In this document: positions 1 to 64,000 of the stretch, in pieces
How positions within the stretch are numbered: position 1 is the first letter of the stretch
Layout of the letters: each line of letters starts with the position of its first letter
Source of the DNA: Pseudomonadales bacterium
Lineage (GTDB): Bacteria; Pseudomonadota; Gammaproteobacteria; Pseudomonadales; IMCC2047
Direction of reading: 5' to 3'
Assembly: GCA_024234615.1 (NCBI GenBank)
Contig: JACKNY010000001.1
Span: forward strand, 1,176,012-1,240,011
Length of the DNA stretch: 64,000 bases
Position numbers and translations under genes: made by a program
The notes under the pieces: model-generated
Database searches by the model: none
What the model saw: the letters and a program-made list of their open reading frames with translations, nothing else
What the model was told of the DNA's origin: nothing

Positions 1-1882
1 ACATTGGTCTTCCACGTTCATCGATGGGAGAACATTTGGATTTTGGGCATAAATACTCGGTGATGGCATAAAACTCAACGTTTTTCGTCTGAGAGGCGAA
101 GGCTTCTAGCTGCGCATTGGCGTCGGCGACATTAGCGGGAATTTCGATTTGAGGTGACTCACATTTCATTACGGGATAGCTAAGCGCTTTTTCCCGGCAA
201 TACCTGTCATAGCTAGAGATAACAGGTATCTTGCCCAGTAATATGACCAGTTTGCCCTGCTCGGCTAGGCTGTTTGCTGTACGGAAGAAGGTTTTCAGGA
301 ATTGATCCGAACGAGATTGATAGCCAGACCAGCTAGCAGATATCACTACTACCTGGTACTGCTTTAGATTAGGCCAAACTAGCTCAATAGCTCCACGACA
401 ATCGGACAACCTGTGCGCGGCGACGAAATCAGCAGGATCAGAATTAATTGGCGGACAAGAGCCTATTTCAAGGTTTTGAAACCGAAAGTCGCCTTCACGT
501 GCGAAAACTCCCAGCATTCCAACAAAATGTGCGGCGTTTGAGTCTCCCCACAAAATTGCTTTTGGTACTTTGTTGGATTCAGCACCAACTATACATTGAG
601 CATTATTAATATCCTCTGGCTGAACTCGTTGTCGCTGGCAAACATAGTCGTAATCATAGGCGGGGCGTGTCTCATCATACAGTGAGGCAAGACTGCTTTT
701 GTACTCTTCAGAAAACCATCGCAATCCATAGCCATCAATCTTCATGGATATCAAAGCAACGAGGGCGAGCGCGCCGGCAGGGAAAATATATTGGAATGCA
801 AAGATTTGCAACGCTGGACGAGAGGATCGCCGCGCGGGACTTTCCACATAAAGGTAGCTTAGCCAAGCGAGTAAGAAAGTAAGAATAAAAATTACCGCAC
901 CCGGAACGAAGGTGATTTCCGAGTATCCATAGCGATAAAATGCAAGCAATGGCCAGTGCCATAGATAGGCTGAATAGGAAATCATACCCACCCAGACCAT
1001 GGGCTTGAGAGTCATCAGGCGGGACGGCCAACTATTGCCGTAATGTCCAGCGAGTATCAGCATGGCGGTGCCGAGTGTTGGTGGAATAGCCCTCAAGCCG
1101 GGAAATGTTTGTTCCTCAGATAGCAGTGCCAGCGCACCGGCTATTAATGCCAGGCCTAAAATGGCGGTGAAGGTTACGATTTCAGGCGAAATTTTTTGTG
1201 TGCCGCGTTTCAGTACTAGATAGGCTGAGCCAGCACCTACCAATAGTTCACCAGCACGCGTTGGTAACATGTAGTAAACGAATGATGGTGCGTCATCAAA
1301 CAGATATTCGCCTAATAGAAAGGATAGAGTGGCCACCACTATCATGGTTGCAAAAAACCATCGGGTACTTTTCAGTCGATAAACAAGCATTAAAATTAAT
1401 GGCCAGAAGATATAAAACTGTTCTTCTACGCCGAGTGACCATAAATGCAATAAGGGTAGTTCGCTGCTTGCTGCCGCGAAGTAGCTGGTGTCCTGGTACA
1501 ACCAAAAATACACATTGGCTAAAGATAATAGCGACCAGAGCCCGGACTCCGCGACTCTTTCCGCATCTACTGGACGCATAATCACTTGGGCGATGAATAT
1601 TACGAAAGCTACGACTACTAGCATCACTGGTGCTATACGTTTGACACGACGGCGGTAAAACTCAAGCAGTGAAAAACGCCCCATTTCTGAATCGCGGAAG
1701 ATGTGTAACGAAATAAGATAACCTGAAATTACAAAAAAGATGTCAACACCAACAAAACCGCCAGGTAAGATCGCGTCGTTAATGTGATAAAGAATAACGG
1801 ATAGCACAGCAATAGCGCGCAGGCCATCAATGTCAGGGCGATAGTTTGGGTTGTCCACCGTTGCAGTGCTTGGTACTTTCAT
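1..1882 (-). CDS. Acyltransferase family 3 (OafA/YrhL-type membrane O-acyltransferase with a C-terminal SGNH-like part). The 3' end runs off the left edge.
   Basis: Absent from the ORF track because it is open to position 1. My translation from ATG 1882 gives MKVPSTATVDNPNYRPDIDGLRAIAVLSVILYHINDAILPGGFVGVDIFFVISGYLISL...ANVYFW...PLLHLWSLGVEEQFYIFWPL. The frame is also open in spot checks at 301-418 and 2-58. Confidence 0.85.
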   Translation of the reverse strand, partial: MKVPSTATVDNPNYRPDIDGLRAIAVLSVILYHINDAILPGGFVGVDIFFVISGYLISLHIFRDSEMGRFSLLEFYRRRVKRIAPVMLVVVAFVIFIAQVIMRPVDAERVAESGLWSLLSLANVYFWLYQDTSYFAAASSELPLLHLWSLGVEEQFYIFWPLILMLVYRLKSTRWFFATMIVVATLSFLLGEYLFDDAPSFVYYMLPTRAGELLVGAGSAYLVLKRGTQKISPEIVTFTAILGLALIAGALALLSEEQTFPGLRAIPPTLGTAMLILAGHYGNSWPSRLMTLKPMVWVGMISYSAYLWHWPLLAFYRYGYSEITFVPGAVIFILTFLLAWLSYLYVESPARRSSRPALQIFAFQYIFPAGALALVALISMKIDGYGLRWFSEEYKSSLASLYDETRPAYDYDYVCQRQRVQPEDINNAQCIVGAESNKVPKAILWGDSNAAHFVGMLGVFAREGDFRFQNLEIGSCPPINSDPADFVAAHRLSDCRGAIELVWPNLKQYQVVVISASWSGYQSRSDQFLKTFFRTANSLAEQGKLVILLGKIPVISSYDRYCREKALSYPVMKCESPQIEIPANVADANAQLEAFASQTKNVEFYAITEYLCPKSKCSPIDERGRPM

Positions 1883-1919
1883 TAATTGTTCTTGTATTAG
1901 TCCAACCGGGTGTTTTGAG

Positions 1920-2783
1920 TTAGAGATCCAAAACTACTGACTCAGAATAAATATAGTCGATATCTTCTGCCTGCAAGTCATTGCTCAGGTAAACTTTATT
2001 AACGAAGCCTTCTCGTATTGCAGATAAGCGATAGTCTTTGCTTAGCAGGCGTGTTTCCACATGAGTGCTTAGAGCGGCATGTTGAAATAACCACCAGCTG
2101 CCGAGGCTTCGAAATCCATTACTGAATACCAAGCTATCGCTAAGATATATAACCTTAATGGCCGGACAACCTTTAAATGTCCCGATTTTATAGATGACAA
2201 GACACTGTCGGTTATCGCTTTGGAGCGACAGAAAGTGTAACCAAGAATACTTTTTGTGATCGTTATAAACGCGTAGGTTTTCGGCGCTTAGGGTTTTTGA
2301 CATGTCGTCAGGCTTGGTAAGAACCTGGGTGGCTGGTTGCCACCAAGGAAGATTAGCCAGCACAGTGACGCGCTCATCTAGGGGTTTAAATTTTAGAAAC
2401 TGTAATACGCTACCGACGGTTGAGGTGGGAGAAAAGTCTGTGTAGTGATATTCGCCGGGCTGTGAAATCAAGGCCATGGCCAAGCGCATGCTTTGCATGC
2501 GAAAGGCTTCTAGAACACACCAGCTAGTAATGTTACAGATTTTAACTTTTTTATCGCCTATTTCTCTGTCAGCGTAAAGTGCGCCGATACCACCGACTAT
2601 TTCGTTTTCTTCGTTGACAAGAACATACCCATAATTTGGACGTTCTTCACACCAGTTTTCCGATAGGGCCTGTTGCCACTCGTATACGGATCTTTCGCTG
2701 TAAAGGTGTTGATGTAAAAAAGAGCAAAATTTGGGCAATAGGTCTGAGTCGACCGGATGGATGGTGGGTGGCGCTTGCATCAA
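1920..2783 (-). CDS. GNAT-superfamily-like N-acyltransferase, polysaccharide-locus associated (287 aa)
   Basis: Intact ORF. The N-terminal half (YGYVLVNEENEIVGGIGALYADR...ITSWCVLEAFR) resembles a GNAT/FemAB-type acyltransferase fold. Its context is a polysaccharide locus. No motif-level proof. Confidence 0.45.
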   Translation of the reverse strand: MMQAPPTIHPVDSDLLPKFCSFLHQHLYSERSVYEWQQALSENWCEERPNYGYVLVNEENEIVGGIGALYADREIGDKKVKICNITSWCVLEAFRMQSMRLAMALISQPGEYHYTDFSPTSTVGSVLQFLKFKPLDERVTVLANLPWWQPATQVLTKPDDMSKTLSAENLRVYNDHKKYSWLHFLSLQSDNRQCLVIYKIGTFKGCPAIKVIYLSDSLVFSNGFRSLGSWWLFQHAALSTHVETRLLSKDYRLSAIREGFVNKVYLSNDLQAEDIDYIYSESVVLDL

Positions 2784-2820
2784 TACTTCCTGTTCATAAA
2801 CGGTTGGCTATGGTTCTGGG

Positions 2821-2842
2821 GCGTGTGACTACAGTCACACGC
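2821..2842. promoter_or_regulatory. Perfect 22-bp palindrome in a divergent promoter region (candidate operator)
   Basis: The sequence GCGTGTGACTACAGTCACACGC has two perfectly complementary 10-nt arms. It lies 38 nt upstream of the GNAT-like start, inside the 324-bp divergent gap to the E1 gene. Confidence 0.3.
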
Positions 2843-3107
2843 TAGGATCAGCTATTAGTTTTGGTAAACCATGGCCTTTATTTGTGAGGATCTCGTGCTA
2901 GTATAGTTTACTCAGCTCAGGTTGACCAAGGAACCTCTGGGGAACGCCTTTAAGTTTTGTCACTAGTTTTTGTCATGGTCCAGCCTGGATTTAGTATCCC
3001 AAGTAGACATGCTCTGTAGTAACATTCAAACTTTTTTTTATTAGGGTCTATACTCAATAGAATTTCAATTATTTGAGCAATTCTCAGACATATTTTAAGC
3101 AGGTTAT

Positions 3108-5090
3108 ATGAATTTACCCGGCTTTTGCCGTGATCCACATGGCAAACCGATTATCGGTCTCGATGACGAAAGCGTATACGCTTGGGGTGATTTGGTACGC
3201 CGTACTGAAACGCTGATTCTTTCGTTATTCAGCAAGGGGTTGCTTTCCGGTACGACCCATACCTGCCTAGGGCAGGAAATTTGTCAGATGTCGGTGGTGC
3301 GTGCCCTGAATGATCCTGATGATGTCGTGCTGTCCAATCATCGCAATCATGGCCATTTTTTGACTTACTCTGGCGATGTGCTCGGGTTGGTGACGGAAAT
3401 AATGGGGCGATCTTCTGGTACTTGTTTTGGCTATGGCGGTAGTCAGCACATTTCCCATCGTGGTTTTCACAGTAACGGTGTCCAGGCAGGGATGACGGGA
3501 ATTGGTGTTGGCCTGGGGTTAGCGCGAAAATTTAACGGTTCTAACGCTTTGGTTGCAGTGATGATAGGTGATGGGACATTGGGTGAAGGTTTGCTCTATG
3601 AGAGTATGAATCTGGCCTCAATTTGGCGCGCTCCGGTACTTTATGTGGTAGAGAATAACGGTATCGCACAGACGACGATGACCGAAAATACGATCGGTGG
3701 CAGTATTGCCGGTCGCGGCAAAGCATTTGGGCTAGAGGTATGGGAGTTAGACGATAGCGATCCGCAATTTTGTGCGAGTGTGCAAAAAGTTGTGGATGGG
3801 TTGCGCACCGATCCTCGCCCGGGAATGCTGGTGATTAATACCATGAGGCTGGGCCCACATAGTAAAGGCGACGACCTGCGCAGCGAGCAAGAGAAAAGTC
3901 ATATTCTGAAAAGAGATCCTTTGACTGCACTGGGCGAACGATTAGATAGTGTGGCTAAAGTAGCGATTGATGAGCGTAATAGTAGTTTTCTTAAAGAGTT
4001 AGAACAGACCGCAATCGCAACCCCAGAATCTCAGTTCGCCGGCATTCCTTTACACAGCTTTAAAGTAGGAAATGAGCTAACCAGTTCGCAATTATCAGCG
4101 GAAGCGGAAAATGTACGTGCTGCAATCAATGCTGGCCTGGATTATCTTTTGGCGCAAAATAAAAACTGTATCGTGCTAGGTGAGGATTTACATGAGCCCT
4201 ACGGCGGTGCTTTTAAAGTGACCGCCGGATTATCTGAAAAGTATCAAGGGCGTGTTATATCTACCCCAATAAGCGAAGCGGGGATAACTGGCGCCGGAAT
4301 AGGTTTGGCGTTGGCAGGTTTTAGGCCTATTGTGGAAATTATGTTTGCAGATTTCCTCACACTTTGCGCTGATCAACTGTTTAATCACGCGGTAAAATTC
4401 CCGGCGATGTTTGAGGATGTGGAAGTTCCACTCATCATTCGCACACCTTGTGGTGGGCGCCGGGGATATGGGCCTACGCACAGCCAGAGCCCTGAGAATA
4501 TATTTACCTCTATTCCGGGGCTGACGGTTGTTTATGGGTCACATCGCCATAATGTTGGACAACTGCTGATAGACCTTTCAAAAAATTGGCCGAATCCAGC
4601 GCTGTTCCTGGAGCATAAGCTGCTCTATGGTGAAAAACAGTCACCCGGTGCCTATCAAGTATTAAAGGCTTCTGATTTAGATTTGGCTGCCAGGTTGTTT
4701 CCAACCCTGGTGGAAGGTTCTCAAACGCCGGATTTAACGGTTATTACCTACGGCGGAATGCTGCCTATCGTGGAGGAAGCGATACAATTTTTGCGGGAAA
4801 CCGAGGAGCTGGAGGTAGAAGTTATTGTGCCATCGCTATTGGCCCCTTTACCTCGCAATACCCTGTTGCAGCAATTAATGAGTCGACCAGCTATTGCGGT
4901 GGTTGAAGAGTCGCATCATGAGTACGGTGTGGGCGCTGAAATACTCGCCATGCTGCTAGAGGCGGGTTACCAGGGAGAAGCGATCCGTGTAGGTACTGAT
5001 CCTGTACCAATACCTGCGGCCAGAAGCTTGGAGCGTCAGGTGCTCCCGGACAAAGAGCTGATTGTTGCTAATTTACTCGAATTATTTTGA
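3108..5090 (+). CDS. Fused alpha+beta E1 component of a TPP-dependent 2-oxoacid dehydrogenase (660 aa)
   Basis: The TPP motif GDG..(N)NN is present as VMIGDGTLGEGLLYESMNLASIWRAPVLYVVENNG in the N-terminal half. The C-terminal half is E1-beta/transketolase-like (ISTPISEAGITGAGIGLALAGFRPIVEIMFADF). Confidence 0.85.
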   Translation: MNLPGFCRDPHGKPIIGLDDESVYAWGDLVRRTETLILSLFSKGLLSGTTHTCLGQEICQMSVVRALNDPDDVVLSNHRNHGHFLTYSGDVLGLVTEIMGRSSGTCFGYGGSQHISHRGFHSNGVQAGMTGIGVGLGLARKFNGSNALVAVMIGDGTLGEGLLYESMNLASIWRAPVLYVVENNGIAQTTMTENTIGGSIAGRGKAFGLEVWELDDSDPQFCASVQKVVDGLRTDPRPGMLVINTMRLGPHSKGDDLRSEQEKSHILKRDPLTALGERLDSVAKVAIDERNSSFLKELEQTAIATPESQFAGIPLHSFKVGNELTSSQLSAEAENVRAAINAGLDYLLAQNKNCIVLGEDLHEPYGGAFKVTAGLSEKYQGRVISTPISEAGITGAGIGLALAGFRPIVEIMFADFLTLCADQLFNHAVKFPAMFEDVEVPLIIRTPCGGRRGYGPTHSQSPENIFTSIPGLTVVYGSHRHNVGQLLIDLSKNWPNPALFLEHKLLYGEKQSPGAYQVLKASDLDLAARLFPTLVEGSQTPDLTVITYGGMLPIVEEAIQFLRETEELEVEVIVPSLLAPLPRNTLLQQLMSRPAIAVVEESHHEYGVGAEILAMLLEAGYQGEAIRVGTDPVPIPAARSLERQVLPDKELIVANLLELF

Positions 5091-5115
5091 ACCTATTTGA
5101 TTTCTGGACATAAGA

Positions 5116-6234
5116 ATGCCAACACCTTTATACACTCCGCGGGTTAATAATAACGATGATCTTGTCAAACTCATCAATTTAGCTGCGAGCGAAGGCGATT
5201 ACGTTAAAGCCGGTCAGGTGGTCGCAAGTGTCGAGACCGACAAGGCGATCGTCGATGTCGAGATTGAGCAGGATGGCTATGTGCTTAAAGTATTAGCGCA
5301 ATTGGAAGATGTGATTCCGGTTGGCAGTGTGTTGCTTTGGGTCGGTGCAACGATGAATGAAACAGTTCCTGATTCAAAAGCCGAACCAACCGTCGCCAGT
5401 CAGCATAACGGTGATTCAAAACAACCTACCGCTCGCGCCCGCATACTCTTGCGCAAGTATGGTGTTGAAGCATCCCAAGTACCTATCATAGGCGAGCGCT
5501 TAACCGCGGAAGATGTCATGGCTTGGGCAAGCAAAAGGGAGCTTGCCGATCATTCCGGTGAAAACGTAAAGATGGCAAAAAAAGCCGAACGCCGACCCAT
5601 CGCAGAGGGAAAGCCGGTGGAGTTTACGTCCGAACAGCATGGTATGCAAAATGCTGTTGCCTGGCAGCGTGACCACGCCGCAACCGGTTATATCGAGCTC
5701 GCCTATGACCCTAAGCCTCTGGATGATTGGGCTCAAGCTTTCCAGGATCAAAACAAACTGCTATTCAGTCCGCTTTTATCGCTGATGCTCTGGCGTTTAG
5801 CACAAATGGCAGAGGAGAATCCGAAATTAAATAGCACGGTATATCAAGATAAGTTTTACCAGTATGACAGCGTTAACACGGGGTTTACCGTGCAGGCTGG
5901 AGAGACACTTTATGTGGCTGTGTTAAGAGACGCGGGTAAGTTAGATGCTTTGGAATTCGTCAATCGAATGACGGACTTGCAGCGTCGAGCGATGGTTAAA
6001 AAGCTAAAGCCGACAGAATTGGAAGGTGCGACCATATCCTTTTCGAGCATGGCACGATGGAATATAACCCGACATGTGCCTATTTTGTCGCCTGGAACTT
6101 CATTGATGGTAGCCCATGCGGCCACAATAAATGACCAAGCGGTTGTCGGTGCTACCTATGATCACCGGGTATTGAGCGGGTTTGATGTGGCGATGGTATT
6201 GCGTCAGCTTGTCTCGGTGCCTGAAACTAAATAA
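5116..6234 (+). CDS. E2 dihydrolipoamide acyltransferase (lipoyl domain, subunit-binding domain and catalytic domain)
   Basis: Lipoyl-lysine motif SVETDKAIVDVE. PSBD-like segment ARARILLRKYGVEASQVPIIGERLTAEDV. Catalytic DHRVLSG near the C-terminus. Confidence 0.85.
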   Translation: MPTPLYTPRVNNNDDLVKLINLAASEGDYVKAGQVVASVETDKAIVDVEIEQDGYVLKVLAQLEDVIPVGSVLLWVGATMNETVPDSKAEPTVASQHNGDSKQPTARARILLRKYGVEASQVPIIGERLTAEDVMAWASKRELADHSGENVKMAKKAERRPIAEGKPVEFTSEQHGMQNAVAWQRDHAATGYIELAYDPKPLDDWAQAFQDQNKLLFSPLLSLMLWRLAQMAEENPKLNSTVYQDKFYQYDSVNTGFTVQAGETLYVAVLRDAGKLDALEFVNRMTDLQRRAMVKKLKPTELEGATISFSSMARWNITRHVPILSPGTSLMVAHAATINDQAVVGATYDHRVLSGFDVAMVLRQLVSVPETK

Positions 6235-6244
6235 TGAGGAAATA

Positions 6245-6505
6245 ATGGATAAAGCAGAGATTGTTAGTGCAGTAAAAGAGCAGGTTATAGTGATCGCGAA
6301 ACAGCTGGGGATGGATGCATCAGGGTTAAATGCCGATGACATCATACCGGCAACCGGGCTACTCGATTCTGCGGGTTTAATGCAACTAATCGCTTGGTAT
6401 GAAGATTTTTATGAAATTCCTTTGAGCCAAGAGGAAATTAATATTGATAATTTGGGAACGCTCGATGCGATGGCCTGTTTCGTTTTAAAAAGAAAGGGGC
6501 TTTGA
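6245..6505 (+). CDS. Acyl carrier protein (86 aa)
   Basis: Phosphopantetheine-site-like LLDSAGLMQL. Size and acidic helices are typical of ACPs. A GAGGA sequence precedes ATG 6245. The track ORF 6182-6505 starts upstream in the same frame. Confidence 0.75.
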   Translation: MDKAEIVSAVKEQVIVIAKQLGMDASGLNADDIIPATGLLDSAGLMQLIAWYEDFYEIPLSQEEINIDNLGTLDAMACFVLKRKGL

Positions 6506-6507
6506 TC

Positions 6508-6756
6508 ATGGCAATCTTGGATACGGTAAAGTTTATCTTGAAGCATCAGCTTCAGCTGGGCGATAGAACGGATGACTTCGGTATGGATACACCGCTGTTA
6601 GGAAGCCTCCCGGAATTCGACTCAATGGCGGTGGTGGGCGTGCTTACAGCGATTGAAGAAGAGTTCGGCGTTGTTGTGGAAGACGATGAAATCTCAGCTG
6701 AAGTGTTTGAGTCGGTGGGAAGTCTGACTCATTTTATCGAAGGCCTGATTGCGTAG
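6508..6756 (+). CDS. Acyl carrier protein, second tandem copy (82 aa)
   Basis: EFDSMAVVGVLTAIEEEFG carries a DSM attachment motif. ATG 6508 lies just after the ACP1 stop (6503-6505). Confidence 0.75.
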   Translation: MAILDTVKFILKHQLQLGDRTDDFGMDTPLLGSLPEFDSMAVVGVLTAIEEEFGVVVEDDEISAEVFESVGSLTHFIEGLIA

Positions 6757-6768
6757 GCGATAGCACGA

Positions 6769-7617
6769 GTGTCATCTAATAGTCTTTCAATAGCTCATCC
6801 TCAATTCATTGCCGGTGCAGCAGGTTCAATTTTTGTCCTGCACCACAGGCCGGTCCCATCACTTCCTTATAAAGGAACCATCATTTTTGTGCCGCCCTTT
6901 AATGAGGAGATGAATCGCAGTCGTTCAATGCTGACACTGTTAGCCACTCGGCTAAATGCTGAAGGCTACGGCCTTGCAATAGTGGATCTGTATGGTACCG
7001 GCGATAGCTCAGGTAATTATGTGGATGCTAGTTGGGAAATATGGCGACAGGATATAGTTGCGGTTGCTGATTGGCTAGAGAATGAGGGCTTTAGCTGTAT
7101 TGGTTTATTAGGACTGCGCTTAGGGGCCATGCTCGCGGCCGAGGTTTTGGTGAAGGATGCAGGAAAACGGTTTAAAAAATTGCTGTTTTGGCAACCAGTG
7201 ACGGATGGCAAAATTCATCTAGTGCAATTTTTGCGGATTCGATTGGCTGCTAATTTAGAAAGACAGACAAAAGAAAAAGAAACCACCAAACTGCTTAGAA
7301 GCAAATTAATGGATGAGGGTTCTGTGGAAGTTGCTGGCTATGAAATTAGTCGCGAGCTGGCGGAGGCGATCGATAATACAAGAATGATTAATTATTTTGA
7401 GGCTTTGCAAGGCGCTACCATTTTGTGGCTTGAGCACAGAAACGAAGCAGACCAACCGTTGCCAAAAGCGTTGACAGATACTTTGTCGAAGTGTGAAGAA
7501 AATAAGCTCAAGCTCGATTTTAATACATTTGTCGGTCCAGCATTCTGGCAGATGCATGAGCGAACGCTCGCGCCCGAGGTCATTGAAAAAACTTTGGATT
7601 GGCTGAGGCTAGCGTGA
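6769..7617 (+). CDS. Alpha/beta-hydrolase fold protein, one of the exosortase A system-associated hydrolase pair. The nucleophile elbow reads GLRLG.
   Basis: Fold pattern: IIFVPPFNEEMNRSR / IVDLYGTGDSSG / CIGLLGLRLGAMLAA / LLFWQPV. It is adjacent to a second, unrelated hydrolase and to ACPs. Confidence 0.7.
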   Translation: MSSNSLSIAHPQFIAGAAGSIFVLHHRPVPSLPYKGTIIFVPPFNEEMNRSRSMLTLLATRLNAEGYGLAIVDLYGTGDSSGNYVDASWEIWRQDIVAVADWLENEGFSCIGLLGLRLGAMLAAEVLVKDAGKRFKKLLFWQPVTDGKIHLVQFLRIRLAANLERQTKEKETTKLLRSKLMDEGSVEVAGYEISRELAEAIDNTRMINYFEALQGATILWLEHRNEADQPLPKALTDTLSKCEENKLKLDFNTFVGPAFWQMHERTLAPEVIEKTLDWLRLA

Positions 7618-8489
7618 GCACAGAAGAGGCTAAAGTTTTTTCATGCGACGGTGATTCACTGATCGGTATTCTGCATCGTCCGGAAAGACCAGCAAAAAGA
7701 GCGGTGGTTATCGTAGTCGGTGGCGGCCCCCAATATCGTGTTGGCGGACATCGTCAGCTAGTACTCTGGTCGCGACGCTTATGTGACCAAGGCATTGCTG
7801 TGCTGCGTTTCGATTATCGCGGAATGGGTGATAGTTACGGCGATTTTGCTGGATTTGAGAACGTCGATGCGGACATCAAAGCAGCAATTGACTACCTGTT
7901 TGCCGAGGTGGCGGAAGTAGAAGAAGTAGTGCTCTGGGGTGAATGTGATGCATCATCTGCCATTATCTTTTATGCCTGGAGTGATTCTCGAGTCAAAGGT
8001 GCGGTTTTACTAAACCCCTGGGTGCACACCCCGGCAGGACAAGCCAAAGCCTTCATCAAACATTACTATTGGCATCGTCTGAAAGATAAAGCGTTTTGGG
8101 AAAAAGTTATTAGCTTGCAATTTGATGTTTTCGGATCTTTGAAATCTTTTTTAGCTAATCTGAAATCATCTTTCGCTAACAAGACCGAGAATGTTTCGGC
8201 ACAGGTGAACTCTGAGTCGACGCCGATTCCTCGAAACCTAGATATTCCCAGTCGTATGTATATTGGATTTGCCAGATTTCAAGCGCCGATTATGTTGGTT
8301 ATGAGTGGTCGAGACTTTGTCGCCAGGGAGTTTGACGACCTGATCGCCAGCTCGCAGGAGTGGCGTGACAGGATGAGCCACCCGGAAGTGGTCCGATACG
8401 ATATTCCAGATGCGGATCATACGTTCTCGACTAATGAGTGGCGCAACGCTGTTGTCGGTTGGGCTGAAACCTGGTTGAAATCATGGTAA
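7614..8489 (+). CDS. Alpha/beta-hydrolase fold protein, partner of the exosortase A system-associated pair. The elbow GECDA suggests a Cys nucleophile.
   Basis: VVIVVGGGPQYRVGGHR / LRFDYRGMGDSYG / VVLWGECDASSAI / DADHTF. GTG 7614 overlaps the upstream stop (GTGA). The track start at 7599 (TTG) is also possible. Confidence 0.7.
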   Translation: MSTEEAKVFSCDGDSLIGILHRPERPAKRAVVIVVGGGPQYRVGGHRQLVLWSRRLCDQGIAVLRFDYRGMGDSYGDFAGFENVDADIKAAIDYLFAEVAEVEEVVLWGECDASSAIIFYAWSDSRVKGAVLLNPWVHTPAGQAKAFIKHYYWHRLKDKAFWEKVISLQFDVFGSLKSFLANLKSSFANKTENVSAQVNSESTPIPRNLDIPSRMYIGFARFQAPIMLVMSGRDFVAREFDDLIASSQEWRDRMSHPEVVRYDIPDADHTFSTNEWRNAVVGWAETWLKSW

Positions 8490-8561
8490 TCACTATAAGA
8501 AAAAGTAGGTGTGAACAGGCAGTTGCTCAATACTGGCAACCATCACAGGGTTACACAACAT

Positions 8562-9818
8562 ATGCCAATTGAAAAGAAAATCTTGTTGATAGCCTACCAC
8601 TTCCCCCCGGTTAGGGTGAGCAGTGGTCTCCAGCGAACTTTGTCTTTGGCCAAATATCTCAAAGAGAATTATTGGCTGCCGTCGGTGTTATCAATATCGC
8701 CAAGCGCCTATGAGGCGGTATCGCCAGACCAGCTGAGAGATATCCCCGATTATGTCGAGGTGGTTCGTGCGAAAGGTTGGAATACAGAAAAGTTATTCTC
8801 CAAACTCGGTGGATACCCTTCCTTTTTAGCCTTGCCCGATCGCTGGGTATCCTGGTTATTTGGCGGCGTCCTAGCCGGGCGCAAAGCAATCAAACAAAAG
8901 CAAATATCGATTATTTGGTCTACTTTTCCTATCGCTACAGCCCACTTTATTGGGCTCGTGTTAAATCGTTTGACCGGCGTACCCTGGGTCGCAGATTTTA
9001 GAGATTCAATGGTGGAAGATGACTACCCGGTTGATGAGAAGCAAAGAAGGGTTTACCTCTGGTTGGAGAAAAAAGTAATCGCGCGTGCCACTAAAGTCGT
9101 TTTCACCACAGAGGGCACTAGGCAGATGTACATTGAGCGTTACCCCGGCATCGAGCCAACTCGTTTTGCGGTTATTCCCAATGGTTATGATGAGGAGGCA
9201 TTTAAAAAAGCAGAACAACTGGTCAGCAAGGATCAGCAAAAGTGCAGGGCACTTAGGCTCACGCACAGCGGCATTATTTACCCGACAGAACGAGACCCGA
9301 CCGCTTTGTTTGATGCTTTATCAGAATTAAAAAAAGAAGGTCAAATTAATGCTGGTACATTACAGATTATATTACGTGCTTCCGTTCATGATCATGTGTT
9401 CGAGCCAATGCTTAAATCACGCGAGATTGAAGATATTGTCAAGTTAGAACCCAGCGTTGGCTATGCCGAAGCCCTAGCGGAAATGTTAGAGTCGGATGCG
9501 TTGTTGCTGTTTCAGGCATCGAATTGTAATCACCAGATACCAGCAAAACTCTATGAATACTTTCGAGCGCGTAAACCTATTTTTGCGTTAACGGATAAAC
9601 AGGGGAACACCGCAGATGCATTGAGGGAGGCTGGTATTTCTAATATTGTGGAATTGAACGATAAGAGTGAAATCAAGCAAGGTCTTGTTCTGTTGATGGA
9701 GCAGGTTGCTCATGGCAATGCGCCTATAGCGTCCTGTTCGATTGCCGAGCAGTACTCCCGAAGATCAGTAACTAAGTCCTATAGTAAAATTTTGGACAGT
9801 GTTTATGGCCCAACCTAG
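8562..9818 (+). CDS. Glycosyltransferase (GT-B/GT4-like)
   Basis: The N-terminus KILLIAYHFPPVRVSSGLQR is typical of the GT4 N-domain, and the protein sits in a polysaccharide context. The ATG at 8562 is preferred over the GTG at 8511. Confidence 0.6.
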   Translation: MPIEKKILLIAYHFPPVRVSSGLQRTLSLAKYLKENYWLPSVLSISPSAYEAVSPDQLRDIPDYVEVVRAKGWNTEKLFSKLGGYPSFLALPDRWVSWLFGGVLAGRKAIKQKQISIIWSTFPIATAHFIGLVLNRLTGVPWVADFRDSMVEDDYPVDEKQRRVYLWLEKKVIARATKVVFTTEGTRQMYIERYPGIEPTRFAVIPNGYDEEAFKKAEQLVSKDQQKCRALRLTHSGIIYPTERDPTALFDALSELKKEGQINAGTLQIILRASVHDHVFEPMLKSREIEDIVKLEPSVGYAEALAEMLESDALLLFQASNCNHQIPAKLYEYFRARKPIFALTDKQGNTADALREAGISNIVELNDKSEIKQGLVLLMEQVAHGNAPIASCSIAEQYSRRSVTKSYSKILDSVYGPT

Positions 9819-9820
9819 GG

Positions 9821-11056
9821 TTATACTAAAATTTCCTTCGCTCCCGGATGGCTTAAAAACCCCTGTGGACTCGCACTAAAGCCATAAGCCCCCGATTGAA
9901 ACACGGCAACCAAATCATCGGGTTCTGCGCTAGGTAATTCAACTTTGTCTGCCAGCAAATCCAGCGGTGTACAAAGCGGGCCGACCACCGAGACTAATTC
10001 TTTATTGTCGCTACTCATTCGGTTAGCGACAGCAACAGGGTAGTTCTTACGAATAACCTGCCCAAAATTACCGGAGGCAGAAAGGTGGTGATGTAAACCG
10101 CCATCGGTGATAAGAAAAGTGTGCCCGCGCGATATTTTTTTATCGATTATTTTACAGATATAAACGCCAGCCTCTCCAACTAAATAGCGGCCTAGCTCGG
10201 TGACTATCTCTGCGCCGGGTAAAGCGTTGATGACCTTTGGTAAAGTGCGCTGTAAGTTGTCGGCAATGGGTTGCAGGTCCAGTTGTGTTTCACCGGGGAA
10301 GTAGGGGATGCCGAAACCACCACCAATATTGAGAAGCTCAACCTCAGATGGTGCTGATTCAGCGAGCCGAATAGCCAGTTCAAAGGTTTTGTCATGGGCT
10401 TCAATGATGGCTTCGGATCGTAAGTTCTGTGAGCCGCTAAAAATATGGAAGCCTCTAAAATGACAATCCATATCCCCGAGCAGCGTTAACACAGTGGGTA
10501 CGCGTTCGGCGTCAATGCCAAATTGTTTAGGTCCTCCGCCCATTTTCATGCCGGAGCTTTTCAGTTCAAAATCAGGATTTACACGAATGGCTATTTGAGG
10601 TCGAACTCCCAGTTTCGTCGCAATCTTGTCAATCCGCCTAAGTTCGCCTTCAGATTCAACATTAATCGTAATGCCCGCTTCAATAGCGGCTACCAGTTCT
10701 GGGTCTCGTTTGCCAGGGCCAGCAAAGCTGATATTTTTTGGTAAGGTGCTGGTTTGCAGTGCAATTTCCAGCTCACCTTGTGATGCTACGTCTAAACCAT
10801 CAACCAGTTTTGCCATATGCTCAACCACTGCCATCATGGGGTTGGCTTTCATCGCATAATGTAGGTGAATTTCTTTTGGAAGTACTTCCCGCAGTTGTTG
10901 GACTCTGGCTGTCATCAAACTGCTGTCATAAGCGTAAAAAGGCGTACTTCCCAGTTGTTCCGCTAGATCCATAACAGATCGCCCGTTAATCAGCAGGCAG
11001 TTTTGATCGGTTTTAAATTGATCCATTGGTACGTGTTGCGGTTTTGGTTTATTCAT
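9821..11056 (-). CDS. PLP-dependent decarboxylase (Orn/DAP/Arg decarboxylase fold III), exosortase A system-associated type
   Basis: PLP-lysine motif HYAMKANP and GGGFGIPY. It has DAP-decarboxylase-like length (411 aa) and sits next to the AMP-ligase. Confidence 0.85.
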   Translation of the reverse strand: MNKPKPQHVPMDQFKTDQNCLLINGRSVMDLAEQLGSTPFYAYDSSLMTARVQQLREVLPKEIHLHYAMKANPMMAVVEHMAKLVDGLDVASQGELEIALQTSTLPKNISFAGPGKRDPELVAAIEAGITINVESEGELRRIDKIATKLGVRPQIAIRVNPDFELKSSGMKMGGGPKQFGIDAERVPTVLTLLGDMDCHFRGFHIFSGSQNLRSEAIIEAHDKTFELAIRLAESAPSEVELLNIGGGFGIPYFPGETQLDLQPIADNLQRTLPKVINALPGAEIVTELGRYLVGEAGVYICKIIDKKISRGHTFLITDGGLHHHLSASGNFGQVIRKNYPVAVANRMSSDNKELVSVVGPLCTPLDLLADKVELPSAEPDDLVAVFQSGAYGFSASPQGFLSHPGAKEILV

Positions 11057-11104
11057 TAGGTCACTTTGGTTGGGTTGTTTTATAGGTGTTTGGAGCGAAT
11101 TATG

Positions 11105-11229
11105 CCCTCATCCCAACCTTCTCCCAGAGGGAGAAGGAGTAAATCCCCTTCGTAGAGAGGGGTGCATATCCTTTCTCGTAGGGGAAGAAGCAAATCCCCT
11201 CTCCCTCTGGGAGAGGGCTAGGGTGAGGG
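11105..11229. repeat. REP/MITE-like compound palindromic intergenic element
   Basis: The outer arms CCCTCATCCCAACCTTCTCCCAGAGGGAGAAGG and CCCTCTCCCTCTGGGAGAGGGCTAGGGTGAGGG are near-inverted copies. Each contains its own 8-bp stem (CCTTCTCC/GGAGAAGG and CCCTCTCC/GGAGAGGG). Confidence 0.7.
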
Positions 11230-11232
11230 AAC

Positions 11233-12813
11233 TTACCCACTAAACAAATCCTTAAACTCATTTTTCAAAAAGTTTCGGTCGATCTTACCATTCGGGTTAC
11301 GCGGTAATTCAGCATACAGAATGACTTTCTGTGGTGCCATATAGTTGGGAAGAGACTGTTGGCAATATTTTAGGATGGCGGCCTCGTCAACGCCTTCATT
11401 GGCATGTACGACGAGCACAATCGCCTGTCCCAGCATTGGATGAGCAACCCCCAATGCGATTGCTTCCGTCGCTAATCCACTGCTGTATATTTCTTCTTCG
11501 ACTTCGGTAGGGCTAACCCGGTAGCCTGAGGTTTTAATCATTTCATCCTGGCGGGTAATAAAGTAGAGGTAGCCATCGCTGTCTTTTTTGACTTGATCGC
11601 CTGACCAGACTGCAATTTCCGGATTAGGGAGTTGTTTGGGTTGGCCGGGAGCGGGTTTGAAGCGTTCGGCAGTTTTAGTTGGGTCGTTCCAGTATCCTTG
11701 CGCGACTAACGCGCCACGATGCACTAATTCACCAGGCTCCTCGGCATCGCACTCGCTGCCATCCTCGCGAACCACCAAAATTTCCGCACTTGGTATGGCT
11801 TTGCCCATCGATCCGGGGCGCTCGTCGATCAATTCAGGATCAAGGTAAGTGGAGCGAAATGCTTCGGTGAGTCCATACATGAGAAATACTTGGGTTTTCG
11901 GTAGCGCCTGTCTGAGTCGTTGCAGGGTGGCGCGTGGCATGGCTCCGCCGGAGTTGGTGATATAGCGCAGGCTCTCAATCGCCTCCTGTGGCCACTCTAA
12001 ATTGGCCAGCTGATTCCATAATGGCGGTACAGCGGCCAATCCGGTAACGCCATAGCGTACGATCGCTTTAATAACATCCCTGGGTAGCAGGTAATCCATT
12101 AACACGACACAGGCGCCTACCTGGAATGCCGTTGTCAGCTGGCTCAGGCCGTAGTCAAAACTAAAGGGAAGAACTGCGAGTAGGGTGTCTTGTGTGGTAT
12201 TTCCCAGATAGCTACTGACGCTTTTCGCGCCAACAACCATGTTTCTATGTGAAAGTACCACTCCCTTGGGTCTTCCGGTACTGCCGGAAGTGTAAAGAAT
12301 GGCGGCAAGATCGGCATCAATGCGATTTGGTAATAGAGTGTTCGGGTTTGTTGAAGCTGTATTAAAGCTTTCCCAGTTGACGCAATTAATTGCCAGTGTG
12401 CTGGGCAGTACACATTCGCCACCAAGGGTAATAATGTTGGCTAATTCGGGGCAGTCAGTTAATTCTTCGATGAGTCGTTGTGCTCGATCCGTGGAGCTGA
12501 TAAAAAACGTCGCACCGCTATCCTTGAGAATATGCGCTACCTGCCGAGGTTTTAATCCTGGGTTGACCGGAACAAAAACACCGCCGGCCAGTGAAGTGCC
12601 GAAGAGGCTGATGACGGTTTCAAATTGTTTGGGCAGATAAACGGCGACTCTGTCATTGCGTTTTAGTCCAGCAGCGCGCAGTTGATGCGCGAATAGCTCA
12701 ATTACCTCTGATAATGCTCTATAACTTAACTGGTTATCCTTGAATTTAATGGCAGGTGCTGAAGGCGATACTTTTGCCTGGTGGAAAATACTGTCGTGAA
12801 GAAGTGAAATCAT
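11233..12813 (-). CDS. AMP-forming acyl-CoA/acyl-ACP ligase, exosortase A system-associated type
   Basis: AMP-binding signature LYTSGSTGRPKGV. The C-terminal part includes GDQVKKDSDGYLYFITRQDEMIKTSGYRVSPTEVE. Confidence 0.88.
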   Translation of the reverse strand: MISLLHDSIFHQAKVSPSAPAIKFKDNQLSYRALSEVIELFAHQLRAAGLKRNDRVAVYLPKQFETVISLFGTSLAGGVFVPVNPGLKPRQVAHILKDSGATFFISSTDRAQRLIEELTDCPELANIITLGGECVLPSTLAINCVNWESFNTASTNPNTLLPNRIDADLAAILYTSGSTGRPKGVVLSHRNMVVGAKSVSSYLGNTTQDTLLAVLPFSFDYGLSQLTTAFQVGACVVLMDYLLPRDVIKAIVRYGVTGLAAVPPLWNQLANLEWPQEAIESLRYITNSGGAMPRATLQRLRQALPKTQVFLMYGLTEAFRSTYLDPELIDERPGSMGKAIPSAEILVVREDGSECDAEEPGELVHRGALVAQGYWNDPTKTAERFKPAPGQPKQLPNPEIAVWSGDQVKKDSDGYLYFITRQDEMIKTSGYRVSPTEVEEEIYSSGLATEAIALGVAHPMLGQAIVLVVHANEGVDEAAILKYCQQSLPNYMAPQKVILYAELPRNPNGKIDRNFLKNEFKDLFSG

Positions 12814-12934
12814 GCCTGTTATTAATCTGTATTAATTCTAAGTAAAGGTTCGGCGGCGCCTATTCTGGTTTGAGTTAATAAGCGGGCAAAGCAAGTATAG
12901 TCTACTACTAGCGTTTGCGGATAATTAAGAGACC

Positions 12935-15775
12935 TTAGCGAACCAATTTGCGAATCATTCCGTCCTGTTTAGTTAGAACATAGATTTCGTTTTGATCATC
13001 GACGCCGAAGCGTAAATCAGCTCTATTCGTTTTCATTATATCGAGTAACTGCATTTCCTCACCCTGGTATATTAGTTGAAGTTCAAAAATGCGGGTTTGC
13101 TCTGCGTCGCGAATTTGGTCGGTATCGATATAAAAAATTCGACCGTTATGAATGTCGCCGAAAATGTATTTTCCGTAAAGTTCTGGAATAGCCTGCCCCC
13201 GATATACATAGCCTCCGGTAATGGCCCTTCCTTCATCATGATCGTATTGCGCGATGGGGTAGGTGTATTTTGATAATCTATCCAGTAAGGGTCGTTCAAA
13301 CAATTCGTTTTGATCTTCATGGTTGGTGGCGAAGGTGCCTTCACGTTCGCTCCAACCGTAATTCGCTCCGGCAAGACCTAAATTGATTTCTTCGATTTGG
13401 GTTTGTCCTATGTCGGCAATAAACATCTGCCCACTGCCCGCTATATCCCAACTGAAATGTTGTGGGTTGCGAAACCCGTAGGCCCAAATTTCAGGAGCAT
13501 AACCGGTACGGCCTACGAAGGGATTGTTTTGCGGAATTTGGTAACCTGGTTGTTGGGAGCCGCTAAAAGGATTGATGCGAATAATACTGCCAAATATAGT
13601 ACTGGTATCCTGTCCCAATCGGTTTTTGTCGGTGTCCGATTTCTCACCGGGTTTGACGGTGTTTCCGCCGTCTCCTACTGCGATGTAGAGTAAGCCATAG
13701 TCCTCGCCGGTTGCGGTTGTATTTGGTTTGAAGGCAATCATCCCGACGTTATGGTCTCTCAAAGGCTGTGCAATTCTTAACACTTCTCTGCGAGATTTTT
13801 GATCAATAATGTCAGGGTTGTCGGTTTTGACCATCCATTCGGTAATGATTGAATAGTGATGAATAAGACCAGTGGTGCTGGCAAATACAGGTGTGCCAGG
13901 GTTGTCCTCTTTGCCGCTTGGGCGCTCCGAGTGGGCCGTGTAGAATTTTCTGTAACCAGGAGTTCCGGGTAAAGCGAAGTCTGGATGAAAGGTAAAGGAG
14001 ACGAGACCTTTTTCTGTGCCATCCCAATAAAAATGTGGCATACGAATTAGAGCGAGGTCCAAAAATGGTTGAGTGAGGGGAATGTTACTTTTGAGTATGT
14101 GTATCTGGCCATTCATGCTACTGACGAATAGCCGATCAGAATGATCATTGCCTGATAGTAACAGGCTCACTTCGGAAGGAGCGTTCGTCTTGTTTGCGGT
14201 ACTGATTTTTACCAAGTCAGTAATTTTAACTTTGATGCCCTTCCTGATTGAGTTGACGATTGGGTTAGGTGTGACAACCCTAAAATTTACTTTTCCGTTA
14301 GCTGACGTGGTTCTTGCAATTTCTCGCGGTGTTAGTTGAGCCGCTCTATCGTCACGACAGATGCTGGTGTTGCTAAGTTCTACAGCGCCAATATCCGGTA
14401 AATTATCCGCTCGTGGTTTCCCGCAGAAGTCGTCATCGATATCATTGGATGGAATTCCTGTATTGACTAATAATGGCGCTATTTCCGAAGATAAAGGCAT
14501 TGGCGTGGATGAATTAAGCCAGCGCTTTAAATTCGTTAAGGTAAACAATGTTTTCTGCGTTATAAAATTATTTTGCGAACTGTAACTCCCCTCGTCCCTG
14601 GCAAGCAGGCGACCATTGATAGCGTTGTTAATCACTGTTGCTGTGCTGGTTGCATAGCGCACATCAATGCCTAGCGTATGACTCAAAGTGTTATGAGCAA
14701 TGAGTGTGTTTTGCGCACGGTTTAGGTAAATACCAACGTCCTTTGAGCAATCCATGACGATATTATTTCGAATGACACCGTTACGATGTTCGGTGTCGCA
14801 GTTGTTGTTTTGGCAGGCGTAGGCCGATGAACCGCCGCCGCCCAAAGAGAGCCCGATTCTGATGCCTTGATCGGCTGGCAACCCCATTTCACATATCACC
14901 AAATTTTGTTCAATGATGCCGTCGCGGCCATTGCCTTTGAGAAACGCACCGTAACTGATGTGGTTACCCTGGCCTTTGGAAAAATCGGCAATCAGATTTT
15001 CGCGTAACATCCAGCGCTCGCCACCGATGACGTCTATCAGCGTAACCGGATTTGCGGTATTCCGAATGCTGGTGTTAAAGAAACTGTTGCCTTGAAGGAG
15101 TACGTCGTCGGGAAATTCCCGCGCATTATTTTCACCAATGCCGTTGCCTTTGACATGCGCATTAAAGTTGTAAATACGGTTGTTCCGTAATGTCGTATGA
15201 TCGGCCATACCGACAATATGAAAAGCGTGTTCACATTGGGAGTGGTTCGTACAAACACCTTCGATATCCAGGTTTTGAAATGTCCAGTAGGGAGCGTTGA
15301 CCAAAACTCCTTCCGTTGTGTTGACCTTCAGCTTTACCTGATTAAGTTGTTCGGCCATCAGCAGAATGGGTGCGTCTCTGATTCCGGCGTTGGTGATTTG
15401 AATTTTATGTGTTATCGGGTAGGTGCCTGGTGAAAGTTGAATCAACGTGCCGGGCTGTGCTCTTGCTACGGCCTGTCTAAGTTCTTGTGCTGATGTCACC
15501 AGCACCTTCCTTGAAATTCCGGTGGTGGTGTTTAAGGGGTTGCTGACATTGGCTCCCCAGAGGCTATATTCTGCGGGAAGTGATTCGGTACTTTGATTCG
15601 GTGTCAGAATGGAATCGTCAGGCTGACCAGGAAAAAGTTTGTCTAGACTTTTTTCTAGGAATAGGTTTAAAGGTAACTGATGCTGAGACCAGGTTTCGTA
15701 TCCTAACAAAGTTAGCGTTGGTAGCGGCGAAACCGCAACCAGCAGAATTAGCATTCGTATTTTCCGGGAAAGCAT
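12935..15775 (-). CDS. Secreted or anchored fusion protein (946 aa): right-handed parallel beta-helix (PL6/chondroitinase-B-like) plus a PQQ-dependent sugar dehydrogenase-type (SGDH) beta-propeller
   Basis: N-terminal hydrophobic anchor MLILLVAVSPL. PbH1-like repeats (NNRIYNF, GNSFFN, ENLIADF, QNLVICE, NNIVMDC, HNTLSHT, NNAINGR). C-terminal SGDH motifs LLYIAVGDGGN, YGFRNPQHFSWD and ANYGWSEREG. Confidence 0.75.
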   Translation of the reverse strand: MLSRKIRMLILLVAVSPLPTLTLLGYETWSQHQLPLNLFLEKSLDKLFPGQPDDSILTPNQSTESLPAEYSLWGANVSNPLNTTTGISRKVLVTSAQELRQAVARAQPGTLIQLSPGTYPITHKIQITNAGIRDAPILLMAEQLNQVKLKVNTTEGVLVNAPYWTFQNLDIEGVCTNHSQCEHAFHIVGMADHTTLRNNRIYNFNAHVKGNGIGENNAREFPDDVLLQGNSFFNTSIRNTANPVTLIDVIGGERWMLRENLIADFSKGQGNHISYGAFLKGNGRDGIIEQNLVICEMGLPADQGIRIGLSLGGGGSSAYACQNNNCDTEHRNGVIRNNIVMDCSKDVGIYLNRAQNTLIAHNTLSHTLGIDVRYATSTATVINNAINGRLLARDEGSYSSQNNFITQKTLFTLTNLKRWLNSSTPMPLSSEIAPLLVNTGIPSNDIDDDFCGKPRADNLPDIGAVELSNTSICRDDRAAQLTPREIARTTSANGKVNFRVVTPNPIVNSIRKGIKVKITDLVKISTANKTNAPSEVSLLLSGNDHSDRLFVSSMNGQIHILKSNIPLTQPFLDLALIRMPHFYWDGTEKGLVSFTFHPDFALPGTPGYRKFYTAHSERPSGKEDNPGTPVFASTTGLIHHYSIITEWMVKTDNPDIIDQKSRREVLRIAQPLRDHNVGMIAFKPNTTATGEDYGLLYIAVGDGGNTVKPGEKSDTDKNRLGQDTSTIFGSIIRINPFSGSQQPGYQIPQNNPFVGRTGYAPEIWAYGFRNPQHFSWDIAGSGQMFIADIGQTQIEEINLGLAGANYGWSEREGTFATNHEDQNELFERPLLDRLSKYTYPIAQYDHDEGRAITGGYVYRGQAIPELYGKYIFGDIHNGRIFYIDTDQIRDAEQTRIFELQLIYQGEEMQLLDIMKTNRADLRFGVDDQNEIYVLTKQDGMIRKLVR

Positions 15776-15785
15776 GCCGCTTGCC

Positions 15786-18065
15786 CTACGAACTATTCGC
15801 GGTGGTTTGCTTTACTAATTGTTTTGCGGCAATCAAAGCAAACATTAGGAACAAGAAGAAAGTGCGGGGCGTATCCAGTAGGCCGTCACTGATGCCTAAC
15901 ACTAAAAATCCCGCAATTGAGGCGGTGATCGGTATCGCTAATGCAGGCTGAGTGAGCTGTCGCAGCAGCTGATTTAGCAGCCAACCGATGAATGCAATAA
16001 AGGTGATCAGGCCCAGTAACCCCATTTCAAAATAGAGATGAACCCAAAGATTTTTGGTATGCCAGGGTAAGTGCTTGATGTCATTATAAAAATACCAGTG
16101 ATCTCCACCGGCTTCAAAATTACCATTTTGAAGCAGTGAAGCATTGTTTTCATCCTTTAGAACAACATTGTCGATATCTATCAATGTGCCGCGATTAGGG
16201 TTAATAAAGAGTAAAGCTAACGGTTGAGAGCTAAGCCAATTGGCCTTGGCGAAATGGTTGATATCTAACTCCACGTCCATAGACTGCCATCTTTTAGTGC
16301 CCTCAATGCGAACTGCCTTGCTGATCCATGCGGGGTTATAACCCAGTTGATTATTAATCATTTTACGGGCAATCACGACATAGGCCGAAGCATTCGAGTC
16401 TGAGCGGGCGGTAAAGCTGATGTGCATTTTTGAGGTTTTGCTGCTATTGGTAAAACGTTGTCCGACTTTGAAATCATCGTCACCGCCGATACGGAGAAAG
16501 GTTGAATGCTGTTCCTCAAGGTAGGCGAGGCTGCCGGCATGGGAGTCTGGTAGTTGTGAGAAATATCTGGGGAAACTGCCCAAGCCAAGTCCGAAAGCAT
16601 GGTCGATCATTCGGTCTCCCATCAAACTGAGTGATGTCAGCGTATGAGATCCGCGAGTCACAATATCCTGATTAATCACGGAGAAACGCTCGATCATGCG
16701 GGTGCCAAATACGGAGGGTAAAATGAGCGCGCAGCCCAAGGTAAAGACGAGTACCAGTTTGATACTTTGCTTAAGGTTGGCGATGACGGCCAGGTGAGTG
16801 CTGATGCGATAAGCGATTAAGGTTAGCAAGATATTGGCTGATACGCTGTACATGAATACTTCGAGAGCACTGTTTTTGACCCATTTGCTAGTCGCCATGC
16901 CATAACAACCAAGCGTCAGCGCGAAAAGAAATGCACAGCCTAAGGTAAAGAGAGCAGGATACTTATTCAGATACTGTTGAAGATTGGGGGCGAGCAGACT
17001 CATTGCTGTGATAGCCAGTCCGGCGCTAAGGCTAACTGACCCGCCCCGGTTAAACATGAATAAGAGAATGACGCCTATACAGACCGGTAACACGATCAGG
17101 TGTAAAACAGGATGTTTTATTTGTGCGGACTTGGCTTTTAAATAGAAACTGGCAGCGATAATACAAAGGGCGAGCGCCATCGCCGCATAAGTGGCGCGTG
17201 AAAAAGTAACCAAAATAGAATAGAGGCCGATAACGCTAGCACAGGCGCAGATTATACGTATGCTGTTGGGTTGCTGAGAAATAGCACCGTAGAGGGCTAA
17301 AGGTAAACAGAGCAGTAAATAGGCATCAATGGCAGCTCCGCCTGTGTGCATGTCTGCGAATAATCCGGTGACCCGGTATGTGGTTGAAAAATTAAAGATC
17401 GGGCCAACCAGGCCATAGATATTTTGTGCCTGGCTGATTGCTTGAAATACGCCGCGTTCAGCCAGCACAAAAAATCCTAGCAAGAGCAGTCCCGTTGACG
17501 CGCCGGCCAATAAAAACTTGGTGGCCTTGTTGGGGTCGATATGCCAAGCCTGATGTATCAAAGGCAGAAGAATCACTGCCCAAAGCAGACTTTTACCTAT
17601 GCGCAGGGCATTGTAGCTGGAGTGGTAATTGGATAAGGCATTGGCATCAAATGGGTCAAGTGGGAACAGGCCTATCAGTAAAGACAATAGCCAGGAAATG
17701 GTAAATAGGGTTAGGGTAATAACAAAAAGGGCGTTGCTTCGGGTTTGCGGAAATTGGACTTTTCTATAACAGCCTTGCCATATGGCTCCTGCTAGGGTCG
17801 TCAGCAGTAACAAATCAAAACTGTCCCATAATATACGGCCACTCCAGGGCGTTAGATAGAGCACCGGCAGAAGCGCAGGAAGGACCAGTATCCAAACCTG
17901 TGGCATGCGAATGAGTAATGTGAAATAGGTGAGAAATCCAGTCAGCAACGCGATGCTTGCGACGGGGAAGTTAAGTGTGCCCCAAGTAACTAGCATCATC
18001 ACAATGATTGCGATAATACGATTACCCCAGGATGGAGAGAGTGTCCTGTTGTCGTTCACGGCCAA
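15786..18065 (-). CDS. Polytopic O-antigen-ligase (Wzy_C)-family membrane protein with an inserted soluble CBM-like domain (759 aa)
   Basis: There are many TM segments. A soluble insert of about 200 aa contains NGNFEAGGDHWYF (CBM4_9-like), followed by further TM helices. It occupies the position of the exosortase A-associated O-glycosylation-ligase-like gene. Confidence 0.65.
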   Translation of the reverse strand: MAVNDNRTLSPSWGNRIIAIIVMMLVTWGTLNFPVASIALLTGFLTYFTLLIRMPQVWILVLPALLPVLYLTPWSGRILWDSFDLLLLTTLAGAIWQGCYRKVQFPQTRSNALFVITLTLFTISWLLSLLIGLFPLDPFDANALSNYHSSYNALRIGKSLLWAVILLPLIHQAWHIDPNKATKFLLAGASTGLLLLGFFVLAERGVFQAISQAQNIYGLVGPIFNFSTTYRVTGLFADMHTGGAAIDAYLLLCLPLALYGAISQQPNSIRIICACASVIGLYSILVTFSRATYAAMALALCIIAASFYLKAKSAQIKHPVLHLIVLPVCIGVILLFMFNRGGSVSLSAGLAITAMSLLAPNLQQYLNKYPALFTLGCAFLFALTLGCYGMATSKWVKNSALEVFMYSVSANILLTLIAYRISTHLAVIANLKQSIKLVLVFTLGCALILPSVFGTRMIERFSVINQDIVTRGSHTLTSLSLMGDRMIDHAFGLGLGSFPRYFSQLPDSHAGSLAYLEEQHSTFLRIGGDDDFKVGQRFTNSSKTSKMHISFTARSDSNASAYVVIARKMINNQLGYNPAWISKAVRIEGTKRWQSMDVELDINHFAKANWLSSQPLALLFINPNRGTLIDIDNVVLKDENNASLLQNGNFEAGGDHWYFYNDIKHLPWHTKNLWVHLYFEMGLLGLITFIAFIGWLLNQLLRQLTQPALAIPITASIAGFLVLGISDGLLDTPRTFFLFLMFALIAAKQLVKQTTANSS

Positions 18066-18214
18066 ATTAACTTTCCATTGCTTATCGTTGTGCGTTGTGG
18101 CGCAAGTATACAGGCTAACTTCAGTTTAAAACCATAGTGAGGATGGTGGTGGAAATTTTTTACGTTATAGCGTTGAGCGTTCACAAAAGGGTGGGTATGA
18201 AAGTGCCAGCTTGG

Positions 18215-18243
18215 TTCCGGTACTATCCGGGAAAATACCGGAA
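18215..18243. promoter_or_regulatory. Inverted repeat TTCCGGTA-N13-TACCGGAA in a divergent intergenic region
   Basis: Perfect 8-bp arms seen by eye between the Wzy_C-like gene (minus strand) and dgkA (plus strand). Function unknown. Confidence 0.2.
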
Positions 18244-18363
18244 GTAGATTACGATAAGGGAGACATGATTCGCCGAGTTAGGCACAATGATAAACTAAAT
18301 GGCGAGGCTAACTGTTTTATTGGTCTCGAACACTGACAGGTGAACAGGTAGCATTAAGAGAAA

Positions 18364-18735
18364 ATGAATATTCTTCAACGCATCAAACATCGGCTAGTTA
18401 ATGCTACTCGCTATTCTTTGGCGGGCATTAGAGCCGCCTGGCATAATGAAGAGGCTTTTCGTTTTGAGTTTGCGCTGGCCTTAATCCTCATGCCTGCTGC
18501 ATTTTGGCTTGGCGAAAGCTTTCTGGTCAGGAGCCTGCTGATGGGTAGCTGGCTGCTGGTGATGGTGGTTGAAATATTGAATTCTGCCTTGGAAGCAGTC
18601 GTGGATCAGGTAACTTCGGAATATACGGAGCTTGCCGGACGCGCTAAAGATATGGGTTCGGCAGCAGTGATGTTAAGTATTATTATCACGGTGCTGGTAT
18701 GGTTCGGCGTAATACTTGATCGTTGGTGGTTCTGA
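18364..18735 (+). CDS. dgkA: Diacylglycerol kinase
   Basis: AGIRAAWHNEEAFRFE ... VEILNSALEAVVDQVTSEYTELAGRAKDMGSAAV matches E. coli DgkA almost motif for motif, and the length (123 aa) fits. Confidence 0.93.
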   Translation: MNILQRIKHRLVNATRYSLAGIRAAWHNEEAFRFEFALALILMPAAFWLGESFLVRSLLMGSWLLVMVVEILNSALEAVVDQVTSEYTELAGRAKDMGSAAVMLSIIITVLVWFGVILDRWWF

Positions 18736-19508
18736 TGTTGTCATTGATTCTGCGCGGTCTGCAATGGTTCACTGGGTTGCTAATCTGCGGATTATCTTTG
18801 TCGATAATGGCAGCTTCGCTATCTGATACCATTGCTGTAGTAAAACCATCGGTGGTGGGTGTCGGGACTTATTTGCCTACCCGTCAGCCTCGTTCCCAAC
18901 TCATGGGAACGGGGTTTGTGGTAGGCAATGGATCCTATATTGTGACCAATGCACATGTTATTGGCGGTGAGCTGGATATTCTACATAAAGAACGCCGGGT
19001 GATTTTTGTGGGCGTCGGGAAAACTCCGGAAGTGGTCGATGTTGAACTGGTTCGCAGAGATAATGAGCATGATCTGGCGTTACTAAAGTTATCAAGCGGG
19101 AAATTACCAGCTTTACAATTAGGCGATTCGAGTACGGTGCGAGAAGGTGAGGAATACGCCTTTACCGGTTTTCCGGTGGGGGCTGTGTTGGGGCTTTATC
19201 CGGCAACCCATCATGGCATTATCGCCAGTATTACGCCGATGGCGATCCCCGCGTTTTATTCAGGGCAACTTGATCCCAGACTCATTCGGCGCTTGCAATC
19301 GCCCTACAGTATTTTTCAGTTGGATGCGACGGCCTATCCGGGAAATAGCGGTAGTCCACTCTATGACCCTGCTACAGGTAAAGTAATTGGTGTTATTAAT
19401 AAGGTTTTTGTAAAGGAAACCAAGGAGTCTGTGCTTGAAAAACCAAGCGGTATTACCTATGCGATTCCTTCAAACTATGTACGAGATTTAGTTAAGAGCC
19501 AGCAGTGA
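18735..19508 (+). CDS. Trypsin-like (S1/S1C-type) serine protease, exported
   Basis: N-terminal hydrophobic signal. TNAHV (His), NEHDLALLKL (Asp) and GNSGSPLYD (Ser) form the catalytic triad. ATG 18735 overlaps the dgkA stop (TGATG). Confidence 0.8.
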   Translation: MLSLILRGLQWFTGLLICGLSLSIMAASLSDTIAVVKPSVVGVGTYLPTRQPRSQLMGTGFVVGNGSYIVTNAHVIGGELDILHKERRVIFVGVGKTPEVVDVELVRRDNEHDLALLKLSSGKLPALQLGDSSTVREGEEYAFTGFPVGAVLGLYPATHHGIIASITPMAIPAFYSGQLDPRLIRRLQSPYSIFQLDATAYPGNSGSPLYDPATGKVIGVINKVFVKETKESVLEKPSGITYAIPSNYVRDLVKSQQ

Positions 19509-19788
19509 TAGCCGGGGCTATCCCAACGTGACAGGTTACTGATAAGCGATAAGTGTCAGTAAATTTTACATATTTACAATCTTGCCCCCCTTTTAGGCTA
19601 TCTATTGCTGGTAATGTTTTGTTTTTAAAGTATATTTTGTTTCAGGTACAAATATTGCAGATTTAGTGAAGAGTTCAACCTCTTTGTTTGGGATTGTATA
19701 GACGCAGCCTGTTTGAGCAGAAAAATGCTTTATATTTGTGGATAACGTCTATAATTGGTTCAGTGGAATTTAAGTTTTAGGAAGTCTT

Positions 19789-20451
19789 ATGGCTGATGAT
19801 GTGAAAACGGAAAGTGACGACAAAAAACAGCTTGAAGGTCAGGTAGAGTCAAGACGTAACTTTACCAAGTCAGGTATTGCTGGTGGCGCTGTGCTAATGT
19901 CGCTGCTTAGTCGGCCAGCACTAGGAACGGGTTTTACGGATCCGCGCTGTTCTGGTTCTGTTTTAGCGTCGATAGATGCGGGAAGCTCTCTACATAATTT
20001 TGACCCGGAAGCATGCCGAATGGGTTGCACACCTGGATTCTGGTGTTATGGTCAGCCTCCAGATACTAAAGCATGGGATAGAATTAAACAGTTAACTGGT
20101 GTTGATCCATGGTGGGAGTTTAGCGCGCTATTTGGTTGTGGGCCTGGCCCCGGATTCGCACAGGGGACCGAGTTGAACCAAATACTCTGTATTCCAAACG
20201 AAAACACTTCATTTCTAAAACAGTCGGCGAGGCACTCTATAGCTGCTTGGCTAAATGCAACTATCATGAGTGGTTTTTTTGAATTGACACCACAGCAGGT
20301 GGTTAATGGATATTGCACTGCCTATACTGCATGGAAGAACAACAATAATAACACTGGACCGTTGATTAATTGGCATAGCCAAATGGCATCGTTGAATGAA
20401 AGAAACTGTCCGTTGAATAACGACGCTAACAATTTCTTTTATCACGATTAG
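19789..20451 (+). CDS. Tat-signal, Cys-rich hypothetical protein (220 aa)
   Basis: SRRNFTKSGIAGGAVLMSLLSRPALG is a near-consensus twin-arginine signal, but it is preceded by a 21-aa acidic extension. The mature part has 8 Cys. There is an Asn run (WKNNNNNTG). Confidence 0.7.
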   Translation: MADDVKTESDDKKQLEGQVESRRNFTKSGIAGGAVLMSLLSRPALGTGFTDPRCSGSVLASIDAGSSLHNFDPEACRMGCTPGFWCYGQPPDTKAWDRIKQLTGVDPWWEFSALFGCGPGPGFAQGTELNQILCIPNENTSFLKQSARHSIAAWLNATIMSGFFELTPQQVVNGYCTAYTAWKNNNNNTGPLINWHSQMASLNERNCPLNNDANNFFYHD

Positions 20452-20498
20452 GGCTCTTTCGCTTCTTATTTAGGGGAGCTTGGTGTTATTCTACGAGT

Positions 20499-20529
20499 CT
20501 TTGATTCATTGTATATTTGTGAATCAAAG
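20499..20529 (+). terminator. Stem-loop (10-bp perfect stem) between the Tat-protein gene and the PqqD-like gene
   Basis: CTTTGATTCA-N11-TGAATCAAAG, followed by the moderately T-rich GCTCTTTGATTTTGTTT. Confidence 0.45.
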
Positions 20530-20534
20530 GCTCT

Positions 20535-20843
20535 TTGATTTTGTTTGGCAAGGAATTAATCATACATCAGGTTTTTCTTCATATCCCTTCGGGTACCGAA
20601 CTGATACTTAAATCTTTCGGCAATGAGACCTTGTTGTTCCATACGGCTTCAGGTGATACTTTATTATTAAACCCGACAGCAGTTCCGCTGATTCAAAATT
20701 TGCTCGAGAGACCCCTCGAAAAACAATTTCTGTTTGAGCATGTGGCTGAAGTGCTTAATTATGAGGTTGATGAAAGTTATCTTAGTCATATGGAATTGGT
20801 GCTGGCTGAATTAATAAAGCGCGACATAGTGGTCGCGCAATGA
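20535..20843 (+). CDS. PqqD-family protein (RiPP-recognition-element-like peptide chaperone; 'HPr-rel-A system' type)
   Basis: Size is about 100 aa. The pattern ETLLFHTASGDTLLLNPTAVPLIQNLL...LAELIKRDIV is typical of PqqD/RRE proteins. It has an ATGA overlap with the kinase gene. The start (TTG 20535) is uncertain. Confidence 0.65.
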   Translation: MILFGKELIIHQVFLHIPSGTELILKSFGNETLLFHTASGDTLLLNPTAVPLIQNLLERPLEKQFLFEHVAEVLNYEVDESYLSHMELVLAELIKRDIVVAQ

Positions 20844-21760
20844 TTGCAACAATCTCTGACTTATCTTCTTTGCAATTGTCTTCAATACTTGGTGGTTCTG
20901 GTCTTTATCTCAAAACCGGGCCATTTTGTTATCGAATACGCTCATCAGCAGCAGCTGTTGCCGAAGGGATTCATGTCTTATATGGAAACAATAAATTCTA
21001 CTCAAACTTGGAATTTGTTGACTTTGATATACGGTTAGATTCTCCGAATTGGTTACGACGCTGGTTCCGGCCCAAACTGGACTTTTATTTCGACCATCAG
21101 ACGCCATTTAAACCCTTGCCATTGTCACAGGCATACGCATTTTTAGAGTGGGGTATGAACTGGTGTATTTCAATTCATATGAACCAATATTTAAAGTTAC
21201 ATGCTGCGGTTCTCGAGAGAAATGGTAAAGCGTTGGTGATGCCTGGCGCACCGGGCGCCGGAAAGAGTACTCTGTGCGCTGCCTTGGTTTTACGCGGTTG
21301 GCGATTGTTGTCAGACGAGCATGCGCTGATTTCTTTGGAGAATAGCGATCTCATTCCTGTTTGTCGTCCAATTAGTTTAAAGAATGAGTCTATTCAGATT
21401 ATAAAATCATTTGATCCAAGCGTTGTGCTAGGTCCGATGAGTGCTGATACCCACAAGGGTACAGTGGCCCATATGAAGCCGGATACCCATTCCGTTGAGC
21501 TTGATAGTCAAACAGTAAAGCCAGGTTGGGTCATATTTCCAAAATACACTGCAGAAGCTTCTTTGAGGTTAACAGAAAGAATCAAAGAGACTGCTTTCTT
21601 GAAAACCGCTGATCAGTCATTTAATTATAGTTTGTTGGGTGCCCAAGGTTTTGATGTGATGTCGAGGTTGATTGAAGCAAGCGATTGCTACAATTTAAGT
21701 TATTCCAATTTGGAAGAAGCAGTTTCCACTTTGAACCAACTGAGCGAAGTTAGAGGATGA
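20840..21760 (+). CDS. HprK-related kinase (HPr kinase C-terminal-domain-like P-loop protein, 'HprK-related kinase A' type)
   Basis: P-loop MPGAPGAGKSTLCAALVLRGWRLLSDE parallels the HprK G-x-S-G-x-GKS...DD region. Both gene junctions are 4-nt ATGA overlaps. Confidence 0.7.
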   Translation: MIATISDLSSLQLSSILGGSGLYLKTGPFCYRIRSSAAAVAEGIHVLYGNNKFYSNLEFVDFDIRLDSPNWLRRWFRPKLDFYFDHQTPFKPLPLSQAYAFLEWGMNWCISIHMNQYLKLHAAVLERNGKALVMPGAPGAGKSTLCAALVLRGWRLLSDEHALISLENSDLIPVCRPISLKNESIQIIKSFDPSVVLGPMSADTHKGTVAHMKPDTHSVELDSQTVKPGWVIFPKYTAEASLRLTERIKETAFLKTADQSFNYSLLGAQGFDVMSRLIEASDCYNLSYSNLEEAVSTLNQLSEVRG

Positions 21761-22869
21761 ACTATCCATCATATACGTTGGTAGAGGTGCTTCGTGATCC
21801 TGCAATATTACAAAGTCTTACGCTAGATGACTGGAACGTGCTGATACCACAGGCTAGGCATGCCCTGTTGCTAGGGCGTTTACATGTGTTGATTGAGCAG
21901 AATAACTTAACGGACTCGCTGCCGTCGGCACCATTGAATCACAGCCTATCTGCGTTTTTAGCCTCGGAAAAACAAAGGGCGACTACTTTATGGGAGGTGA
22001 CAAAGATAATTAAGGCTTTGGAGCCTATTTCTGCGCCAGTAATTTTACTTAAAGGAGCGGCCTATATTGCCTCTGGTCTTGATCTCGCTAAAGGCCGACT
22101 ACTTTCCGATATCGATTTGTTAGTGTCAAAAAAACAAATCAAAGAGGCAGAACAAGCTTTCGCTTCTCATGGTTGGATTTCAAGTAAAACTGATAGCTAT
22201 GACCAGCGCTACTACCGTGAGTGGATGCATGAAATCCCGCCTCTCCAGCATTTAGTACGGAAAGGTTTTCTTGATGTTCATCACACCATATTGCCGCCAA
22301 CTGCGAAATATAAACCAGACCCAAATAAGATTATTGATGCGAAACGAGAGATTTCGCCTGGGGTGTTCACTCTTTGCTCAGAGGATATTTTAATCCATAG
22401 CACTACGCACTTGTTCCATGAAGGCGAATTCGACCATGGTTTGCGGGATTTGAACGATATCAAAGAATTATTATGCTACTTTGAGCAAAACGAATCAGGC
22501 TTCTGGGATCGGTTGGTGCCGCGAGCCAAGGAGTTGGGTTTGCTCAAGCCGCTTTACTATGGGCTGCATTACTCCAAACAGATTCTTCAAGCACAAGTAC
22601 CCGACAATGTGATGCGCAGTGCTCATTGCGGAGCCCCAGGCGTCTTAATGGGGAGATTGATGGATTGGTTGTTTTTACGTGCATTAAGACCGAATCACCC
22701 AAGCTGTAACATGCCGGGATCGAGTCTTGCACGACTACTACTCTATATTCGATCGCACTATTTACGCATGCCTATGCATTTGTTGTTTCCACATTTGATT
22801 CGCAAAGCATGGAAAAAACGATTTGAAAAAAAAGAAGATCAAGTAGTATTGATGCCGAAACAACCGTAA
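21757..22869 (+). CDS. Nucleotidyltransferase-fold protein (NTP_transf_5-like)
   Basis: LKGAAYIASGLDLAKGRLLSDIDLLVSKK carries the G..R..SDIDLLV motif typical of the uncharacterised nucleotidyltransferase family. It is translationally coupled to the kinase. Confidence 0.6.
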   Translation: MNYPSYTLVEVLRDPAILQSLTLDDWNVLIPQARHALLLGRLHVLIEQNNLTDSLPSAPLNHSLSAFLASEKQRATTLWEVTKIIKALEPISAPVILLKGAAYIASGLDLAKGRLLSDIDLLVSKKQIKEAEQAFASHGWISSKTDSYDQRYYREWMHEIPPLQHLVRKGFLDVHHTILPPTAKYKPDPNKIIDAKREISPGVFTLCSEDILIHSTTHLFHEGEFDHGLRDLNDIKELLCYFEQNESGFWDRLVPRAKELGLLKPLYYGLHYSKQILQAQVPDNVMRSAHCGAPGVLMGRLMDWLFLRALRPNHPSCNMPGSSLARLLLYIRSHYLRMPMHLLFPHLIRKAWKKRFEKKEDQVVLMPKQP

Positions 22870-22921
22870 AGTTAAATTCATATCATAAAACAAGATTTGA
22901 GTTAGAGCTGATTTTGGTTAG

Positions 22922-23548
22922 CTATAACTGTGTATTTTCCAAACTAACTTTTTGTACATCGAGTAATTTCCTCAGCTGCCCCCAAACATTGGTGAGAATA
23001 ATCGGTTGCGCCTTCTCATTTGGATGCAAGCCGTCAGCCTGAATCATATCATCGACGCCGCCCACCTGGTCTAACAGAAAGGGGATTAGCACAATGTTAT
23101 GCTCTCTCTTTAGCTCAGTATATACATTGTGAAATTTACTATTGTACAAATCCCCATAGTTCGGCGGTAAATGCATCGCGGCTAGGATTACTTTGGCGCC
23201 ACTGATTTGCGAAAGCTCGATCATCTTCGATAGATTTCGTTTCATTTGTGTTAAGGAAAGGCCGCGCAGGCCATCGTTGGCGCCAAGTTCTAAAATTACA
23301 ATGTCCGGGCGGTGCTTTTTCAAGGCGGCGGGTAATCGATTAACTCCTCCGGCGGTGGTGTCACCACTGATGCTGGCATTAATCACTTGGTGATTTGGGC
23401 CTAATCGCTCACTGAGCAAATGAACCCAGCCCGCTTCCAGTTTCATGTTGTAAGCGGCGCTTAGGCTGTCGCCTAACACCAATACTGTTTTTGCAGATAC
23501 AATGACGGGGCATAACACTAAAAGAATGACTATCAGGGCACGTTGCAT
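22922..23548 (-). CDS. tesA: SGNH arylesterase / acyl-CoA thioesterase I / lysophospholipase L1
   Basis: VLVLGDSLSAAY ... INASISGDTTAGGVNRLPAALKKHRPDIVILELGANDGLRG closely parallels E. coli TesA. A signal peptide is present. Confidence 0.9.
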   Translation of the reverse strand: MQRALIVILLVLCPVIVSAKTVLVLGDSLSAAYNMKLEAGWVHLLSERLGPNHQVINASISGDTTAGGVNRLPAALKKHRPDIVILELGANDGLRGLSLTQMKRNLSKMIELSQISGAKVILAAMHLPPNYGDLYNSKFHNVYTELKREHNIVLIPFLLDQVGGVDDMIQADGLHPNEKAQPIILTNVWGQLRKLLDVQKVSLENTQL

Positions 23549-24248
23549 GGAAAATAAAGAACCTCAATTAATGATTGTGGCAGAGGGGCTGACTAAAAGA
23601 GTGAGCACTCTGGCTGGTGATTTGACCATTCTGTCGAAGGTTAGTTTAGAGATCAAGTCTGGCGAGTCGGTGGCGGTGGTCGGGATTTCGGGTTCGGGTA
23701 AATCTACATTACTTGGTCTGTTGGCCGGATTGGATGAACCGAGTGCTGGTAAAGTGATTCTCGCCGGACAGGATCTGAGTTTATTGGATGAAGACGGCCG
23801 CGCGCTGCTACGTGGTAAATATGTGGGCTTTATATTCCAGTCATTCCAGCTCTTACCGAGCTTAACGGCATTGGAAAATGTACTATTGCCTTTAGAGATC
23901 AAAGGTTGCGATGATGCTGAAATTAAAGCGAAAAATTTATTGGCGAGAGTAGGTTTGGCCGAGCGCATAGGTCACTATCCTGCCCAGCTCTCCGGCGGGG
24001 AGCAGCAGCGGGTGGCTATCGCCAGGGCTTTTGTAACCGAGCCGACTATTTTATTTGCCGATGAGCCAACGGGGAACCTTGATACGCAAACGGGTGAAAA
24101 AATAATTGATCTGTTGTTTGAACTCAATCGAGAAAAGTACACAACTCTGGTGATGGTGACTCACGACGACCATTTGGCGTCGCGCTGTGATCGTAAGGTT
24201 AGCCTGGAAGTTGGCAGAGTGGTGAATCTGGATGAGACGGCTACTTAA
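23547..24248 (+). CDS. ybbA: ABC transporter ATP-binding protein, YbbA/LolD-like. The start is ambiguous (23547 or 23571).
   Basis: Walker A GISGSGKST, signature LSGGEQQRVAIARA and Walker B ILFADEPTG. It is divergent from tesA, as in E. coli. Confidence 0.85.
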   Translation: MENKEPQLMIVAEGLTKRVSTLAGDLTILSKVSLEIKSGESVAVVGISGSGKSTLLGLLAGLDEPSAGKVILAGQDLSLLDEDGRALLRGKYVGFIFQSFQLLPSLTALENVLLPLEIKGCDDAEIKAKNLLARVGLAERIGHYPAQLSGGEQQRVAIARAFVTEPTILFADEPTGNLDTQTGEKIIDLLFELNREKYTTLVMVTHDDHLASRCDRKVSLEVGRVVNLDETAT

Positions 24249-25125
24249 AAACCACTGTTCTATTGCCATTCAAAATAACGCGATGCTCGCAATGCCATTT
24301 AATCGCACGGGCAAATGCCATGCACTCGGTGTCGCGGCCAATCTGTACCAATTCGTCAGGGCTGTACAAATGGTCTACTCGTTCAGTACATTGTTCAATT
24401 ATGGGCCCTTCGTCCAAATCGCAAGTAACATAGTGTGCGGTCGCACCGATAATTTTAACGCCGCGCTCATAAGCCTGATGATAGGGCTTGGCGCCCTTAA
24501 AACCCGGTAGAAAGGAGTGATGAATATTAATGGCCTTGCCGGAAAGCGCTTGACACATTTCATCAGAAAGAATTTGCATGTATCTGGCCAATGCGAGTAA
24601 TTCCGCCCCGGTATCCTGCATCACTGCTAAAATGGCTTTTTCTTGTTCCGCCTTGGTTGCCTTAGTGACCGGTAAATAATGGAAGGGCAGGCTATGCCAC
24701 TCCACCATTTCACGCATATCCTGATGATTAGACACGACGCCGACGATATCGATGGGCAGCACTCCAGTATTCCATCTGTGGAGCAGATCGTTCAGACAGT
24801 GGCCATGCTTCGAAGCAGCAATCAGCACTTTGGTACGCCGACTGGCATCGTGAAACTGCCAATCCATCGAAAACTCTTGTGCAATCGGTAGGAATGCCTG
24901 TTCCAGTTCTTCGAGGTTGGTTAATGATGTTTGTGAGGCGCTGCAAAACTCAGTACGCAGGAAAAATCTGCCGGAAACAGGGTCGCCATGCTGCCCCGCA
25001 TCAATGATGTTAGCGTCCCAGTCGTAGAGGAAATTCGCTACAGCTCTGACGATGCCCTTTCGGTCTGGGCTGGAGAGGGTGAGAATGTAGTGTTGTTCTT
25101 GTCTGTGGCTTTTCTCTGGTGTCAT
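24241..25125 (-). CDS. purU: Formyltetrahydrofolate deformylase
   Basis: N-terminal ACT domain (ILTLSSPDRKGIV) plus a formyltransferase domain (INIHHSFLPGFKGAKPYHQA). Confidence 0.9.
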   Translation of the reverse strand: MTPEKSHRQEQHYILTLSSPDRKGIVRAVANFLYDWDANIIDAGQHGDPVSGRFFLRTEFCSASQTSLTNLEELEQAFLPIAQEFSMDWQFHDASRRTKVLIAASKHGHCLNDLLHRWNTGVLPIDIVGVVSNHQDMREMVEWHSLPFHYLPVTKATKAEQEKAILAVMQDTGAELLALARYMQILSDEMCQALSGKAINIHHSFLPGFKGAKPYHQAYERGVKIIGATAHYVTCDLDEGPIIEQCTERVDHLYSPDELVQIGRDTECMAFARAIKWHCEHRVILNGNRTVVFK

Positions 25126-25399
25126 TGGGTATGTCTGTTTGATGGTTATAGAAGCGGACGGTCAGCGTCCTTTATTAAAGATATAGCATGATGCAGGAAT
25201 CGCGATTAAGCAAATTCAATTAGACGTTGAATGAATAAGCACTTCACTGTCAGGCGGTAATTTTTTCACGTTCAGACTGGTTTTCCAGAAGGTTTTAAAT
25301 TAGAATTCGCGCCTCTTCAAAGGTTGTGGGATCAGCTCTACAGAATCATACCTATGAAGTGGCGGGGAAACGCCCGCGCCTTAAATTAGAAAGTTTTAC

Positions 25400-25475
<76 letters not shown>

Positions 25476-25482
25476 GATCCTG

Positions 25483-25505
25483 AAAGCAGCTTCGGCTGCT
25501 TTTTG
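25483..25505 (+). terminator. Rho-independent terminator after tRNA-Gly
   Basis: AAAGCAGC-TTCG-GCTGCTTT followed by a T run. Confidence 0.8.
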
Positions 25506-25613
25506 CGTTTATAGGCATCTTATATACGCCACTTAAGTGGCAGATTTTGCGCCCCTAGGAACCCGTACAGCAATAAGGTAACATCGACAAAAGTCTCTTG
25601 CCTGGGGGAGAGA

Positions 25614-27212
25614 ATGGAAATAAATCAAACCATTATCGATATTTATTCAGATGCCTGTCAGAAATACAGCAATAATCCGATTTTTTCTGCGCTGGGCCAT
25701 ACCCTTAGTTTTCAGCAGTTAGATCTGCTTTCGACACAATTTGCGGCTTATCTGCAAAATCAAACCACGCTAAAAGTGGGCGATCGGGTGGCGATTCAGC
25801 TCCCTAATCTCTTGCACTATCCGGTGGTGGCTTTGGGGGTGCTTAAAGCTGGGCTGGTGCTGGTAAACACCAATCCACTCTATACCGAGCGAGAACTTTT
25901 GCACCAATTGCAGGACTCTGGTGCCAAGGCGCTGGTAGTGTTGGAAAATTTTGCTGATACCGTCGCTAATGTCATGGCGGAAACAGAATTGAAATATATT
26001 TTTACCGCCCAGGTAGGGGATTTTCATCCGGGGTTTAAACGCATCTTATTAAACCTGGTGGTGAAGTATGGTAAGAGAGCGGTGCCGAACTTTAATATTC
26101 CTGGCAGAATTGATTTAAGGCGGGCGATTAAACAAGGGGAGAAATGCACGTTTCAGCTCGTCCAGCGCAAGCCTGAGGATTTGGCACTGTTGCAATACAC
26201 CGGTGGCACGACAGGTGTTGCTAAGGGTGCGATGCTGTCTCATGGCAACCTGGTCGCGAATATGATACAGGCCTGCGAGCACTTACCCGACGTTTATCGC
26301 ATCGAGCAAGATTGCATCGCTGCACCGCTGCCGCTCTACCATATCTACGCCTTTACCATGCATGTTCTTTGTTCGCCCTATACGGGGAATCACAGTATAT
26401 TAATTCCCAATCCGAGGGATATCAGTTCGGTGGTTAAGACGTTTAAGGACTATCCGATCACCTGTTTTATCGGCTTAAATACACTCTACAATGCGCTTCT
26501 GCACAACGCTGCATTTAAACGTTTAAACTTTAAAAACTTAAGGAATTGCTCTGCCGGCGGTATGGCGCTGACCTCTGATACAGCAACACGCTGGCGAGAG
26601 CTGACCGGCTGCGCCATTTTGGAAGGTTACGGGCTAACCGAGGCCTCTCCGGTAGTTTCGAGTAACCAAACCGGCGCTATTCGCGAAGGCACCATTGGCA
26701 CACCGGTTCCGGGCACGGAGGTTAAAGTGGTCAATGATGATGGAAAAGCACTACCGATAGGAACGCCAGGGGAGCTTTGGGTTAAAGGGCCGCAGATTAT
26801 GCTCGGTTATTGGCGGCGCCCAAAGGAGACGCAAAACGTACTAACCGAAGAAGGTTGGTTGAAAACCGGAGATATCGCCCAAATAGATAAGGATGGTTAT
26901 ATTAAAATCGTTGACCGTAAAAAGGATATGATCCTGGTCTCGGGTTTTAAAGTATTTCCTAATGAAGTGGAAGAAGTGGCGAGTATGCACCCGGGTGTTA
27001 AAGAGTGCGCGGCGATTGGGGTGCCAGATGAAAACAGTGGTGAAGTGGTCAAGTTAGTGGCCGTCAAAGCGTATCCAAAGGTCACCGCAGAAGAGGTTCG
27101 CACCTTTTGTCGGGAACGTCTGACCGGCTATAAAGTGCCCAAGCACATAGAGTTTGTCGCAGAGTTACCCAAATCCAATGTTGGTAAAATTTTACGCCGT
27201 GAATTGAAGTAA
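25614..27212 (+). CDS. fadD: Long-chain-fatty-acid--CoA ligase
   Basis: AMP-binding motif YTGGTTGVAKGAMLSHGN. The C-terminal part includes GDIAQIDKDGYIKIVDRKKDMILVSGFKVFPNEVE. Length 532 aa. Confidence 0.85.
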   Translation: MEINQTIIDIYSDACQKYSNNPIFSALGHTLSFQQLDLLSTQFAAYLQNQTTLKVGDRVAIQLPNLLHYPVVALGVLKAGLVLVNTNPLYTERELLHQLQDSGAKALVVLENFADTVANVMAETELKYIFTAQVGDFHPGFKRILLNLVVKYGKRAVPNFNIPGRIDLRRAIKQGEKCTFQLVQRKPEDLALLQYTGGTTGVAKGAMLSHGNLVANMIQACEHLPDVYRIEQDCIAAPLPLYHIYAFTMHVLCSPYTGNHSILIPNPRDISSVVKTFKDYPITCFIGLNTLYNALLHNAAFKRLNFKNLRNCSAGGMALTSDTATRWRELTGCAILEGYGLTEASPVVSSNQTGAIREGTIGTPVPGTEVKVVNDDGKALPIGTPGELWVKGPQIMLGYWRRPKETQNVLTEEGWLKTGDIAQIDKDGYIKIVDRKKDMILVSGFKVFPNEVEEVASMHPGVKECAAIGVPDENSGEVVKLVAVKAYPKVTAEEVRTFCRERLTGYKVPKHIEFVAELPKSNVGKILRRELK

Positions 27213-27310
27213 AGTTTAGTCTCAAGAAAGGTCGAAAGTGATGGGACGGCCGCACTGCAAACATTACTATTGAAAATATTTTCTCAGCGCAGTTAACAAT
27301 AAGAATTGAT

Positions 27311-28234
27311 ATGACTAAAGCATTAGTAATCAGGGACTTAAAAAAGGTTTATGCGGGTGGAGTTGAAGCCCTTAAAGGTATTAACCTTGATGTTAAACAG
27401 GGTGATTTTTTTGGCTTGCTTGGGCCAAATGGTGCGGGTAAATCCACTACTCTGAGTATTATTACTTCTCTCGTCAATAAAACTTCCGGCACGGTGGCGG
27501 TATTCGGTTACGATATTGATACTCACTTTTCGCAGGCAAAAAAACACTTGGGCGTGGTACCGCAGGAGTTTAACTTTAGCCAGTTTGAGAAGGTCTTCGA
27601 CATCGTGGTGACGCAGGGCGGTTACTATGGTATTCCGCTCAAGCTCGCGCGTCAGCGTGCTGAACACTACTTGAAAAAAATTGGCCTTTGGGATAAACGC
27701 AATACTCAGGCACGTATGTTGTCGGGGGGTATGAAGCGCAGATTGATGATTGCCCGCGCATTAATTCATGAGCCTAAGGTATTGATTTTAGATGAGCCGA
27801 CTGCCGGGGTTGATATTGAATTGCGCCGCTCCATGTGGGAGTTTTTACGAGAGATTAATGCCCAGGGCGTCACTATTATTTTGACCACTCACTACCTGGA
27901 AGAGGCCGAAAGCCTGTGTCGTAATATTGCGATTATTGATAAGGGTAAAATCATTCAGGACTCGAACACGCGTGCGCTCATAAGCCAGTTGAATTTGGAA
28001 ACCTTTATTTTTGATGTGACCAATGAACTGGAAATGGCGCCGGAAATAAGCGGCTATGCGACACGGCTGGTTGATAATCATTGCTTTGAGGCAATAGTGG
28101 TGCGGGAACAGGGGCTGAATCCCATTTTTGAAAGCCTCTCTGCGCAGGGAATCCAGGTTCGGAGCATGCGCAATAAGGCAAATCGTTTGGAAGAACTCTT
28201 CGTTTCTCTAGTGGAAGCGGGGAGAGTGGCGTGA
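27311..28234 (+). CDS. ABC-2 type transporter ATP-binding protein (YadG-like)
   Basis: Walker A GPNGAGKST, signature LSGGMKRRLMIARA and Walker B LILDEPTAG. Confidence 0.88.
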   Translation: MTKALVIRDLKKVYAGGVEALKGINLDVKQGDFFGLLGPNGAGKSTTLSIITSLVNKTSGTVAVFGYDIDTHFSQAKKHLGVVPQEFNFSQFEKVFDIVVTQGGYYGIPLKLARQRAEHYLKKIGLWDKRNTQARMLSGGMKRRLMIARALIHEPKVLILDEPTAGVDIELRRSMWEFLREINAQGVTIILTTHYLEEAESLCRNIAIIDKGKIIQDSNTRALISQLNLETFIFDVTNELEMAPEISGYATRLVDNHCFEAIVVREQGLNPIFESLSAQGIQVRSMRNKANRLEELFVSLVEAGRVA

Positions 28235-29004
28235 GTTTCTACGAGCTTTGGATTAGTTTTAGCACTATAGTCATCAAAGAAGTACGTCGATTTCTACGTA
28301 TCTGGGTGCAAACTCTGATTCCTCCTATCATTACCATGGCGCTGTATTTTGTAATTTTCGGTAATTTGATTGGCCGTCGGGTGGGTGAGATGGGCGGCTT
28401 TGACTATGTCGCTTATATCGTGCCCGGGTTGATTATGATGTCGGTTATCACTAATTCGTATTCAAATGTGGTTTCCTCTTTCTACAGCGCCAAATTCCAG
28501 AATCAGATAGAAGAAGTGCTGGTTTCGCCAACGCCAAACTTCTTGATATTAGTTGGCTACATTGTGGGTGGCGTAGCGCGCGGGTTGATTGTAGGTTTTA
28601 TCGTAACCTTGGTGTCTCTGTTCTTTACCGACCTGCATATCGCCCATGTGGGTATAATGCTCTCTGTGGTCGTATTGACCTCTATATTGTTTGCGCTGGC
28701 CGGATTTCTAAATGCAATTTACGCCAAGAACTTTGACGATATCTCGATCATTCCCAATTTTGTACTAACGCCGCTGACTTACCTGGGCGGCGTTTTTTAT
28801 TCGATTGATTTATTACCCGAATTTTGGCGCAATCTGTCATTAATTAATCCCATTCTATACATGGTCAATGCCTTTCGATTTGGCGTATTGGGCGTTTCAG
28901 ATATCGATGTGGTTACCGCTTTCGGTGTGATCATGCTGTTTATCCTGGCGTTCTTTGTCTTAGGTTTGTATTTGCTTAAACATAGCAAAGGACTGCGCAG
29001 TTAA
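28231..29004 (+). CDS. ABC-2 type transporter permease (YadH-like), copy 1
   Basis: A six-TM ABC-2 pattern. The start overlaps the ATPase stop. Confidence 0.8.
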   Translation: MSFYELWISFSTIVIKEVRRFLRIWVQTLIPPIITMALYFVIFGNLIGRRVGEMGGFDYVAYIVPGLIMMSVITNSYSNVVSSFYSAKFQNQIEEVLVSPTPNFLILVGYIVGGVARGLIVGFIVTLVSLFFTDLHIAHVGIMLSVVVLTSILFALAGFLNAIYAKNFDDISIIPNFVLTPLTYLGGVFYSIDLLPEFWRNLSLINPILYMVNAFRFGVLGVSDIDVVTAFGVIMLFILAFFVLGLYLLKHSKGLRS

Positions 29005-29780
29005 TGGAACAATGCCTTAATAATTGGGCGGCCTTTCCCACGATATTCCGTGGAGAGGTGAAAAGATTTCTGTCGATTTGGCTTGAGACTCTGGTTCCTT
29101 CGGCTATAAGTTTGACGCTCTATTTGATTATTTTTGGCAATCTGATTGGCGATCGCGTTGGTTCAATGCGGGGGATTAGCTATCTGGAATTTATTGTCCC
29201 CGGGCTTATCATGCTAAGTGTCATTATGAGCGCGTATGAAAATGTGACCTTTTCTCTCTATATGGCGAAATTCGAGCATTGCATTGAAGAAATGCTGATT
29301 GCCCCGATACCGGGTTATGTCATGTTAGCGGGTTATATCGCGGGTGGTATCGCGCGTGGTTTGATTGTGGGGCTAATGGCATTGGCTATCTGCGCTGTTT
29401 TTGGTTCCATTAAGGTTGCCAGCCCTGCTATTGTGCTATTAACCCTGCTCATGGCCTCGGCGATATTTTCCATGGCGGGTTTTATCAATGCGCTATTTGC
29501 GAATAATTTTGATGATGTTTCTATTATTCCTACCTTTGTTTTAACGCCACTGATTTATTTGGGTGGGGTCTTTTATACTATCGAAATGCTGCCTGACTTT
29601 TGGCGTCACCTATCCCTGCTCAATCCAATACTTTATATCATCAGTGCTGCCCGTTATGGGTTTACTGGCATAATAGAGGTTAATCTGGGCTTGGCTTTTG
29701 CCATGATGTCGAGTTTTATGCTCTTGTTCTTTTGTGCCTGTCTCTGGTTGCTAAAAAGAGGCGTTGGTCTCAGAAGCTAA
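29004..29780 (+). CDS. ABC-2 type transporter permease (YadH-like), copy 2 (tandem paralog)
   Basis: It aligns along its whole length with copy 1 (for example IFGNLIG.RVG.M.G..Y..FIVPGLIM.SVI). The start overlaps the upstream stop by 1 nt. Confidence 0.8.
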   Translation: MEQCLNNWAAFPTIFRGEVKRFLSIWLETLVPSAISLTLYLIIFGNLIGDRVGSMRGISYLEFIVPGLIMLSVIMSAYENVTFSLYMAKFEHCIEEMLIAPIPGYVMLAGYIAGGIARGLIVGLMALAICAVFGSIKVASPAIVLLTLLMASAIFSMAGFINALFANNFDDVSIIPTFVLTPLIYLGGVFYTIEMLPDFWRHLSLLNPILYIISAARYGFTGIIEVNLGLAFAMMSSFMLLFFCACLWLLKRGVGLRS

Positions 29781-29800
29781 AGATCAGTATAGGATTGTCA

Positions 29801-30628
29801 ATGAAGAAAAATACACCTCAGGACTCACTGCTCGGCAAAGAAAGTGGCTATCCCAGCACCTATGCGCCTGAGTTGCTATTTGCTATTCCCCGGTCAAACG
29901 GACGAGCTGAGCTGGGTATCGATGGCCCGTTACCTTTTTATGGCGCTGATCGTTGGACCGCTTATGAGTTGTCCTGGCTTAACGGTAAGGGAAAGCCCCA
30001 GGTGGCAATGGCGGAATTTGTTGTACCCTGTGATTCTCCTTGTCTTATCGAGTCTAAATCACTCAAGCTTTATCTTAACTCATTGAATCAATCAAAATAT
30101 CAAAAAAAACAAGAGGTTAAAAGTTTAATAGAAAGTGATTTGTCATCATGTGCGGGCGGTGAAGTAACGGTTTATATAAGTGTTCTTAAGGACACAGCGG
30201 GAGAGTTTTACAATGTCAGCAAGTACCTTTGCATAGATGATTTGGATGTGGAAATTAATCAATACCAACCTGATCCGTCGCAGTTAGGCGTCGATACGCA
30301 GAGCCAGACCAGTGAGCGATTAGTCAGCCATTTACTTAAATCCAACTGTCCGGTTACCGGTCAGCCCGACTGGGCAAGTCTTTTTATCGATTATTCCGGT
30401 GTGCGGATTGATCACGCCGGATTACTGAGATACCTTATTTCGTACCGAGAACATATGGGTTTTCATGAACAATGCATTGAGCAAATATTTATGGATATCA
30501 TGCGTGAATGCGCACCATTAGAGCTAACAGTCAACGCAAGGTATTTGCGCAGAGGCGGACTGGATATTAACCCCGTGCGCTCAACTCAGAAAGATTTCCA
30601 GGTTATTGGGCGTCAAGTGAGGCAGTAG
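29801..30628 (+). CDS. queF: NADPH-dependent 7-cyano-7-deazaguanine reductase (two-domain type)
   Basis: SNCPVTGQPDWASLFIDYSG contains the QueF catalytic Cys motif. The C-terminal part includes FHEQCIEQIF. ATG 29801 is preferred over the track start 29732, which overlaps the permease. Confidence 0.85.
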   Translation: MKKNTPQDSLLGKESGYPSTYAPELLFAIPRSNGRAELGIDGPLPFYGADRWTAYELSWLNGKGKPQVAMAEFVVPCDSPCLIESKSLKLYLNSLNQSKYQKKQEVKSLIESDLSSCAGGEVTVYISVLKDTAGEFYNVSKYLCIDDLDVEINQYQPDPSQLGVDTQSQTSERLVSHLLKSNCPVTGQPDWASLFIDYSGVRIDHAGLLRYLISYREHMGFHEQCIEQIFMDIMRECAPLELTVNARYLRRGGLDINPVRSTQKDFQVIGRQVRQ

Positions 30629-30681
30629 AAAGAATAGAGAGACCAAACCTAACAGTTGCCACTGGCAGCAGGAGTAGAAAA

Positions 30682-31164
30682 ATGTCTAAGTTATATGATT
30701 TTAGTTTGCTTGATATTGACGGTAACGCGCTTAATCTGTCGCAATTCAAAGGTAAACCGGTATTGTTGGTGAATGTTGCCAGCAAGTGTGGTCTGACTCC
30801 GCAATATGAAGCCTTACAGGCTCTTTATCGGGAGTATCAAGGCGATGGTTTAGTTGTGCTGGGTATCCCCTGTAACCAGTTTGGTGGGCAGGAGCCGGGA
30901 ACCGAGAGCGAAATAAAGGACTTTTGTAGCACCAATTTTAAAGTCTCTTTTCCGATGAGCAGCAAAGTTGATGTCAACGGGGAAGGGCGGCACCCTCTTT
31001 ATCAGTGGTTAGCCGGAGACGGGGCAGCGTTTCCCGGTGATATTACCTGGAACTTTGAGAAGTTTTTAATTAGCGGCGCTGGTGAAGTGGTGGCCAGGTT
31101 CGGCCCTAAAACTGCGCCTGATGAGGCTGAAGTAAAAAGTGCTATTGAGAGAGCATTGCCTTAA
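30682..31164 (+). CDS. Glutathione peroxidase family protein (BtuE-like)
   Basis: LLVNVASKCGLTPQYEALQALY, LGIPCNQFGGQEPG and WNFEKFLI motifs. Confidence 0.9.
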   Translation: MSKLYDFSLLDIDGNALNLSQFKGKPVLLVNVASKCGLTPQYEALQALYREYQGDGLVVLGIPCNQFGGQEPGTESEIKDFCSTNFKVSFPMSSKVDVNGEGRHPLYQWLAGDGAAFPGDITWNFEKFLISGAGEVVARFGPKTAPDEAEVKSAIERALP

Positions 31165-31261
31165 GTTTCTAGTCCTAAGCTACCATTAATGCGCTCAGTT
31201 ACCTGGTGCTGGTGAAGGGGCTGAACAAAAGTAGATCATAGGTTGTTTTAAGGAATCATTG

Positions 31262-31837
31262 ATGGATGTATTAACCGCACTACACAACCGGGTTTCATGT
31301 GCTTTATTAACTGAGCCTGGTCCTAGCGCAGAGCAGCTCGAAATAATGTTAAAAGCTGCGGTGCGGGCACCGGATCATGCCAATCTTCGTCCCTGGCGTT
31401 TTTTGTTGATTGAGGGGGCAGCGCGAGAGCAACTGGGTGAGGTCTTGGTGCAGGCTGCACTAACCGACACACCGGATTCTGCGCCAGAGGCGCTTGATAA
31501 AGTCCGACGCAAAACGCTACGTGCGCCGACTATTGTGGTTGTTGTGGCAAAATTGACAGAGCATCCCAAGGTTCCTGAAATAGAGCAAATCATCACTGCA
31601 GGTGCCGCCGCCACTAATTTGGTTACGGCGGCTTTTGCTTTAGGCGTTGGCGCCTATTGGAGAACGGGGGGCGCCGCCTATCATTCAGTTGTTAAAGAAG
31701 GATTGGGTTTGGCCAAAAATGAGGTCATTATAGGCTTTATCTATCTGGGTACGCCCCAAGTAAAACTAAAACCTGCTCCGGAGATACGCATTCGGGATGT
31801 TCTTGTGAGTTGGGGCAAAATTGACGTTGCTTCCTGA
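31262..31837 (+). CDS. NAD(P)H nitroreductase family protein (YdjA-like)
   Basis: AVRAPDHANLRPWRFLLIEG and typical size. AAGGAA lies 6 nt upstream of ATG 31262. Confidence 0.75.
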   Translation: MDVLTALHNRVSCALLTEPGPSAEQLEIMLKAAVRAPDHANLRPWRFLLIEGAAREQLGEVLVQAALTDTPDSAPEALDKVRRKTLRAPTIVVVVAKLTEHPKVPEIEQIITAGAAATNLVTAAFALGVGAYWRTGGAAYHSVVKEGLGLAKNEVIIGFIYLGTPQVKLKPAPEIRIRDVLVSWGKIDVAS

Positions 31838-32270
31838 CTTTGTTGAATCGAGTTATTGTCAGATTCCTCTGTTAAAGGCAATGGGGATGACGGTCGCCGA
31901 ATATGATGGTAATAGGCTGTCGTTAGCCTTTCCGTTAGCGCCAAACATCAACGATAAAGGTACCGGTTTTGCGGGTTCTTTAAATGCGGCGACAACCTAT
32001 TGTGCCTGGTCGTTGCTACATTTGTTTTTAAAGCAAAAAGGATTCTATTTAGACTTGGCTGTGGTCAGTAGTCAGAGCGAATACCGTCTGCCAATCACCG
32101 CTGACTTTAGGGTTGAGTCTTATTTGCCGGCAACGGACATCTTAAAAACGTTTATAGTGAAGTTGGAACAGAAGGGCAAAGGTAGCCTCGTACTAGAATC
32201 CAGGATTAAACAAGGGGCTGAAGTGGCTGTTTATTATCAAGGAACCTATGTTGCTTTTCCCAAGTCGTAG
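31821..32270 (+). CDS. Hotdog-fold thioesterase-like protein (YiiD C-terminal-domain type)
   Basis: IPLLKAMGMTV...LAFPLAPNINDKGTGFAGSLNAATTYCAW resembles the YiiD_Cterm family. The TTG start is uncertain. Confidence 0.5.
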   Translation: MTLLPDFVESSYCQIPLLKAMGMTVAEYDGNRLSLAFPLAPNINDKGTGFAGSLNAATTYCAWSLLHLFLKQKGFYLDLAVVSSQSEYRLPITADFRVESYLPATDILKTFIVKLEQKGKGSLVLESRIKQGAEVAVYYQGTYVAFPKS

Positions 32271-32426
32271 GGTTTTTGCGGCGTTGCATTTCACCAGACC
32301 CTAGTATAAAGTACGCGCTCTTTTTCGAGCATCAAATTACACAAGTGTATTTGTTTGAAAAAGCTACATCCACGCAGGCGTGCGGACGCGTTGTAGTTTG
32401 AAAGCAACAAGAAGTTGAACGCATTT

Positions 32427-32514
32427 GGTGAGGTGTCCGAGTGGTCGAAGGAGCACGCCTGGAAAGTGTGTAAGTCGCAAGGCTTCGTGGGTTCAAATCC
32501 CACCCTCACCGCCA
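32427..32514 (+). tRNA. tRNA-Ser (anticodon GGA)
   Basis: GGTGAGGTGTCCGAGTGGTCGAAGGAGCACGCCTGGAAAGTGTG...GGTTCAAATCCCACCCTCACCGCCA has a long variable arm and the anticodon loop CTGGAAA. The antisense 74-aa ORF 32291-32515 is the usual tRNA artefact. Confidence 0.93.
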
Positions 32515-32556
32515 AATTAGCAAAAAAACTTGAATCGGCAGGTAGTTAGCGCCGCT

Positions 32557-32595
32557 GGCTCTAGGCTCTACCCCAGGCTCTACCGGCTCTACCCC
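32557..32595. repeat. Four tandem or partial copies of GGCTCTA(CC(CC)), a possible terminal repeat of the ISL3 remnant
   Basis: GGCTCTA starts at 32557, 32564, 32576 and 32585. The repeat lies between tRNA-Ser and the transposase fragment stop codon. Confidence 0.4.
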
Positions 32596-32616
32596 ATTAT
32601 CGGGGGATAGCACTCA

Positions 32617-32805
32617 TCAAACCCGGTTGATAATACCATCCCACCCGCAGTGGGCCAGCACTCTTAATCGGTAATTCTCAAAGTTTCTAAAACCATACGC
32701 TCGTCTCGAGATCATTTCCATCTTGTGGTGTGTTGATTGGCGTGTAAAACTGTCCAGATTATGGCCGCACCCTCTGCTGGATACTTTTCGATGCCAATTG
32801 ACACA
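32617..32805 (-). mobile_element. 3'-terminal remnant of an ISL3-family transposase gene (truncated, degraded)
   Basis: My minus-strand translation is ...LDSFTRQSTHHKMEMISRRAYGFRNFENYRLRVLAHCGWDGIINRV*. RRAYGFRNFENYRLRV is the conserved ISL3 transposase C-terminus as I recall it. No upstream catalytic part is present. Confidence 0.65.
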
Positions 32806-32831
32806 TGTAGGCTCATGTACCCAATAAACGA

Positions 32832-33008
32832 ATGCTTCCGTTCACGCTTTCTTACTGCTCACGCCGCGAGCGTGCACGCGAGACCGCCGCCTGCGATCCC
32901 TCGCGCTTCATCGTCGAACTCGGTGATGATGTTCGCATGCCCAAAAAACCCAGCAGCGCCGACGTCAAGTCCAGCGGTAGCGACAGGCTCGCGGCGCTGT
33001 GGGCTGAG
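32832..33008 (+). pseudogene. rep: 3' fragment of a Rep/UvrD-family helicase gene
   Basis: FTLSYCSRRERARETAACDPSRFIVELGDD parallels the E. coli Rep C-terminus [31 protein letters not shown]. A stop codon lies immediately upstream and no helicase core is present. Confidence 0.55.
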
Positions 33009-33092
33009 ACACAACCCAGCAATCAAGACAGGGGCATCCCTCCTAAACTCACGTCCAGGGGCCTGCAACGACCGTACTTCGGCCCGAATATC

Positions 33093-33839
33093 TTATTGAC
33101 GCAGATCCCAAATCTGCCGCCTCCAGAGCAACTCCCAGTCGGCCAAACTTGCGTTCTCCCTCAGCAAGCCATCGATCAGATGCTGCCTCAATGCTGCGGG
33201 TTCATGATGCGAATCCGTAAGCAACTCCTGCAACAATTGACGGCGTTGCTGCTGAATACGGTCATCGGGGTGATGCATCAAGGCATAGACCAGCGCCCAA
33301 TAGGCCGCATAGTACTGCGAGGCGTTATATGAATCCGGATCCCGGGTGAGCAGGCGCATCAAAGCGGGGGCTTTGCCCCACTTCAGCATCTGGATGAACT
33401 CTTTTAGACGTTGTTTGTTGACGTGGCCCGCCACTTTCTTCTCGCCTTCGTCCGCCACTTCCATGTACAGGGAGATTCCCTCATTCAGCCAGGTGGGAAG
33501 CGGCCCGAAAGCCTGGCTCAGGTAATGGTGGCTTGCTTCGTGGCGCAGTGCGACGTCCAGCCAGTATTCGTCACCGTTTCGGCAGGCCACATGCAAAACC
33601 CGCCCTTCCCGCTCGTAGTACCCGAAAATGGCCAAGTCATTGCCGTCCGGCAAGTCACGCGTATCCGGGTATAGAATAATCCTTAGCGCAGGAACCGTGG
33701 CGCCGAACTGAGCCTGCAAGCGACGATGCGCGTCCTGCCAGATTGACTCGGCTGATTTCATGTCGCACCCCCCGTCGGCACGAGCAAGTCCCGCAACGAC
33801 CAAGAGCAGATAACCTAGCAGTTGAGTCAGAGGGCTCAA
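33093..33839 (-). CDS. Secreted HExxH protein (DUF1570/MA-clan-like putative metallopeptidase)
   Basis: The motif ALRHEASHHYL is an HExxH sequence. Signal-like LLGYLLLVVAGLARA. The TTG at 33839 overlaps the upstream stop (TTGA), whereas the track start 33923 would overlap the upstream gene by 88 nt. Confidence 0.55.
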   Translation of the reverse strand: MSPLTQLLGYLLLVVAGLARADGGCDMKSAESIWQDAHRRLQAQFGATVPALRIILYPDTRDLPDGNDLAIFGYYEREGRVLHVACRNGDEYWLDVALRHEASHHYLSQAFGPLPTWLNEGISLYMEVADEGEKKVAGHVNKQRLKEFIQMLKWGKAPALMRLLTRDPDSYNASQYYAAYWALVYALMHHPDDRIQQQRRQLLQELLTDSHHEPAALRQHLIDGLLRENASLADWELLWRRQIWDLRQ

Positions 33840-34858
33840 TGTGGTGAAGGCGGCACAAAGAATTCGTCGCGGTAAGCATCCGCAACGGCCACGGTCAGCG
33901 CACGAATCGCCGGCTCGTCCCATGTTTGATCCTCGTTCAGGATTATGCTGCGTTTCACCCTCGCCTCCACCCGGAGCATGAACTCGTAGATGGCAATGAA
34001 TACCCTTTGTCTTGGCCCCGGCATATCGATGAATCCGACGCCATCCACCAGCCCCGCCTTGGCCGCGGCCAGCGCCAGCCGGGAACCCAGCTTAGGCGGG
34101 GCCACATCACGCTGGTCAGTGCGGATGTAATCCATCATCCTGCCCATGGTCGCGTCGTTGATCCAAAACCGATGGCGCAGCCGGGGATTGGCTTCCTGAT
34201 ATTCGGCCAGAATTTGGAAATTCGGATTGAGCAACGGGGCATTGGGTGAATTGATCCTGTCGAGCTGCAGGCCCAGGTGCTGTTGTGCCCAGCCGTCCCA
34301 ATAATCCTGCGCGCGCGGCGCCGGCTGAGGGAAGGGGTCGATCTCGGCGAGCCCGGCCAACCGGTACAACTGAGAGATGAAGCCCGCACAGTAGCTCGTG
34401 TTACTGTCGGCGCTGGGCCACTTCATGTCGTAATCGAACTTCAGCGGGCGCCCGGAAAGCGCTTGAAAGGCAACCGCCAATGCGCCAGCAGGGGGCTTGA
34501 CCCTGGGGCGAAGCAGGGCCAGACGAAAATTGCGCCTCAACATAGCATCCGGTTTGCTGACCTGTATGCCCGCATCGTTGAAGCCAATGATCCGCCCACC
34601 TTCCTTAGGCAACTCGATATAGATCGAAGCGTGGGTATAAAGACCTAACGGGTAGCCGAATTGCCGGTTAAACGACGAGACGATATTCAAACTATCATTC
34701 AGGATGATGTCGCCATCCTGCAGGGTCGTTGCCGTACCCGGAAATGGATGGGGTCCATTTGGCTGGGCTTCTTCGGCCCAGGCAGATGCGCAATAAAAAA
34801 AAGCCCCCAGTAAGAGGGCCTTTATCCAATGCCTACCTGGCACTAATTCAGTGCCCAC
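33836..34858 (-). CDS. Secreted YiiX/YaeF-like permuted papain-fold (C92-type) protein
   Basis: Signal peptide ALLLGAFFYCASAWA. The order DGDIIL...YTHASIYIE...GRPLKFDYDM...SYCAGFISQLY places His before Cys, as in the permuted NlpC/P60-like family. Confidence 0.5.
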   Translation of the reverse strand: MGTELVPGRHWIKALLLGAFFYCASAWAEEAQPNGPHPFPGTATTLQDGDIILNDSLNIVSSFNRQFGYPLGLYTHASIYIELPKEGGRIIGFNDAGIQVSKPDAMLRRNFRLALLRPRVKPPAGALAVAFQALSGRPLKFDYDMKWPSADSNTSYCAGFISQLYRLAGLAEIDPFPQPAPRAQDYWDGWAQQHLGLQLDRINSPNAPLLNPNFQILAEYQEANPRLRHRFWINDATMGRMMDYIRTDQRDVAPPKLGSRLALAAAKAGLVDGVGFIDMPGPRQRVFIAIYEFMLRVEARVKRSIILNEDQTWDEPAIRALTVAVADAYRDEFFVPPSPH

Positions 34859-35985
34859 GCGAAGTTGAGGCTTGCTGCAGTCGTGTCGAAGCCATCCCCG
34901 TCGACAGAGCGGCTCAGGTCAAACGAAAGAGCCGAAAAACTGCTGACATGGTGAGTGAAACCAAGTCCGATCGTATTGTAGCGTGAGGTATCGTCGAAGC
35001 TGTTCTGATGGAACTGGACGGCCTGAACACTTCCGCGCACGGACAGTTTGTCCGAGAGCTGGTGGCTCAAGCCTGCCGTGGCGAGGAGCATGTTGCCGGT
35101 TTTTCCCATCATGGATTCGGCGCCTTCGTTGCGATAGCCAATGGCCTCAAAACCAAGTTGTAAACGCGTCTCGGGCATGAGTTGCTTGCCAAATGAGGCG
35201 TTCAGGCTGGCGAAAGCGGTCTTCAAGTCGCTGAAATCAGCGTACTGGAAGGGACCCGCAGTATCACGCACGGCATTGACGTCCGAAAATGAGGTGTAGT
35301 TGTAGCCCAAGCGACCGCCGAGGTCCAGCGTCATACCATGCACCTGCTCCTTGAATAGGTGATAGCTCGGCGCGAAGGTGACCCCTAGCTGCTTATTGTC
35401 TAACGCAGAGTATTGACCGCTGTTCTCGGTATCCTGCAGGGGGATCCAGACGGTATAGCCCCAATCGCCAAAATCCTGCCTCAATGAGACGGCGATGGCC
35501 GTGCTACTCATCCGCTGCTTGCTGCCCAACAGGGAGGCATCACTGTCGATATTGGTTTGCCCATAGCCCAGACCGGCCGACAGATCGAGTACTTCGATGC
35601 TGACGTCCGAGGGGCGTACGCCGTAATCTGTACAGGTCTCCACCCCACTTGACGTTGTCGTGCAACTCTTCGTAATTTTGATCGCCGTCGGTTGGTGCGT
35701 GTCCGGATCAATAGTGTATTCGGTCGTTTCACACGTCTCGGATGGGCTAGACGGACTGCCATCTGATTTACAGTCCGTTCTCGTCATTCGATAGGGAGTT
35801 TTGGGACGTGGCGAGATAATGCCTGTCACTGTGGCTTCTGCGGTTTTTGTGGGATTTGTGGGATTTGTGGTAACAGGGCTGCAAAAACTCAGGGCAACAT
35901 AATCATGGGTAGCATGGTCATAGCACAGCTCCCCCCCTGTAAGCGTGTAGGGGGGGCCGCCATCGAGACAGGTGCAGCCATCCAT
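34843..35985 (-). CDS. Outer-membrane beta-barrel protein (autotransporter-beta-domain-like) with a Cys/Thr-rich N-terminal region. As an ORF it lacks a signal peptide.
   Basis: The C-terminal ~250 aa show alternating beta-strand patterns and end in ...AASLNFAWALN. The N-terminal region has about 8 Cys and a TNPTNPTK repeat. No RBS precedes ATG 35985. Confidence 0.55.
   Translation of the reverse strand: MDGCTCLDGGPPYTLTGGELCYDHATHDYVALSFCSPVTTNPTNPTKTAEATVTGIISPRPKTPYRMTRTDCKSDGSPSSPSETCETTEYTIDPDTHQPTAIKITKSCTTTSSGVETCTDYGVRPSDVSIEVLDLSAGLGYGQTNIDSDASLLGSKQRMSSTAIAVSLRQDFGDWGYTVWIPLQDTENSGQYSALDNKQLGVTFAPSYHLFKEQVHGMTLDLGGRLGYNYTSFSDVNAVRDTAGPFQYADFSDLKTAFASLNASFGKQLMPETRLQLGFEAIGYRNEGAESMMGKTGNMLLATAGLSHQLSDKLSVRGSVQAVQFHQNSFDDTSRYNTIGLGFTHHVSSFSALSFDLSRSVDGDGFDTTAASLNFAWALN
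35846..35870. repeat. 9-bp tandem repeat (TTTGTGGGA, about 2.8 copies) inside the barrel gene
   Basis: Seen directly. It encodes TNPTNPTK on the minus strand. Confidence 0.7.
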
Positions 35986-36047
35986 AAAAAGCCAAACACA
36001 AACAGCGCCATAAGAGATTTTAGCGGCCGGGGCAGTTGAAGAGTCAT
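35889..36047 (-). other. Out-of-frame 52-codon ORF encoding a signal peptide directly upstream of, and overlapping, the barrel ORF (frameshift partner)
   Basis: AAGGAA-N7-ATG at 36047. The translation MTLQLPRPLKSLMALFVFGFLW... then runs into the barrel ORF in a different frame. One extra T in the T5 run (plus-strand A5 at 35986-35990) would fuse the two. Confidence 0.5.
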
Positions 36048-36333
36048 ATCAATTTCCTTTGCGATTAGTATTTTTATTTTGGAGGCACACCATTGACACC
36101 GTCATGTGCCGCTGTCAGGGCGCATCCTCTCATGGAAGATAGTGCTGATCAATATCGTGTGCCCAAAATTAATGTCAGGGGCAGCTGTTGTGGCCGTTAC
36201 AATACTTTTTCCGTCTCAACATAAACTTGAATCCACAGCACAAACCGATGTTTCCTGTCACGATAAAAATATAGAGGTTCCCTCGCTAGATAAAGAGGTA
36301 CTGGTTCTCGCATGAATCAACGATTTTGAAGTG

Positions 36334-36423
36334 ATGTGTGTCAGCTGTCATGGTGTGCCCGGTAGTAAGCTTGGTGCGCTTGCCCAAGGCCTGAACCCTT
36401 CCGCACTGCAAATATCGACGTAG
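36334..36423 (+). pseudogene. Short cytochrome c fragment (CxxCH haem-binding site only)
   Basis: MCVSCHGVPGSKLGALAQGLNPSALQIST* has an in-frame stop 7 codons upstream of the Met. It is far too short for a functional cytochrome. Confidence 0.45.
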
Positions 36424-36584
36424 CATTTAACACCCGCATGACGTACCAAAAGAAATGGCTGAAAAGCAAAATTTAATAGATGATCATAGTAGTCTTATTC
36501 ATTAGGGTATTAATCGGGGTTTCTTAAACGGTGGAAATGAAGGGTTCGAAAGCTGAGCCTATTCAGAAATCGAAGGAGTTGTTT

Positions 36585-38855
36585 ATGAGTACCAATAAAG
36601 TTGATGAGCTTTCGTCAGCCGGTTCTGCGAGTCAGGAGTTAATCATTGAGGGCGCGAGCTGCGGCAGCTGTGTCGGAAAAATAGAAGCTGCCTTAAATAA
36701 TGTGCCGGGCGTTGAAAAAGCCGAAATGAATTTTGCGCAGAGAACCGCCACCGTCAAAGGAGTAGTGAAACCAGAGGCTCTGATTCAAGCGGTGGAAAAA
36801 GCGGGCTATAACGCGAAAGTACAAGAGGATGGGTCAGAGCAGGATTCATTGGATGAAAAAGAACAGGCGGACTGGGTCTACTACAAACGCTTAATGCGCG
36901 ATATGACCATTGCTTTAGCCTTGGGTGTGCCTCTGATGGTCTATGGTGTCATTGTCGGCGAGATGACGGTGACCACCAATACAGAACGCATGGTTTGGTT
37001 GATCGTTGGGCTACTCACTCTTGGGGTGATGGTCTTTTCTGGTAAGCACTTTTATGTGGGTGCCTGGAAATCCCTGGCGAATCACAGCGCGAATATGGAT
37101 ACACTTATTGCCTTGGGCACCGGCACCGCCTGGCTTTATTCGATGGTAGTTGTGTTTTTCCCCTACGCCGTGCCAGAGATGGCGCGACATGTGTATTTCG
37201 AAGCGACCGCCATGATCATAGGGTTAATTAACCTGGGTCTTGCTTTGGAGGTAAAAGCGCGCGGCAGAACCTCAGAAGCGATTAAACGTTTGATCGGTTT
37301 GCAGGCAAAAACGGCGCGAGTCATTCGTGATGATAAAGAGATCGATATCCTGATCGAGCAAGTATTGTTGAATGACAAAGTACGTGTACGGCCCGGTGAA
37401 AGAATACCGGTTGATGGCGTGGTGCTTGACGGTCGTACCGCGGTGGATGAATCGATGTTAACCGGTGAGCCCATGGCGGTCGAAAAGAAACAGGATGATG
37501 AAGTAGTGAGTGGTACCATTAACAAAACTGGTTCAATCCTTTTTAAGGCCACGCGCGTGGGTAAAGATACAGCACTGGCGCAAATCATCGGCATGGTCAA
37601 ACGTGCGCAGAACTCGAAACCACCGATTGGCCGCTTGGCTGATGTCATTTCGGCTTATTTTGTCCCTGTTATCATGATCATCGCTGTGGTGAGTGCGCTA
37701 ACTTGGTTGAATTTTGGCCCTGATCCAGCAGTAGCCTTTGCCATTGTTTCCGCCACCTCCGTATTAATCATTGCTTGTCCCTGTGCTCTAGGGTTGGCAA
37801 CACCCATGTCGGTGATGGTTGGTGTGGGTAAGGCCGCTGAGGTGGGGGTGCTGATTCGTAATGGTGAAGCCTTGCAAACCTCCTCCAAAATCACCGCCAT
37901 GATATTGGATAAAACCGGCACTATTACTTTGGGGGCACCCAAAGTGACGAATATTCATCTTGCTCATGCTGAAAGCAAAGATGAAGTGCTACGCCTAGCG
38001 GCAAGTTTGGAAGCAGGTTCTGAACATCCCCTGGCGGTTGCTATTGTGGAATCGGCAAACGAACGCAACATGTCACTGGATAAAGTTGAAAAGTTCTCGG
38101 CGATTGCCGGTCATGGTGTAGAGGGTATTGTCGGTGAGCAGCAGTTGCTGTTCGGCAATGAAAAGCTGATGCGTGATAAAAATATCGACGTAGACGACTA
38201 CGTCGATGTTGTTCAAACCATGGCGGAAGAAGTCAAAACTCCCATGTATTTTGCCGTGGATGGGGACTTGGCGGCGATTATTGCCGTTGCCGATCCGATC
38301 AAGGAAGACTCTATTTCAGCGATTAAACGCTTGCAAAAAAATGGCATACGCGTGGTGATGCTGACCGGGGATAACCGCGCGACGGCAAAAGCGGTAGCGA
38401 AAAAAGTCGGGATCACCGAGTTCTTCGCCGAAGTATTACCCGAACAAAAAGCCGAAAAAGTCGCCGAGCTGCAAAGGCAAAATGAAATTGTCGGCATGAC
38501 CGGCGACGGTATTAACGATGCCCCGGCGCTGGCGTTGGCGAATGTTGGTTTTGCTATTGGTACGGGCACAGATGTTGCGATTGAGAGCGCCGATATCACC
38601 CTGATGCGCGGTTCACTGCATGGCTTAGCGGATGCGATCGCGGTCAGTAAGGCGACATTGCGCAATATTAAACAGAATCTGTTTGGTGCATTTATCTATA
38701 ACGTCGCTGGGGTGCCTTTTGCTGCCGGGGTTTTGTATCCGTTTTTTGGGTTACTACTCAGTCCAGTTATTGCCGGTGCGGCGATGGCCTTTTCATCGCT
38801 CACCGTGGTTAGTAATGCCAATCGATTGCGTTTCTTTAAAGCGCAGGAACATTAA
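36585..38855 (+). CDS. copA: Copper-translocating P1B-type ATPase
   Basis: N-terminal CxxC ([12 protein letters not shown]), TM CPC ([13 protein letters not shown]), DKTGTIT and [14 protein letters not shown] lies 6 nt before ATG 36585, and the track start 36531 is probably too far upstream. Confidence 0.93.
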
Positions 38856-38866
38856 GGAGTCTCGAT

Positions 38867-39220
38867 ATGATCATTGTTAACATTGCTGGATTGTTACTGA
38901 TTGGGCTGATCATCTGGTGGTTTTGGCTGTACAAACCACGCGAAGTCAGTGTTAGTGAAGGCGTAATTACCGTGACGGTAGAGGACGGCACTTATCAGCC
39001 ATCGCGAATAAAACTTTCTGCTGGACAACCAGCCACTATCCGGTTTATACGCAAAGATGCATCGCCATGTGCAGGTACGGTACTATTTTCAGATTTTGGT
39101 ATCAGCGAAGAGCTACCTCTGAACCAATTTAAAACTATCGCCTTACCTGCAATGGAGAAAGGTGAATATGCCTTTAGCTGCCAGATGCAAATGTACCGTG
39201 GTAGTTTGTTGGTGGAGTAA
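38867..39220 (+). CDS. Membrane-anchored cupredoxin-like domain protein (the type found downstream of copA)
   Basis: N-terminal TM helix, then ITVTVEDGTYQPSRIKLSAGQPATIRF...CAGTV...YAFSCQMQMYRGSLLV. Confidence 0.65.
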   Translation: MIIVNIAGLLLIGLIIWWFWLYKPREVSVSEGVITVTVEDGTYQPSRIKLSAGQPATIRFIRKDASPCAGTVLFSDFGISEELPLNQFKTIALPAMEKGEYAFSCQMQMYRGSLLVE

Positions 39221-39455
39221 TTAACTTTTGGACGTTAAATATGTGTTCTGTTTGGGTCTATTTTATGAAGTAATCACGCAATCGTTGATTCATTAGATAT
39301 TTGTTCAGAGGTGAACAAACCAACACTTTAGGGTTATTTTCTCTCTACCCTAAATGCCAGTAAGCTTCCACAGGTATTCAGGGGATCTAGTTTCGCAAAG
39401 AGCAATGGTGGGTTGTCGGTAACAGGAACCCTTGCTGTGGTCTGTCGGATTAACT

Positions 39456-39474
39456 GATTATATTGATCATAAAT
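39456..39474. promoter_or_regulatory. Weak Fur-box-like site upstream of the TonB-dependent receptor
   Basis: GATTATATTGATCATAAAT matches the consensus GATAATGATAATCATTATC at 12 of 19 positions by my hand alignment. It ends 31 nt upstream of the start codon. Confidence 0.25.
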
Positions 39475-39505
39475 ACTATAAAAATTAATCCTTGAGGAGG
39501 TAGAG

Positions 39506-41776
39506 ATGACTATAAGAGCTAGCAAACTCACCAGTCGTTTCAGTGCAATTGCGCTTGCTATCACTAGTGGCGCAGTCCATTCAGAGGTGATCGAAGAGAT
39601 TATCGTTAGCGCACAGTATCGAGAGCAAACGCTACAAGAGGTACCGGTTTCCGTGTCAGCTTTTCGTGGCGATATGATGGAGAAGGCGGGGATTGATGAT
39701 GTCCGAGGCTTAGTCGATCTGACGCCTGGTTTTAACGGAAAAACGGAAGACAGCTTTATTGATGCGCTTTCCATTCGCGGTATTGTGACGAATGATTTCG
39801 GTATCGGCGGCGATCCGTCGGTGGCGATATTCACCGACGGCGTATGGGCCGGTCGTAATGGTGGCGTGCAGATGTCGTTTTACGATATGGAGCGAGCGGA
39901 AGTTGTCAAAGGCCCGCAAAGCACACTGTTTGGACGTAACGCCATCGCCGGGGGTATCAGTATTATCACGAAAAAGCCGATTGAGGAATTTGAGGGCAAG
40001 ATTAGCGCAAGCGTTGCCGAGTATGATGAATATGAGTTTACCGGCACCCTCAATATTCCGTTATCTGATCGTTGGTTTTTCCGTGGCAGCACCTATGTTA
40101 AAGACGCCGGCGGTTATCTGGGTAATGTCGCCGGAGGCGGTGATCTGGGGGGCGGGGAGATTACCTCGAGCCGATTTGCGCTGCGCTATGCGGGCGATGA
40201 AGTGGATGCCGTTTTTCGAGTCACTTACGAAGATCGTGAACAGGATCCCTCGGTATATTGGACCGGCCGTAACGGTTTGCCTAAAGATAAGGTGTCGATC
40301 GATTTGACCGACGGAAAGGGTTTTGACGAAAGCGAAATTTTCAGTGCCCAGGCCAATATCGAATGGACGCTCTCCGATAGCTACACACTGACCTCAATCA
40401 CGGGCTATAAATCATACGATTTCGATTATTTAGAGGATTATGACGCCACCTCTTTGTTCGTTAATAACTACGGCCAATCACAGGAAGTGGACTATTGGAG
40501 TCAAGAGTTGCGGTTGAATTTTGATCGAGGCGGTAAAATAACTGGTTTTGTTGGTGCCAGCTACTATCAAGAAGACATAGACGCCACCTTTGGAAATATT
40601 TATAGCGAAGATGGCCTTTGTATAGCCGTTATTGAAACAGATGATGTCGGTGGTGCGACGGGCTGTGATGATCCGATATTTGAGGCCTACTGGGAAGACG
40701 ATATTGATCCTGCTGATATCCTGGCATCTAAGTCGGAAACCAATATTGATAAGTTGGAAAATGAAGGCTGGGCGGTGTATGGGGATGTGACCTGGCAGGC
40801 AACTGAAAAGCTTGATGTTACTGTTGGTGGCAGGTACACGGTCGACAAAAAAGACATGTCTATTTCGGTGCCCGACAGTGGCGGCGCTTTGGGTAACACC
40901 TTTGTATTTGAATGGTTTACCGATGGCTTTGTGCAGGACGACGATGAGTGGAGTAAGTTTACGCCACGCGTTGCCGTCAACTATGAATTAAGCGATCAAG
41001 TGAGTCTGTACGCCAATATGGCTAAGGGCTATAAGTCAGGAGGCTATTCAACTTTTGGGATTGAAAATGATGGTTCCCAAGATTTTGGCGGGGTGTTGGC
41101 GCCAGGCAGCAAACCACTGGGGTTTGATCCGGAAGAAAGCACCAGCTATGAAATTGGTGCCAAAACCACTCTGCTGGAGGGTTCGATGCTGCTCAACATT
41201 GCTTACTATCGCTACGACTATAAGGACTTGCAGCTGGTTATTTTCGAAAGCGGCTCGCAGTTGGTTAAAAACTTGGGTGAAGCAGAAAGCCAAGGCATTG
41301 AAATGGATATGCATTGGACGCCGGGCGAAAACTGGGATATTCGTGCGGCCTGGGCATGGCAGGATAGTGAAATTACCGAAGAACTTGAGCCGGGTGACGG
41401 CACCAAGGGAAATGAACTACCTATGGCGCCTGAATTTAGTGGATCGGTAATAGCTACCTATTCCTATCCGATCGACACAGGCAGTCTATACTTAACCTTG
41501 CAGCACGTCTATCAAGATCAGGTATACGGTGGTCATGGCAATATCAAAACCGCGACAGTAGATAGCTGGCACGAAACAGCATTGCGTGTCGGATTTGATA
41601 GTAATAAAAACTGGTCAGTCGTGCTTTGGGTTGAGAATCTAACGGATGAGGTTTATTTTGAACGCGGTTGGGAGAATGCTGACGAGGACGATTTAAATGG
41701 TTTTGGCTTAGTCAATACGCTAGTCTGGCCGGCAAAACCACGCACGGTTGGTCTTACCTTTGATATGAGCTTTTAG
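39506..41776 (+). CDS. TonB-dependent outer-membrane receptor (756 aa)
   Basis: Signal peptide. Plug-domain motifs (EEIIVSAQYREQTLQEVPVSVSAF, VEVVKGPQSTLFGRNAIAGGISIITKKP). C-terminal terminus TVGLTFDMSF. Confidence 0.92.
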   Translation: MTIRASKLTSRFSAIALAITSGAVHSEVIEEIIVSAQYREQTLQEVPVSVSAFRGDMMEKAGIDDVRGLVDLTPGFNGKTEDSFIDALSIRGIVTNDFGIGGDPSVAIFTDGVWAGRNGGVQMSFYDMERAEVVKGPQSTLFGRNAIAGGISIITKKPIEEFEGKISASVAEYDEYEFTGTLNIPLSDRWFFRGSTYVKDAGGYLGNVAGGGDLGGGEITSSRFALRYAGDEVDAVFRVTYEDREQDPSVYWTGRNGLPKDKVSIDLTDGKGFDESEIFSAQANIEWTLSDSYTLTSITGYKSYDFDYLEDYDATSLFVNNYGQSQEVDYWSQELRLNFDRGGKITGFVGASYYQEDIDATFGNIYSEDGLCIAVIETDDVGGATGCDDPIFEAYWEDDIDPADILASKSETNIDKLENEGWAVYGDVTWQATEKLDVTVGGRYTVDKKDMSISVPDSGGALGNTFVFEWFTDGFVQDDDEWSKFTPRVAVNYELSDQVSLYANMAKGYKSGGYSTFGIENDGSQDFGGVLAPGSKPLGFDPEESTSYEIGAKTTLLEGSMLLNIAYYRYDYKDLQLVIFESGSQLVKNLGEAESQGIEMDMHWTPGENWDIRAAWAWQDSEITEELEPGDGTKGNELPMAPEFSGSVIATYSYPIDTGSLYLTLQHVYQDQVYGGHGNIKTATVDSWHETALRVGFDSNKNWSVVLWVENLTDEVYFERGWENADEDDLNGFGLVNTLVWPAKPRTVGLTFDMSF

Positions 41777-41789
41777 CAATACGCAGGTA

Positions 41790-41816
41790 AATTGAGCCAA
41801 CCTTGTTGGCTCAATT
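41790..41816 (+). terminator. Strong hairpin after the TonB-dependent receptor gene
   Basis: AATTGAGCCAA-CCTTG-TTGGCTCAATT forms an 11-bp perfect stem. The downstream U-tract is poor. Confidence 0.5.
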
Positions 41817-41844
41817 AAATTAGCCGTTGGGTAGAGTAAATTTG

Positions 41845-43194
41845 ATGAGCGAAGAATTAAAACAATTAAATGCCTTCCTGGAAGAATACCCGGATATTGA
41901 GTTATTTGAAGTCATACTGCCAGATTTAAATGGCAAACTCCGGGGCAAATGGCTGCCGAGAGCAAAAATTGAAACAGCTTTTGCTGGTGGTCTGAAATTA
42001 CCGTTAACAACCCTTGCATTTGATGTTTGGGGTAGGGATGTTGAAAGCTGGGTTTTCGATAATGGCGATGTTGATGGTATTTGTGAAGCCGACGCTAGAA
42101 CGCTGGCGCGAGTACCTTGGTTAGAGCGACCGACAGGGCAGGTGCTGCTTTCGCTGCATGATGTGTCCGGCGCGCCCTGCGAATATGATCCGCGATCAAT
42201 TGTAAAAAAACTGATGGCGCGGTTTCAGAAGCTGGATTTAACGCCTGTGCTTGCCAGTGAAATGGAGTTCTATCTATTCCAATCCGATAACGATGATGAA
42301 GGTCGCCCTCGGCATTCGCAGACTAATGCGAGTGGTCATGTCGCTTTGGGCGGACAAACCTATGGTCTTGATGTGATGCAGGATATGTCTGAGTTGATGC
42401 ACGGCGTGAGTGATGCCGGTGCGATACAGAATCTTCCCATCGATACGTTAATCGCCGAAGCCGCGCCTTCTCAATACGAAATTAACCTTTATCATCAGGC
42501 GGACGCCCTGCTGGCGGCTGATCAAGGCTTGCTATTGCAGCGCGCAATTAAAGGCGTTGCTCGAAAACTGGGTATGCGTGCGACCTTTATGGCGAAGCCC
42601 TACGGTGATCTGGCGGGCAACGGTATGCACATGCACTGTAGCTTGCTCGACCAGGATGGCAATAACGCTTTTAATAACGGGACTGATCAAGGTAGTGATT
42701 TGTTGCGACAAGCGATTGCCGGATGTTTGGCAAGCATGAAAGATTGTATGCTGCTGTTCGCGCCGCATTTAAATTCTTATCGACGTTTTCAGCGCGCCAG
42801 CCATGCCCCCTTAGCGCCAACCTGGGGCTATGACAACCGAACTGTTTCTATCAGAGTGCCTGCCGATAGCCATGAAGCGATGCGCATCGAACATCGGGTG
42901 GCAGGTGCTGATGCTAACCCCTATTTGGTCGTTGCAGCGATTCTGGCGGGCATATTATATGGTTTGGAAAACCAGTTGGAGGTTGTTCCTCCGATTGAGG
43001 GAGACGCCTATACGCAGTGTGAACCCAGTTTACCCCGGCATTGGTCAGATGCATTGGAGGCCTTTAAAAAATCAACCTTTATCAGAGAATATTTTGGTAC
43101 CGAGTTTCAGCGTGTTTTTACTGAAACCAAGCAACAGGAAATGGATGAGTTCGATAAGCACGTGACCGCTATGGAATATGAAGCCTACTTATGA
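41845..43194 (+). CDS. Glutamine-synthetase-family gamma-glutamyl-polyamine synthetase (PuuA/PauA-like), copy 1
   Basis: GS type-III-like catalytic region: EMEFYLF, GNGMHMHCSL, NSYRRF, WGYDNRTVSIRVP and RIEHRVAGADANPY. Confidence 0.8.
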   Translation: MSEELKQLNAFLEEYPDIELFEVILPDLNGKLRGKWLPRAKIETAFAGGLKLPLTTLAFDVWGRDVESWVFDNGDVDGICEADARTLARVPWLERPTGQVLLSLHDVSGAPCEYDPRSIVKKLMARFQKLDLTPVLASEMEFYLFQSDNDDEGRPRHSQTNASGHVALGGQTYGLDVMQDMSELMHGVSDAGAIQNLPIDTLIAEAAPSQYEINLYHQADALLAADQGLLLQRAIKGVARKLGMRATFMAKPYGDLAGNGMHMHCSLLDQDGNNAFNNGTDQGSDLLRQAIAGCLASMKDCMLLFAPHLNSYRRFQRASHAPLAPTWGYDNRTVSIRVPADSHEAMRIEHRVAGADANPYLVVAAILAGILYGLENQLEVVPPIEGDAYTQCEPSLPRHWSDALEAFKKSTFIREYFGTEFQRVFTETKQQEMDEFDKHVTAMEYEAYL

Positions 43195-43206
43195 CGCCCC
43201 TAAAGT

Positions 43207-43848
43207 TTAGCGGCTCTGTTCGTTAAGGTGACGGCTCAAAAAACAACAGGTGACGGTGTTTAGATCTTCTAAGGTACGTTTTGCACGAATGCCGTGCTGG
43301 GCAGAAACGACCAATAGGAGTGCATGGGTCATTTCAAGATAGGCGCGTGCGATTCTGGAAAGCTCGTTTTTAGATTGACGTAAACCTATACGAATAAAGA
43401 TGGATGACATACGTGAGATGACCAGTTCGTCATGCTGCTCATCCAAATCACGCAATTCGGGAACCGCAAACATCGCCTGCACCAGAGGTAAGATTCCTTT
43501 TTGTTCGCGGTAAACCACGATAAAGGTGTCGGTGAGCTTGGCGACAACACTCTCAAGGGTCATCTGTTCAAGTGCTAGCGCGTCGATGCTATCAAGCAAT
43601 CGCGTCCACTCCTTTAGCCAATTTTTCGCCAACGCACGCAGAATGGCGTGTTTGTTCGGAAAATAATGGTAAAGCGAGCCAACAGAAATTCCCAATTCTT
43701 TGGCGATTAGAATAGTGGTCAGGTCGTTAAAGCCAACTCGTTCCAATAGCTGCGCGGTGACCTCCATAATCTGCTGCGAGCGCAAAATAGAGCGGTCTTG
43801 GCGTGGCTTACGGCGCGGTTTTAGTTTTTCATCATTGGCTTGATTCAA
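43207..43848 (-). CDS. TetR-family transcriptional regulator
   Basis: N-terminal HTH TTILIAKELGISVGSLYHYFPNKHAIL. Confidence 0.85.
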   Translation of the reverse strand: MNQANDEKLKPRRKPRQDRSILRSQQIMEVTAQLLERVGFNDLTTILIAKELGISVGSLYHYFPNKHAILRALAKNWLKEWTRLLDSIDALALEQMTLESVVAKLTDTFIVVYREQKGILPLVQAMFAVPELRDLDEQHDELVISRMSSIFIRIGLRQSKNELSRIARAYLEMTHALLLVVSAQHGIRAKRTLEDLNTVTCCFLSRHLNEQSR

Positions 43849-43920
43849 TGGAAGCTTACCCGTCGTTGTAAAATTGGCGCTGGATTATAGTGTCAGCCAA
43901 AACGAATTCAAACCCTGTCG

Positions 43921-45342
43921 CTACAGCTTGTCTCGGAGCGAGTAGAACAGCATTCCGGCAACCAATGCTGGCCAGCGTAGCAGCGTGCCGCCGGGAAATC
44001 CGGGAACCGGCAAGCTGGCAAACAGATTTAAACGCTCTGGCTTGCCGCTAATAGCTTCGGCGATGAGTTTTCCGGCAAAACAGGCTGTGGCCACGCCATG
44101 GCCTGAATAACCTTGCGCAAAATAAATATTGGGTGAGAGCTGTCCGAAATGTGGCATTCGGTTCATGGTTATCGCGAGCGTCCCACCCCAGGCATAATCG
44201 ATTCGAACGTCTTCAAGTTGCGGATAGACGTGCAGCATATATTTGCGCACGAAAGATTTAAGGTCACTGGGGAATTTGCTCGAATAATTTTCGCCGCCGC
44301 CAAAAATAAGGCGCTTGTCAGCCGACAGCTTCCAATAATTAATCACAAATAACGAATCCTGAACGGCGACATCATCCCGGATCAGTGAGCGCGCGAGCTG
44401 CTCGGATAAGGGTTCTGTGGCGAGCACAAAATTATTAATTGGCATGATTTTAGTGGCTATCTTGGGCTCTAACTTATCGAGATAGCCATTACAGCCAAGC
44501 ACGAGATGTTTCGCGTTCACGCTGCCAGCGTTGGTATGTACCCTAACGCCTTGGCCAGTTTCGTAATGGGTCACGCGACTCTGTTGGTAGATTTTTACCC
44601 CGGCTTTGCGTGCTGCCGCTGCCACCCCTAAGGTAAAGTTGAGTGGGTGCAGGTGGAGTGAGCCCAGATCTAATTGACCGGCATGAAATTTTTTTGACCC
44701 GACCATGCTATCGACTTCGGCCTTTTCGACAAAACGTATTTTTTCGTAGCCGTAATGGTTGCGTAAGCGCTCTGACTCCAGCTTTAGATGCTCCACATCC
44801 CCAGCTTTTGCAGCGACATGTAAGATTCCCTCCTTGAGGTCACAGCCGATTTGGTGCTCATCAATCAAGTGCCTGACTAAATCCACCGCCTCCAATCCCA
44901 GATCCCAGAGTTGCTTGGATTTTTCTAAACCCAACTTTTTTTCCAAGGTCAACTGGCCCACGCGCTGACCCACACCGACGTGGCCACCGTTACGGCCGGA
45001 CGCCCCCCAGCCGACTTTTTCCGCTTCCAGTAAGATAACTTTTAAACCCTGTTCGGCTAAATGTAAGGCCGCAGATAACCCCGTATAACCGCCGCCAATG
45101 ACACATACGTCAGCGTTGTCCTGTCCAGCCAAGGCGGGCGAAGGCGCGAAGGGGATTGCTGTTGCCGCATAGTAGGAAGGCGTATAGCCAGTGACGCTGG
45201 TATTGGATAGGCTGTGTTGGGAATTGGTTGTTGTCAATGGCAAGTACCTAAAGAAATATGAGCTAATCAGAAGCTCCGTGAAATAAGCATTAAAAAACAA
45301 ACGCTTATCATGATTTATAACCGAATATATATTCGGGAACAA
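43921..45342 (-). CDS. FAD-dependent oxidoreductase (gamma-glutamylputrescine oxidase PuuB/PauB-like). The true start is probably downstream of 45342.
   Basis: Dinucleotide fold DVCVIGGGYTGLSAALHLAEQG. PuuB-like SYYAATA occurs near the N-terminus. The first ~45 codons of the ORF are AT-rich and unlikely to be coding. Confidence 0.75.
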   Translation of the reverse strand: MFPNIYSVINHDKRLFFNAYFTELLISSYFFRYLPLTTTNSQHSLSNTSVTGYTPSYYAATAIPFAPSPALAGQDNADVCVIGGGYTGLSAALHLAEQGLKVILLEAEKVGWGASGRNGGHVGVGQRVGQLTLEKKLGLEKSKQLWDLGLEAVDLVRHLIDEHQIGCDLKEGILHVAAKAGDVEHLKLESERLRNHYGYEKIRFVEKAEVDSMVGSKKFHAGQLDLGSLHLHPLNFTLGVAAAARKAGVKIYQQSRVTHYETGQGVRVHTNAGSVNAKHLVLGCNGYLDKLEPKIATKIMPINNFVLATEPLSEQLARSLIRDDVAVQDSLFVINYWKLSADKRLIFGGGENYSSKFPSDLKSFVRKYMLHVYPQLEDVRIDYAWGGTLAITMNRMPHFGQLSPNIYFAQGYSGHGVATACFAGKLIAEAISGKPERLNLFASLPVPGFPGGTLLRWPALVAGMLFYSLRDKL

Positions 45343-45460
45343 TTGAATGATAATTCGGTTTATGTTTTAATTCAAGTCTGTGGTAATTTCAGGAGATGCT
45401 GATGAATAAGATGTTAATTGGTTTAGCGTCACGGCATGAATAACAACTGGCAGGAACAAG

Positions 45461-46795
45461 ATGAGTACAATTGAAGAATGGCTTAGGGATCACCGAATCA
45501 GTGAGGTTGAATGCCTCATTCCGGATATGACAGGAAACGCCCGTGGGAAATTTATTAAAGCTGAAAAATTTAATAACGAAGATCCCAGATTGCCTGAGTC
45601 AATATTATTGCAGACGGTAACCGGTGAATACTGTGATGAGCATGACGATCTGATTAGTCCAACGGATCAGGATATGGTCTTAGCGGCAGATCCAAACACC
45701 GTGCGCCTTGTACCCTGGGCCAACGAGCCAACGGCGCAAATTATCCATGATTGCTATACCAGCGATGGCGAATTACACCCTATGTCGTCTCGTAACGTGC
45801 TGCGTCGTGTCCTGGCGCTTTATGATGAGATGGGTCTGAAGCCTATCGTCGCCCCTGAAGTAGAGTTCTATCTTATCCAAAAGAACGAAGACCCGGATTT
45901 CGAATTACAAGCGCCAATTGGACGTTCTGGGCGCCGTGAGGCGGCTCGCCAGTCCTACAGTATCGATGCCATCAACGAGTTTGAGCCGATCATCAATACC
46001 ATGTATGAATTCTGTGAAGCACAGCGCTTGAACATTGATACGCTGATTCATGAATCCGGCGCGGCGCAAATGGAAATAAATTTCCTGCATGGTGATGCGT
46101 TAGAACTGGCGGATCAGGTTTTTACTTTCAAGCGTACCATGCGGGAAACGGCATTAAGACACGGCGTTTATGCGACCTTTATGGCGAAACCGATGAGAAA
46201 AGAGCCGGGCAGTTCGATGCATATTCATCAGAGTTTGGTGAATAAAACAACGGGTGAAAATGTATTCTCCATTCCAACTGGTGAAAAAACAGATATTTTT
46301 ATGCATTACCTGGGAGGATTGCAAAAATATACCCCGGATATCTTCAGTTTTTATGCGCCCAACGTAAACTCTTATCGTCGCTTTGCCAAGGACATCGCTG
46401 CCCCGATCAACTTGCATTGGGGCAATGATAATCGCACTGTCGGATTGCGCGTTCCCAGCGCTGGCCCGGAGGCGACGCGTATTGAAAATCGATTTGCCGG
46501 GGTGGATGCCAACCCCTATCTCGCTATTGCCGCTACTCTGGCTTGCGGTTATGCGGGCATTAAAAATAAAATTCAACCGACAGAACCTTATCTTGGTAAT
46601 GCCTATGAGGAAGAAATAACGCTGCCTCGTTCGCTTGAGGAAGCGTTGCGTGGACTCGATGATTTATCTGATCTGGAGTCTATTATCGGCCCGGACTTTA
46701 TTCGCGCTTATCGCTGGATTAAACTGGATGAGTTTGAAGAATTTAACCGCGTTATTAGTTCCTGGGAGCGTGAGTATCTGTTATTAAACGTTTAG
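45461..46795 (+). CDS. Glutamine-synthetase-family gamma-glutamyl-polyamine synthetase (PuuA/PauA-like), copy 2
   Basis: EVEFYLI, GSSMHIHQSL, NSYRRF, WGNDNRTVGLRVP and RIENRFAGVDANPY. Confidence 0.8.
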   Translation: MSTIEEWLRDHRISEVECLIPDMTGNARGKFIKAEKFNNEDPRLPESILLQTVTGEYCDEHDDLISPTDQDMVLAADPNTVRLVPWANEPTAQIIHDCYTSDGELHPMSSRNVLRRVLALYDEMGLKPIVAPEVEFYLIQKNEDPDFELQAPIGRSGRREAARQSYSIDAINEFEPIINTMYEFCEAQRLNIDTLIHESGAAQMEINFLHGDALELADQVFTFKRTMRETALRHGVYATFMAKPMRKEPGSSMHIHQSLVNKTTGENVFSIPTGEKTDIFMHYLGGLQKYTPDIFSFYAPNVNSYRRFAKDIAAPINLHWGNDNRTVGLRVPSAGPEATRIENRFAGVDANPYLAIAATLACGYAGIKNKIQPTEPYLGNAYEEEITLPRSLEEALRGLDDLSDLESIIGPDFIRAYRWIKLDEFEEFNRVISSWEREYLLLNV

Positions 46796-46870
46796 TAGCC
46801 TGTTAAGGAGTGTCCTTAATTCCTTAGCAGTTTGCTATATCCTGCGAGCAGGAACGCCTGTGGAGGGTCA

Positions 46871-47722
46871 ATGAGTCTGAGTGCGTCAGCTAAGCATCCG
46901 CCTCATTTGTGGTTTAACCTGTTTAAATACGCTATCTACGGGCTTTTAGTCTTAAATATTTTTCTGTTTTTTAGGGACGATTGGCTGGCTGCGCAACACC
47001 TGTTCGCGACCGGCTTTTCGATAGCGCGTCTAGTCGAAGCCTTTGCGACTACCTTGGATACGACAGCCTGGGTCATCTTGCTGTTACTCTTTGAGCTGGA
47101 AACCTACGTTATTCCCGATGAAAAAATCAAAGGCAGGCTCAAGTTTAGCTTGCATGGAATACGGGCACTTTGTGTCTGTGCGATTCTCTATGCCTTTTAT
47201 GGATACGTTGCCAGATGTCTCGCGCTTTATGAAATAACACCGGTATCCGCCACTGATCTTTGCAGTCTGATAGGGTCGTCTTTTTACTATATGACCGGCC
47301 ATGACCAGTACAGAGTGCTGGATGCTCTTAGCTGCCAATCGTTGAATCCAACAGCCGCTGCGGTACTTATGTTGGAATCAAATGTCATCACAGATCAACG
47401 CACCTTGGAAGCTGCTCAATGGTTGTCCTGGGTCGATGTTGTTAACGCCGGCGATTGGCTGCTAGTAGTGTTGGTGTTGGAAATAGATGTACGGCTACAG
47501 TTGAGAGGAATGCTAACAGGGCGCGTCCTGCTGGCGAGTAAAGCGACCAAAGGGCTGTTATACAGTGTGCTCCTTTTAGCGGCGGCCTACTGGTGGGCGG
47601 AAGGCGACTTTATCGATTTCTGGGATGCGTTTCTCTGGATCATTGCCTTCATCTTTATTGAGATGAATGTCTTTGAATGGCAGGTGGAGACCGCTCGCAA
47701 GAACAAACCCAAGCTAAGTTAG
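46871..47722 (+). CDS. Polytopic membrane protein of unknown function
   Basis: It has several TM helices. Three of them end in a similar acidic motif (LLLFELET, VLVLEIDV, FIFIEMNV). GGAGG precedes ATG 46871. Confidence 0.5.
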   Translation: MSLSASAKHPPHLWFNLFKYAIYGLLVLNIFLFFRDDWLAAQHLFATGFSIARLVEAFATTLDTTAWVILLLLFELETYVIPDEKIKGRLKFSLHGIRALCVCAILYAFYGYVARCLALYEITPVSATDLCSLIGSSFYYMTGHDQYRVLDALSCQSLNPTAAAVLMLESNVITDQRTLEAAQWLSWVDVVNAGDWLLVVLVLEIDVRLQLRGMLTGRVLLASKATKGLLYSVLLLAAAYWWAEGDFIDFWDAFLWIIAFIFIEMNVFEWQVETARKNKPKLS

Positions 47723-47730
47723 AGCGAAAT

Positions 47731-48588
47731 TTATGAGGGTGAGGAGCGTGCAGTTATGGCGCTTTGATAGGGTATCAAGGGATCCCCGCCTTCGTAGTTG
47801 TCGATACTCATCAGCGAGTCGATGAATAAATGAAAGAGTTCGCCCTGGGTGCTGATATCAAGTTTCGCATAGGCATTTTTTCGGTGCAGCTTCACCGTTT
47901 CTACTGAGATGCTGAGCCGTGAAGAAATAGCTTTAGTTGAATAGCCGTGCAGGATCATTTGCACCATCTGGCTTTCACGTTCTGTTAGCATACTTTTACC
48001 AAAATACTCCAGCGCGGCTTCGAGCCTGCCACGCAGATCCTTTTGCGTGCCGAATTCGAAATCTTCCGTATGCCAGTGCTGGGTGACCAATGCTTCCACC
48101 AAGGGTGTTATTTCCGAGAAGTGCAGCAGTTGCTCTGCGCTGAACGGAGCGGACATGCTGATACGGCCGAGTGAAATATTAACAAAATTTTTGCCGGTAT
48201 CGCCGAGCTGAATTAGATAGCCGCATTCATCAATCAGCCCTGAGGATTTATAGTAAGTCCGATAATATTCGCTGTGATCAAAACCGGAGGGCGCCAGTTG
48301 GTTGAGCTGATAAAAGCCGCGCTGGTTCTTCTTGGTCGCTGCCAAATAATAAGGGTCCAGTAAAAACGCGCCTTTGACAAAGCGGTCAATAGTTGAAGCC
48401 CGCTGACCGCTGGGCAGATCGTTATGTTCGATACGAGGCAATTTTTTACTGGGGTAGGTGATAATCACCACATTATCGAGTGCCGCGAGTTGTTTGAAGT
48501 ACTTGGCGAGCATTGACGGGAATACGTCTGAGCGTAATCGGGGTACGAGCTGTGCTGTCGCAGTGCTGAATTTTGCAAGGAATGACAT
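47731..48588 (-). CDS. LuxR-family transcriptional regulator (C-terminal HTH, uncharacterised N-terminal domain)
   Basis: The C-terminus is LTERESQMVQMILHGYSTKAISSRLSISVETVKLHRKNAYAKL. Confidence 0.8.
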   Translation of the reverse strand: MSFLAKFSTATAQLVPRLRSDVFPSMLAKYFKQLAALDNVVIITYPSKKLPRIEHNDLPSGQRASTIDRFVKGAFLLDPYYLAATKKNQRGFYQLNQLAPSGFDHSEYYRTYYKSSGLIDECGYLIQLGDTGKNFVNISLGRISMSAPFSAEQLLHFSEITPLVEALVTQHWHTEDFEFGTQKDLRGRLEAALEYFGKSMLTERESQMVQMILHGYSTKAISSRLSISVETVKLHRKNAYAKLDISTQGELFHLFIDSLMSIDNYEGGDPLIPYQSAITARSSPS

Positions 48589-48840
48589 AGATTCACTTAA
48601 ATTTTCTAATTATGCGTTGAAATGATAGCTTGATTTCACCGTGCTTAACATCCCTAATGCCGCCCAACTAAGAAACAAGCCATCGCGTTTTCATCGAAAA
48701 CGTACAGGATGATAGGTTATAGTACTACCTCTTCGGGTTATGTTATTTTGGCGGTGACATCATTATCATGCCAATGGTAAAGCTAAAGACGAATATGTTC
48801 TGCGTGCTGCGTGAAAAATTGAGTATGTGAGGAGTAATAA

Positions 48841-50274
48841 ATGAAAGGGTACGATAATTTTTATATTAATGGCGAATGGGTAAGCCCTATAACGGAGCGC
48901 ATGCAGGATGTTATCAATCCGGCGACTGAGCAGGTGATCGGGCGGGTCGCACTGGGCAATGCTGCTGATGTTGAGAAGGCAGTTGCCGTAGCGCGGGTCG
49001 CCTTTGAGACGTGGTCTCAGACCTCTGTTGAGGAAAGACTGGCGCTGTTAGAGCGCATTATTACACTGTATAGCGAACGGATGGAAGAAATGGCGCAGGC
49101 GATCTCCTCTGAGATGGGAGCGCCGATCCGTTTAGCGCGCAACTCGCAAGCACCGATCGGTCTGGTTCACTTTAAAACTGTGCGCAAAGTGTTGCAGTCA
49201 TACGATTTTGAAGAATCCTTGGGTGGCAGTCAGCTTGTCAAAGAACCCATAGGGGTGTGTGGTTTTATTACGCCCTGGAATTGGCCGATGAATCAGATCG
49301 CCTGTAAGGTTGCGCCTGCGTTGGCATGCGGTTGTACCATGGTGTTAAAGCCCAGTGAACTGGCACCGATATCCGCCAATCTTTTTGCTCAGATTATGCA
49401 CGATGCCGGTGTGCCGCCCGGTGTTTTTAATATGGTCAATGGTGACGGGCTCGGTGTTGGCGCGGCGCTGACAGCGCATCCGGATGTCGATATGGTATCG
49501 CTCACTGGCTCAACCCGGGCCGGCATTCAGGTGTCAAAGGCGGCGGCGGATACGGTTAAGCGTGTGGCGCTGGAGCTAGGCGGTAAGTCTCCTAATATTA
49601 TTCTGGAAGATACAGATTTTGACGCAGCTGTGGCGGCAGGCGCCACCGAATGCTTCCGTAACACTGGACAATCCTGCAATGCGCCAACACGTATGCTAGT
49701 TCCCGCCCGTCTGCATGATCGTGCTGTTGAAATTGCCAAGGCGACAGCGGAGGAAACCATTGCTGGCGACCCCCAATCCAAGCAGACGGTGATCGGGCCA
49801 TTGGCCAATAGCGCACAATTTAGCAAGGTGCAATCAATGATTCAGGCCGCTATTGATGAGGGTAGTGAATTAGTGGCTGGCGGTGTGGGGCGGCCGGATG
49901 GCCTGGAGCGTGGCTACTTTGTCAAAGCTACCGTGTTCGCCAATGTGAAAAATGACATGCTGGTGGCACGCGAGGAAGTCTTTGGTCCGGTATTAGCCAT
50001 TATGCCTTATCAGGATGAGGACGAAGCGGTAGCGATAGCCAACGATTCGCCCTATGGATTGGCCGGTTACGTGCAGTCAGGCGATATCGAACACGCGCGA
50101 GCGATTGCCCGAAAAATTCGCGCGGGCACAATCTTCCTCAATGGTAATAACTTTGACCCTAATGCGCCCTTTGGCGGTTACAAACAATCCGGTAACGGTC
50201 GCGAATGGGGCAGCTTTGCCTTCCATGACTTCCTTGAACTTAAGGGCATCGTCGGTTACAACCCCCCAGCCTAG
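48841..50274 (+). CDS. NAD(P)-dependent aldehyde dehydrogenase (PuuC/PauC-like)
   Basis: ALDH motifs FITPWNWP, LELGGKSP (Glu site), FRNTGQSCNAPTR (Cys site) and EEVFGPV. Confidence 0.88.
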   Translation: MKGYDNFYINGEWVSPITERMQDVINPATEQVIGRVALGNAADVEKAVAVARVAFETWSQTSVEERLALLERIITLYSERMEEMAQAISSEMGAPIRLARNSQAPIGLVHFKTVRKVLQSYDFEESLGGSQLVKEPIGVCGFITPWNWPMNQIACKVAPALACGCTMVLKPSELAPISANLFAQIMHDAGVPPGVFNMVNGDGLGVGAALTAHPDVDMVSLTGSTRAGIQVSKAAADTVKRVALELGGKSPNIILEDTDFDAAVAAGATECFRNTGQSCNAPTRMLVPARLHDRAVEIAKATAEETIAGDPQSKQTVIGPLANSAQFSKVQSMIQAAIDEGSELVAGGVGRPDGLERGYFVKATVFANVKNDMLVAREEVFGPVLAIMPYQDEDEAVAIANDSPYGLAGYVQSGDIEHARAIARKIRAGTIFLNGNNFDPNAPFGGYKQSGNGREWGSFAFHDFLELKGIVGYNPPA

Positions 50275-50319
50275 TCAGTTATTCAGCGCGGCCCTTTTCC
50301 GGGGCCGTTCTCGTTTTAT

Positions 50320-51243
50320 TTACTTTGCAGCGGCCAGTACGTTTAAAAATTCCAGGCCGATAGTTGCTGCTGCGAGCGCGGTTATTTCAGCATGATCGTA
50401 GGCCGGGGCGACCTCGACAATGTCCATCCCGATTAAACGACAACCCACCAGTTCGCGTAGAATTTGCAATACTTTGTTGGTGTTCATGCCGCCTGCAACC
50501 GGTGTCCCGGTACCAGGTGCGTAAGCCGGATCTAGGCAGTCAATATCGAAGGTGACGTAGGCGGGTGTATCTTGGATTCTTTGTTTGATGGCAAGGCCGA
50601 CTTCTTTCGCTGAACAGGCGTTGGCTTTATCCGCATCAATCACCAGGTATTCGTGAGTCTCGAACGGATACTCGGTGCGGATGCCAATCTGCACCGAATA
50701 CGAAGGATCGATAATACCTTCCTTCGGCCCCTGATAAAACATGGCACCGTGATTATAGGGGTTGTCGGATTCTTCGGTATCTGTGTGTGCATCGAAATGA
50801 ATGATCGAAATGGGTCCGTGTGTTCTCGCGTGTGCCCGCATCAGGGGTAGGGAAATAAAATGGTCTCCACCCAGACATAAAAGAGTTTTTCCGGCATCTA
50901 GTACTTGTGCCGCAGTGGATTCCAATAGCGAGACGAAGGTTTCGCTATCACCGGTAGGGAACTCCAAATCACCGTAGTCAATTATCCGCAGTTTTTCATG
51001 CAGATTGAAACGCCAGGGCCAGCGTTTTTCCTCCCAGGTCAGGTTGCTGGATATTTTTCGAATCGCTGCCGGGCCGGAGCGGGCCCCGGCGCGGCCTGAT
51101 GTCGCCAGATCATAGGGTACGCCTAATACCACGACATCGGCTTGCGTGAGATCCCGCGTTAGGGGGCATTGCAAATAGCCGAAAGGGTTGGCATACAGGG
51201 ATGGCTCCATACGGCCCAGAGTTTGTTTGCGTTTTTTGTACAT
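50320..51243 (-). CDS. Ureohydrolase family protein (agmatinase / guanidinobutyrase-type)
   Basis: Mn-binding motifs LGGDHFISLP, IIHFDAHTDT, DIDCLDP and GMDIVEVAPAYD. Confidence 0.85.
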   Translation of the reverse strand: MYKKRKQTLGRMEPSLYANPFGYLQCPLTRDLTQADVVVLGVPYDLATSGRAGARSGPAAIRKISSNLTWEEKRWPWRFNLHEKLRIIDYGDLEFPTGDSETFVSLLESTAAQVLDAGKTLLCLGGDHFISLPLMRAHARTHGPISIIHFDAHTDTEESDNPYNHGAMFYQGPKEGIIDPSYSVQIGIRTEYPFETHEYLVIDADKANACSAKEVGLAIKQRIQDTPAYVTFDIDCLDPAYAPGTGTPVAGGMNTNKVLQILRELVGCRLIGMDIVEVAPAYDHAEITALAAATIGLEFLNVLAAAK

Positions 51244-51423
51244 GGCTTTTACCCGTCAGCTTGATTATCAGTAATGCAAAGACATTAAGAAATCCATCAG
51301 AGGTTTCTTAGACTAAAGCGCAACAGAAAAAAAGAAAATAGCCCTTTGGGGTAGTTTGCCCCCTTATTTCAATCAGCAAACGGTTCATGAATAATCCGCT
51401 TGGATTTGAAATAACGATTCAAC

Positions 51424-52704
51424 TTGCGTAGATTGGTAATTCCTGTCTTAGCAGCCGAGGAGGTTCTTATCAACTGTTCCGTCAATATTCAGCGTATTGA
51501 AAAAGACCTTTACCGTTTATCCGAGTTCGGTTGCAACGCCGCCGAGAAAGGTATTTATCGACAAGGATTTAGTGAAGCCGACTGGCAGGCACGCACTTGG
51601 TTAATGGATTATTTTCGCCAACATAGGCTGGTTACGCATATGGACGGCGTGGGTAATGTTTGCGGACGCTTGGGAGATGATGAGCAGCCAGCGGTTCTAA
51701 TCGGTTCGCATCTGGACTCGGTACCCGCCGGGGGAATGTTTGACGGTGTGCTTGGGGTGATCGCAGGTCTTGAGTGTATTAGGGTGATCCAGGAGCAAAA
51801 AATACCCCTGAAACACCCGATTGAAGTAATCGCCACCAGTGAAGAAGAGGGGCGTTTTGGCGGGATGCTGGGCGCTCAGGCATTGACCGGCGCACTGACG
51901 CTGGACTGGCTGGAACATGCCAAAGCGCCAGAAGGTTTAAGCTTGGTCGACGCGATGGCCCAACGGGGATTGGATTATCATCAGGCACTGCACGCTTACC
52001 GTACACCGGAAAGCATAAAGGCGTTTCTTGAACTGCACATCGAACAGGGTCCGGTGCTAGAAGCCAGCGGTAATAGCATTGGCGTTGTCGAGGGTATTTC
52101 CGGTGTATTCAAGTGGTTGATCAAATTGATTGGCAAAGCCGATCATGCGGGAACGGCGCCGATGAATATGCGCAGCGATGCCTTTATGGGGGTGGCGGAT
52201 TTCGCCCATGAAATTCAGCGTATCATTGACGAGGACGGTACCGATAAATCGCGTCTGACTATCGGACGGGTTGAACTGAAACCCGGCTACGCCCACACCA
52301 TCCCCGGAGAGGCGGATTTTACTCTGGTAGGCCGCGATATGTCTGAGGAGGTTATGCACGAATTGGCGGCCAACTGTCGCAAAGCTTTATCATCGATTGC
52401 GCGTCGGCACCGCTTGATGTTTGAGTATGAACAAATGAGTTGGTTGGGGCCGAAAAGTTGTTCGCAAGACATTATGTCGCTGATCGAAGCACATACCCGC
52501 AAACTGAATTATAGCTATGAAATCATGCCCAGCGGCGCCGGACACGATGCTCAGTTTTTCACTGATATTACACCGACTGGTATGATATTTATTCCCAGTA
52601 TCGGCGGTATTAGCCATGCGCCAGACGAATGGTCGCACTGGGCGGATGTCGAAAAGGGCTGCAATGTATTGTTGAATACGGTCATTGAACTGGCGGCGGA
52701 ATAA
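51424..52704 (+). CDS. M20-family Zn-dependent amidase of the hydantoinase/carbamoylase (allantoate amidohydrolase / N-carbamoyl-amino-acid hydrolase) type. The start is uncertain.
   Basis: GSHLDSVPAGGMFDGVLGVIAGLECIR, ATSEEEGRFG, ELHIEQGP and HAPDEW motifs. Confidence 0.8.
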   Translation: MRRLVIPVLAAEEVLINCSVNIQRIEKDLYRLSEFGCNAAEKGIYRQGFSEADWQARTWLMDYFRQHRLVTHMDGVGNVCGRLGDDEQPAVLIGSHLDSVPAGGMFDGVLGVIAGLECIRVIQEQKIPLKHPIEVIATSEEEGRFGGMLGAQALTGALTLDWLEHAKAPEGLSLVDAMAQRGLDYHQALHAYRTPESIKAFLELHIEQGPVLEASGNSIGVVEGISGVFKWLIKLIGKADHAGTAPMNMRSDAFMGVADFAHEIQRIIDEDGTDKSRLTIGRVELKPGYAHTIPGEADFTLVGRDMSEEVMHELAANCRKALSSIARRHRLMFEYEQMSWLGPKSCSQDIMSLIEAHTRKLNYSYEIMPSGAGHDAQFFTDITPTGMIFIPSIGGISHAPDEWSHWADVEKGCNVLLNTVIELAAE

Positions 52705-52736
52705 GACTGTCCGCAGCGTTTTGCGAGTAACTCAGG

Positions 52737-54749
52737 TTATGCCGTCCAGTTTAATGCTTCTGCGCGTTGTGCGGCGAATTTCGGCACATCCTGCGCAACA
52801 AAGTGGTGATGCAGCAATTGCACGCCAAGAATATGATTGATCATGGCATCTAACTGAACTTTAGTCTCGTTATCCATCGCTGGGTTTTCGTGATTATTTA
52901 GCAGCGTTTCTATCGCCTGATAATCAAGTAGGCCGGCAGCCTCAACCTTCTCCCTGTTCGCGTATTCGTGCATCAGACCCAGCATCGAGCGCCATTTCTT
53001 TTTGTCGGTATGCGCTGGCGGCGCCATGAACGCAAACTTCTGCCGTTTATACAGGGTTTCCGGCAGCAGCCCTTTCATCGCTTCGCGTAAGACGTATTTT
53101 TCGGTTGCACCCTTGATCCGTAGTTGCGGTGGTACCTGGGTTGCGAACCGTGCCAGATGGTGATCCAAAAATGGAGGGCGTGCCTCCATTGAGTTTGCCA
53201 TATCTACCCGATCCCCGCCCCAAGTCAGGATTTGACCTTCAAGCATGGTTTTGATCCAGACATATTGCGCTTTATCTAAGGGATGCCTGCCATCCAGCTG
53301 GCTTTTATCGAATGTCGCGGCGATGGCGTCACCGGCGTCATAGTCCGCTAATTGCTGGCGCCATTGCGGATTAATCAACGGCATGGCGAAATCATGACAG
53401 TGTAGCCAGTTTTGTAAACAGCTGGGAGTGAAGCCCACCACAGCATTCATTGCTGCCGAGCTAAAATCTTCACGTGGCAACATAGCGCCACGAAATAATT
53501 GGTTGCTGGCTTCCAGGCTGGCCTGCCATTCTTTGCGCAAACTGGCAGGCAGGTTGTCCAGGCCATACAGAAACATATCTTTGCGGAAGGCGGGATAACC
53601 AGCGAATAGCTCGTCGGAGCCTTCACCGGTCAGCACGACCTTATAGCGATTTTTCTTCACCGTTTCGCTCATCAATAACTTGGCGACCCCCAGGGTATTG
53701 TAGATAGTTCTTTCGGTGTGCCAGAGTGTGCGGGCGAAATGGTCATACAGTTGTTCGGCGGAGAGGGATAGTACCAATTGTTCCGCGCCGGTCATTTCAG
53801 CCATTTCGCGGGCAATTGGGGTTTCGTCATAGTCGCTACTGTCAAATCCGATGGTGAATGCTTTAACGGGATCTTGGCGTACGGCGGCGGATAGGCCAAG
53901 AATGGAGCACGAATCAATACCGCCGGACAGGTAACAGCCTACTGGAACATCCGCCTGCAGACGATGTTGTACGGCTTCCAGTAACTGCTCTCTGACCCCT
54001 TCGATGTAATAATTTTCATCGCGTTGATTGACATAATCCCCGGCCACGGGAAAGTCGATATCCCAGTATTTTTGTTGATGAATTTTTAGTTGGCCGTCTT
54101 TGCGTTGAATTTTAATCAGCTGTCCGGGCGGCACTTGATGCACACCTTTGAAGGCGGTGCTGCCGGGCACCATGACTTGAATTAATTGGTGGTAGACACC
54201 TTCTGCTGTGAGCTCGCGTTTCACGCCGGGATGAGCAAACAGTACTTTCAGTTCCGAACCGAAAACGACGCCGTCTTCGGTCTCCGCCCAATATAGGGGC
54301 TTAACGCCGAACCGATCGCGTACCAGGTAAAGGCAGTCTTCGGCCTTATCGAACAGGGCAAAAGCAAACTCACCACGTAAATAGTCCAGCGTTTTTTCCA
54401 TACCATAGCGTGGATAGAGGTGCAGAATAATTTCAGAATCACTTTTGCTGGCGAAACGGTCGCCAGTTGAAACCAGGTTAGCGCGAATGCGCTGGAAATC
54501 GTAAAACTCGCCGTTATGTACTAGCCAAAGATTTTGTTCGGGTGATACGTACGGCTGGCGGCCTCGCTCCTCGTTGAGATCAATAATTGACAGGCGCGCA
54601 TGACTCATACCCATGCCCAAGCCAGCCGGGTTAGCATAGCCGAAATTATCGGGGCCGCGATGGTGTTGAATGGCCGCCATGTTGACTAATAGTTGTGAGT
54701 CGATCGGTTGTTGCGCGTCGCGGTGAAAAACACCAGCAATACCACACAT
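52737..54749 (-). CDS. Long asparagine-synthase-family glutamine amidotransferase (AsnB-like, 670 aa)
   Basis: N-terminal MCGIAG (Cys2 glutaminase nucleophile). PP-loop CYLSGGIDSCS. Confidence 0.85.
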   Translation of the reverse strand: MCGIAGVFHRDAQQPIDSQLLVNMAAIQHHRGPDNFGYANPAGLGMGMSHARLSIIDLNEERGRQPYVSPEQNLWLVHNGEFYDFQRIRANLVSTGDRFASKSDSEIILHLYPRYGMEKTLDYLRGEFAFALFDKAEDCLYLVRDRFGVKPLYWAETEDGVVFGSELKVLFAHPGVKRELTAEGVYHQLIQVMVPGSTAFKGVHQVPPGQLIKIQRKDGQLKIHQQKYWDIDFPVAGDYVNQRDENYYIEGVREQLLEAVQHRLQADVPVGCYLSGGIDSCSILGLSAAVRQDPVKAFTIGFDSSDYDETPIAREMAEMTGAEQLVLSLSAEQLYDHFARTLWHTERTIYNTLGVAKLLMSETVKKNRYKVVLTGEGSDELFAGYPAFRKDMFLYGLDNLPASLRKEWQASLEASNQLFRGAMLPREDFSSAAMNAVVGFTPSCLQNWLHCHDFAMPLINPQWRQQLADYDAGDAIAATFDKSQLDGRHPLDKAQYVWIKTMLEGQILTWGGDRVDMANSMEARPPFLDHHLARFATQVPPQLRIKGATEKYVLREAMKGLLPETLYKRQKFAFMAPPAHTDKKKWRSMLGLMHEYANREKVEAAGLLDYQAIETLLNNHENPAMDNETKVQLDAMINHILGVQLLHHHFVAQDVPKFAAQRAEALNWTA

Positions 54750-54854
54750 ATAATGCTCCTTTGTGTTACAAAAAACCGGACTAAGGAGAAGTTAGTCCGA
54801 ATCGGAAGTTGGTCATATGAATACCTATGATTGGATTAGCCTATGCGTTGAAGG

Positions 54855-55934
54855 TCACACTACGTCCATTACCCGCTCGGTGCGTTCGCACATACAGGTC
54901 AGTAGCGCCATACGCAAAAAGACGGCCCCGCGTGCTTGCGAGAAATACCAGTTATGCGGCGTTTCATCCAGGTCGGTAGCTAGTTCTTCGCCGCGTGCGA
55001 GAGGGTGCATTATGATCGCGTCGGCTTTTAATGGGCTCGACTTGCTGAGCACAAAGCGCCTGCCGAAGGATTCAAAACTTTCCCCCACCCAGGCGATTGC
55101 ATTGATGTATATGACGTCAAGTCGCGGCAACAGGCCGTTCAAGTCACTACTAACCTGTACCTGAAGACCTGCTTTTTCCAATTGCTCCCGCTGTCCCTCA
55201 TCGAAAATGGTATCAATGCCGGTATCATGGAAAATGATGATTTCATCGATAATTTCTGGAAATATGGCGAGCATTTTTAATAAGCTGCGCACAGTCCGCA
55301 TTTTATTGGGTAGCCCGACAATGCCGATTTTAATAGGCTGATGCAGTTCAGAGTCCTTGTTCAGGAGTTGAGGGTGCCATTTGAAAATGGTGTAGAGATC
55401 CGCCAGCGCCTGAGTTGGATGCTCATCCAATCCATTACCCGCATTGATAATCGGAATGCGTAGTGTCTGCATCATTTCCTTGACGGCGCTTTCGCCGCTA
55501 TCGCGAAGCACTACACAGTCGCCATAATTATTGAACATCTCTCCGACATCCGTCAGTGACTCTCCTTTGGCGATGCCCGTTGTCGAGCGATCAGTAATCG
55601 ACATGATGTCTCCGCCCAGACGATGCCAGGCGCTTTCGAAGGAAAGGCGTGTCCGTGTGCTGGGCTCGTAAAAAGCGCTGATCAGTATCTTCCCCTGTAG
55701 CGGCGTGCTATAGCGGTCAGGGTTGCTTTCGTACTTGGCCGCGAGCCGGAATAGCTGGAGCAGTGTCTGGCGATCAAACTGATCGGAAGAAACAATGTGT
55801 TGTGACGCTAATTTTTTCAGGTGATCGCCGTCCTCCTGTACCTCTCTTAATAGCGCTTTGGGATGCGCATCGCCATAGACATCTGGCGCTTCACGTTTGA
55901 ACGCCACCGCCTCTTCACCAATTTTCGTTACCAT
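54855..55934 (-). CDS. PyrB-like transcarbamoylase of unknown second-substrate specificity (359 aa)
   Basis: Carbamoyl-phosphate motifs are conserved (EPSTRTRLSFE, NAGNGLDEHPTQALADL, MHPLARGEELATDLDETPHNWYFSQA). The position of the PyrB TRVQKER aspartate-binding motif reads NAIAWVGES. The protein also has an N-terminal extension of about 37 aa. Confidence 0.75.
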   Translation of the reverse strand: MVTKIGEEAVAFKREAPDVYGDAHPKALLREVQEDGDHLKKLASQHIVSSDQFDRQTLLQLFRLAAKYESNPDRYSTPLQGKILISAFYEPSTRTRLSFESAWHRLGGDIMSITDRSTTGIAKGESLTDVGEMFNNYGDCVVLRDSGESAVKEMMQTLRIPIINAGNGLDEHPTQALADLYTIFKWHPQLLNKDSELHQPIKIGIVGLPNKMRTVRSLLKMLAIFPEIIDEIIIFHDTGIDTIFDEGQREQLEKAGLQVQVSSDLNGLLPRLDVIYINAIAWVGESFESFGRRFVLSKSSPLKADAIIMHPLARGEELATDLDETPHNWYFSQARGAVFLRMALLTCMCERTERVMDVV

Positions 55935-56047
55935 AAATCACCTTTTTTCCAGTCCCTGATCAACAGGCCAATTAAAATCAATGGAGACAGACAGGTCACC
56001 AGTAACGCACCGCTAATTAACAACTCAAATAGCGTTAGGCTGATCAT
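55928..56047 (-). CDS. Unannotated 39-aa single-TM micro-protein
   Basis: MISLTLFELLISGALLVTCLSPLILIGLLIRDWKKGDLW*. Its ATG shares one base with the SSS stop (TGATG), and its stop overlaps the transcarbamoylase start (ATGGTAA). GGAGGAG lies upstream. I verified it base by base. Confidence 0.6.
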   Translation of the reverse strand: MISLTLFELLISGALLVTCLSPLILIGLLIRDWKKGDLW

Positions 56048-57474
56048 CAAAGCTCCTCCTTTGCGTTTTGTAATCGCGCCCAATCAAATTGAGCGTCCTG
56101 TAACCACAAGCCGATGACGCATATCAGCAGGGATATCAGGCAGGAAGTTAACGCCGCCACGTAAAAGCCAATCTGAAAATAACCGAATAAGCCGCTGAGT
56201 GTACCCAACCCCATTGCCAGTGCCGCGAAAGCGCCCGTTAAGCGGCGGCGATACAAGCCAAAAACAATGGGCCAAATAGTGCTGGCAACAAAAGCTCCGG
56301 TAAAATTGAGCAATTCACCCAAGGTTGTCAGACGTGGCAAGCAAAGCACCCAGGTTGTCAGACCGAGCCCCAGCACCACCAGTTTGCTCACTTTGAATAA
56401 GTGCTGTTTGTCAGAGGCTGGACGCAACAAGCCACGGTAGATATCTTCGGTCAGCAGGTCGCCGGTGGCGGCAAGGAGCGAGTCGAGACTGGACGCTAAC
56501 GCTGAAAAGACTACGATAAACACAAATACGGCGCCGATTTCACCCAATAATTTAGCTGCTACCAGGGGGCCAATCATATCCGGACTTGGCGGATAAACAT
56601 TTAAAGAGGAACTGGCAAGGGCAATAAAGCCGGTAACAATCGGAATCGGCAGCCAGAGCAATCCGGCCAGCAGATAAGCGCGTTTGCCGAGCCCTTTCCG
56701 AAAGGCAAAAGCCCGAGACCACCAGACATTGGAATGAAAAATTTCACCGATGCCGAAAAAAATATTATTGAACAAAAACATAATCGCTGCCGGGAAAAGC
56801 AGGTTTAACAACTGAGGTTGTTCTGTTGAGACATTTTGGTAAATCGTTGTCAGGCCGACATCGCGCCAACAAACATAGCCGATAAAGAGGACGCCAAAGA
56901 GAATAATCAAGGTCTGAATGTAGTCTGTTGCAATAACTGCACGCAACCCACCGAGTAATGTGTAGGAAACACAGATCACTAAAATGGCCGTCATGCCGAG
57001 GTGATAATCTAGTCCGCTCAAGGCTTCTAACAGAATGCCTCCGGCCATACCGAGGCTGACCAGCCAACCCATGGCGTAGAAAAAGGAAACTACCAGGAAA
57101 ACATACCAGGCCGTTCTGCCGAAACGCAGGCGGATAAAATCACCACAGGTGTATCCGCTGGGCATTAGTGCTTTGATGCGTTGCGCCATGGGTGCAAAGA
57201 AAATAAGTCCGAGCGCGGCCATGGAATAACCAACCATGCCCCATATGCCAAACTGGTAAGTCAACTGGGGAGCCACAAGGGTCGTGTTGCTGGTAATCCA
57301 GGTTGCCATGGCCGTGGCCGAGGCGAGGGCCAGCCCGACGTTACGCCCTGCCAGCATATAGTCTTCAAGGGTTTTATTACGACGCCCGAGCCACCAGCCA
57401 AAAGCAATCCAGCCCGCGCCAAAAAGAAGTAAAATAATAAGCGCGGTCTGTGTCGGTATCTGAGAGTCAATCAT
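56047..57474 (-). CDS. Sodium:solute symporter (SSS) family transporter, substrate unknown
   Basis: About 13 TM segments. N-terminal region: LGRRNKTLEDYMLAGRNVGLALASATAMATW, GLRAVIATDYIQ. Confidence 0.85.
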   Translation of the reverse strand: MIDSQIPTQTALIILLLFGAGWIAFGWWLGRRNKTLEDYMLAGRNVGLALASATAMATWITSNTTLVAPQLTYQFGIWGMVGYSMAALGLIFFAPMAQRIKALMPSGYTCGDFIRLRFGRTAWYVFLVVSFFYAMGWLVSLGMAGGILLEALSGLDYHLGMTAILVICVSYTLLGGLRAVIATDYIQTLIILFGVLFIGYVCWRDVGLTTIYQNVSTEQPQLLNLLFPAAIMFLFNNIFFGIGEIFHSNVWWSRAFAFRKGLGKRAYLLAGLLWLPIPIVTGFIALASSSLNVYPPSPDMIGPLVAAKLLGEIGAVFVFIVVFSALASSLDSLLAATGDLLTEDIYRGLLRPASDKQHLFKVSKLVVLGLGLTTWVLCLPRLTTLGELLNFTGAFVASTIWPIVFGLYRRRLTGAFAALAMGLGTLSGLFGYFQIGFYVAALTSCLISLLICVIGLWLQDAQFDWARLQNAKEEL

Positions 57475-57953
57475 GGTCTTTGTGCATGTTTACGGGTAAA
57501 TTGCAGAAGACAAGCCAGTAATAAAATAAAGAGTAGCAGGCCGATACCGAATAACAGGAATGCGTTTTTCAGGCTGTGGTGTTGCACACGAAATTGGATG
57601 ATGGCGGAGAGCGGTTGTCGTTGTTCCCCCACTAGGCGCGCATAGTAGAGACCATTTTCAAAGCCACTTAGGTGTACCTTGTTTTGTTGCGGTAGCCGCA
57701 ATTCTCGTAGGCGATGGGTAAACGCCGCATCCCTTGAAATTTGTAGGCTCGCCGGGGTTGCGTTGTTCTGCGTATCCTGCTGTACATCCCAATACAACGT
57801 AACAAACCCCTCTTTCGAAAGTTCGGTGTTAACGGTGAGGGAGGAAGGCATTATCGCAGCAACAAGAATTGCGGGAAAGGCGGTTAATATTAACAGTAAT
57901 ATCCGTAAATCTGTGAGCATGGAAACGGGCAAATCAGCTGGATTAGGAGGCAC
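57471..57953 (-). CDS. Bitopic (N- and C-terminal TM) small protein with a ~100-aa extracytoplasmic domain, coupled to the SSS gene
   Basis: TM1 is LRILLLILTAFPAILVAAI and TM2 is AFLLFGIGLLLFILLLACLL. Its stop overlaps the SSS start (ATGA). Confidence 0.6.
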   Translation of the reverse strand: MPPNPADLPVSMLTDLRILLLILTAFPAILVAAIMPSSLTVNTELSKEGFVTLYWDVQQDTQNNATPASLQISRDAAFTHRLRELRLPQQNKVHLSGFENGLYYARLVGEQRQPLSAIIQFRVQHHSLKNAFLLFGIGLLLFILLLACLLQFTRKHAQRP

Positions 57954-58074
57954 CGTAACAAATGTGAGCAGTCAAATCAAATGACCCAATCGACTAAAAA
58001 ATCCCGACGCAATGGCGGCAGAATTTTTTCCGAGCCAGTAATCTAGCGTTTTGATAGGGTGGAACGGGAGACTG

Positions 58075-58848
58075 CTATCGCGATCTCAAGGCTACGCCAA
58101 AAGCCTTGAACAAGGCACGTGAAAAAGGATTTTCTTGAAAACGCCATTCAGGGTGCCACTGCACGCCAACGACAAAATGATCCACACTTTCCAGGCGGAA
58201 GGCTTCGACCAAACCATCAGGGGCATAAGCTTCAACAAGCAAACCCTTACCCAGTCGATTCATGCCTTGGCCATGCAAAGAGTTAACGCGGATGGATTCG
58301 GTATTGGCCAAATTCGCTAATATACCGCCGGGCGCCAATTGCACTTCATGAGTATCTGAGTACTGTGCTTCCCTCGATAGGCTTTTATCCTCACGATGAT
58401 CCATCATCCCTGGAATTTCATGCACGCGTTGATGTAGCGTTCCCCCCAGCGCCACATTGAGTTCCTGCATACCCCGGCAAACGGCAAGTATCGGCATCTT
58501 CCGTGCTAATGCGGCTTTAATCAGCGGTAGCGTGGTGTTATCACGTTGCGGGTCGTGTGCCTCAGGCGTAAGACTTTGTTCTTTGCTGTATAGGTGTGGT
58601 TGCACGTTGGATGGACTGCCGGGGAAAAAGAGTCCGTCAAGCGTATCGAGTAGCCGTTCCATGCTTGAATCATCATTGCGAATCTGCAAGTCGTCACCGG
58701 GACCCCGTGCAGGAATTAACAAAGGGCAGGCATCCGCGCCGTTGGCGACGGCATTGATATATTTTTCCCCCACTCCGTGAAAGGGATGCATGCCATTGCG
58801 GATGACGTCGCAGGGAATGCCAACGATAGGGTAACGACTTGAACGCAT
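58075..58848 (-). CDS. Gamma-glutamyl-gamma-aminobutyrate hydrolase (class-I GATase-like peptidase C26; PuuD/PauD-like)
   Basis: PILAVCRGMQELNV carries the Cys nucleophile, and VGVQWHPEW the His. The start at MRSSRYPIVGIP (58848) is preferred over 58866. Confidence 0.85.
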   Translation of the reverse strand: MRSSRYPIVGIPCDVIRNGMHPFHGVGEKYINAVANGADACPLLIPARGPGDDLQIRNDDSSMERLLDTLDGLFFPGSPSNVQPHLYSKEQSLTPEAHDPQRDNTTLPLIKAALARKMPILAVCRGMQELNVALGGTLHQRVHEIPGMMDHREDKSLSREAQYSDTHEVQLAPGGILANLANTESIRVNSLHGQGMNRLGKGLLVEAYAPDGLVEAFRLESVDHFVVGVQWHPEWRFQENPFSRALFKAFGVALRSR

Positions 58849-59009
58849 AAAAACTCCTGAAACCACCCCTTTTGGGTTAAGTTAATTCTAAATGAATTGT
58901 GCCAATATATTTAACACTAATTTGACACCCTTACCCCATACCTCTTAGGTGTAGGGTTTGTCGGCACGATTTAAAGCCTGATTTAAAGTAACAAGATAGG
59001 AATACCTAC

Positions 59010-60377
59010 ATGAATGCCCAAAACCAAACACTGGAATTACAGGCGCTGGACAAGGCGCACCATCTACATCCGTTTACGGATATTAAAAAGTATCAACAGA
59101 CGGGTGGACGGATTATTTCTCGTGCGGAGCATATCTACATCTACGATACCGACGGTAACCAGATTCTGGATGGTATGTCTGGGCTCTGGTGCTGCAACTT
59201 GGGATATAGTCAGACCAAAATCTTTGACGCGATTAATGAACAGTTGCATAAACTGCCTTTCTACAACAACTTCTTTAACTGTTCGAATGAGCCTTCGGTG
59301 ACGATGGCAAAGGCCTTGGTGGATGTTACCCCATCCCAATTTAATCATGTGTTTTTTACCAACTCTGGATCAGAGGCCAATGACACCAATATCAAACTGG
59401 TGCATCGCTACTTTGACTTGCTTGGCAAGCCCGAAAAGAAACACTTTATTGGCCGTATCAATGGCTACCACGGCAGTACTATCGCTTCTTCCAGCCTCGG
59501 TGGTATGGACTTTATGCATAAGCAGTACACGGGACTCGATTACGTCCATCATATTGGGCAGCCGCATTGGTTTAAAGAAGGCGGCGAATTAAGTCGAGAT
59601 GAGTTTGGTCTTAAGGTGGCGCGTGAATTAGAACAGAAAATCGATGAAATTGGTGAGCATAAAATTGCCGCTTTTATTGCGGAGCCGATTCAGGGTTCGG
59701 GCGGGGTTATCGTGCCGCCGAAAACCTATTGGCCGGAAATCCAACGAATCTGTAACGAGCGCGAAATTTTGTTAATCAGCGATGAAGTGATTTGTGGCTT
59801 TGGCCGCACAGGAAACTGGTTTGGTTGCGAGACCTACGGTATTAAGCCCGATTTGTTGACCTTCGCGAAAGGTGTTTCTAACGGCTATCAGCCCTTGGGT
59901 GGAGTTATGGTGTCGGATAAGATTGCCGATGTGTTAAGTACCGGCAGCGGCGATTTCGCGCATGGCCTGACCTATTCCGGTCATCCGGTGGCCTGCGCAG
60001 CGGGCATTGCTACCATCAATATTCTCAGAGAAGAAAAGATTATTGAAAAGGTGGTTGCTGATATCGCGCCATATTTAGAGCGGCGCTGGAAAGAACTGGC
60101 GGATCATCCGCTTGTAGGAGAGGCGCGTGTAAAAGGCATGGTTGCCGCGTTAGAGTTGGTTAGCGACAAATCTTCGCGGGAAAAGTTGGCGCTAAACGGT
60201 GAGGGTGCGCTGTTCTGTCGCGATACTGCCATAGCCAACGGATTGATGGTGAGAGCCGTAGGCGATGCAATTATTTCTGCGCCGCCCGTTATCTGTAGCA
60301 AACAGGAAATTGATACCTTGATTGAACGATTGCTTTTTGCCTTGGATGCGACTGCGGCGCATTACAATATTCGTTAG
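59010..60377 (+). CDS. spuC: Class-III (omega) aminotransferase, putrescine/polyamine--pyruvate aminotransferase-like
   Basis: FTNSGSEANDT, AAFIAEPIQGSGGVIVPP, LISDEVICGFGRTG and TFAKGVSNGY (PLP Lys). Confidence 0.8.
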   Translation: MNAQNQTLELQALDKAHHLHPFTDIKKYQQTGGRIISRAEHIYIYDTDGNQILDGMSGLWCCNLGYSQTKIFDAINEQLHKLPFYNNFFNCSNEPSVTMAKALVDVTPSQFNHVFFTNSGSEANDTNIKLVHRYFDLLGKPEKKHFIGRINGYHGSTIASSSLGGMDFMHKQYTGLDYVHHIGQPHWFKEGGELSRDEFGLKVARELEQKIDEIGEHKIAAFIAEPIQGSGGVIVPPKTYWPEIQRICNEREILLISDEVICGFGRTGNWFGCETYGIKPDLLTFAKGVSNGYQPLGGVMVSDKIADVLSTGSGDFAHGLTYSGHPVACAAGIATINILREEKIIEKVVADIAPYLERRWKELADHPLVGEARVKGMVAALELVSDKSSREKLALNGEGALFCRDTAIANGLMVRAVGDAIISAPPVICSKQEIDTLIERLLFALDATAAHYNIR

Positions 60378-60443
60378 CCGCTAGGTTTACACCCCTTTGC
60401 GGGGCACCAAAAAAGCCGATAAAAATAATCTTGGGAGCGGATA

Positions 60444-61820
60444 ATGACGGCAACAGTGAACCATATTAAAACCCTCGGCCAAAAGGATATGGTGCTTTTT
60501 ACCGTATCCGCTATCCTCTTACTGGACACCTTGACCGCAGCCGCTTCGGTTGGTTCTTCGAGTATTTTTTGGTGGTTGTTTTTAGGCTTGATCTTCTTTG
60601 TGCCATTTGCGCTGATCTCTGCGGAAATGGGCTGTACCTACCCGGAACAGGGTGGAATTTACGCCTGGATTCGTGATGCATTTGGCGGGCGATGGGCGTC
60701 AAGAGCCACCTGGAGCTATTGGGTGAATACAGCTGTATGGATTCCCGCCATCTATATTTTATTTGCCGGTATTTTCAAGCAATTATTCTTTCCAGAGCTT
60801 TCGCTGGTTTGGCAAATTGGTATTGGTATTGGCCTGACTTGGTTTGCCGTATTCGTTAATATCATTACTCTGGATGTTGGCAAGTGGGTGCCCAATATCG
60901 GGGCAATATTTAAAGTGGTGGTATTTCTCGCCATTATCGTAGGTGCTTTCATTTATACCCAGAGTCATGGTATGGCCAACGAATTAACCTTGGCTTCCCT
61001 GAAGCCCAGTTGGAATTCCAGCTTGCAGTATATTCCGGCGATCATATACGGCATGCTAGGCTTTGAACTGGTCAGTTCAGGTAGCGCAGAAATGAAAAAT
61101 CCAGCACGCGATGTACCCCGTGCGATTTTTATTTCAGGGCTGATGATTATCGTGCTTTATACCTTAGCTACTATTGCGGTGCTGGCAGCTATCCCAGCCA
61201 GAGAAATTAACCTGGTAGAAGGGTTGATGGACACCCTTTATCTATTCTTTGGCACAACGGAAACAGGGCGGGTATTTGCCTTGGCGTTAGGCGTTGCTGC
61301 ACTCTATACTTTTTTTTCAAACGGCGTTACCTGGGCCTTGGGTTGTAATCGGGCGGCAGCGGAAGCGGCAATGGAAGGTGAGTTGCCTGCCTTCTTCGCC
61401 ATCGAAAGTAAAAGCCGTGGGACACCGCTTGGCGCGGCTGTGGCTATGGGTACGGTCAGCACCTTGCTATTAATTATGTATGGTTTTATGGCGGGTTCGA
61501 ACGAAGATCTGTTCTGGTCGCTGTTTGCGTTTAGCGCCGTCATTTTTTTATTACCCTATATCGGTATGATGCTGGCATTCATCAAAATGCGTATCACTGA
61601 TCCGCGTCGTGCTCGACCCTTCGCCATCCCTGGGAACCTATTTGTCGCCCGTGTGCTTGCCTGTAGCTGCATTTCGGTTTTGCTGCTAACCATAATGCTT
61701 TTTGTTTATACACCCGGCGAGGGCATCCAGTGGCCGGTGCTGTTAGGTGCTGTTAGTATGATTATGTTAGGCGAAATAGTCATTCGCTGTTCAGAGCAAG
61801 ATAAGTTCCGTAGTCATTAA
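60444..61820 (+). CDS. APC-superfamily amino acid/polyamine permease
   Basis: About 12 TM segments. N-terminal region includes ISAEMGCTYPEQGGIYAWIRDAFG. Confidence 0.8.
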   Translation: MTATVNHIKTLGQKDMVLFTVSAILLLDTLTAAASVGSSSIFWWLFLGLIFFVPFALISAEMGCTYPEQGGIYAWIRDAFGGRWASRATWSYWVNTAVWIPAIYILFAGIFKQLFFPELSLVWQIGIGIGLTWFAVFVNIITLDVGKWVPNIGAIFKVVVFLAIIVGAFIYTQSHGMANELTLASLKPSWNSSLQYIPAIIYGMLGFELVSSGSAEMKNPARDVPRAIFISGLMIIVLYTLATIAVLAAIPAREINLVEGLMDTLYLFFGTTETGRVFALALGVAALYTFFSNGVTWALGCNRAAAEAAMEGELPAFFAIESKSRGTPLGAAVAMGTVSTLLLIMYGFMAGSNEDLFWSLFAFSAVIFLLPYIGMMLAFIKMRITDPRRARPFAIPGNLFVARVLACSCISVLLLTIMLFVYTPGEGIQWPVLLGAVSMIMLGEIVIRCSEQDKFRSH

Positions 61821-61980
61821 CCTATTTCGCGGTTCAATTGGTTTCTTCATTATTTCCTATGGAATTAATCAGAGTTTCCCCTAAGCAATAAACATATATC
61901 GCTCAAAAAATTATTACTGCATTCTGTACGCTAACGGGAATAGTATTGTAAATTGCGTAGCCATTCTTACTGAGGTGAAA

Positions 61981-63873
61981 ATGCAAGAACACAAACTAGA
62001 ACCACCAGCCAAGTTCGGCGCGTTTCTGGGGATGGCCCCGGGCGAGGTGCCGGTTTATTCATCCGATTATGAAACCGCAGATGACGAACAATTACCTGAT
62101 CGCCATGCCTATCGAAGCTACGTCGACGGCATTTATATGGGCTACAAGTGGCAATGTGTTGAGTTTGCGCGACGCTGGATGTATCTGAACAAAGGTTACA
62201 TTTTCGATGATGTGGCGATGGCTTATGATATTTTTCGCCTTGGTTCGGTGCGGGTCGCCCATGAGAACAAAAGGTTACCTCTACATGCCTTTCGCAATGG
62301 CTCGAAACGTCATCCCGAGCCGGGCTGTCTGCTGATCTGGGATGAAGGTGGGGAGTTTGAAGACACCGGACATGTCGCGGTGGTGACGGAAGTGACTGAG
62401 CACTACACACGCTTCGCGGAACAGAATGTGGGGCATAGGATTTGGCCGGCAGGTCGAAACTATGCGCGCGAAATTAAAGCGAAGGTGACGGAATCCGGCG
62501 AATATTGGTTGGAGTGTTCCTTTGGCGATGCCAGTATTCGCGGCTGGGTTATTCAGACCGACGACGATCGTTACGCAGAAAAATTCCCGGCATTGGATAA
62601 ACGTCTTCTTAACGTGCAGATGCGGGAGGTTCCGAATCACGGTCAGGCTGAGCGTTCCTGGTTGAACATTGCAAATCCCGATGAAGCGGCCTATGTGGAA
62701 TTGATGCAGGGGCACAGGATGACAGCTGTTGAGGTGGACCAATACAAATACTTTTGCATCTCAGAAACGGCCAACGCAGAACTCAAGCGTGCCACTAATG
62801 AATTGCATCAGCTGTTTATGCACGCCACGGACTACGTTTTGCGCGATCCTGAATTGCTGGAAAATTTTAACATCCCTCGCGCATTGTGGGGGAAAATCCG
62901 GCAATCTTGGAATAACCGGCGTAATCAGATGATCACCGGTCGTTTTGACTTTTCTCTTTCTGAGCGCGGGCTCAAGGTCTATGAATATAACTGTGACTCC
63001 GCTTCGTGCCATATTGAATGCGGCAAAATTCAGGGTAAGTGGGCCAAGCATTTTGGCTGTACCCTGGGCCGTGATCCGGGTCAGGCGTTGCACGCAGAGT
63101 TACGCGATGCCTGGCAGGCCAGCGGTGTGAAGACGGATGTTCTCCACATTATGCAAGATCGCGACCTTGAGGAAACCTATCATGCTCTATTTATGCAGGA
63201 AGCGATGGAGGAGGCGGGGATCCGCAGTAAGATCATTCATGGCGTGACGGGCCTGAGTTGGGATGAGGCGGGTAATATTCTGGATGCCGATGGCGATAGA
63301 ATCCGCTGGGTTTGGAAAACCTGGGCCTGGGAAACGGCATTGGATCAGATTCGTGCCGAATGCGAAGATGATGAAGAAAAACTCAATAATTACCCAGCGG
63401 GCGAACAACATGCCGGAGCGCCGAGGTTAGTTGATGTTCTGTTACGTAAAGACGTCATGGTGTTCGAACCCCTGTGGACTTTAATTCCCAGCAATAAGGC
63501 TATCCTGCCGGTACTTTGGACGCTGTTTCCAAACCATGATTACCTGTTGAATTCTTCCTTCCAGCTCTCGGAGGATTTGCAGGCGCAAGGTTATGTCGCC
63601 AAGCCCATTGCTGGCCGTGCGGGTCTGAATATCAGTATTTTCGATAAGAATCACCGATTGTTGGAAGGCACCGAGGGACGCTTTGAAAGCCAAAATATGA
63701 TTTTCCAGGAATTTTTCAAACTCCCCATGATCGAGGGTTACAACGTGCAGCTCAGTACTTTTACGGCAGCGGGCACTTATGCGGGGAGTGGCGTACGGGT
63801 CGACCCCTCGTTGGTGATTAAACTCAATAGTGACACCATGCCGCTACGGGTGTTGCCGGATGCCGAGATGTAA
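61981..63873 (+). CDS. gsp: Bifunctional glutathionylspermidine synthetase/amidase
   Basis: N-terminal CHAP amidase YKWQCVEFARRWMY (catalytic Cys). C-terminal ATP-grasp-like synthetase (GRFDFSLSERGLKVYEYNCDSASC). GAGGTG precedes ATG 61981. Confidence 0.85.
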   Translation: MQEHKLEPPAKFGAFLGMAPGEVPVYSSDYETADDEQLPDRHAYRSYVDGIYMGYKWQCVEFARRWMYLNKGYIFDDVAMAYDIFRLGSVRVAHENKRLPLHAFRNGSKRHPEPGCLLIWDEGGEFEDTGHVAVVTEVTEHYTRFAEQNVGHRIWPAGRNYAREIKAKVTESGEYWLECSFGDASIRGWVIQTDDDRYAEKFPALDKRLLNVQMREVPNHGQAERSWLNIANPDEAAYVELMQGHRMTAVEVDQYKYFCISETANAELKRATNELHQLFMHATDYVLRDPELLENFNIPRALWGKIRQSWNNRRNQMITGRFDFSLSERGLKVYEYNCDSASCHIECGKIQGKWAKHFGCTLGRDPGQALHAELRDAWQASGVKTDVLHIMQDRDLEETYHALFMQEAMEEAGIRSKIIHGVTGLSWDEAGNILDADGDRIRWVWKTWAWETALDQIRAECEDDEEKLNNYPAGEQHAGAPRLVDVLLRKDVMVFEPLWTLIPSNKAILPVLWTLFPNHDYLLNSSFQLSEDLQAQGYVAKPIAGRAGLNISIFDKNHRLLEGTEGRFESQNMIFQEFFKLPMIEGYNVQLSTFTAAGTYAGSGVRVDPSLVIKLNSDTMPLRVLPDAEM

Positions 63874-63895
63874 CAGACAAAAATAGCAACCATGC

Positions 63896-64000
63896 TTATT
63901 CGCTGAGTCCAGCATCTCTGATGACGGCATTGTCGCCAAGGTCGTTTACCGGAACGGCGTTGCCATGGCGCACTAGTTCTTCGATGGCGGCGCCGATACG
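63896..64000 (-). CDS. C-terminal end of an unidentified protein. The gene continues past the right edge.
   Basis: Open minus-strand frame ...RIGAAIEELVRHGNAVPVNDLGDNAVIRDAGLSE* with its stop at 63896-63898. Too short to assign. Confidence 0.3.
   Translation of the reverse strand, partial: RIGAAIEELVRHGNAVPVNDLGDNAVIRDAGLSE

Follow-up and report, generated by a model that had tools for sequence, protein, structure and literature searches.

What solute or nutrient is handled by an operon that joins a sodium:solute symporter (SSS) and two small membrane proteins to an ATCase-like carbamoyltransferase (TCase) and a long AsnB-like amidotransferase? Such an operon lies in the window, the stretch of 64,000 nucleotides of Pseudomonadales DNA that was analyzed here. 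The five minus-strand genes, their overlaps and the intergenic gap described in a first-pass annotation are all present where it placed them (Table 1), and its gene family calls are borne out by Pfam and NCBIfam profile matches. Read from the sequence, an ATGA overlap at 57471–57474 joins the 160-aa membrane gene to the SSS start, the SSS stop and the micro-protein start share one base in TGATG at 56047, and the micro-protein and TCase genes overlap by 7 nt (TTATGGTAA, 55928–55934), while 105 nt separate the TCase from the AsnB-like gene. The hairpin in this spacer, the longest-stemmed terminator-like site listed in an 8-kb scan, is possibly an internal attenuator between the two genes.

Table 1 Features of the operon and its convergent neighbor (positions in the window)
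Feature	Position	Strand	Description
Two-TM accessory membrane protein	57471–57953	minus	ORF, 160 aa, GTG start
SSS (sodium:solute symporter family) transporter	56047–57474	minus	475 aa, Pfam SSF
Micro-protein, single TM	55928–56047	minus	39 aa with ATG start; 40 aa if the TTG three bases upstream is used
ATCase-like carbamoyltransferase (TCase)	54855–55934	minus	359 aa, OTCace_N + OTCace
Terminator-like hairpin	54776–54800	minus	TCase–AsnB spacer, 9-bp stem + T-run
Long AsnB-family glutamine-dependent amidotransferase	52737–54749	minus	670 aa, GATase_7 + Asn_synthase
M20 carbamoylase, convergent to operon	51424–52704	plus	Passes TIGR01879 and NF006771

The order SSS–micro-protein–TCase–AsnB was seen in 80 of 80 GTDB species genomes, at 62–84% identity, and the arrangement is also found on cyanobacterial and planctomycete-like contigs. 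The five genes form a real, strongly conserved operon whose recurrence is far beyond chance; with the junctions read directly and the gene order constant, the operon structure and co-conservation proposed earlier hold, and the earlier proviso that the genes might not be co-conserved falls away. The operon occurs in three phyla, in bacteria of marine or salt-lake origin, the named hosts being overwhelmingly marine, haloalkaliphilic or saline; oxygenic cyanobacteria are among them. Its invariant core and best-conserved parts are the TCase and the AsnB-like enzyme, which share 63–65% identity between the gammaproteobacterium of the window and cyanobacteria, compared with 46% for the SSS protein and 34–37% for the M20 carbamoylase, and the enzymes are kept in Ectothiorhodospira and Thioalkalivibrio without any transporter in the cluster. 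The M20 gene is itself a co-conserved member of the system: it adjoins the cluster, in either orientation, in 33 of 37 non-Idiomarinaceae loci, and is also next to it in cyanobacteria, Ectothiorhodospira, Thioalkalivibrio and planctomycete-like contigs, whereas no M20 gene lies within 10 kb of the cluster in the 43 Idiomarinaceae loci. Its membership of the conserved unit is a point absent from the first-pass annotation.

Beyond the cluster genes, no other gene is conserved over the 80 loci surveyed. MarR genes flank the cluster in planctomycete-like, Kangiella, Aliikangiella and Pleionea loci; none adjoins it in this window. The cluster is placed between nitrate and urease genes on Synechococcus-like contigs, adjoins asparaginase II in other cyanobacteria, with carB a few kb off, and lies near nirBD in Thiothrix. 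Our data do not lend support to the functional tie to polyamine and guanidino neighbors suggested earlier, as those neighbors form a Puu-type island that occurs only in this window and is absent from all related loci.

The TCase scores below every NCBIfam equivalog cut-off, the best being that for ATCase (193 versus 237). It shares with PyrB the fold and domains, the carbamoyl-phosphate-binding residues, K84 and R167. Equivalents of STRTR, K84, R105, HPTQ and R167 are invariant in 88 sequences, so that all carbamoyl-phosphate residues and the α-carboxylate arginine (R167) are kept, and W282 and HPLAR are likewise invariant. Unlike in PyrB, however, both binders of the aspartate β-carboxylate are lost in 88 of 88 sequences, R229 being replaced by A/S and Q231 by A/S(V). 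Judged by these active-site residues, the TCase is not PyrB and its acceptor is not aspartate; retention of R167 together with A/S at both β-carboxylate positions points to an α-amino acid with an uncharged side chain. Further differences from PyrB are HPLA instead of HPLP, an N-terminal extension of ~40 aa, and the lack of a pyrI or pyrC neighbor. The earlier caveat that the TCase might complement a pyrB mutant and be the only pyrB of its genome is opposed by the missing R229 and Q231, by the genuine PyrB that R. baltica has besides its pseudo-ATCase (Barba 2013, text) and by the additional K. koreensis sequence labelled ATC_II (Barba 2013, supplementary tree).

The TCase clade carries the label ATC_III_HPLA in that tree. 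Barba, Dutoit, Legrain & Labedan (2013; BMC Syst Biol 7:99) described the clade, as 'pseudo-ATCase subgroup 3', and its synteny, and left the function unassigned; the statement in the first-pass annotation that the operon matches no described pathway thus holds for function, but the synteny had been published in 2013. Subgroup 3 agrees with the cluster described here in its HPLA and [AS]I[AS] motifs, in its neighborhood of Na+ symporter, TCase, AsnB-type gene and N-carbamoyl-amino-acid amidohydrolase, in its marine hosts and in its occurrence alongside genuine PyrB. In that work the AsnB-type gene was named 'putative asparaginase', and neither the pair of small membrane proteins nor the transporter's relationship to DUR3 is mentioned, nor are the isochorismatase-like, DUF1028 and MarR partners or the transporter-less Ectothiorhodospira version. 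Table 1 of Barba 2013 puts the HPLA/AIA motifs in 'group 1', its own tree file on the marine group. The only 'pseudo-ATCase' with biochemical testing is Rxyl_2847, the ureidoglycine carbamoyltransferase of Rubrobacter xylanophilus, which is likewise ATCase-like without the RxQ motif and acts on an α-amino acid whose side chain, a ureido group, is neutral. It differs from the window TCase in its HTLP motif, in PGC at the 229–231 position and in its purine-catabolic context with allantoinase and carbamate kinase, and occupies a separate tree branch.

The AsnB-like protein passes TIGR01536 (435, cut-off 267) and falls below the AsnB equivalog NF006949 (272 versus 499) and the NAGGN AsnO model TIGR03104 (312 versus 570); its best PDB matches are TsnB9 and human ASNS (~159 bits). 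Across 84 sequences there is little or no variation in Cys2, the glutaminase-site R/N/G/E/D residues, the PP-loop SGGIDS and TGEGSDEL, and catalytic residues are intact in both the TCase and AsnB-like sets (84–88 sequences). The M20 protein scores above the cut-offs of both the family and the subfamily model of the hydantoinase/carbamoylase family (TIGR01879, 369, cut-off 204; NF006771, 526, cut-off 399), and its best PDB match is the Geobacillus L-carbamoylase 3n5f (263 bits; AllC, 194). Its best non-allantoate substrate model is that of ErtE, N-carbamyl-L-glutamate amidohydrolase, under whose equivalog cut-off it falls (369 versus 520). The M20 start codon is uncertain, since a GAGGAGG at 51457–51463 lies downstream of the TTG.

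The transporter scores 96.7 bits against Pfam SSF, and its best solved relatives are, by a wide margin, the DUR3 urea symporters (AtDUR3, PDB 9j7c, and relatives; E = 5e-30, 108 bits), every other SSS structure scoring at most 43 bits. This likeness was absent from the first-pass annotation. When the urea-site residues of AtDUR3 (PMC11840088) are mapped onto the transporter by alignment, W93, T98, Y117, W338, P342 and P474 are kept, whereas W95T, A97N, Q124G, N305G, D312S, Y315W, E402L and Y461L are changed, i.e., six urea-pocket residues and the two proton-coupling residues D312 and E402. About half of the urea-site residues are thus altered, mostly to smaller ones, and across 85 family members the mapped columns vary little or not at all. 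Of the five positions at which alanine substitution almost eliminated urea transport (ScDUR3 tests, AtDUR3 numbering), three differ, and by our own summation of standard residue volumes the pocket gains ~200 cubic angstroms over AtDUR3. The transporter is DUR3-like, and its substrate pocket is altered and probably larger. It is also shorter than DUR3 (475 versus ~700 aa) and, unlike DUR3, comes with two small membrane proteins.

The first of these had been called bitopic; instead, two TM helices are predicted, at residues 10–34 and 128–157, the first an N-terminal TM or signal-anchor, followed by a periplasmic stretch of ~90 aa and a C-terminal helix with a conserved A..F..G motif. The protein matches no Pfam or NCBIfam profile, and AF2 run without an alignment gives two long helices and a low-confidence middle region. 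Its family is found upstream of SSS in 77 of 80 loci, and a 48-aa protein encoded upstream of the cyanobacterial SSS can be aligned to its C-terminal helix, A131, F135 and G138 being invariant. The 39-aa micro-protein (MISLTLFELLISGALLVTCLSPLILIGLLIRDWKKGDLW) belongs to a family of ~40-aa peptides with a TM helix containing a central Pro, followed by (K/R)D(W/Y/F)xxxx(L/I)W. Where SSS and TCase are adjacent, 82 of 83 loci have between the two genes a TM peptide with [LIVM]W at its end, one locus having a variant that ends in TW. The micro-protein is also present in cyanobacteria, its ORF is annotated by independent gene callers on metagenome contigs as well, and it is probably a small transporter subunit.

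The cluster most likely makes, re-imports and, with the neighboring hydrolase, recycles a carbamoylated and amidated amino acid that is small and rich in nitrogen, and the product is possibly the salt-protecting solute carbamoyl-glutamine amide (CGA). We tentatively propose a make/take/break module whose solute would be CGA or a closely similar compound. The operon and the convergent M20 gene would form a self-contained module for a small, neutral, nitrogen-rich solute with one ureido group and one new carboxamide. The ATCase-like enzyme would use carbamoyl phosphate to carbamoylate a neutral L-amino acid, with glutamine the probable one, at its α-amino group, the retained α-carboxylate arginine implying that the acceptor carboxylate is still free at this step. 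The AsnB-like enzyme would then adenylate the α-carboxylate of the N-carbamoyl amino acid and amidate it with glutamine-derived ammonia, and the DUR3-like sodium symporter with two single-helix partners would re-import or scavenge the ureido solute. The M20 carbamoylase would undo the first step, and the second would be undone in other lineages by a further amidase (isochorismatase-like, DUF1028 or asparaginase II), which would allow the pool to be drawn down upon falling osmotic pressure or nitrogen need. Family-wide there is a hydrolase matching each synthetic step, M20 for the ureido group and one of these amidases for the amide. Of the two readings offered earlier, synthesis of a carbamoylated, amidated molecule is favored over import plus conversion, because both core enzymes spend energy and the Ectothiorhodospira and Thioalkalivibrio clusters lack a transporter. 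The absence of carbamate kinase from the Pfam-annotated contexts of the cluster, and of any further conserved gene, together with the presence of oxygenic cyanobacteria among the named hosts, favors the carbamoylating direction for the TCase.

The proposed arrangement mirrors the NAGGN osmolyte system, in which a MarR repressor (PA3458), a C-terminal-carboxylate-amidating AsnB-like enzyme (AsnO, PA3459), an N-capping enzyme (Ngg, PA3460) and a metallopeptidase-family hydrolase (M42 peptidase, PA3461) form one osmotically induced operon (PMC8070244). In both, an α-amine cap would precede α-carboxylate amidation by an AsnB-family glutamine amidotransferase, and the product would be a neutral glutamine-derived amide; a metallopeptidase-family hydrolase and an adjoining MarR regulator are further likenesses, although the window cluster has no MarR beside it. 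The two differ in the cap (carbamoyltransferase versus GNAT/ligase), in the hydrolase (M20 versus M42) and in the dedicated transporter of the window cluster. CGA is accumulated by E. marismortui (Roberts 2005), which is filed under E. mobilis (NCBI taxid 195064). In E. mobilis, MarR, M20, isochorismatase-like hydrolase, TCase and AsnB genes share one strand and are flanked by sucrose synthase and PfkB kinase genes, and the cluster lacks a transporter. These five genes also occur in Thioalkalivibrio nitratireducens, where a BCCT transporter is encoded ~1.8 kb upstream, past a porin gene. No assignment of CGA biosynthetic genes was found in the literature searched.

Several points speak against CGA. 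The E. mobilis link is one correlation inside a clade that occurs in hundreds of species, the AsnB-like enzyme is, by profile score, not close to the NAGGN AsnO, and M20 is missing near the 43 Idiomarinaceae loci. A four-nitrogen solute would be surprising as an osmolyte in nitrogen-poor ocean cyanobacteria, and to our knowledge CGA is not among the solutes that surveys have reported for Rhodopirellula baltica, Synechococcus WH8102 or Thioalkalivibrio. Hydrolases are co-directional with the synthetic genes in Pseudoalteromonas, Ectothiorhodospira and planctomycete-like loci, which calls for a post-translational control that is here assumed. The nitrate/urease and nirBD placements hint at nitrogen acquisition, and the acceptor could equally be a neutral amino acid other than glutamine.

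The same enzymology, paired hydrolases and uptake might yield another carbamoylated amino-acid amide, or a product that serves as soluble store or currency of nitrogen, signal or precursor of a larger molecule, which we regard as possible though somewhat doubtful. The active-site pattern settles just an α-amino acid with a non-acidic side chain, the nitrate/urease, asparaginase II and carB surroundings in cyanobacteria fit such a role, and a synthetase and a hydrolase side by side resemble the logic of reserve polymers, e.g., cyanophycin. However, the link to E. mobilis points to osmolytes, as do the neighboring sucrose synthase and BCCT genes, and we know of no other natural product in which an amino acid carries exactly one ureido group and one new primary amide.

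Import and catabolism of an external ureide or nitrogen-rich compound, with the TCase working phosphorolytically to give carbamoyl phosphate and the hydrolases releasing ammonia, is unlikely. It would suit a DUR3-homologous transporter whose gene precedes the other large ones and is translationally coupled to those of the enzymes, the nitrogen-assimilation neighbors in Synechococcus-like and Thiothrix loci, and M20 and isochorismatase-like enzymes as typical ureide/amide hydrolases; moreover, the related Rubrobacter pseudo-ATCase splits allantoate phosphorolytically, but it belongs to another motif group (HTLP versus HPLA). An amidotransferase that consumes ATP and glutamine has no obvious catabolic role, though it is invariant, and the absence of carbamate kinase and the transporter-less clusters also argue against catabolism.

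A route from amine to guanidine, in which the TCase would form a ureido group whose oxygen the AsnB-like PP-loop enzyme would adenylate and replace by ammonia, is very improbable. Adenylation and subsequent replacement of an oxygen are known from argininosuccinate synthetase and GMP synthetase, the AsnB synthetase domain is of the same PP-loop ATP-pyrophosphatase superfamily, and this window has a gene of the agmatinase family two genes away from the operon; however, agmatinase is conserved in none of the related loci, the conserved hydrolases are of the carbamoylase or amidase type and not amidinohydrolases, and the AsnB family itself offers no precedent. Finally, that ordinary paralogues, namely additional copies of PyrB and of asparagine synthetase, lie by chance beside a urea transporter, as the public annotation (aspartate carbamoyltransferase, asparagine synthase) and the generic TIGR01536 match would allow, has a nearly negligible probability and is largely refuted by the loss of R229 and Q231, the missed ATCase cut-offs, the coexisting ATCase, the altered urea-transport residues and the strict four-gene synteny across phyla.

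The first-pass annotation described five minus-strand genes joined largely by overlapping stop and start codons, and this layout holds: all five reading frames lie where they had been placed (see table), and the family calls made for three of them are right according to Pfam and NCBIfam, which return no family match for the two small membrane proteins. Read on the minus strand, the first two genes overlap in ATGA, the transporter and micro-protein frames share one base in TGATG, and the micro-ORF overlaps the gene of the ATCase-like carbamoyltransferase (TCase) by 7 nt (TTATGGTAA). A spacer of 105 nt with a good Shine-Dalgarno sequence precedes the gene of the long AsnB-like amidotransferase. 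This spacer contains a terminator-like hairpin (54776-54800, minus strand; TCGGACTAA-cttctcc-TTAGTCCGG, then TTTTTTG) with a 9-bp stem and a T-run, the stem being the longest among the terminator-like sites listed for the region; it was not noted at first pass, and it may attenuate read-through or control enzyme stoichiometry. No sigma-70-like promoter was found upstream of the first gene, and site counts were not above shuffled expectation; Rfam gave no match to a riboswitch or RNA leader within or next to the operon.

Features of the carbamoyltransferase cluster and of the adjoining polyamine island (window positions)
Feature	Coordinates	Strand	Remarks
Two-TM protein	57471-57953	-	160 aa, GTG start
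SSS transporter	56047-57474	-	475 aa, SSF
Micro-protein	55928-56047	-	39 aa
TCase	54855-55934	-	359 aa, OTCace_N + OTCace
AsnB-like amidotransferase	52737-54749	-	670 aa, GATase_7 + Asn_synthase
M20 amidase	51424-52704	+	convergent with operon
Puu-type gamma-glutamyl polyamine catabolic island	41827-50274 and 58075-63873		split by the cluster
GS-like (PuuA) genes, two	41827-43194, 45461-46795		Puu-type island
DAO oxidoreductase (PuuB)	43921-45342		Puu-type island
PuuD	58075-58866		Puu-type island, upstream of operon

The genes are also conserved together. With each GTDB species represented by a single genome, a scan yielded 80 loci, and in every one of them the SSS transporter, TCase and AsnB-like genes occur in the same order and on the same strand, with 62-84% identity to the window proteins. 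Represented are, among others, Ketobacter, Kangiella, Aliikangiella, Pleionea, Idiomarina, Pseudidiomarina, Aliidiomarina, Pseudoalteromonas, Bowmanella, Alteromonas and Thiotrichaceae. All-against-all clustering of the ORFs from the 80 loci finds only lineage-specific synteny for other neighbours, e.g., aconitase, Hsp20, CheW and malic enzyme. The hosts include many marine and soda-lake bacteria, very abundant picocyanobacteria among them, and in metagenomes single clusters at 90% identity hold up to 2,432 sequences. Identity of the core between phyla is about 64%, and the constraint on it is unusually strong.

Comparison of gene contexts across distant lineages identifies TCase and AsnB as the invariant core. 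The transporter and its small partner proteins, a carbamoylase and an additional amidase of varying family surround this core, in many cases together with a MarR regulator. The Pfam-annotated contexts of these loci contain no carbamate kinase. On Synechococcus-like contigs the order is SSS, a 47-aa protein, TCase, AsnB, M20 and DUF1028, flanked by nitrate-assimilation genes (narB, nrtP, moa) and a urease operon. Other cyanobacteria have asparaginase II, a 48-aa protein, SSS, the micro-protein, TCase, AsnB, DUF1028, M20 and a GMC oxidoreductase, with carB within a few kb. The two-TM protein, SSS, micro-protein, TCase and AsnB genes of Thiothrix nivea are close to nirBD. Planctomycete-like metagenome contigs (45-50% identity) carry MarR, the two-TM protein, SSS, TCase, AsnB, M20 and an isochorismatase-like hydrolase, co-directional from SSS onwards. 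Ectothiorhodospira mobilis and Thioalkalivibrio nitratireducens possess MarR, M20, the isochorismatase-like hydrolase, TCase and AsnB without the transporter; the E. mobilis cluster is flanked by sucrose synthase and a PfkB kinase, and in T. nitratireducens a BCCT transporter is encoded about 1.8 kb upstream, past a porin gene.

Some of these loci have individual features. On one high-GC planctomycete-like contig (L119), a SAM-dependent methyltransferase gene (4726-5520, plus strand), not seen in other lineages, lies between the MarR and two-TM genes. On a Synechococcus-like contig (L081), a Glutamine-II riboswitch (15700-15761, minus strand), the only nearby Rfam match, precedes a 55-aa DUF4278 gene beside the cluster, and a 5' ureB sRNA (17903-18189, plus strand) is antisense inside ureC.

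The TCase has the OTCace_N/OTCace fold with the carbamoyl-phosphate motifs (Pfam), and across 88 sequences the carbamoyl-phosphate residues STRTR, R105 and HPTQ, as well as K84 and R167, are invariant. In E. coli ATCase, R167 binds the alpha-carboxylate. The RxQ motif (R229, Q231), which binds the aspartate beta-carboxylate, is missing, with A/S and A/S(V) in 88 of 88 sequences (YINAIAW in the window TCase); an invariant Trp comes directly after the replaced positions, and HPLAR stands in place of HPLP. Retention of R167 together with replacement of R229 and Q231 suggests as acceptor an alpha-amino acid with no charge on its side chain and with a carboxylate that remains free during carbamoylation. 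The ATCase equivalog scores are missed (TIGR00670, 193.4 vs 236.95; NF002032, 191 vs 263), and the enzyme falls below every NCBIfam equivalog cut-off.

Enzymes of this kind belong to the 'pseudo-ATCases' defined by Barba et al. 2013 (PMC4016543), in whose subgroup 3, labelled ATC_III_HPLA, the window TCase is placed by HPLA at 265-268 and [AS]I[AS] at 229-231; the published members Q7U3H8, D3SBQ0 and Q7UHC6 carry the same motifs in the deposited alignment. The group comprises sequences from Rhodopirellula baltica, Nitrosococcus oceani, Thioalkalivibrio K90mix, Synechococcus WH8102 and Idiomarina loihiensis (supplementary tree, PMC4016543). According to the text of that paper, R. baltica has a genuine PyrB (RB7429) besides its pseudo-ATCase, and its tree labels a second K. 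koreensis sequence, C7R831, as ATC_II; for these relatives, the first-pass test of whether the TCase is the sole pyrB is thereby answered. The synteny reported in 2013, i.e., a Na+ symporter, an AsnB-type gene and an N-carbamoyl-amino-acid amidohydrolase, is matched in the window and in related loci. Table 1 of PMC4016543 lists HPLA/AIA under 'pseudo-ATCase 1' and HSLP/VXP under 'pseudo-ATCase 3', whereas in supplementary tree S6 and the alignment it is the marine group 3 that has HPLA, and HTLP/HSLP belongs to the Rubrobacter/Clostridium group 1; the group numbering seems to be swapped. The Rubrobacter enzyme characterised in the same paper catalyses phosphorolysis of allantoate. A function shared with this UGTCase is ruled out by its HTLP and PGC motifs, its position on another branch and its purine-catabolic context. 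No later work on the ATC_III_HPLA clade was found in the literature searched, and searches by the locus tags SYNW245x and RB133xx gave nothing functional. The synteny has been known since 2013, and the clade is still a functional orphan.

The AsnB-like enzyme combines a glutaminase domain with an N-terminal Cys nucleophile and a PP-loop synthetase domain (Pfam). The Cys2 glutaminase site and the PP-loop (SGGxDS) are invariant or nearly so in 84 sequences, and the enzyme is therefore predicted to be a working glutamine-dependent amidotransferase. It passes the broad model TIGR01536 (435 vs 267) and misses the asparagine synthetase B equivalog NF006949 (272 vs 499). Its 670 residues compare with about 550 for a normal asparagine synthetase B, and residues 397-509, about 110 in number, are unaligned to the best PDB matches.

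The M20 amidase passes the cut-offs of the hydantoinase/carbamoylase family (TIGR01879, 369 vs 204; NF006771, 526 vs 399). Its best PDB match is an L-carbamoylase, and the best-scoring substrate model other than those for allantoate is ErtE, an N-carbamyl-L-glutamate amidohydrolase. The gene adjoins the cluster in 33 of 37 loci outside the Idiomarinaceae, in varying orientation, and is a member of the conserved unit; in Idiomarinaceae no M20 gene is found within 10 kb of the cluster. At the start of the window gene (51424-51471, plus strand), the longest ORF begins at a TTG without a Shine-Dalgarno sequence and homologues align from about residue 20; a strong GAGGAGG is present at 51457-51463, followed only by ATC (51469).

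By a wide margin, the closest solved relatives of the transporter are the DUR3 urea symporters (E 5e-30, vs 4e-10 or weaker for all other SSS structures). The urea site of AtDUR3 (PMC11840088) was mapped onto the transporter by alignment. W93, T98, Y117, W338, P342 and P474 are retained (AtDUR3 numbering), the first four representing the 4 of 9 urea-site residues kept, and the substitutions are W95T, A97N, Q124G, N305G, Y315W and Y461L; the proton-coupling D312 and E402 correspond to S248 and L333. Across 85 family members, those from cyanobacteria among them, the mapped columns vary little or not at all. By our own sum of standard residue volumes, the pocket is roughly 200 cubic angstroms roomier, and this added room fits a substituted urea rather than urea as the substrate; a plain urea transporter is ruled out by the pocket residues.

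The family of the two-TM protein is found at 77 of 80 loci. Between SSS and TCase, 82 of 83 loci encode a TM peptide of about 40 aa whose C-terminus reads (K/R)D(W/Y/F)xxxx(L/I)W, the variant at the single exceptional locus ending in TW; the 39-aa gene is also called by independent annotation of metagenome contigs. In cyanobacteria, the 48-aa protein encoded upstream of SSS is a homologue of the C-terminal helix in the two-TM protein; the transporter therefore seems to have two conserved partners, each consisting of a single helix. It would define a family of bacterial DUR3-type transporters equipped with two micro-subunits. The two-TM protein was modelled with AF2 without an alignment (pLDDT 56). 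At the Thiorhodospira sibirica locus (L087 9885-11080), flanked by patatin and acyltransferase genes, SSS and AsnB are absent and a 40-aa micro-ORF stays with TCase, not with a transporter; as just these two genes are retained, the locus was dropped as an informative case.

Both core enzymes are expected to spend energy (carbamoyl phosphate; ATP and glutamine), and no carbamate kinase accompanies them to pull phosphorolysis, for which reasons we read the core as biosynthetic: an amino acid would first be given a carbamoyl group at its alpha-amine, after which a carboxylate would be amidated. The first-pass interpretation thus finds partial support; of its two versions, synthesis of a carbamoylated, amidated small molecule is better than import plus conversion. 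Tentatively, the cluster can be assigned to the making, taking up and breaking down of a compound of the type of carbamoyl-glutamine amide (CGA), a salt-protecting solute, an assignment that we regard as the likeliest of those considered, though possible rather than probable. Synteny, joint conservation and residue patterns are what the sequences show; acceptor, reaction order, product and physiological role we infer as follows: the TCase would carbamoylate the alpha-amine of the amino acid with carbamoyl phosphate, the AsnB-like enzyme would amidate the carboxylate at the expense of ATP and glutamine, the M20 amidase and the amidase of variable family would reverse carbamoylation and amidation, respectively, and the DUR3-like symporter would recover or scavenge the ureido solute.

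This assignment is suggested by a CGA producer, E. mobilis, which carries TCase and AsnB in one cluster; the match is at the level of the species, and the TCase is present in three E. mobilis genomes. NCBI taxonomy files E. marismortui under the same taxid as E. mobilis, and the CGA producer was equated with E. mobilis by Roberts 2005. No paper naming any CGA biosynthetic gene was found in the literature searched. The architecture also mirrors that of the asnO-ngg system for the osmolyte NAGGN, a single osmotically induced operon with a MarR repressor, an N-capping enzyme, a hydrolase of a metallopeptidase family and an AsnB-family enzyme by which the terminal carboxylate is amidated. The two systems differ in that the TCase and M20 amidase stand where NAGGN has the Ngg GNAT/ligase and the M42 peptidase, neither of which is found in the window or in annotated related loci. 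The cluster enzyme also falls below the cut-off of the AsnO model TIGR03104 (311.8 vs 570.1 bits), the aligned portion being mostly the N-terminal half.

Several doubts attach to this reading. The link to CGA comes from one species in a very widespread clade, and we know of no report of CGA from Synechococcus, R. baltica or Thioalkalivibrio. An osmolyte with four nitrogens is odd in nitrogen-poor waters, and the location in nitrogen islands of cyanobacteria and Thiothrix leaves room for a nitrogen reserve or for scavenging. Co-directional synthetic and hydrolytic genes require control at the level of activity, which the reading assumes, and the Idiomarinaceae clusters have no M20 gene nearby. 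These points leave space for identical chemistry with another product or role, which we consider somewhat unlikely in view of the E. mobilis match. A catabolic import route, with the symporter supplying the substrate, is improbable given the energy expected to be spent by both core enzymes; little weight is given to a guanidine-forming route, or to ordinary paralogues, whose folds the two enzymes share while missing the equivalog cut-offs.

The analysis newly contributes the relationship to DUR3, the pair of micro-subunits, a larger set of partner genes, the Ectothiorhodospira version without a transporter and the NAGGN parallel, which, taken together, provide a concrete osmolyte-pathway hypothesis that is cheap to test. 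If it is true, CGA, a metabolite without known genes, gains genes for biosynthesis, uptake and degradation, the missing genes are supplied for an osmolyte known since 1991, and the NAGGN scheme of 'cap the amine, amidate the carboxylate' becomes more general. The dissolved organic nitrogen of the sea would then be predicted to include a compound that has gone unmeasured, a solute rich in nitrogen and perhaps exchanged in seawater. In its broadest form, which is doubtful, marine Synechococcus, Idiomarina, Kangiella, Pseudoalteromonas, Thioalkalivibrio, Ectothiorhodospira and planctomycetes would share by horizontal transfer a widespread module to make, import and degrade N-alpha-carbamoyl-glutamine amide or a sibling compound. 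In saline waters this compound would act at once as compatible solute and as exchangeable nitrogen-rich currency, and its carrier would be a previously undescribed three-component DUR3-type sodium symporter. Should the guess at the product be wrong, what remains is a TCase that is cleanly defined, open to testing and new in its acceptor specificity.

The link to polyamine and guanidino genes, which the first-pass annotation had drawn from the surroundings of the operon, is rejected: Puu-type island genes recur beside the cluster in no other locus examined. For this reason, PuuD upstream of the operon is assigned to the Puu-type island and not to the cluster, and the TCase cluster together with M20 looks inserted into the island. 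Further genes of the island encode a LuxR regulator, aldehyde dehydrogenase, agmatinase, a class-III aminotransferase, an APC permease and glutathionylspermidine synthetase/amidase (Gss). On the Synechococcus-like contig L081, a class-I glutamine-amidotransferase-like (C26/GATase) gene (15868-16638, minus strand) overlaps the end of ureC by 4 nt, so that the ureDABC operon apparently ends with it; it is coupled to ureC and unrelated. Elsewhere in the window, directly after a tRNA gene (32427-32511), the stretch 32000-36000 has a GC content of 0.53-0.56, compared with about 0.47 elsewhere, and contains minus-strand ORFs with weak DUF1570 and C92-amidase matches; it is possibly a small acquired island.

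Follow-up and report, generated by a model that had tools for sequence, protein, structure and literature searches.

An ATCase-fold transcarbamoylase of the marine 'pseudo-ATCase' family that lacks the aspartate-binding motif and is encoded with a sodium:solute symporter and an AsnB-family amidotransferase

In aspartate transcarbamoylase (ATCase, PyrB; EC 2.1.3.2) Arg229 and Gln231 bind the beta-carboxylate of aspartate, and Arg167 holds the alpha-carboxylate. The RxQxER motif is the one by which ATCases are defined (PMC4581275). A marine subgroup of 'pseudo-ATCases', with members in Kangiella koreensis, Synechococcus WH8102, Nitrosococcus oceani and Rhodopirellula baltica (RB13301), was described by Barba, Dutoit, Legrain & Labedan (2013, BMC Syst Biol 7:99; PMC4016543), whose Table 1 gives HPLA and AIA, AIS or SIA in place of HPLP and RxQ. 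The numbering of the subgroups seems to be swapped in that paper, the HPLA/AIA motifs being listed under 'pseudo-ATCase 1' in Table 1 and the marine group being called 'Subgroup 3' in the text. A gene named pyrB2 was later placed in an asnB-pyrB2-pydC cluster by Doré et al. (2022, bioRxiv 10.1101/2022.08.17.504260), who read the cluster as an alternative pyrimidine pathway or as a means of recycling complex nitrogen forms. The function of the pseudo-ATCase/pyrB2 protein was determined in neither study. Another paralogue of the ATCase branch that has lost RxQ is the ureidoglycine transcarbamoylase (UGTCase) of Rubrobacter xylanophilus (Rxyl_2847), which acts on an alpha-amino acid whose side chain is a neutral ureido group.

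The protein considered here, an ATCase-fold carbamoyltransferase (TCase in the following), is encoded in a window of 64 kb, the whole stretch of Pseudomonadales DNA that was analysed (table 1). Its kind is already known, since it is a member of the published 'pseudo-ATCase' family. With the marine subgroup it has in common STRT, HPTQ and HPLA, AIA/AIS/SIA where RxQ would stand, the same marine taxa and the same surroundings: it is flanked by a Na+ symporter gene and, on the opposite side, by an asparagine-synthase-like one (termed 'asparaginase' by Barba et al.), and a HyuC-like carbamoylase is encoded close by. Nothing sets it apart at the family level, so that it is a further member. What is new is the presence of two small membrane proteins in the operon, the kinship of the symporter with the urea transporter DUR3 and the absence of carbamate kinase from five carrier genomes.

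Table 1. Features of the TCase operon and of the convergent amidase gene, in positions of the window.
Feature	Coordinates	Strand	Remarks
Bitopic membrane protein, first operon gene	57471..57953	-	160 aa
Sodium:solute symporter (SSS) family transporter	56047..57474	-	475 aa; Pfam SSF 1.8e-27
Hydrophobic micro-ORF between SSS and TCase	55928..56047	-	39 aa
ATCase-fold carbamoyltransferase ('pseudo-ATCase', pyrB2)	54855..55934	-	359 aa; ATG start
Terminator-like hairpin in the 105-nt TCase/AsnB-like gap	54776..54800	-	9 bp stem, then T run
Glutamine-dependent AsnB-family amidotransferase	52737..54749	-	670 aa; Pfam GATase_7 + Asn_synthase
M20 hydantoinase/carbamoylase-family amidase (N-carbamoyl amidohydrolase type)	51424..52704	+	426 aa; convergent with the operon

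The TCase matches Pfam OTCace_N (5e-41) and OTCace (5e-12), and was aligned with the E. coli PyrB chains by HMMER and, together with E. coli PyrB and the PyrB of the host genome itself, by MAFFT. The carbamoyl-phosphate site is intact in both alignments, with STRTR(LSFE), Arg105 (the Arg of V-L-R-D) and HPTQ, as is the C-terminal block HPL.R..E.ATD.D.TPH.WYF.QA; the two methods agree on each of these elements, which an earlier note on this DNA had recognized by eye. Arg167 and Lys84 (E. coli numbering) are also retained. Opposite E. coli Y-M-T-R229-V-Q231-K-E the TCase has Y-I-N-A-I-A-W-V, both Arg229 and Gln231 being replaced by Ala, and the RxQxER motif of the 240s loop is absent, N-A-I-A-W standing opposite T-R-V-Q-K with either program. 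Thus, the loss of the ligands of the TRVQKER segment, claimed in the note, holds in a rigorous alignment that restores neither the Arg nor the Gln, and the same is true of the replacement of GDLKYGRTVHS by GLPNKMRTVRS and of HPLPR by HPLAR, the latter leaving the HP[L/G]P motif (Pro268) unmatched. This exchange of P268 for Ala is invariant in the family, as are the changes of T228 to Asn and of G166 to Met. The N-terminal extension, put at about 37 residues in the note, was found to be of approximately 38 (residue 42 of the query corresponds to residue 4 of E. coli PyrB); it is in frame, and relatives share in it the pattern P-D-V-Y-G-D-A-H-P-K-A-L-L. The idea that the extension is a separate micro-protein was rejected, since it is an in-frame, conserved part of the TCase and the real micro-ORF lies upstream.

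In the AlphaFold2 model (pLDDT 88, pTM 0.88) residues 1-18 are disordered. With this model Foldseek returned ATCases only at ranks 1-50, the top matches being ATCase catalytic chains with a target-normalised TM score of approximately 0.86 and an rmsd of 2.4 Å, and comparison with the ESM Atlas led to generic ATCase clusters only. The likeness to PyrB (E. coli 1D09, Arabidopsis 6YW9) extends over the fold, 32-36% of the residues, an identical carbamoyl-phosphate site, Arg167, Lys84 and the C-terminal helix block, and it is set against the lack of RxQxER, HPLAR instead of HPLPR, a shorter 240s loop and the N-terminal extension. The TCase scores below the ATCase equivalog cut-offs (193.4 versus 236.95 bits on TIGR00670, 191.3 versus 263 bits on NF002032). 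The OTCase and PTCase models give 71-110 bits versus cut-offs of 281-500, and the alignment contains neither DxxxSMG (or the PTCase loop) nor HCLP. The bona fide PyrB of the host genome, encoded elsewhere, retains RxQ and reaches 400.6 bits with a cut-off of 263; ArgF is encoded elsewhere as well, so that the TCase is a third, specialised paralogue.

The substitutions at the RxQ site are not due to chance, given that the same motifs, Y-I-N-[A/S]-I-[A/S/V]-W, HPLAR, STRTR and HPTQ, are found in all 79 orthologues collected from 80 genome loci. The site reads AIS in 40 of them, AIA in 33, SIA in five and AIV in one, and RxQ in none of the 79. The Kangiella orthologues are 70-76% identical to the TCase, and in Kangiella aquimarina DSM 16071 the module is located at approximately 960-966 kb of scaffold NZ_KB893650.1. 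The named carriers of the module come from marine or saline habitats, and the family has a wide distribution among marine bacteria, with Kangiella, Idiomarina, Pseudoalteromonas and Synechococcus among them. In a quick IQ-TREE tree, built without the sequences of Barba et al. (2013), the HPLAR proteins, together with a sister group of degenerate sequences, separate from the 46 canonical ATCases included at an SH-aLRT of 100. A pyr gene context was found in none of the 80 loci. By taking these data together, it may be concluded that the protein belongs to the marine pseudo-ATCases and is a transcarbamoylase that depends on carbamoyl phosphate and would no longer use aspartate, a conclusion that its sequence and predicted fold support. 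We infer, as the note did, that it carbamoylates something other than aspartate: every computational test, namely the absence of RxQxER, the scores below cut-off, the presence of PyrB elsewhere, the separate clade and the non-pyrimidine operon, is in favour of this proposal. That the protein is instead a second, divergent and redundant ATCase deserves almost no credence. The best PDB and NCBIfam matches are indeed ATCases, and among the matches listed public records often label the homologues aspartate carbamoyltransferase; however, both beta-carboxylate ligands are lost in every member of a family that forms its own clade and never lies in a pyr context, the scores remain below all ATCase equivalog cut-offs, and the genome contains a canonical PyrB. 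Annotation as aspartate carbamoyltransferase would therefore introduce a false second pyrB in metabolic models.

The full operon consists, in this order, of the bitopic membrane protein, the SSS symporter, a 39-residue micro-protein, the TCase and the AsnB-like amidotransferase. The order SSS-TCase-AsnB-like is constant in 79 of the 80 loci, which belong to at least 12 genera. The bitopic protein has no Pfam or NCBIfam match; it comprises an N-terminal signal or transmembrane segment, a beta-rich periplasmic domain of approximately 85 residues and a C-terminal transmembrane helix, and the stop of its gene overlaps the SSS start by 4 nt. An orthologue of approximately 165 residues is found at the same position in 71 of the 80 loci, with the alignment pattern EGYF..L.W ... 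LSGF.DG.Y..RL ... V.H ... LF..G..LF. The micro-ORF begins with an ATG that has one base in common with the SSS stop (TGATG) and ends with a stop that overlaps the ATG of the TCase (ATGGTAA). The micro-protein pattern is a transmembrane helix followed by K/R-D-aromatic....L/I-W-stop, and a matching ORF of 38-45 residues (nearly always 39-40) is present in at least 51 of 78 loci, from Kangiella, Idiomarinaceae, Pseudoalteromonas and Alteromonas. The terminator-like hairpin between the TCase and AsnB-like genes may act as an attenuator or control stoichiometry, but it is a weak observation: it comes from a consensus scan, and such sites are no more numerous in the region than in shuffled sequences. 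Other neighbours were rejected as members of the module, being conserved in none of the 80 loci: a C26 peptidase, a class-III aminotransferase, a permease, a glutathionylspermidine synthase, an arginase-family protein, an aldehyde dehydrogenase and a LuxR regulator. Elsewhere in the window, at 32-36 kb, the GC content rises; an rRNA operon was rejected as the cause, only a tRNA being found there.

The tightest partner of the TCase is the AsnB-like protein, whose gene follows directly downstream in 79 of 80 loci. Both an N-terminal Cys2 nucleophile (MCGIAG) and a PP-loop (SGGIDS) are present in this protein, and these are conserved as MCGI[A/G]G in 76 and SGGIDS in all of 78 orthologues, which indicates that it is a real amidotransferase and not a cyclase. 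With 435 bits on TIGR01536 (cut-off 267) it is a generic AsnB-family member; it remains below the cut-offs of the NAGGN amidotransferase (TIGR03104, 311.8 versus 570.1 bits) and PEP-CTERM amidotransferase (412 versus 817 bits) models, and its best PDB matches are a hydroxyamidotransferase and asparagine synthetases. The reading that we prefer, with a probability of roughly 0.4, is that an anabolic N-alpha carbamoyltransferase and an amidotransferase cooperate in the synthesis of a ureido amino-acid amide, e.g. N-carbamoyl-glutamine amide. The TCase would work in the anabolic direction and carbamoylate, at the alpha-amino group, an amino acid whose side chain is neutral. L-glutamine is the likeliest, this choice of substrate being a guess from the ligands that are lost and kept. 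The AsnB-like enzyme, with ATP and glutamine-derived ammonia, would then amidate the free alpha-carboxylate to yield an uncharged N-alpha-carbamoyl amino-acid amide, for which the compatible solute N-alpha-carbamoyl-L-glutamine 1-amide is the best candidate. The retention of Arg167 suggests such a free alpha-carboxylate, which is the natural target of an AsnB-type enzyme, and the correspondence between the two enzymes and the two modifications of N-carbamoyl-glutamine amide favours the solute reading. The compound was reportedly described in 1991 as a compatible solute, and Ectothiorhodospira marismortui is a producer of it. To our knowledge, no genes have been assigned to N-alpha-carbamoyl-L-glutamine 1-amide and no enzyme to carbamoyl transfer to L-glutamine or another neutral alpha-amino acid. 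A literature search returned nothing further on carbamoylglutamine amide or RB13301, and no mention of the Kangiella locus tags of the module.

A comparison with the system for the osmolyte NAGGN, which comprises an AsnO-type amidotransferase, the N-capping enzyme Ngg, a peptidase and a MarR-type regulator, is instructive. In both cases, as proposed here, an AsnB-family enzyme would amidate the alpha-carboxylate of an N-capped glutamine derivative, and there is an accompanying hydrolase of the peptidase type and, at many loci, a MarR gene; such a gene is found near the module in 41 loci, and no MarR homologue is present in the 64-kb window. The systems differ in that the N-cap would be a carbamoyl group introduced by the TCase in place of an acetyl group with dipeptide formation by Ngg, in that the hydrolase belongs to M20 and not to M42, in that a symporter is built into the TCase operon, and in that the amidotransferase is not a TIGR03104 member.

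The same pair of enzymes could in principle lead to a guanidino compound. The TCase would make a ureido compound, the AsnB-like PP-loop enzyme would adenylate the ureido oxygen, and its replacement by glutamine-derived ammonia would give an N-amidino compound. To convert an amine to a ureido and then to a guanidino group, the smallest set of enzymes would be a transcarbamoylase and, after it, a PP-loop amidotransferase; the PP-loop enzymes argininosuccinate synthetase and GMP synthetase convert ureido-type carbonyls, and an arginase-family guanidino hydrolase is encoded 1.5 kb beyond the M20 gene in this window. We consider this improbable, however, by taking into account that the arginase-family neighbour is conserved in none of the 80 loci, that the retained Arg167 points to a free alpha-carboxylate as the group to be amidated and that we know of no AsnB-family member that converts a ureido to a guanidino group.

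The M20 amidase is an accessory member of the module. Its gene lies within 10 kb of the module in approximately 35 of 80 loci, in varying orientation, it is away from the module in a Pseudidiomarina genome, and it was not found in Idiomarina seosinensis. That it can be dispensed with or relocated is as expected of a recycling step, and if the module makes a ureido amino-acid amide, the amidase would strip off its carbamoyl group during breakdown. It exceeds the cut-offs of TIGR01879 (369 bits versus 204) and of NF006771 (526 bits versus 399), and it is below that of the N-carbamyl-L-glutamate amidohydrolase ErtE model (369 bits versus 520). Since NF006771 is the NCBIfam 'allantoate amidohydrolase' subfamily model, purine breakdown in the manner of Rxyl_2847 has to be weighed: allantoate and phosphate would yield ureidoglycine and carbamoyl phosphate, with the M20 enzyme acting as allantoate amidohydrolase. 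The 'pseudo-ATCase' assemblage includes the characterised UGTCase, and the neutral ureido side chain of ureidoglycine would suit the loss of Arg229 and Gln231. Yet Rxyl_2847 is catabolic and is encoded beside carbamate kinase and allantoinase, and it belongs to another subgroup with other motifs, the marine group having been placed apart from it, also in its context, by Barba et al. The TCase module has an AsnB-like partner, for which this scheme offers no explanation. Carbamate kinase was not found above cut-off in the host genome or in four other carrier genomes, and no purine-catabolism enzymes are among the recurrent neighbours identified by Pfam (a search that did not extend to allantoinase, ureidoglycine aminohydrolase and ureidoglycolate enzymes). 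A UGTCase-like role is therefore highly improbable.

The symporter gene is present in 79 of 80 loci. Its best PDB match is the urea transporter DUR3 (E 5e-30), other SSS structures being at approximately 1e-10, and AtDUR3 (9J7C) is thus its nearest solved relative. On the basis of the roles assigned to the pocket and proton-site residues of DUR3 (PMC11840088), one pairwise HMMER alignment indicates that the urea pocket retains W93, T98, Y117 and W338, that Y315 is replaced by W, that smaller residues are found in W95T, Q124G, N305G and Y461L, and that both proton-site acids are lost (D312 to S, E402 to L); the positions compared are invariant in 80 orthologues. The symporter also differs from DUR3 in length (475 versus approximately 700 residues), in the enlarged pocket and in being encoded together with two small membrane proteins. 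It is a relative of DUR3 and probably not a plain urea carrier, and a urea pocket that is half kept, with the rest smaller and invariant, fits a substituted urea as the cargo. In the proposed synthesis of N-carbamoyl-glutamine amide, the DUR3-like symporter would take up or re-capture the ureido compound. An extension of this reading, which we put forward as doubtful, is that the five-gene operon and the M20 gene form a complete system to make, re-capture and degrade an uncharged ureido amino-acid amide, with N-alpha-carbamoyl-L-glutamine 1-amide as the candidate. The TCase would then be a carbamoyltransferase for L-glutamine or another neutral alpha-amino acid, the AsnB-like protein would serve it as a dedicated amidotransferase for the alpha-carboxyl group, and the symporter would be a bacterial DUR3-type carrier re-tuned from urea to a substituted urea, with the two small membrane proteins, not described before, as its subunits.

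The nature of the symporter is also the starting point of an unlikely, although less easily dismissed, alternative, i.e. nitrogen scavenging. The DUR3-like symporter would import a dissolved, nitrogen-rich ureide or an N-carbamoyl compound, from which the M20 amidase and/or the TCase, working in reverse by phosphorolysis, would free ammonia or carbamoyl phosphate to feed arginine and pyrimidine synthesis, and the AsnB-like enzyme would store or redirect the nitrogen; this corresponds to the reading of Doré et al. An invariant transporter akin to a urea transporter and encoded at, or next to, the front of the operon, an M20 carbamoylase, which is a catabolic type of enzyme, the enrichment of the picocyanobacterial asnB-pyrB2-pydC cluster in N- and P-depleted niches (bioRxiv 10.1101/2022.08.17.504260) and the catabolic role of the only characterised pseudo-ATCase, that of Rubrobacter (PMC4016543), are all consistent with it. 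On the other hand, breakdown has no role for an amidotransferase that consumes ATP and glutamine, has an intact glutaminase site and is the most constant partner; the absence of carbamate kinase from the five carrier genomes argues against an ATP-yielding phosphorolysis; many carriers lack the M20 enzyme, on which the breakdown would hinge, or encode it at a distance; and it would be redundant for the TCase and the M20 enzyme to cut one and the same bond.

That the ureido compound serves as a salt-protection solute is possible, and several observations stand against it. The host genome also has ectoine synthase, and an invariant importer at the operon front is more typical of pathways for external compounds than of osmolyte synthesis. 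Only glutamate, sucrose, trehalose and mannosylglucosylglycerate were found by NMR in Rhodopirellula baltica (PMC3694870), a species that Barba et al. (2013, PMC4016543) list among those with the module. Furthermore, a solute with four nitrogen atoms would be odd in the N- and P-depleted waters in which asnB-pyrB2-pydC is enriched. If the partner genes are rightly read, the genes still missing for the compatible solute N-carbamoyl-glutamine amide would be those of the module, which would also provide a transcarbamoylase of new specificity, an AsnB-type amidation that is new as well and a DUR3-like carrier of substituted ureas in bacteria; if nitrogen is recycled instead, ocean bacteria would be drawing on a pool of ureido compounds that has gone unrecognised, with the module as its marker.

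Distant members of the family were also used to scan metagenomes. The generic patterns returned canonical ATCases for the most part, with two informative contigs: in the shorter one (L085, 48% identical) SSS, TCase and AsnB-like genes are found in the same order, and in the other (L086, 44% identical) this order extends to an M20-type enzyme.

The transcarbamoylase encoded in the operon (TCase) strongly matches the Pfam carbamoyl-phosphate-binding domain (OTCace_N, 5e-41) and weakly the second-substrate domain (OTCace, 5e-12), and its best NCBIfam matches are aspartate transcarbamoylase (ATCase) equivalogs, every one under its curated cut-off (TIGR00670, 193 versus 237; NF002032, 191 versus 263). 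Alignments were obtained with HMMER against the E. coli PyrB chains in the PDB, and with MAFFT for TCase, E. coli PyrB (L084:5461-6396) and the genome's own PyrB. Both show that STRTRLSFE, Arg105 (in VLRD, VMRH in E. coli), HPTQ, Lys84 (KGE), Arg167 (within PNKMRTVRS) and the C-terminal HPL.R..E.ATD.D.TPH.WYF.QA block are retained, that HPLPR is replaced by HPLAR, and that the E. coli T-R229-V-Q231-K segment, which provides the aspartate β-carboxylate ligands Arg229 and Gln231 (RxQ), corresponds to NAIAW. RxQxER is regarded as the ATCase-defining motif (Shi, Allewell and Tuchman, PMC4581275). The earlier note had described these features, Lys84 excepted, along with the change of GDLKYGRTVHS into GLPNKMRTVRS and an N-terminal extension of about 37 residues; the alignments agree with it point by point, place 38 residues beyond the E. 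coli N-terminus and do not restore the Arg and Gln ligands. The AlphaFold2 model (pLDDT 88, pTM 0.88; residues 1-18 disordered) adopts the ATCase catalytic-chain fold, with TM of approximately 0.86 and rmsd of 2.4-3 Å to the top Foldseek matches, namely the E. coli, Arabidopsis, human and Pyrococcus ATCases.

TCase is the third of three OTCace_N genes in the source genome (3.45 Mb, 99% complete), the others encoding ArgF (L001:1015-2016, adjoining argD) and a canonical PyrB (L002:940-1989; NF002032, 400 bits versus 263) that keeps MLRLQNER. Thus, a redundant ATCase, to which the fold and the equivalog matches would lend themselves, is hardly credible given the lost ligands and the separate PyrB. 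Homologues with 68-97% identity are found in Ketobacter, Kangiella, Aliikangiella, Pleionea, Idiomarina, Pseudidiomarina, Aliidiomarina, Pseudoalteromonas, Alteromonas, Bowmanella, Thiothrix, Sedimenticola and many marine MAGs. All 79 orthologues called in 80 genome loci contain STRTR, HPTQ, HPLAR and YIN[A/S]I[A/S/V]W, and none contains RxQ, which is also absent from more distant relatives (39-46% identity) among 1.8 billion cluster representatives, where HPLAR, the invariant Asn for Thr228 and Met for Gly166 are kept. In a maximum-likelihood tree the family, with a degenerate sister group, is split from 46 canonical ATCases with an SH-aLRT of 100. These comparisons support the proposal of the earlier note that the enzyme would carbamoylate something other than aspartate. 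The sister clade (P0132, P0134, P0137-P0147, P0151, P0162; SH-aLRT 100) comprises TCase-fold proteins of approximately 355 residues, none from the source genome, with all motifs degenerate (STRTR to e.g. SNSRTR/PDHPTR, HPTQ to NPTH/HPTN, HPLAR lost), which are probably pseudoenzymes judging from their motifs.

Such proteins are already on record as 'pseudo-ATCases', placed at the root of the ATCase II subtree by Barba et al. 2013 (PMC4016543). Their marine subgroup (Kangiella koreensis, Synechococcus WH8102, Nitrosococcus oceani, Rhodopirellula baltica) has the motifs HPLA and AIA/AIS/SIA, and its gene is flanked by those for a Na+ symporter and an 'asparaginase' (an asparagine-synthase-like gene), usually with an adjoining HyuC-like carbamoylase (PMC4016543), exactly the arrangement found here. 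TCase is, therefore, a further member of a published, functionally uncharacterised family and not novel as a kind. In the same paper these motifs stand under 'pseudo-ATCase 1' in Table 1 and the marine group is 'Subgroup 3' in the text, so that groups 1 and 3 seem to be swapped. The cyanobacterial counterpart was named pyrB2 and guessed to serve either an alternative route to pyrimidines or the recycling of nitrogen (Doré et al., bioRxiv 10.1101/2022.08.17.504260).

Features of the TCase operon and its surroundings (window positions)
Feature	Position	Strand	Description
GC-rich segment	32000-36000		
tRNA gene	32427-32511		
M20 protein	51424-52704	+	
AsnB-like protein	52737-54749	-	670 aa
Hairpin with T run	54776-54800	-	terminator-like; between TCase and AsnB-like gene
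TCase ORF	54855-55934	-	359 aa
micro-ORF	55928-56047	-	39 aa, hydrophobic, single-TM; between symporter and TCase
SSS symporter	56047-57474	-	
Bitopic protein	57471-57953	-	160 aa; upstream of symporter
Polyamine-type gene set	58075-63873		

Synteny was assessed by tblastn of the window neighbours against the 80 loci, followed by clustering of all flanking ORFs. The symporter and AsnB-like genes flank TCase in 79 of the 80 loci, with their order and shared strand preserved, and the M20 gene lies within 10 kb, in either orientation, in approximately 35; its orthologue sits elsewhere in the genome of a Pseudidiomarina and was not found in that of Idiomarina seosinensis. Two metagenomic relatives (44-48% identity) carry symporter, TCase, AsnB-like and M20-type genes in that order (L086) or, in the shorter L085, the first three. 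The micro-ORF overlaps the stop/start codons of both neighbours and its protein sequence is conserved in at least 51 of 78 loci from several genera, with peptides of 38-45 (nearly all 39-40) residues ending K/R-D-aromatic....L/I-W; it is probably a small transporter subunit. The bitopic protein, translationally coupled with the symporter and found upstream of it (approx. 165 residues) in 71 of 80 loci with only 20-37% identity between genera, consists of a signal or TM segment, a β-rich periplasmic domain of approximately 85 residues and a C-terminal TM helix, and matches no Pfam or NCBIfam family.

The AsnB-like protein has the Cys2 glutaminase nucleophile in 76 of 78 orthologues and the SGGIDS PP-loop in all 78, which identifies it as an ATP- and glutamine-dependent amidotransferase rather than a cyclase; its scores are too low for either the NAGGN or the PEP-CTERM subfamily cut-off. 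These motifs would also suit a ureido-to-guanidino route, which is considered improbable. The M20 protein is a member of the hydantoinase/carbamoylase family of amidases (TIGR01879, 369 versus 204; NF006771, 526 versus 399) and scores 369 bits, under the cut-off, on the model of ErtE, an N-carbamyl-L-glutamate amidohydrolase. The nearest solved relatives of the symporter are DUR3 urea symporters, whose E-values lie twenty orders of magnitude below the rest. With the urea pocket as defined for AtDUR3 (PMC11840088), a single pairwise alignment indicates that W93, T98, Y117 and W338 are kept, Y315 is Trp, W95, Q124, N305 and Y461 are Thr, Gly, Gly and Leu, and Ser and Leu stand in for the two acids of the proton site; all mapped positions are invariant in 80 orthologues. 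The cargo would then be a urea-group compound larger than urea, with coupling other than DUR3-type to protons.

The catabolic transcarbamoylases that are known adjoin carbamate kinase. This is so for the sole characterised pseudo-ATCase, a ureidoglycine transcarbamoylase from Rubrobacter belonging to another subgroup (PMC4016543). No carbamate kinase reaching the TIGR00746 cut-off was found in the source genome or in the Idiomarina, Kangiella, Pseudoalteromonas and Pseudidiomarina carrier genomes, which, together with the ATP-consuming amidotransferase, argues for the synthetic direction and makes allantoate cleavage like that of the Rubrobacter relative very improbable. Since TCase keeps the carbamoyl-phosphate and α-carboxylate ligands, drops those of the β-carboxylate and is locked to a carboxylate-amidating enzyme, the simplest product would be an N-α-carbamoyl amino-acid amide. 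A compound bearing exactly the two modifications expected of the proposed pair is N-α-carbamoyl-L-glutamine 1-amide, reportedly described as a compatible solute of Ectothiorhodospira marismortui by Galinski and Oren in 1991. Reviews count it among the solutes of halophilic phototrophs (PMC7824335; PMC1224877), and none of the papers searched names genes for it. TCase would be anabolic and feed an N-carbamoyl amino acid other than carbamoyl-aspartate to the amidotransferase, with the DUR3-like carrier recapturing the solute and the M20 amidase degrading it, a logic that would parallel that of the NAGGN system.

The general scheme, in which TCase acts anabolically on a substrate other than aspartate and supplies the amidotransferase, is given a probability of about 0.6; with the solute role and glutamine as substrate added, the proposal is tentative and falls somewhat short of an even chance. 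Against this proposal, the operon invariably includes the importer; in R. baltica, which carries the module according to Barba et al. (PMC4016543), NMR revealed no solutes besides glutamate, sucrose, trehalose and mannosylglucosylglycerate (PMC3694870); the cyanobacterial cluster is associated with waters poor in nitrogen (bioRxiv 10.1101/2022.08.17.504260); and the source genome also encodes ectoine synthase, absent from three of four other carriers tested. Scavenging of nitrogen from an external ureide would fit the importer and the nitrogen-poor habitat, and is rather unlikely in view of the arguments for synthesis.

The hairpin within the operon emerged from a consensus scan, with no enrichment versus shuffles, and may be an attenuator. 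A MarR regulator is near the module in 41 of 80 loci, with no homologue in the window. The polyamine-type set (C26 γ-glutamyl hydrolase-like peptidase, class-III aminotransferase, amino-acid permease, CHAP-glutathionylspermidine synthase) and, on the operon's other side, an arginase-family protein, an aldehyde dehydrogenase and a LuxR regulator are not conserved beside the module in the 80 loci by tblastn. Farther away, the GC-rich segment (0.53-0.56 versus about 0.46-0.48 in the flanks) contains no rRNA and starts to rise at the tRNA gene, where an island may have been inserted.
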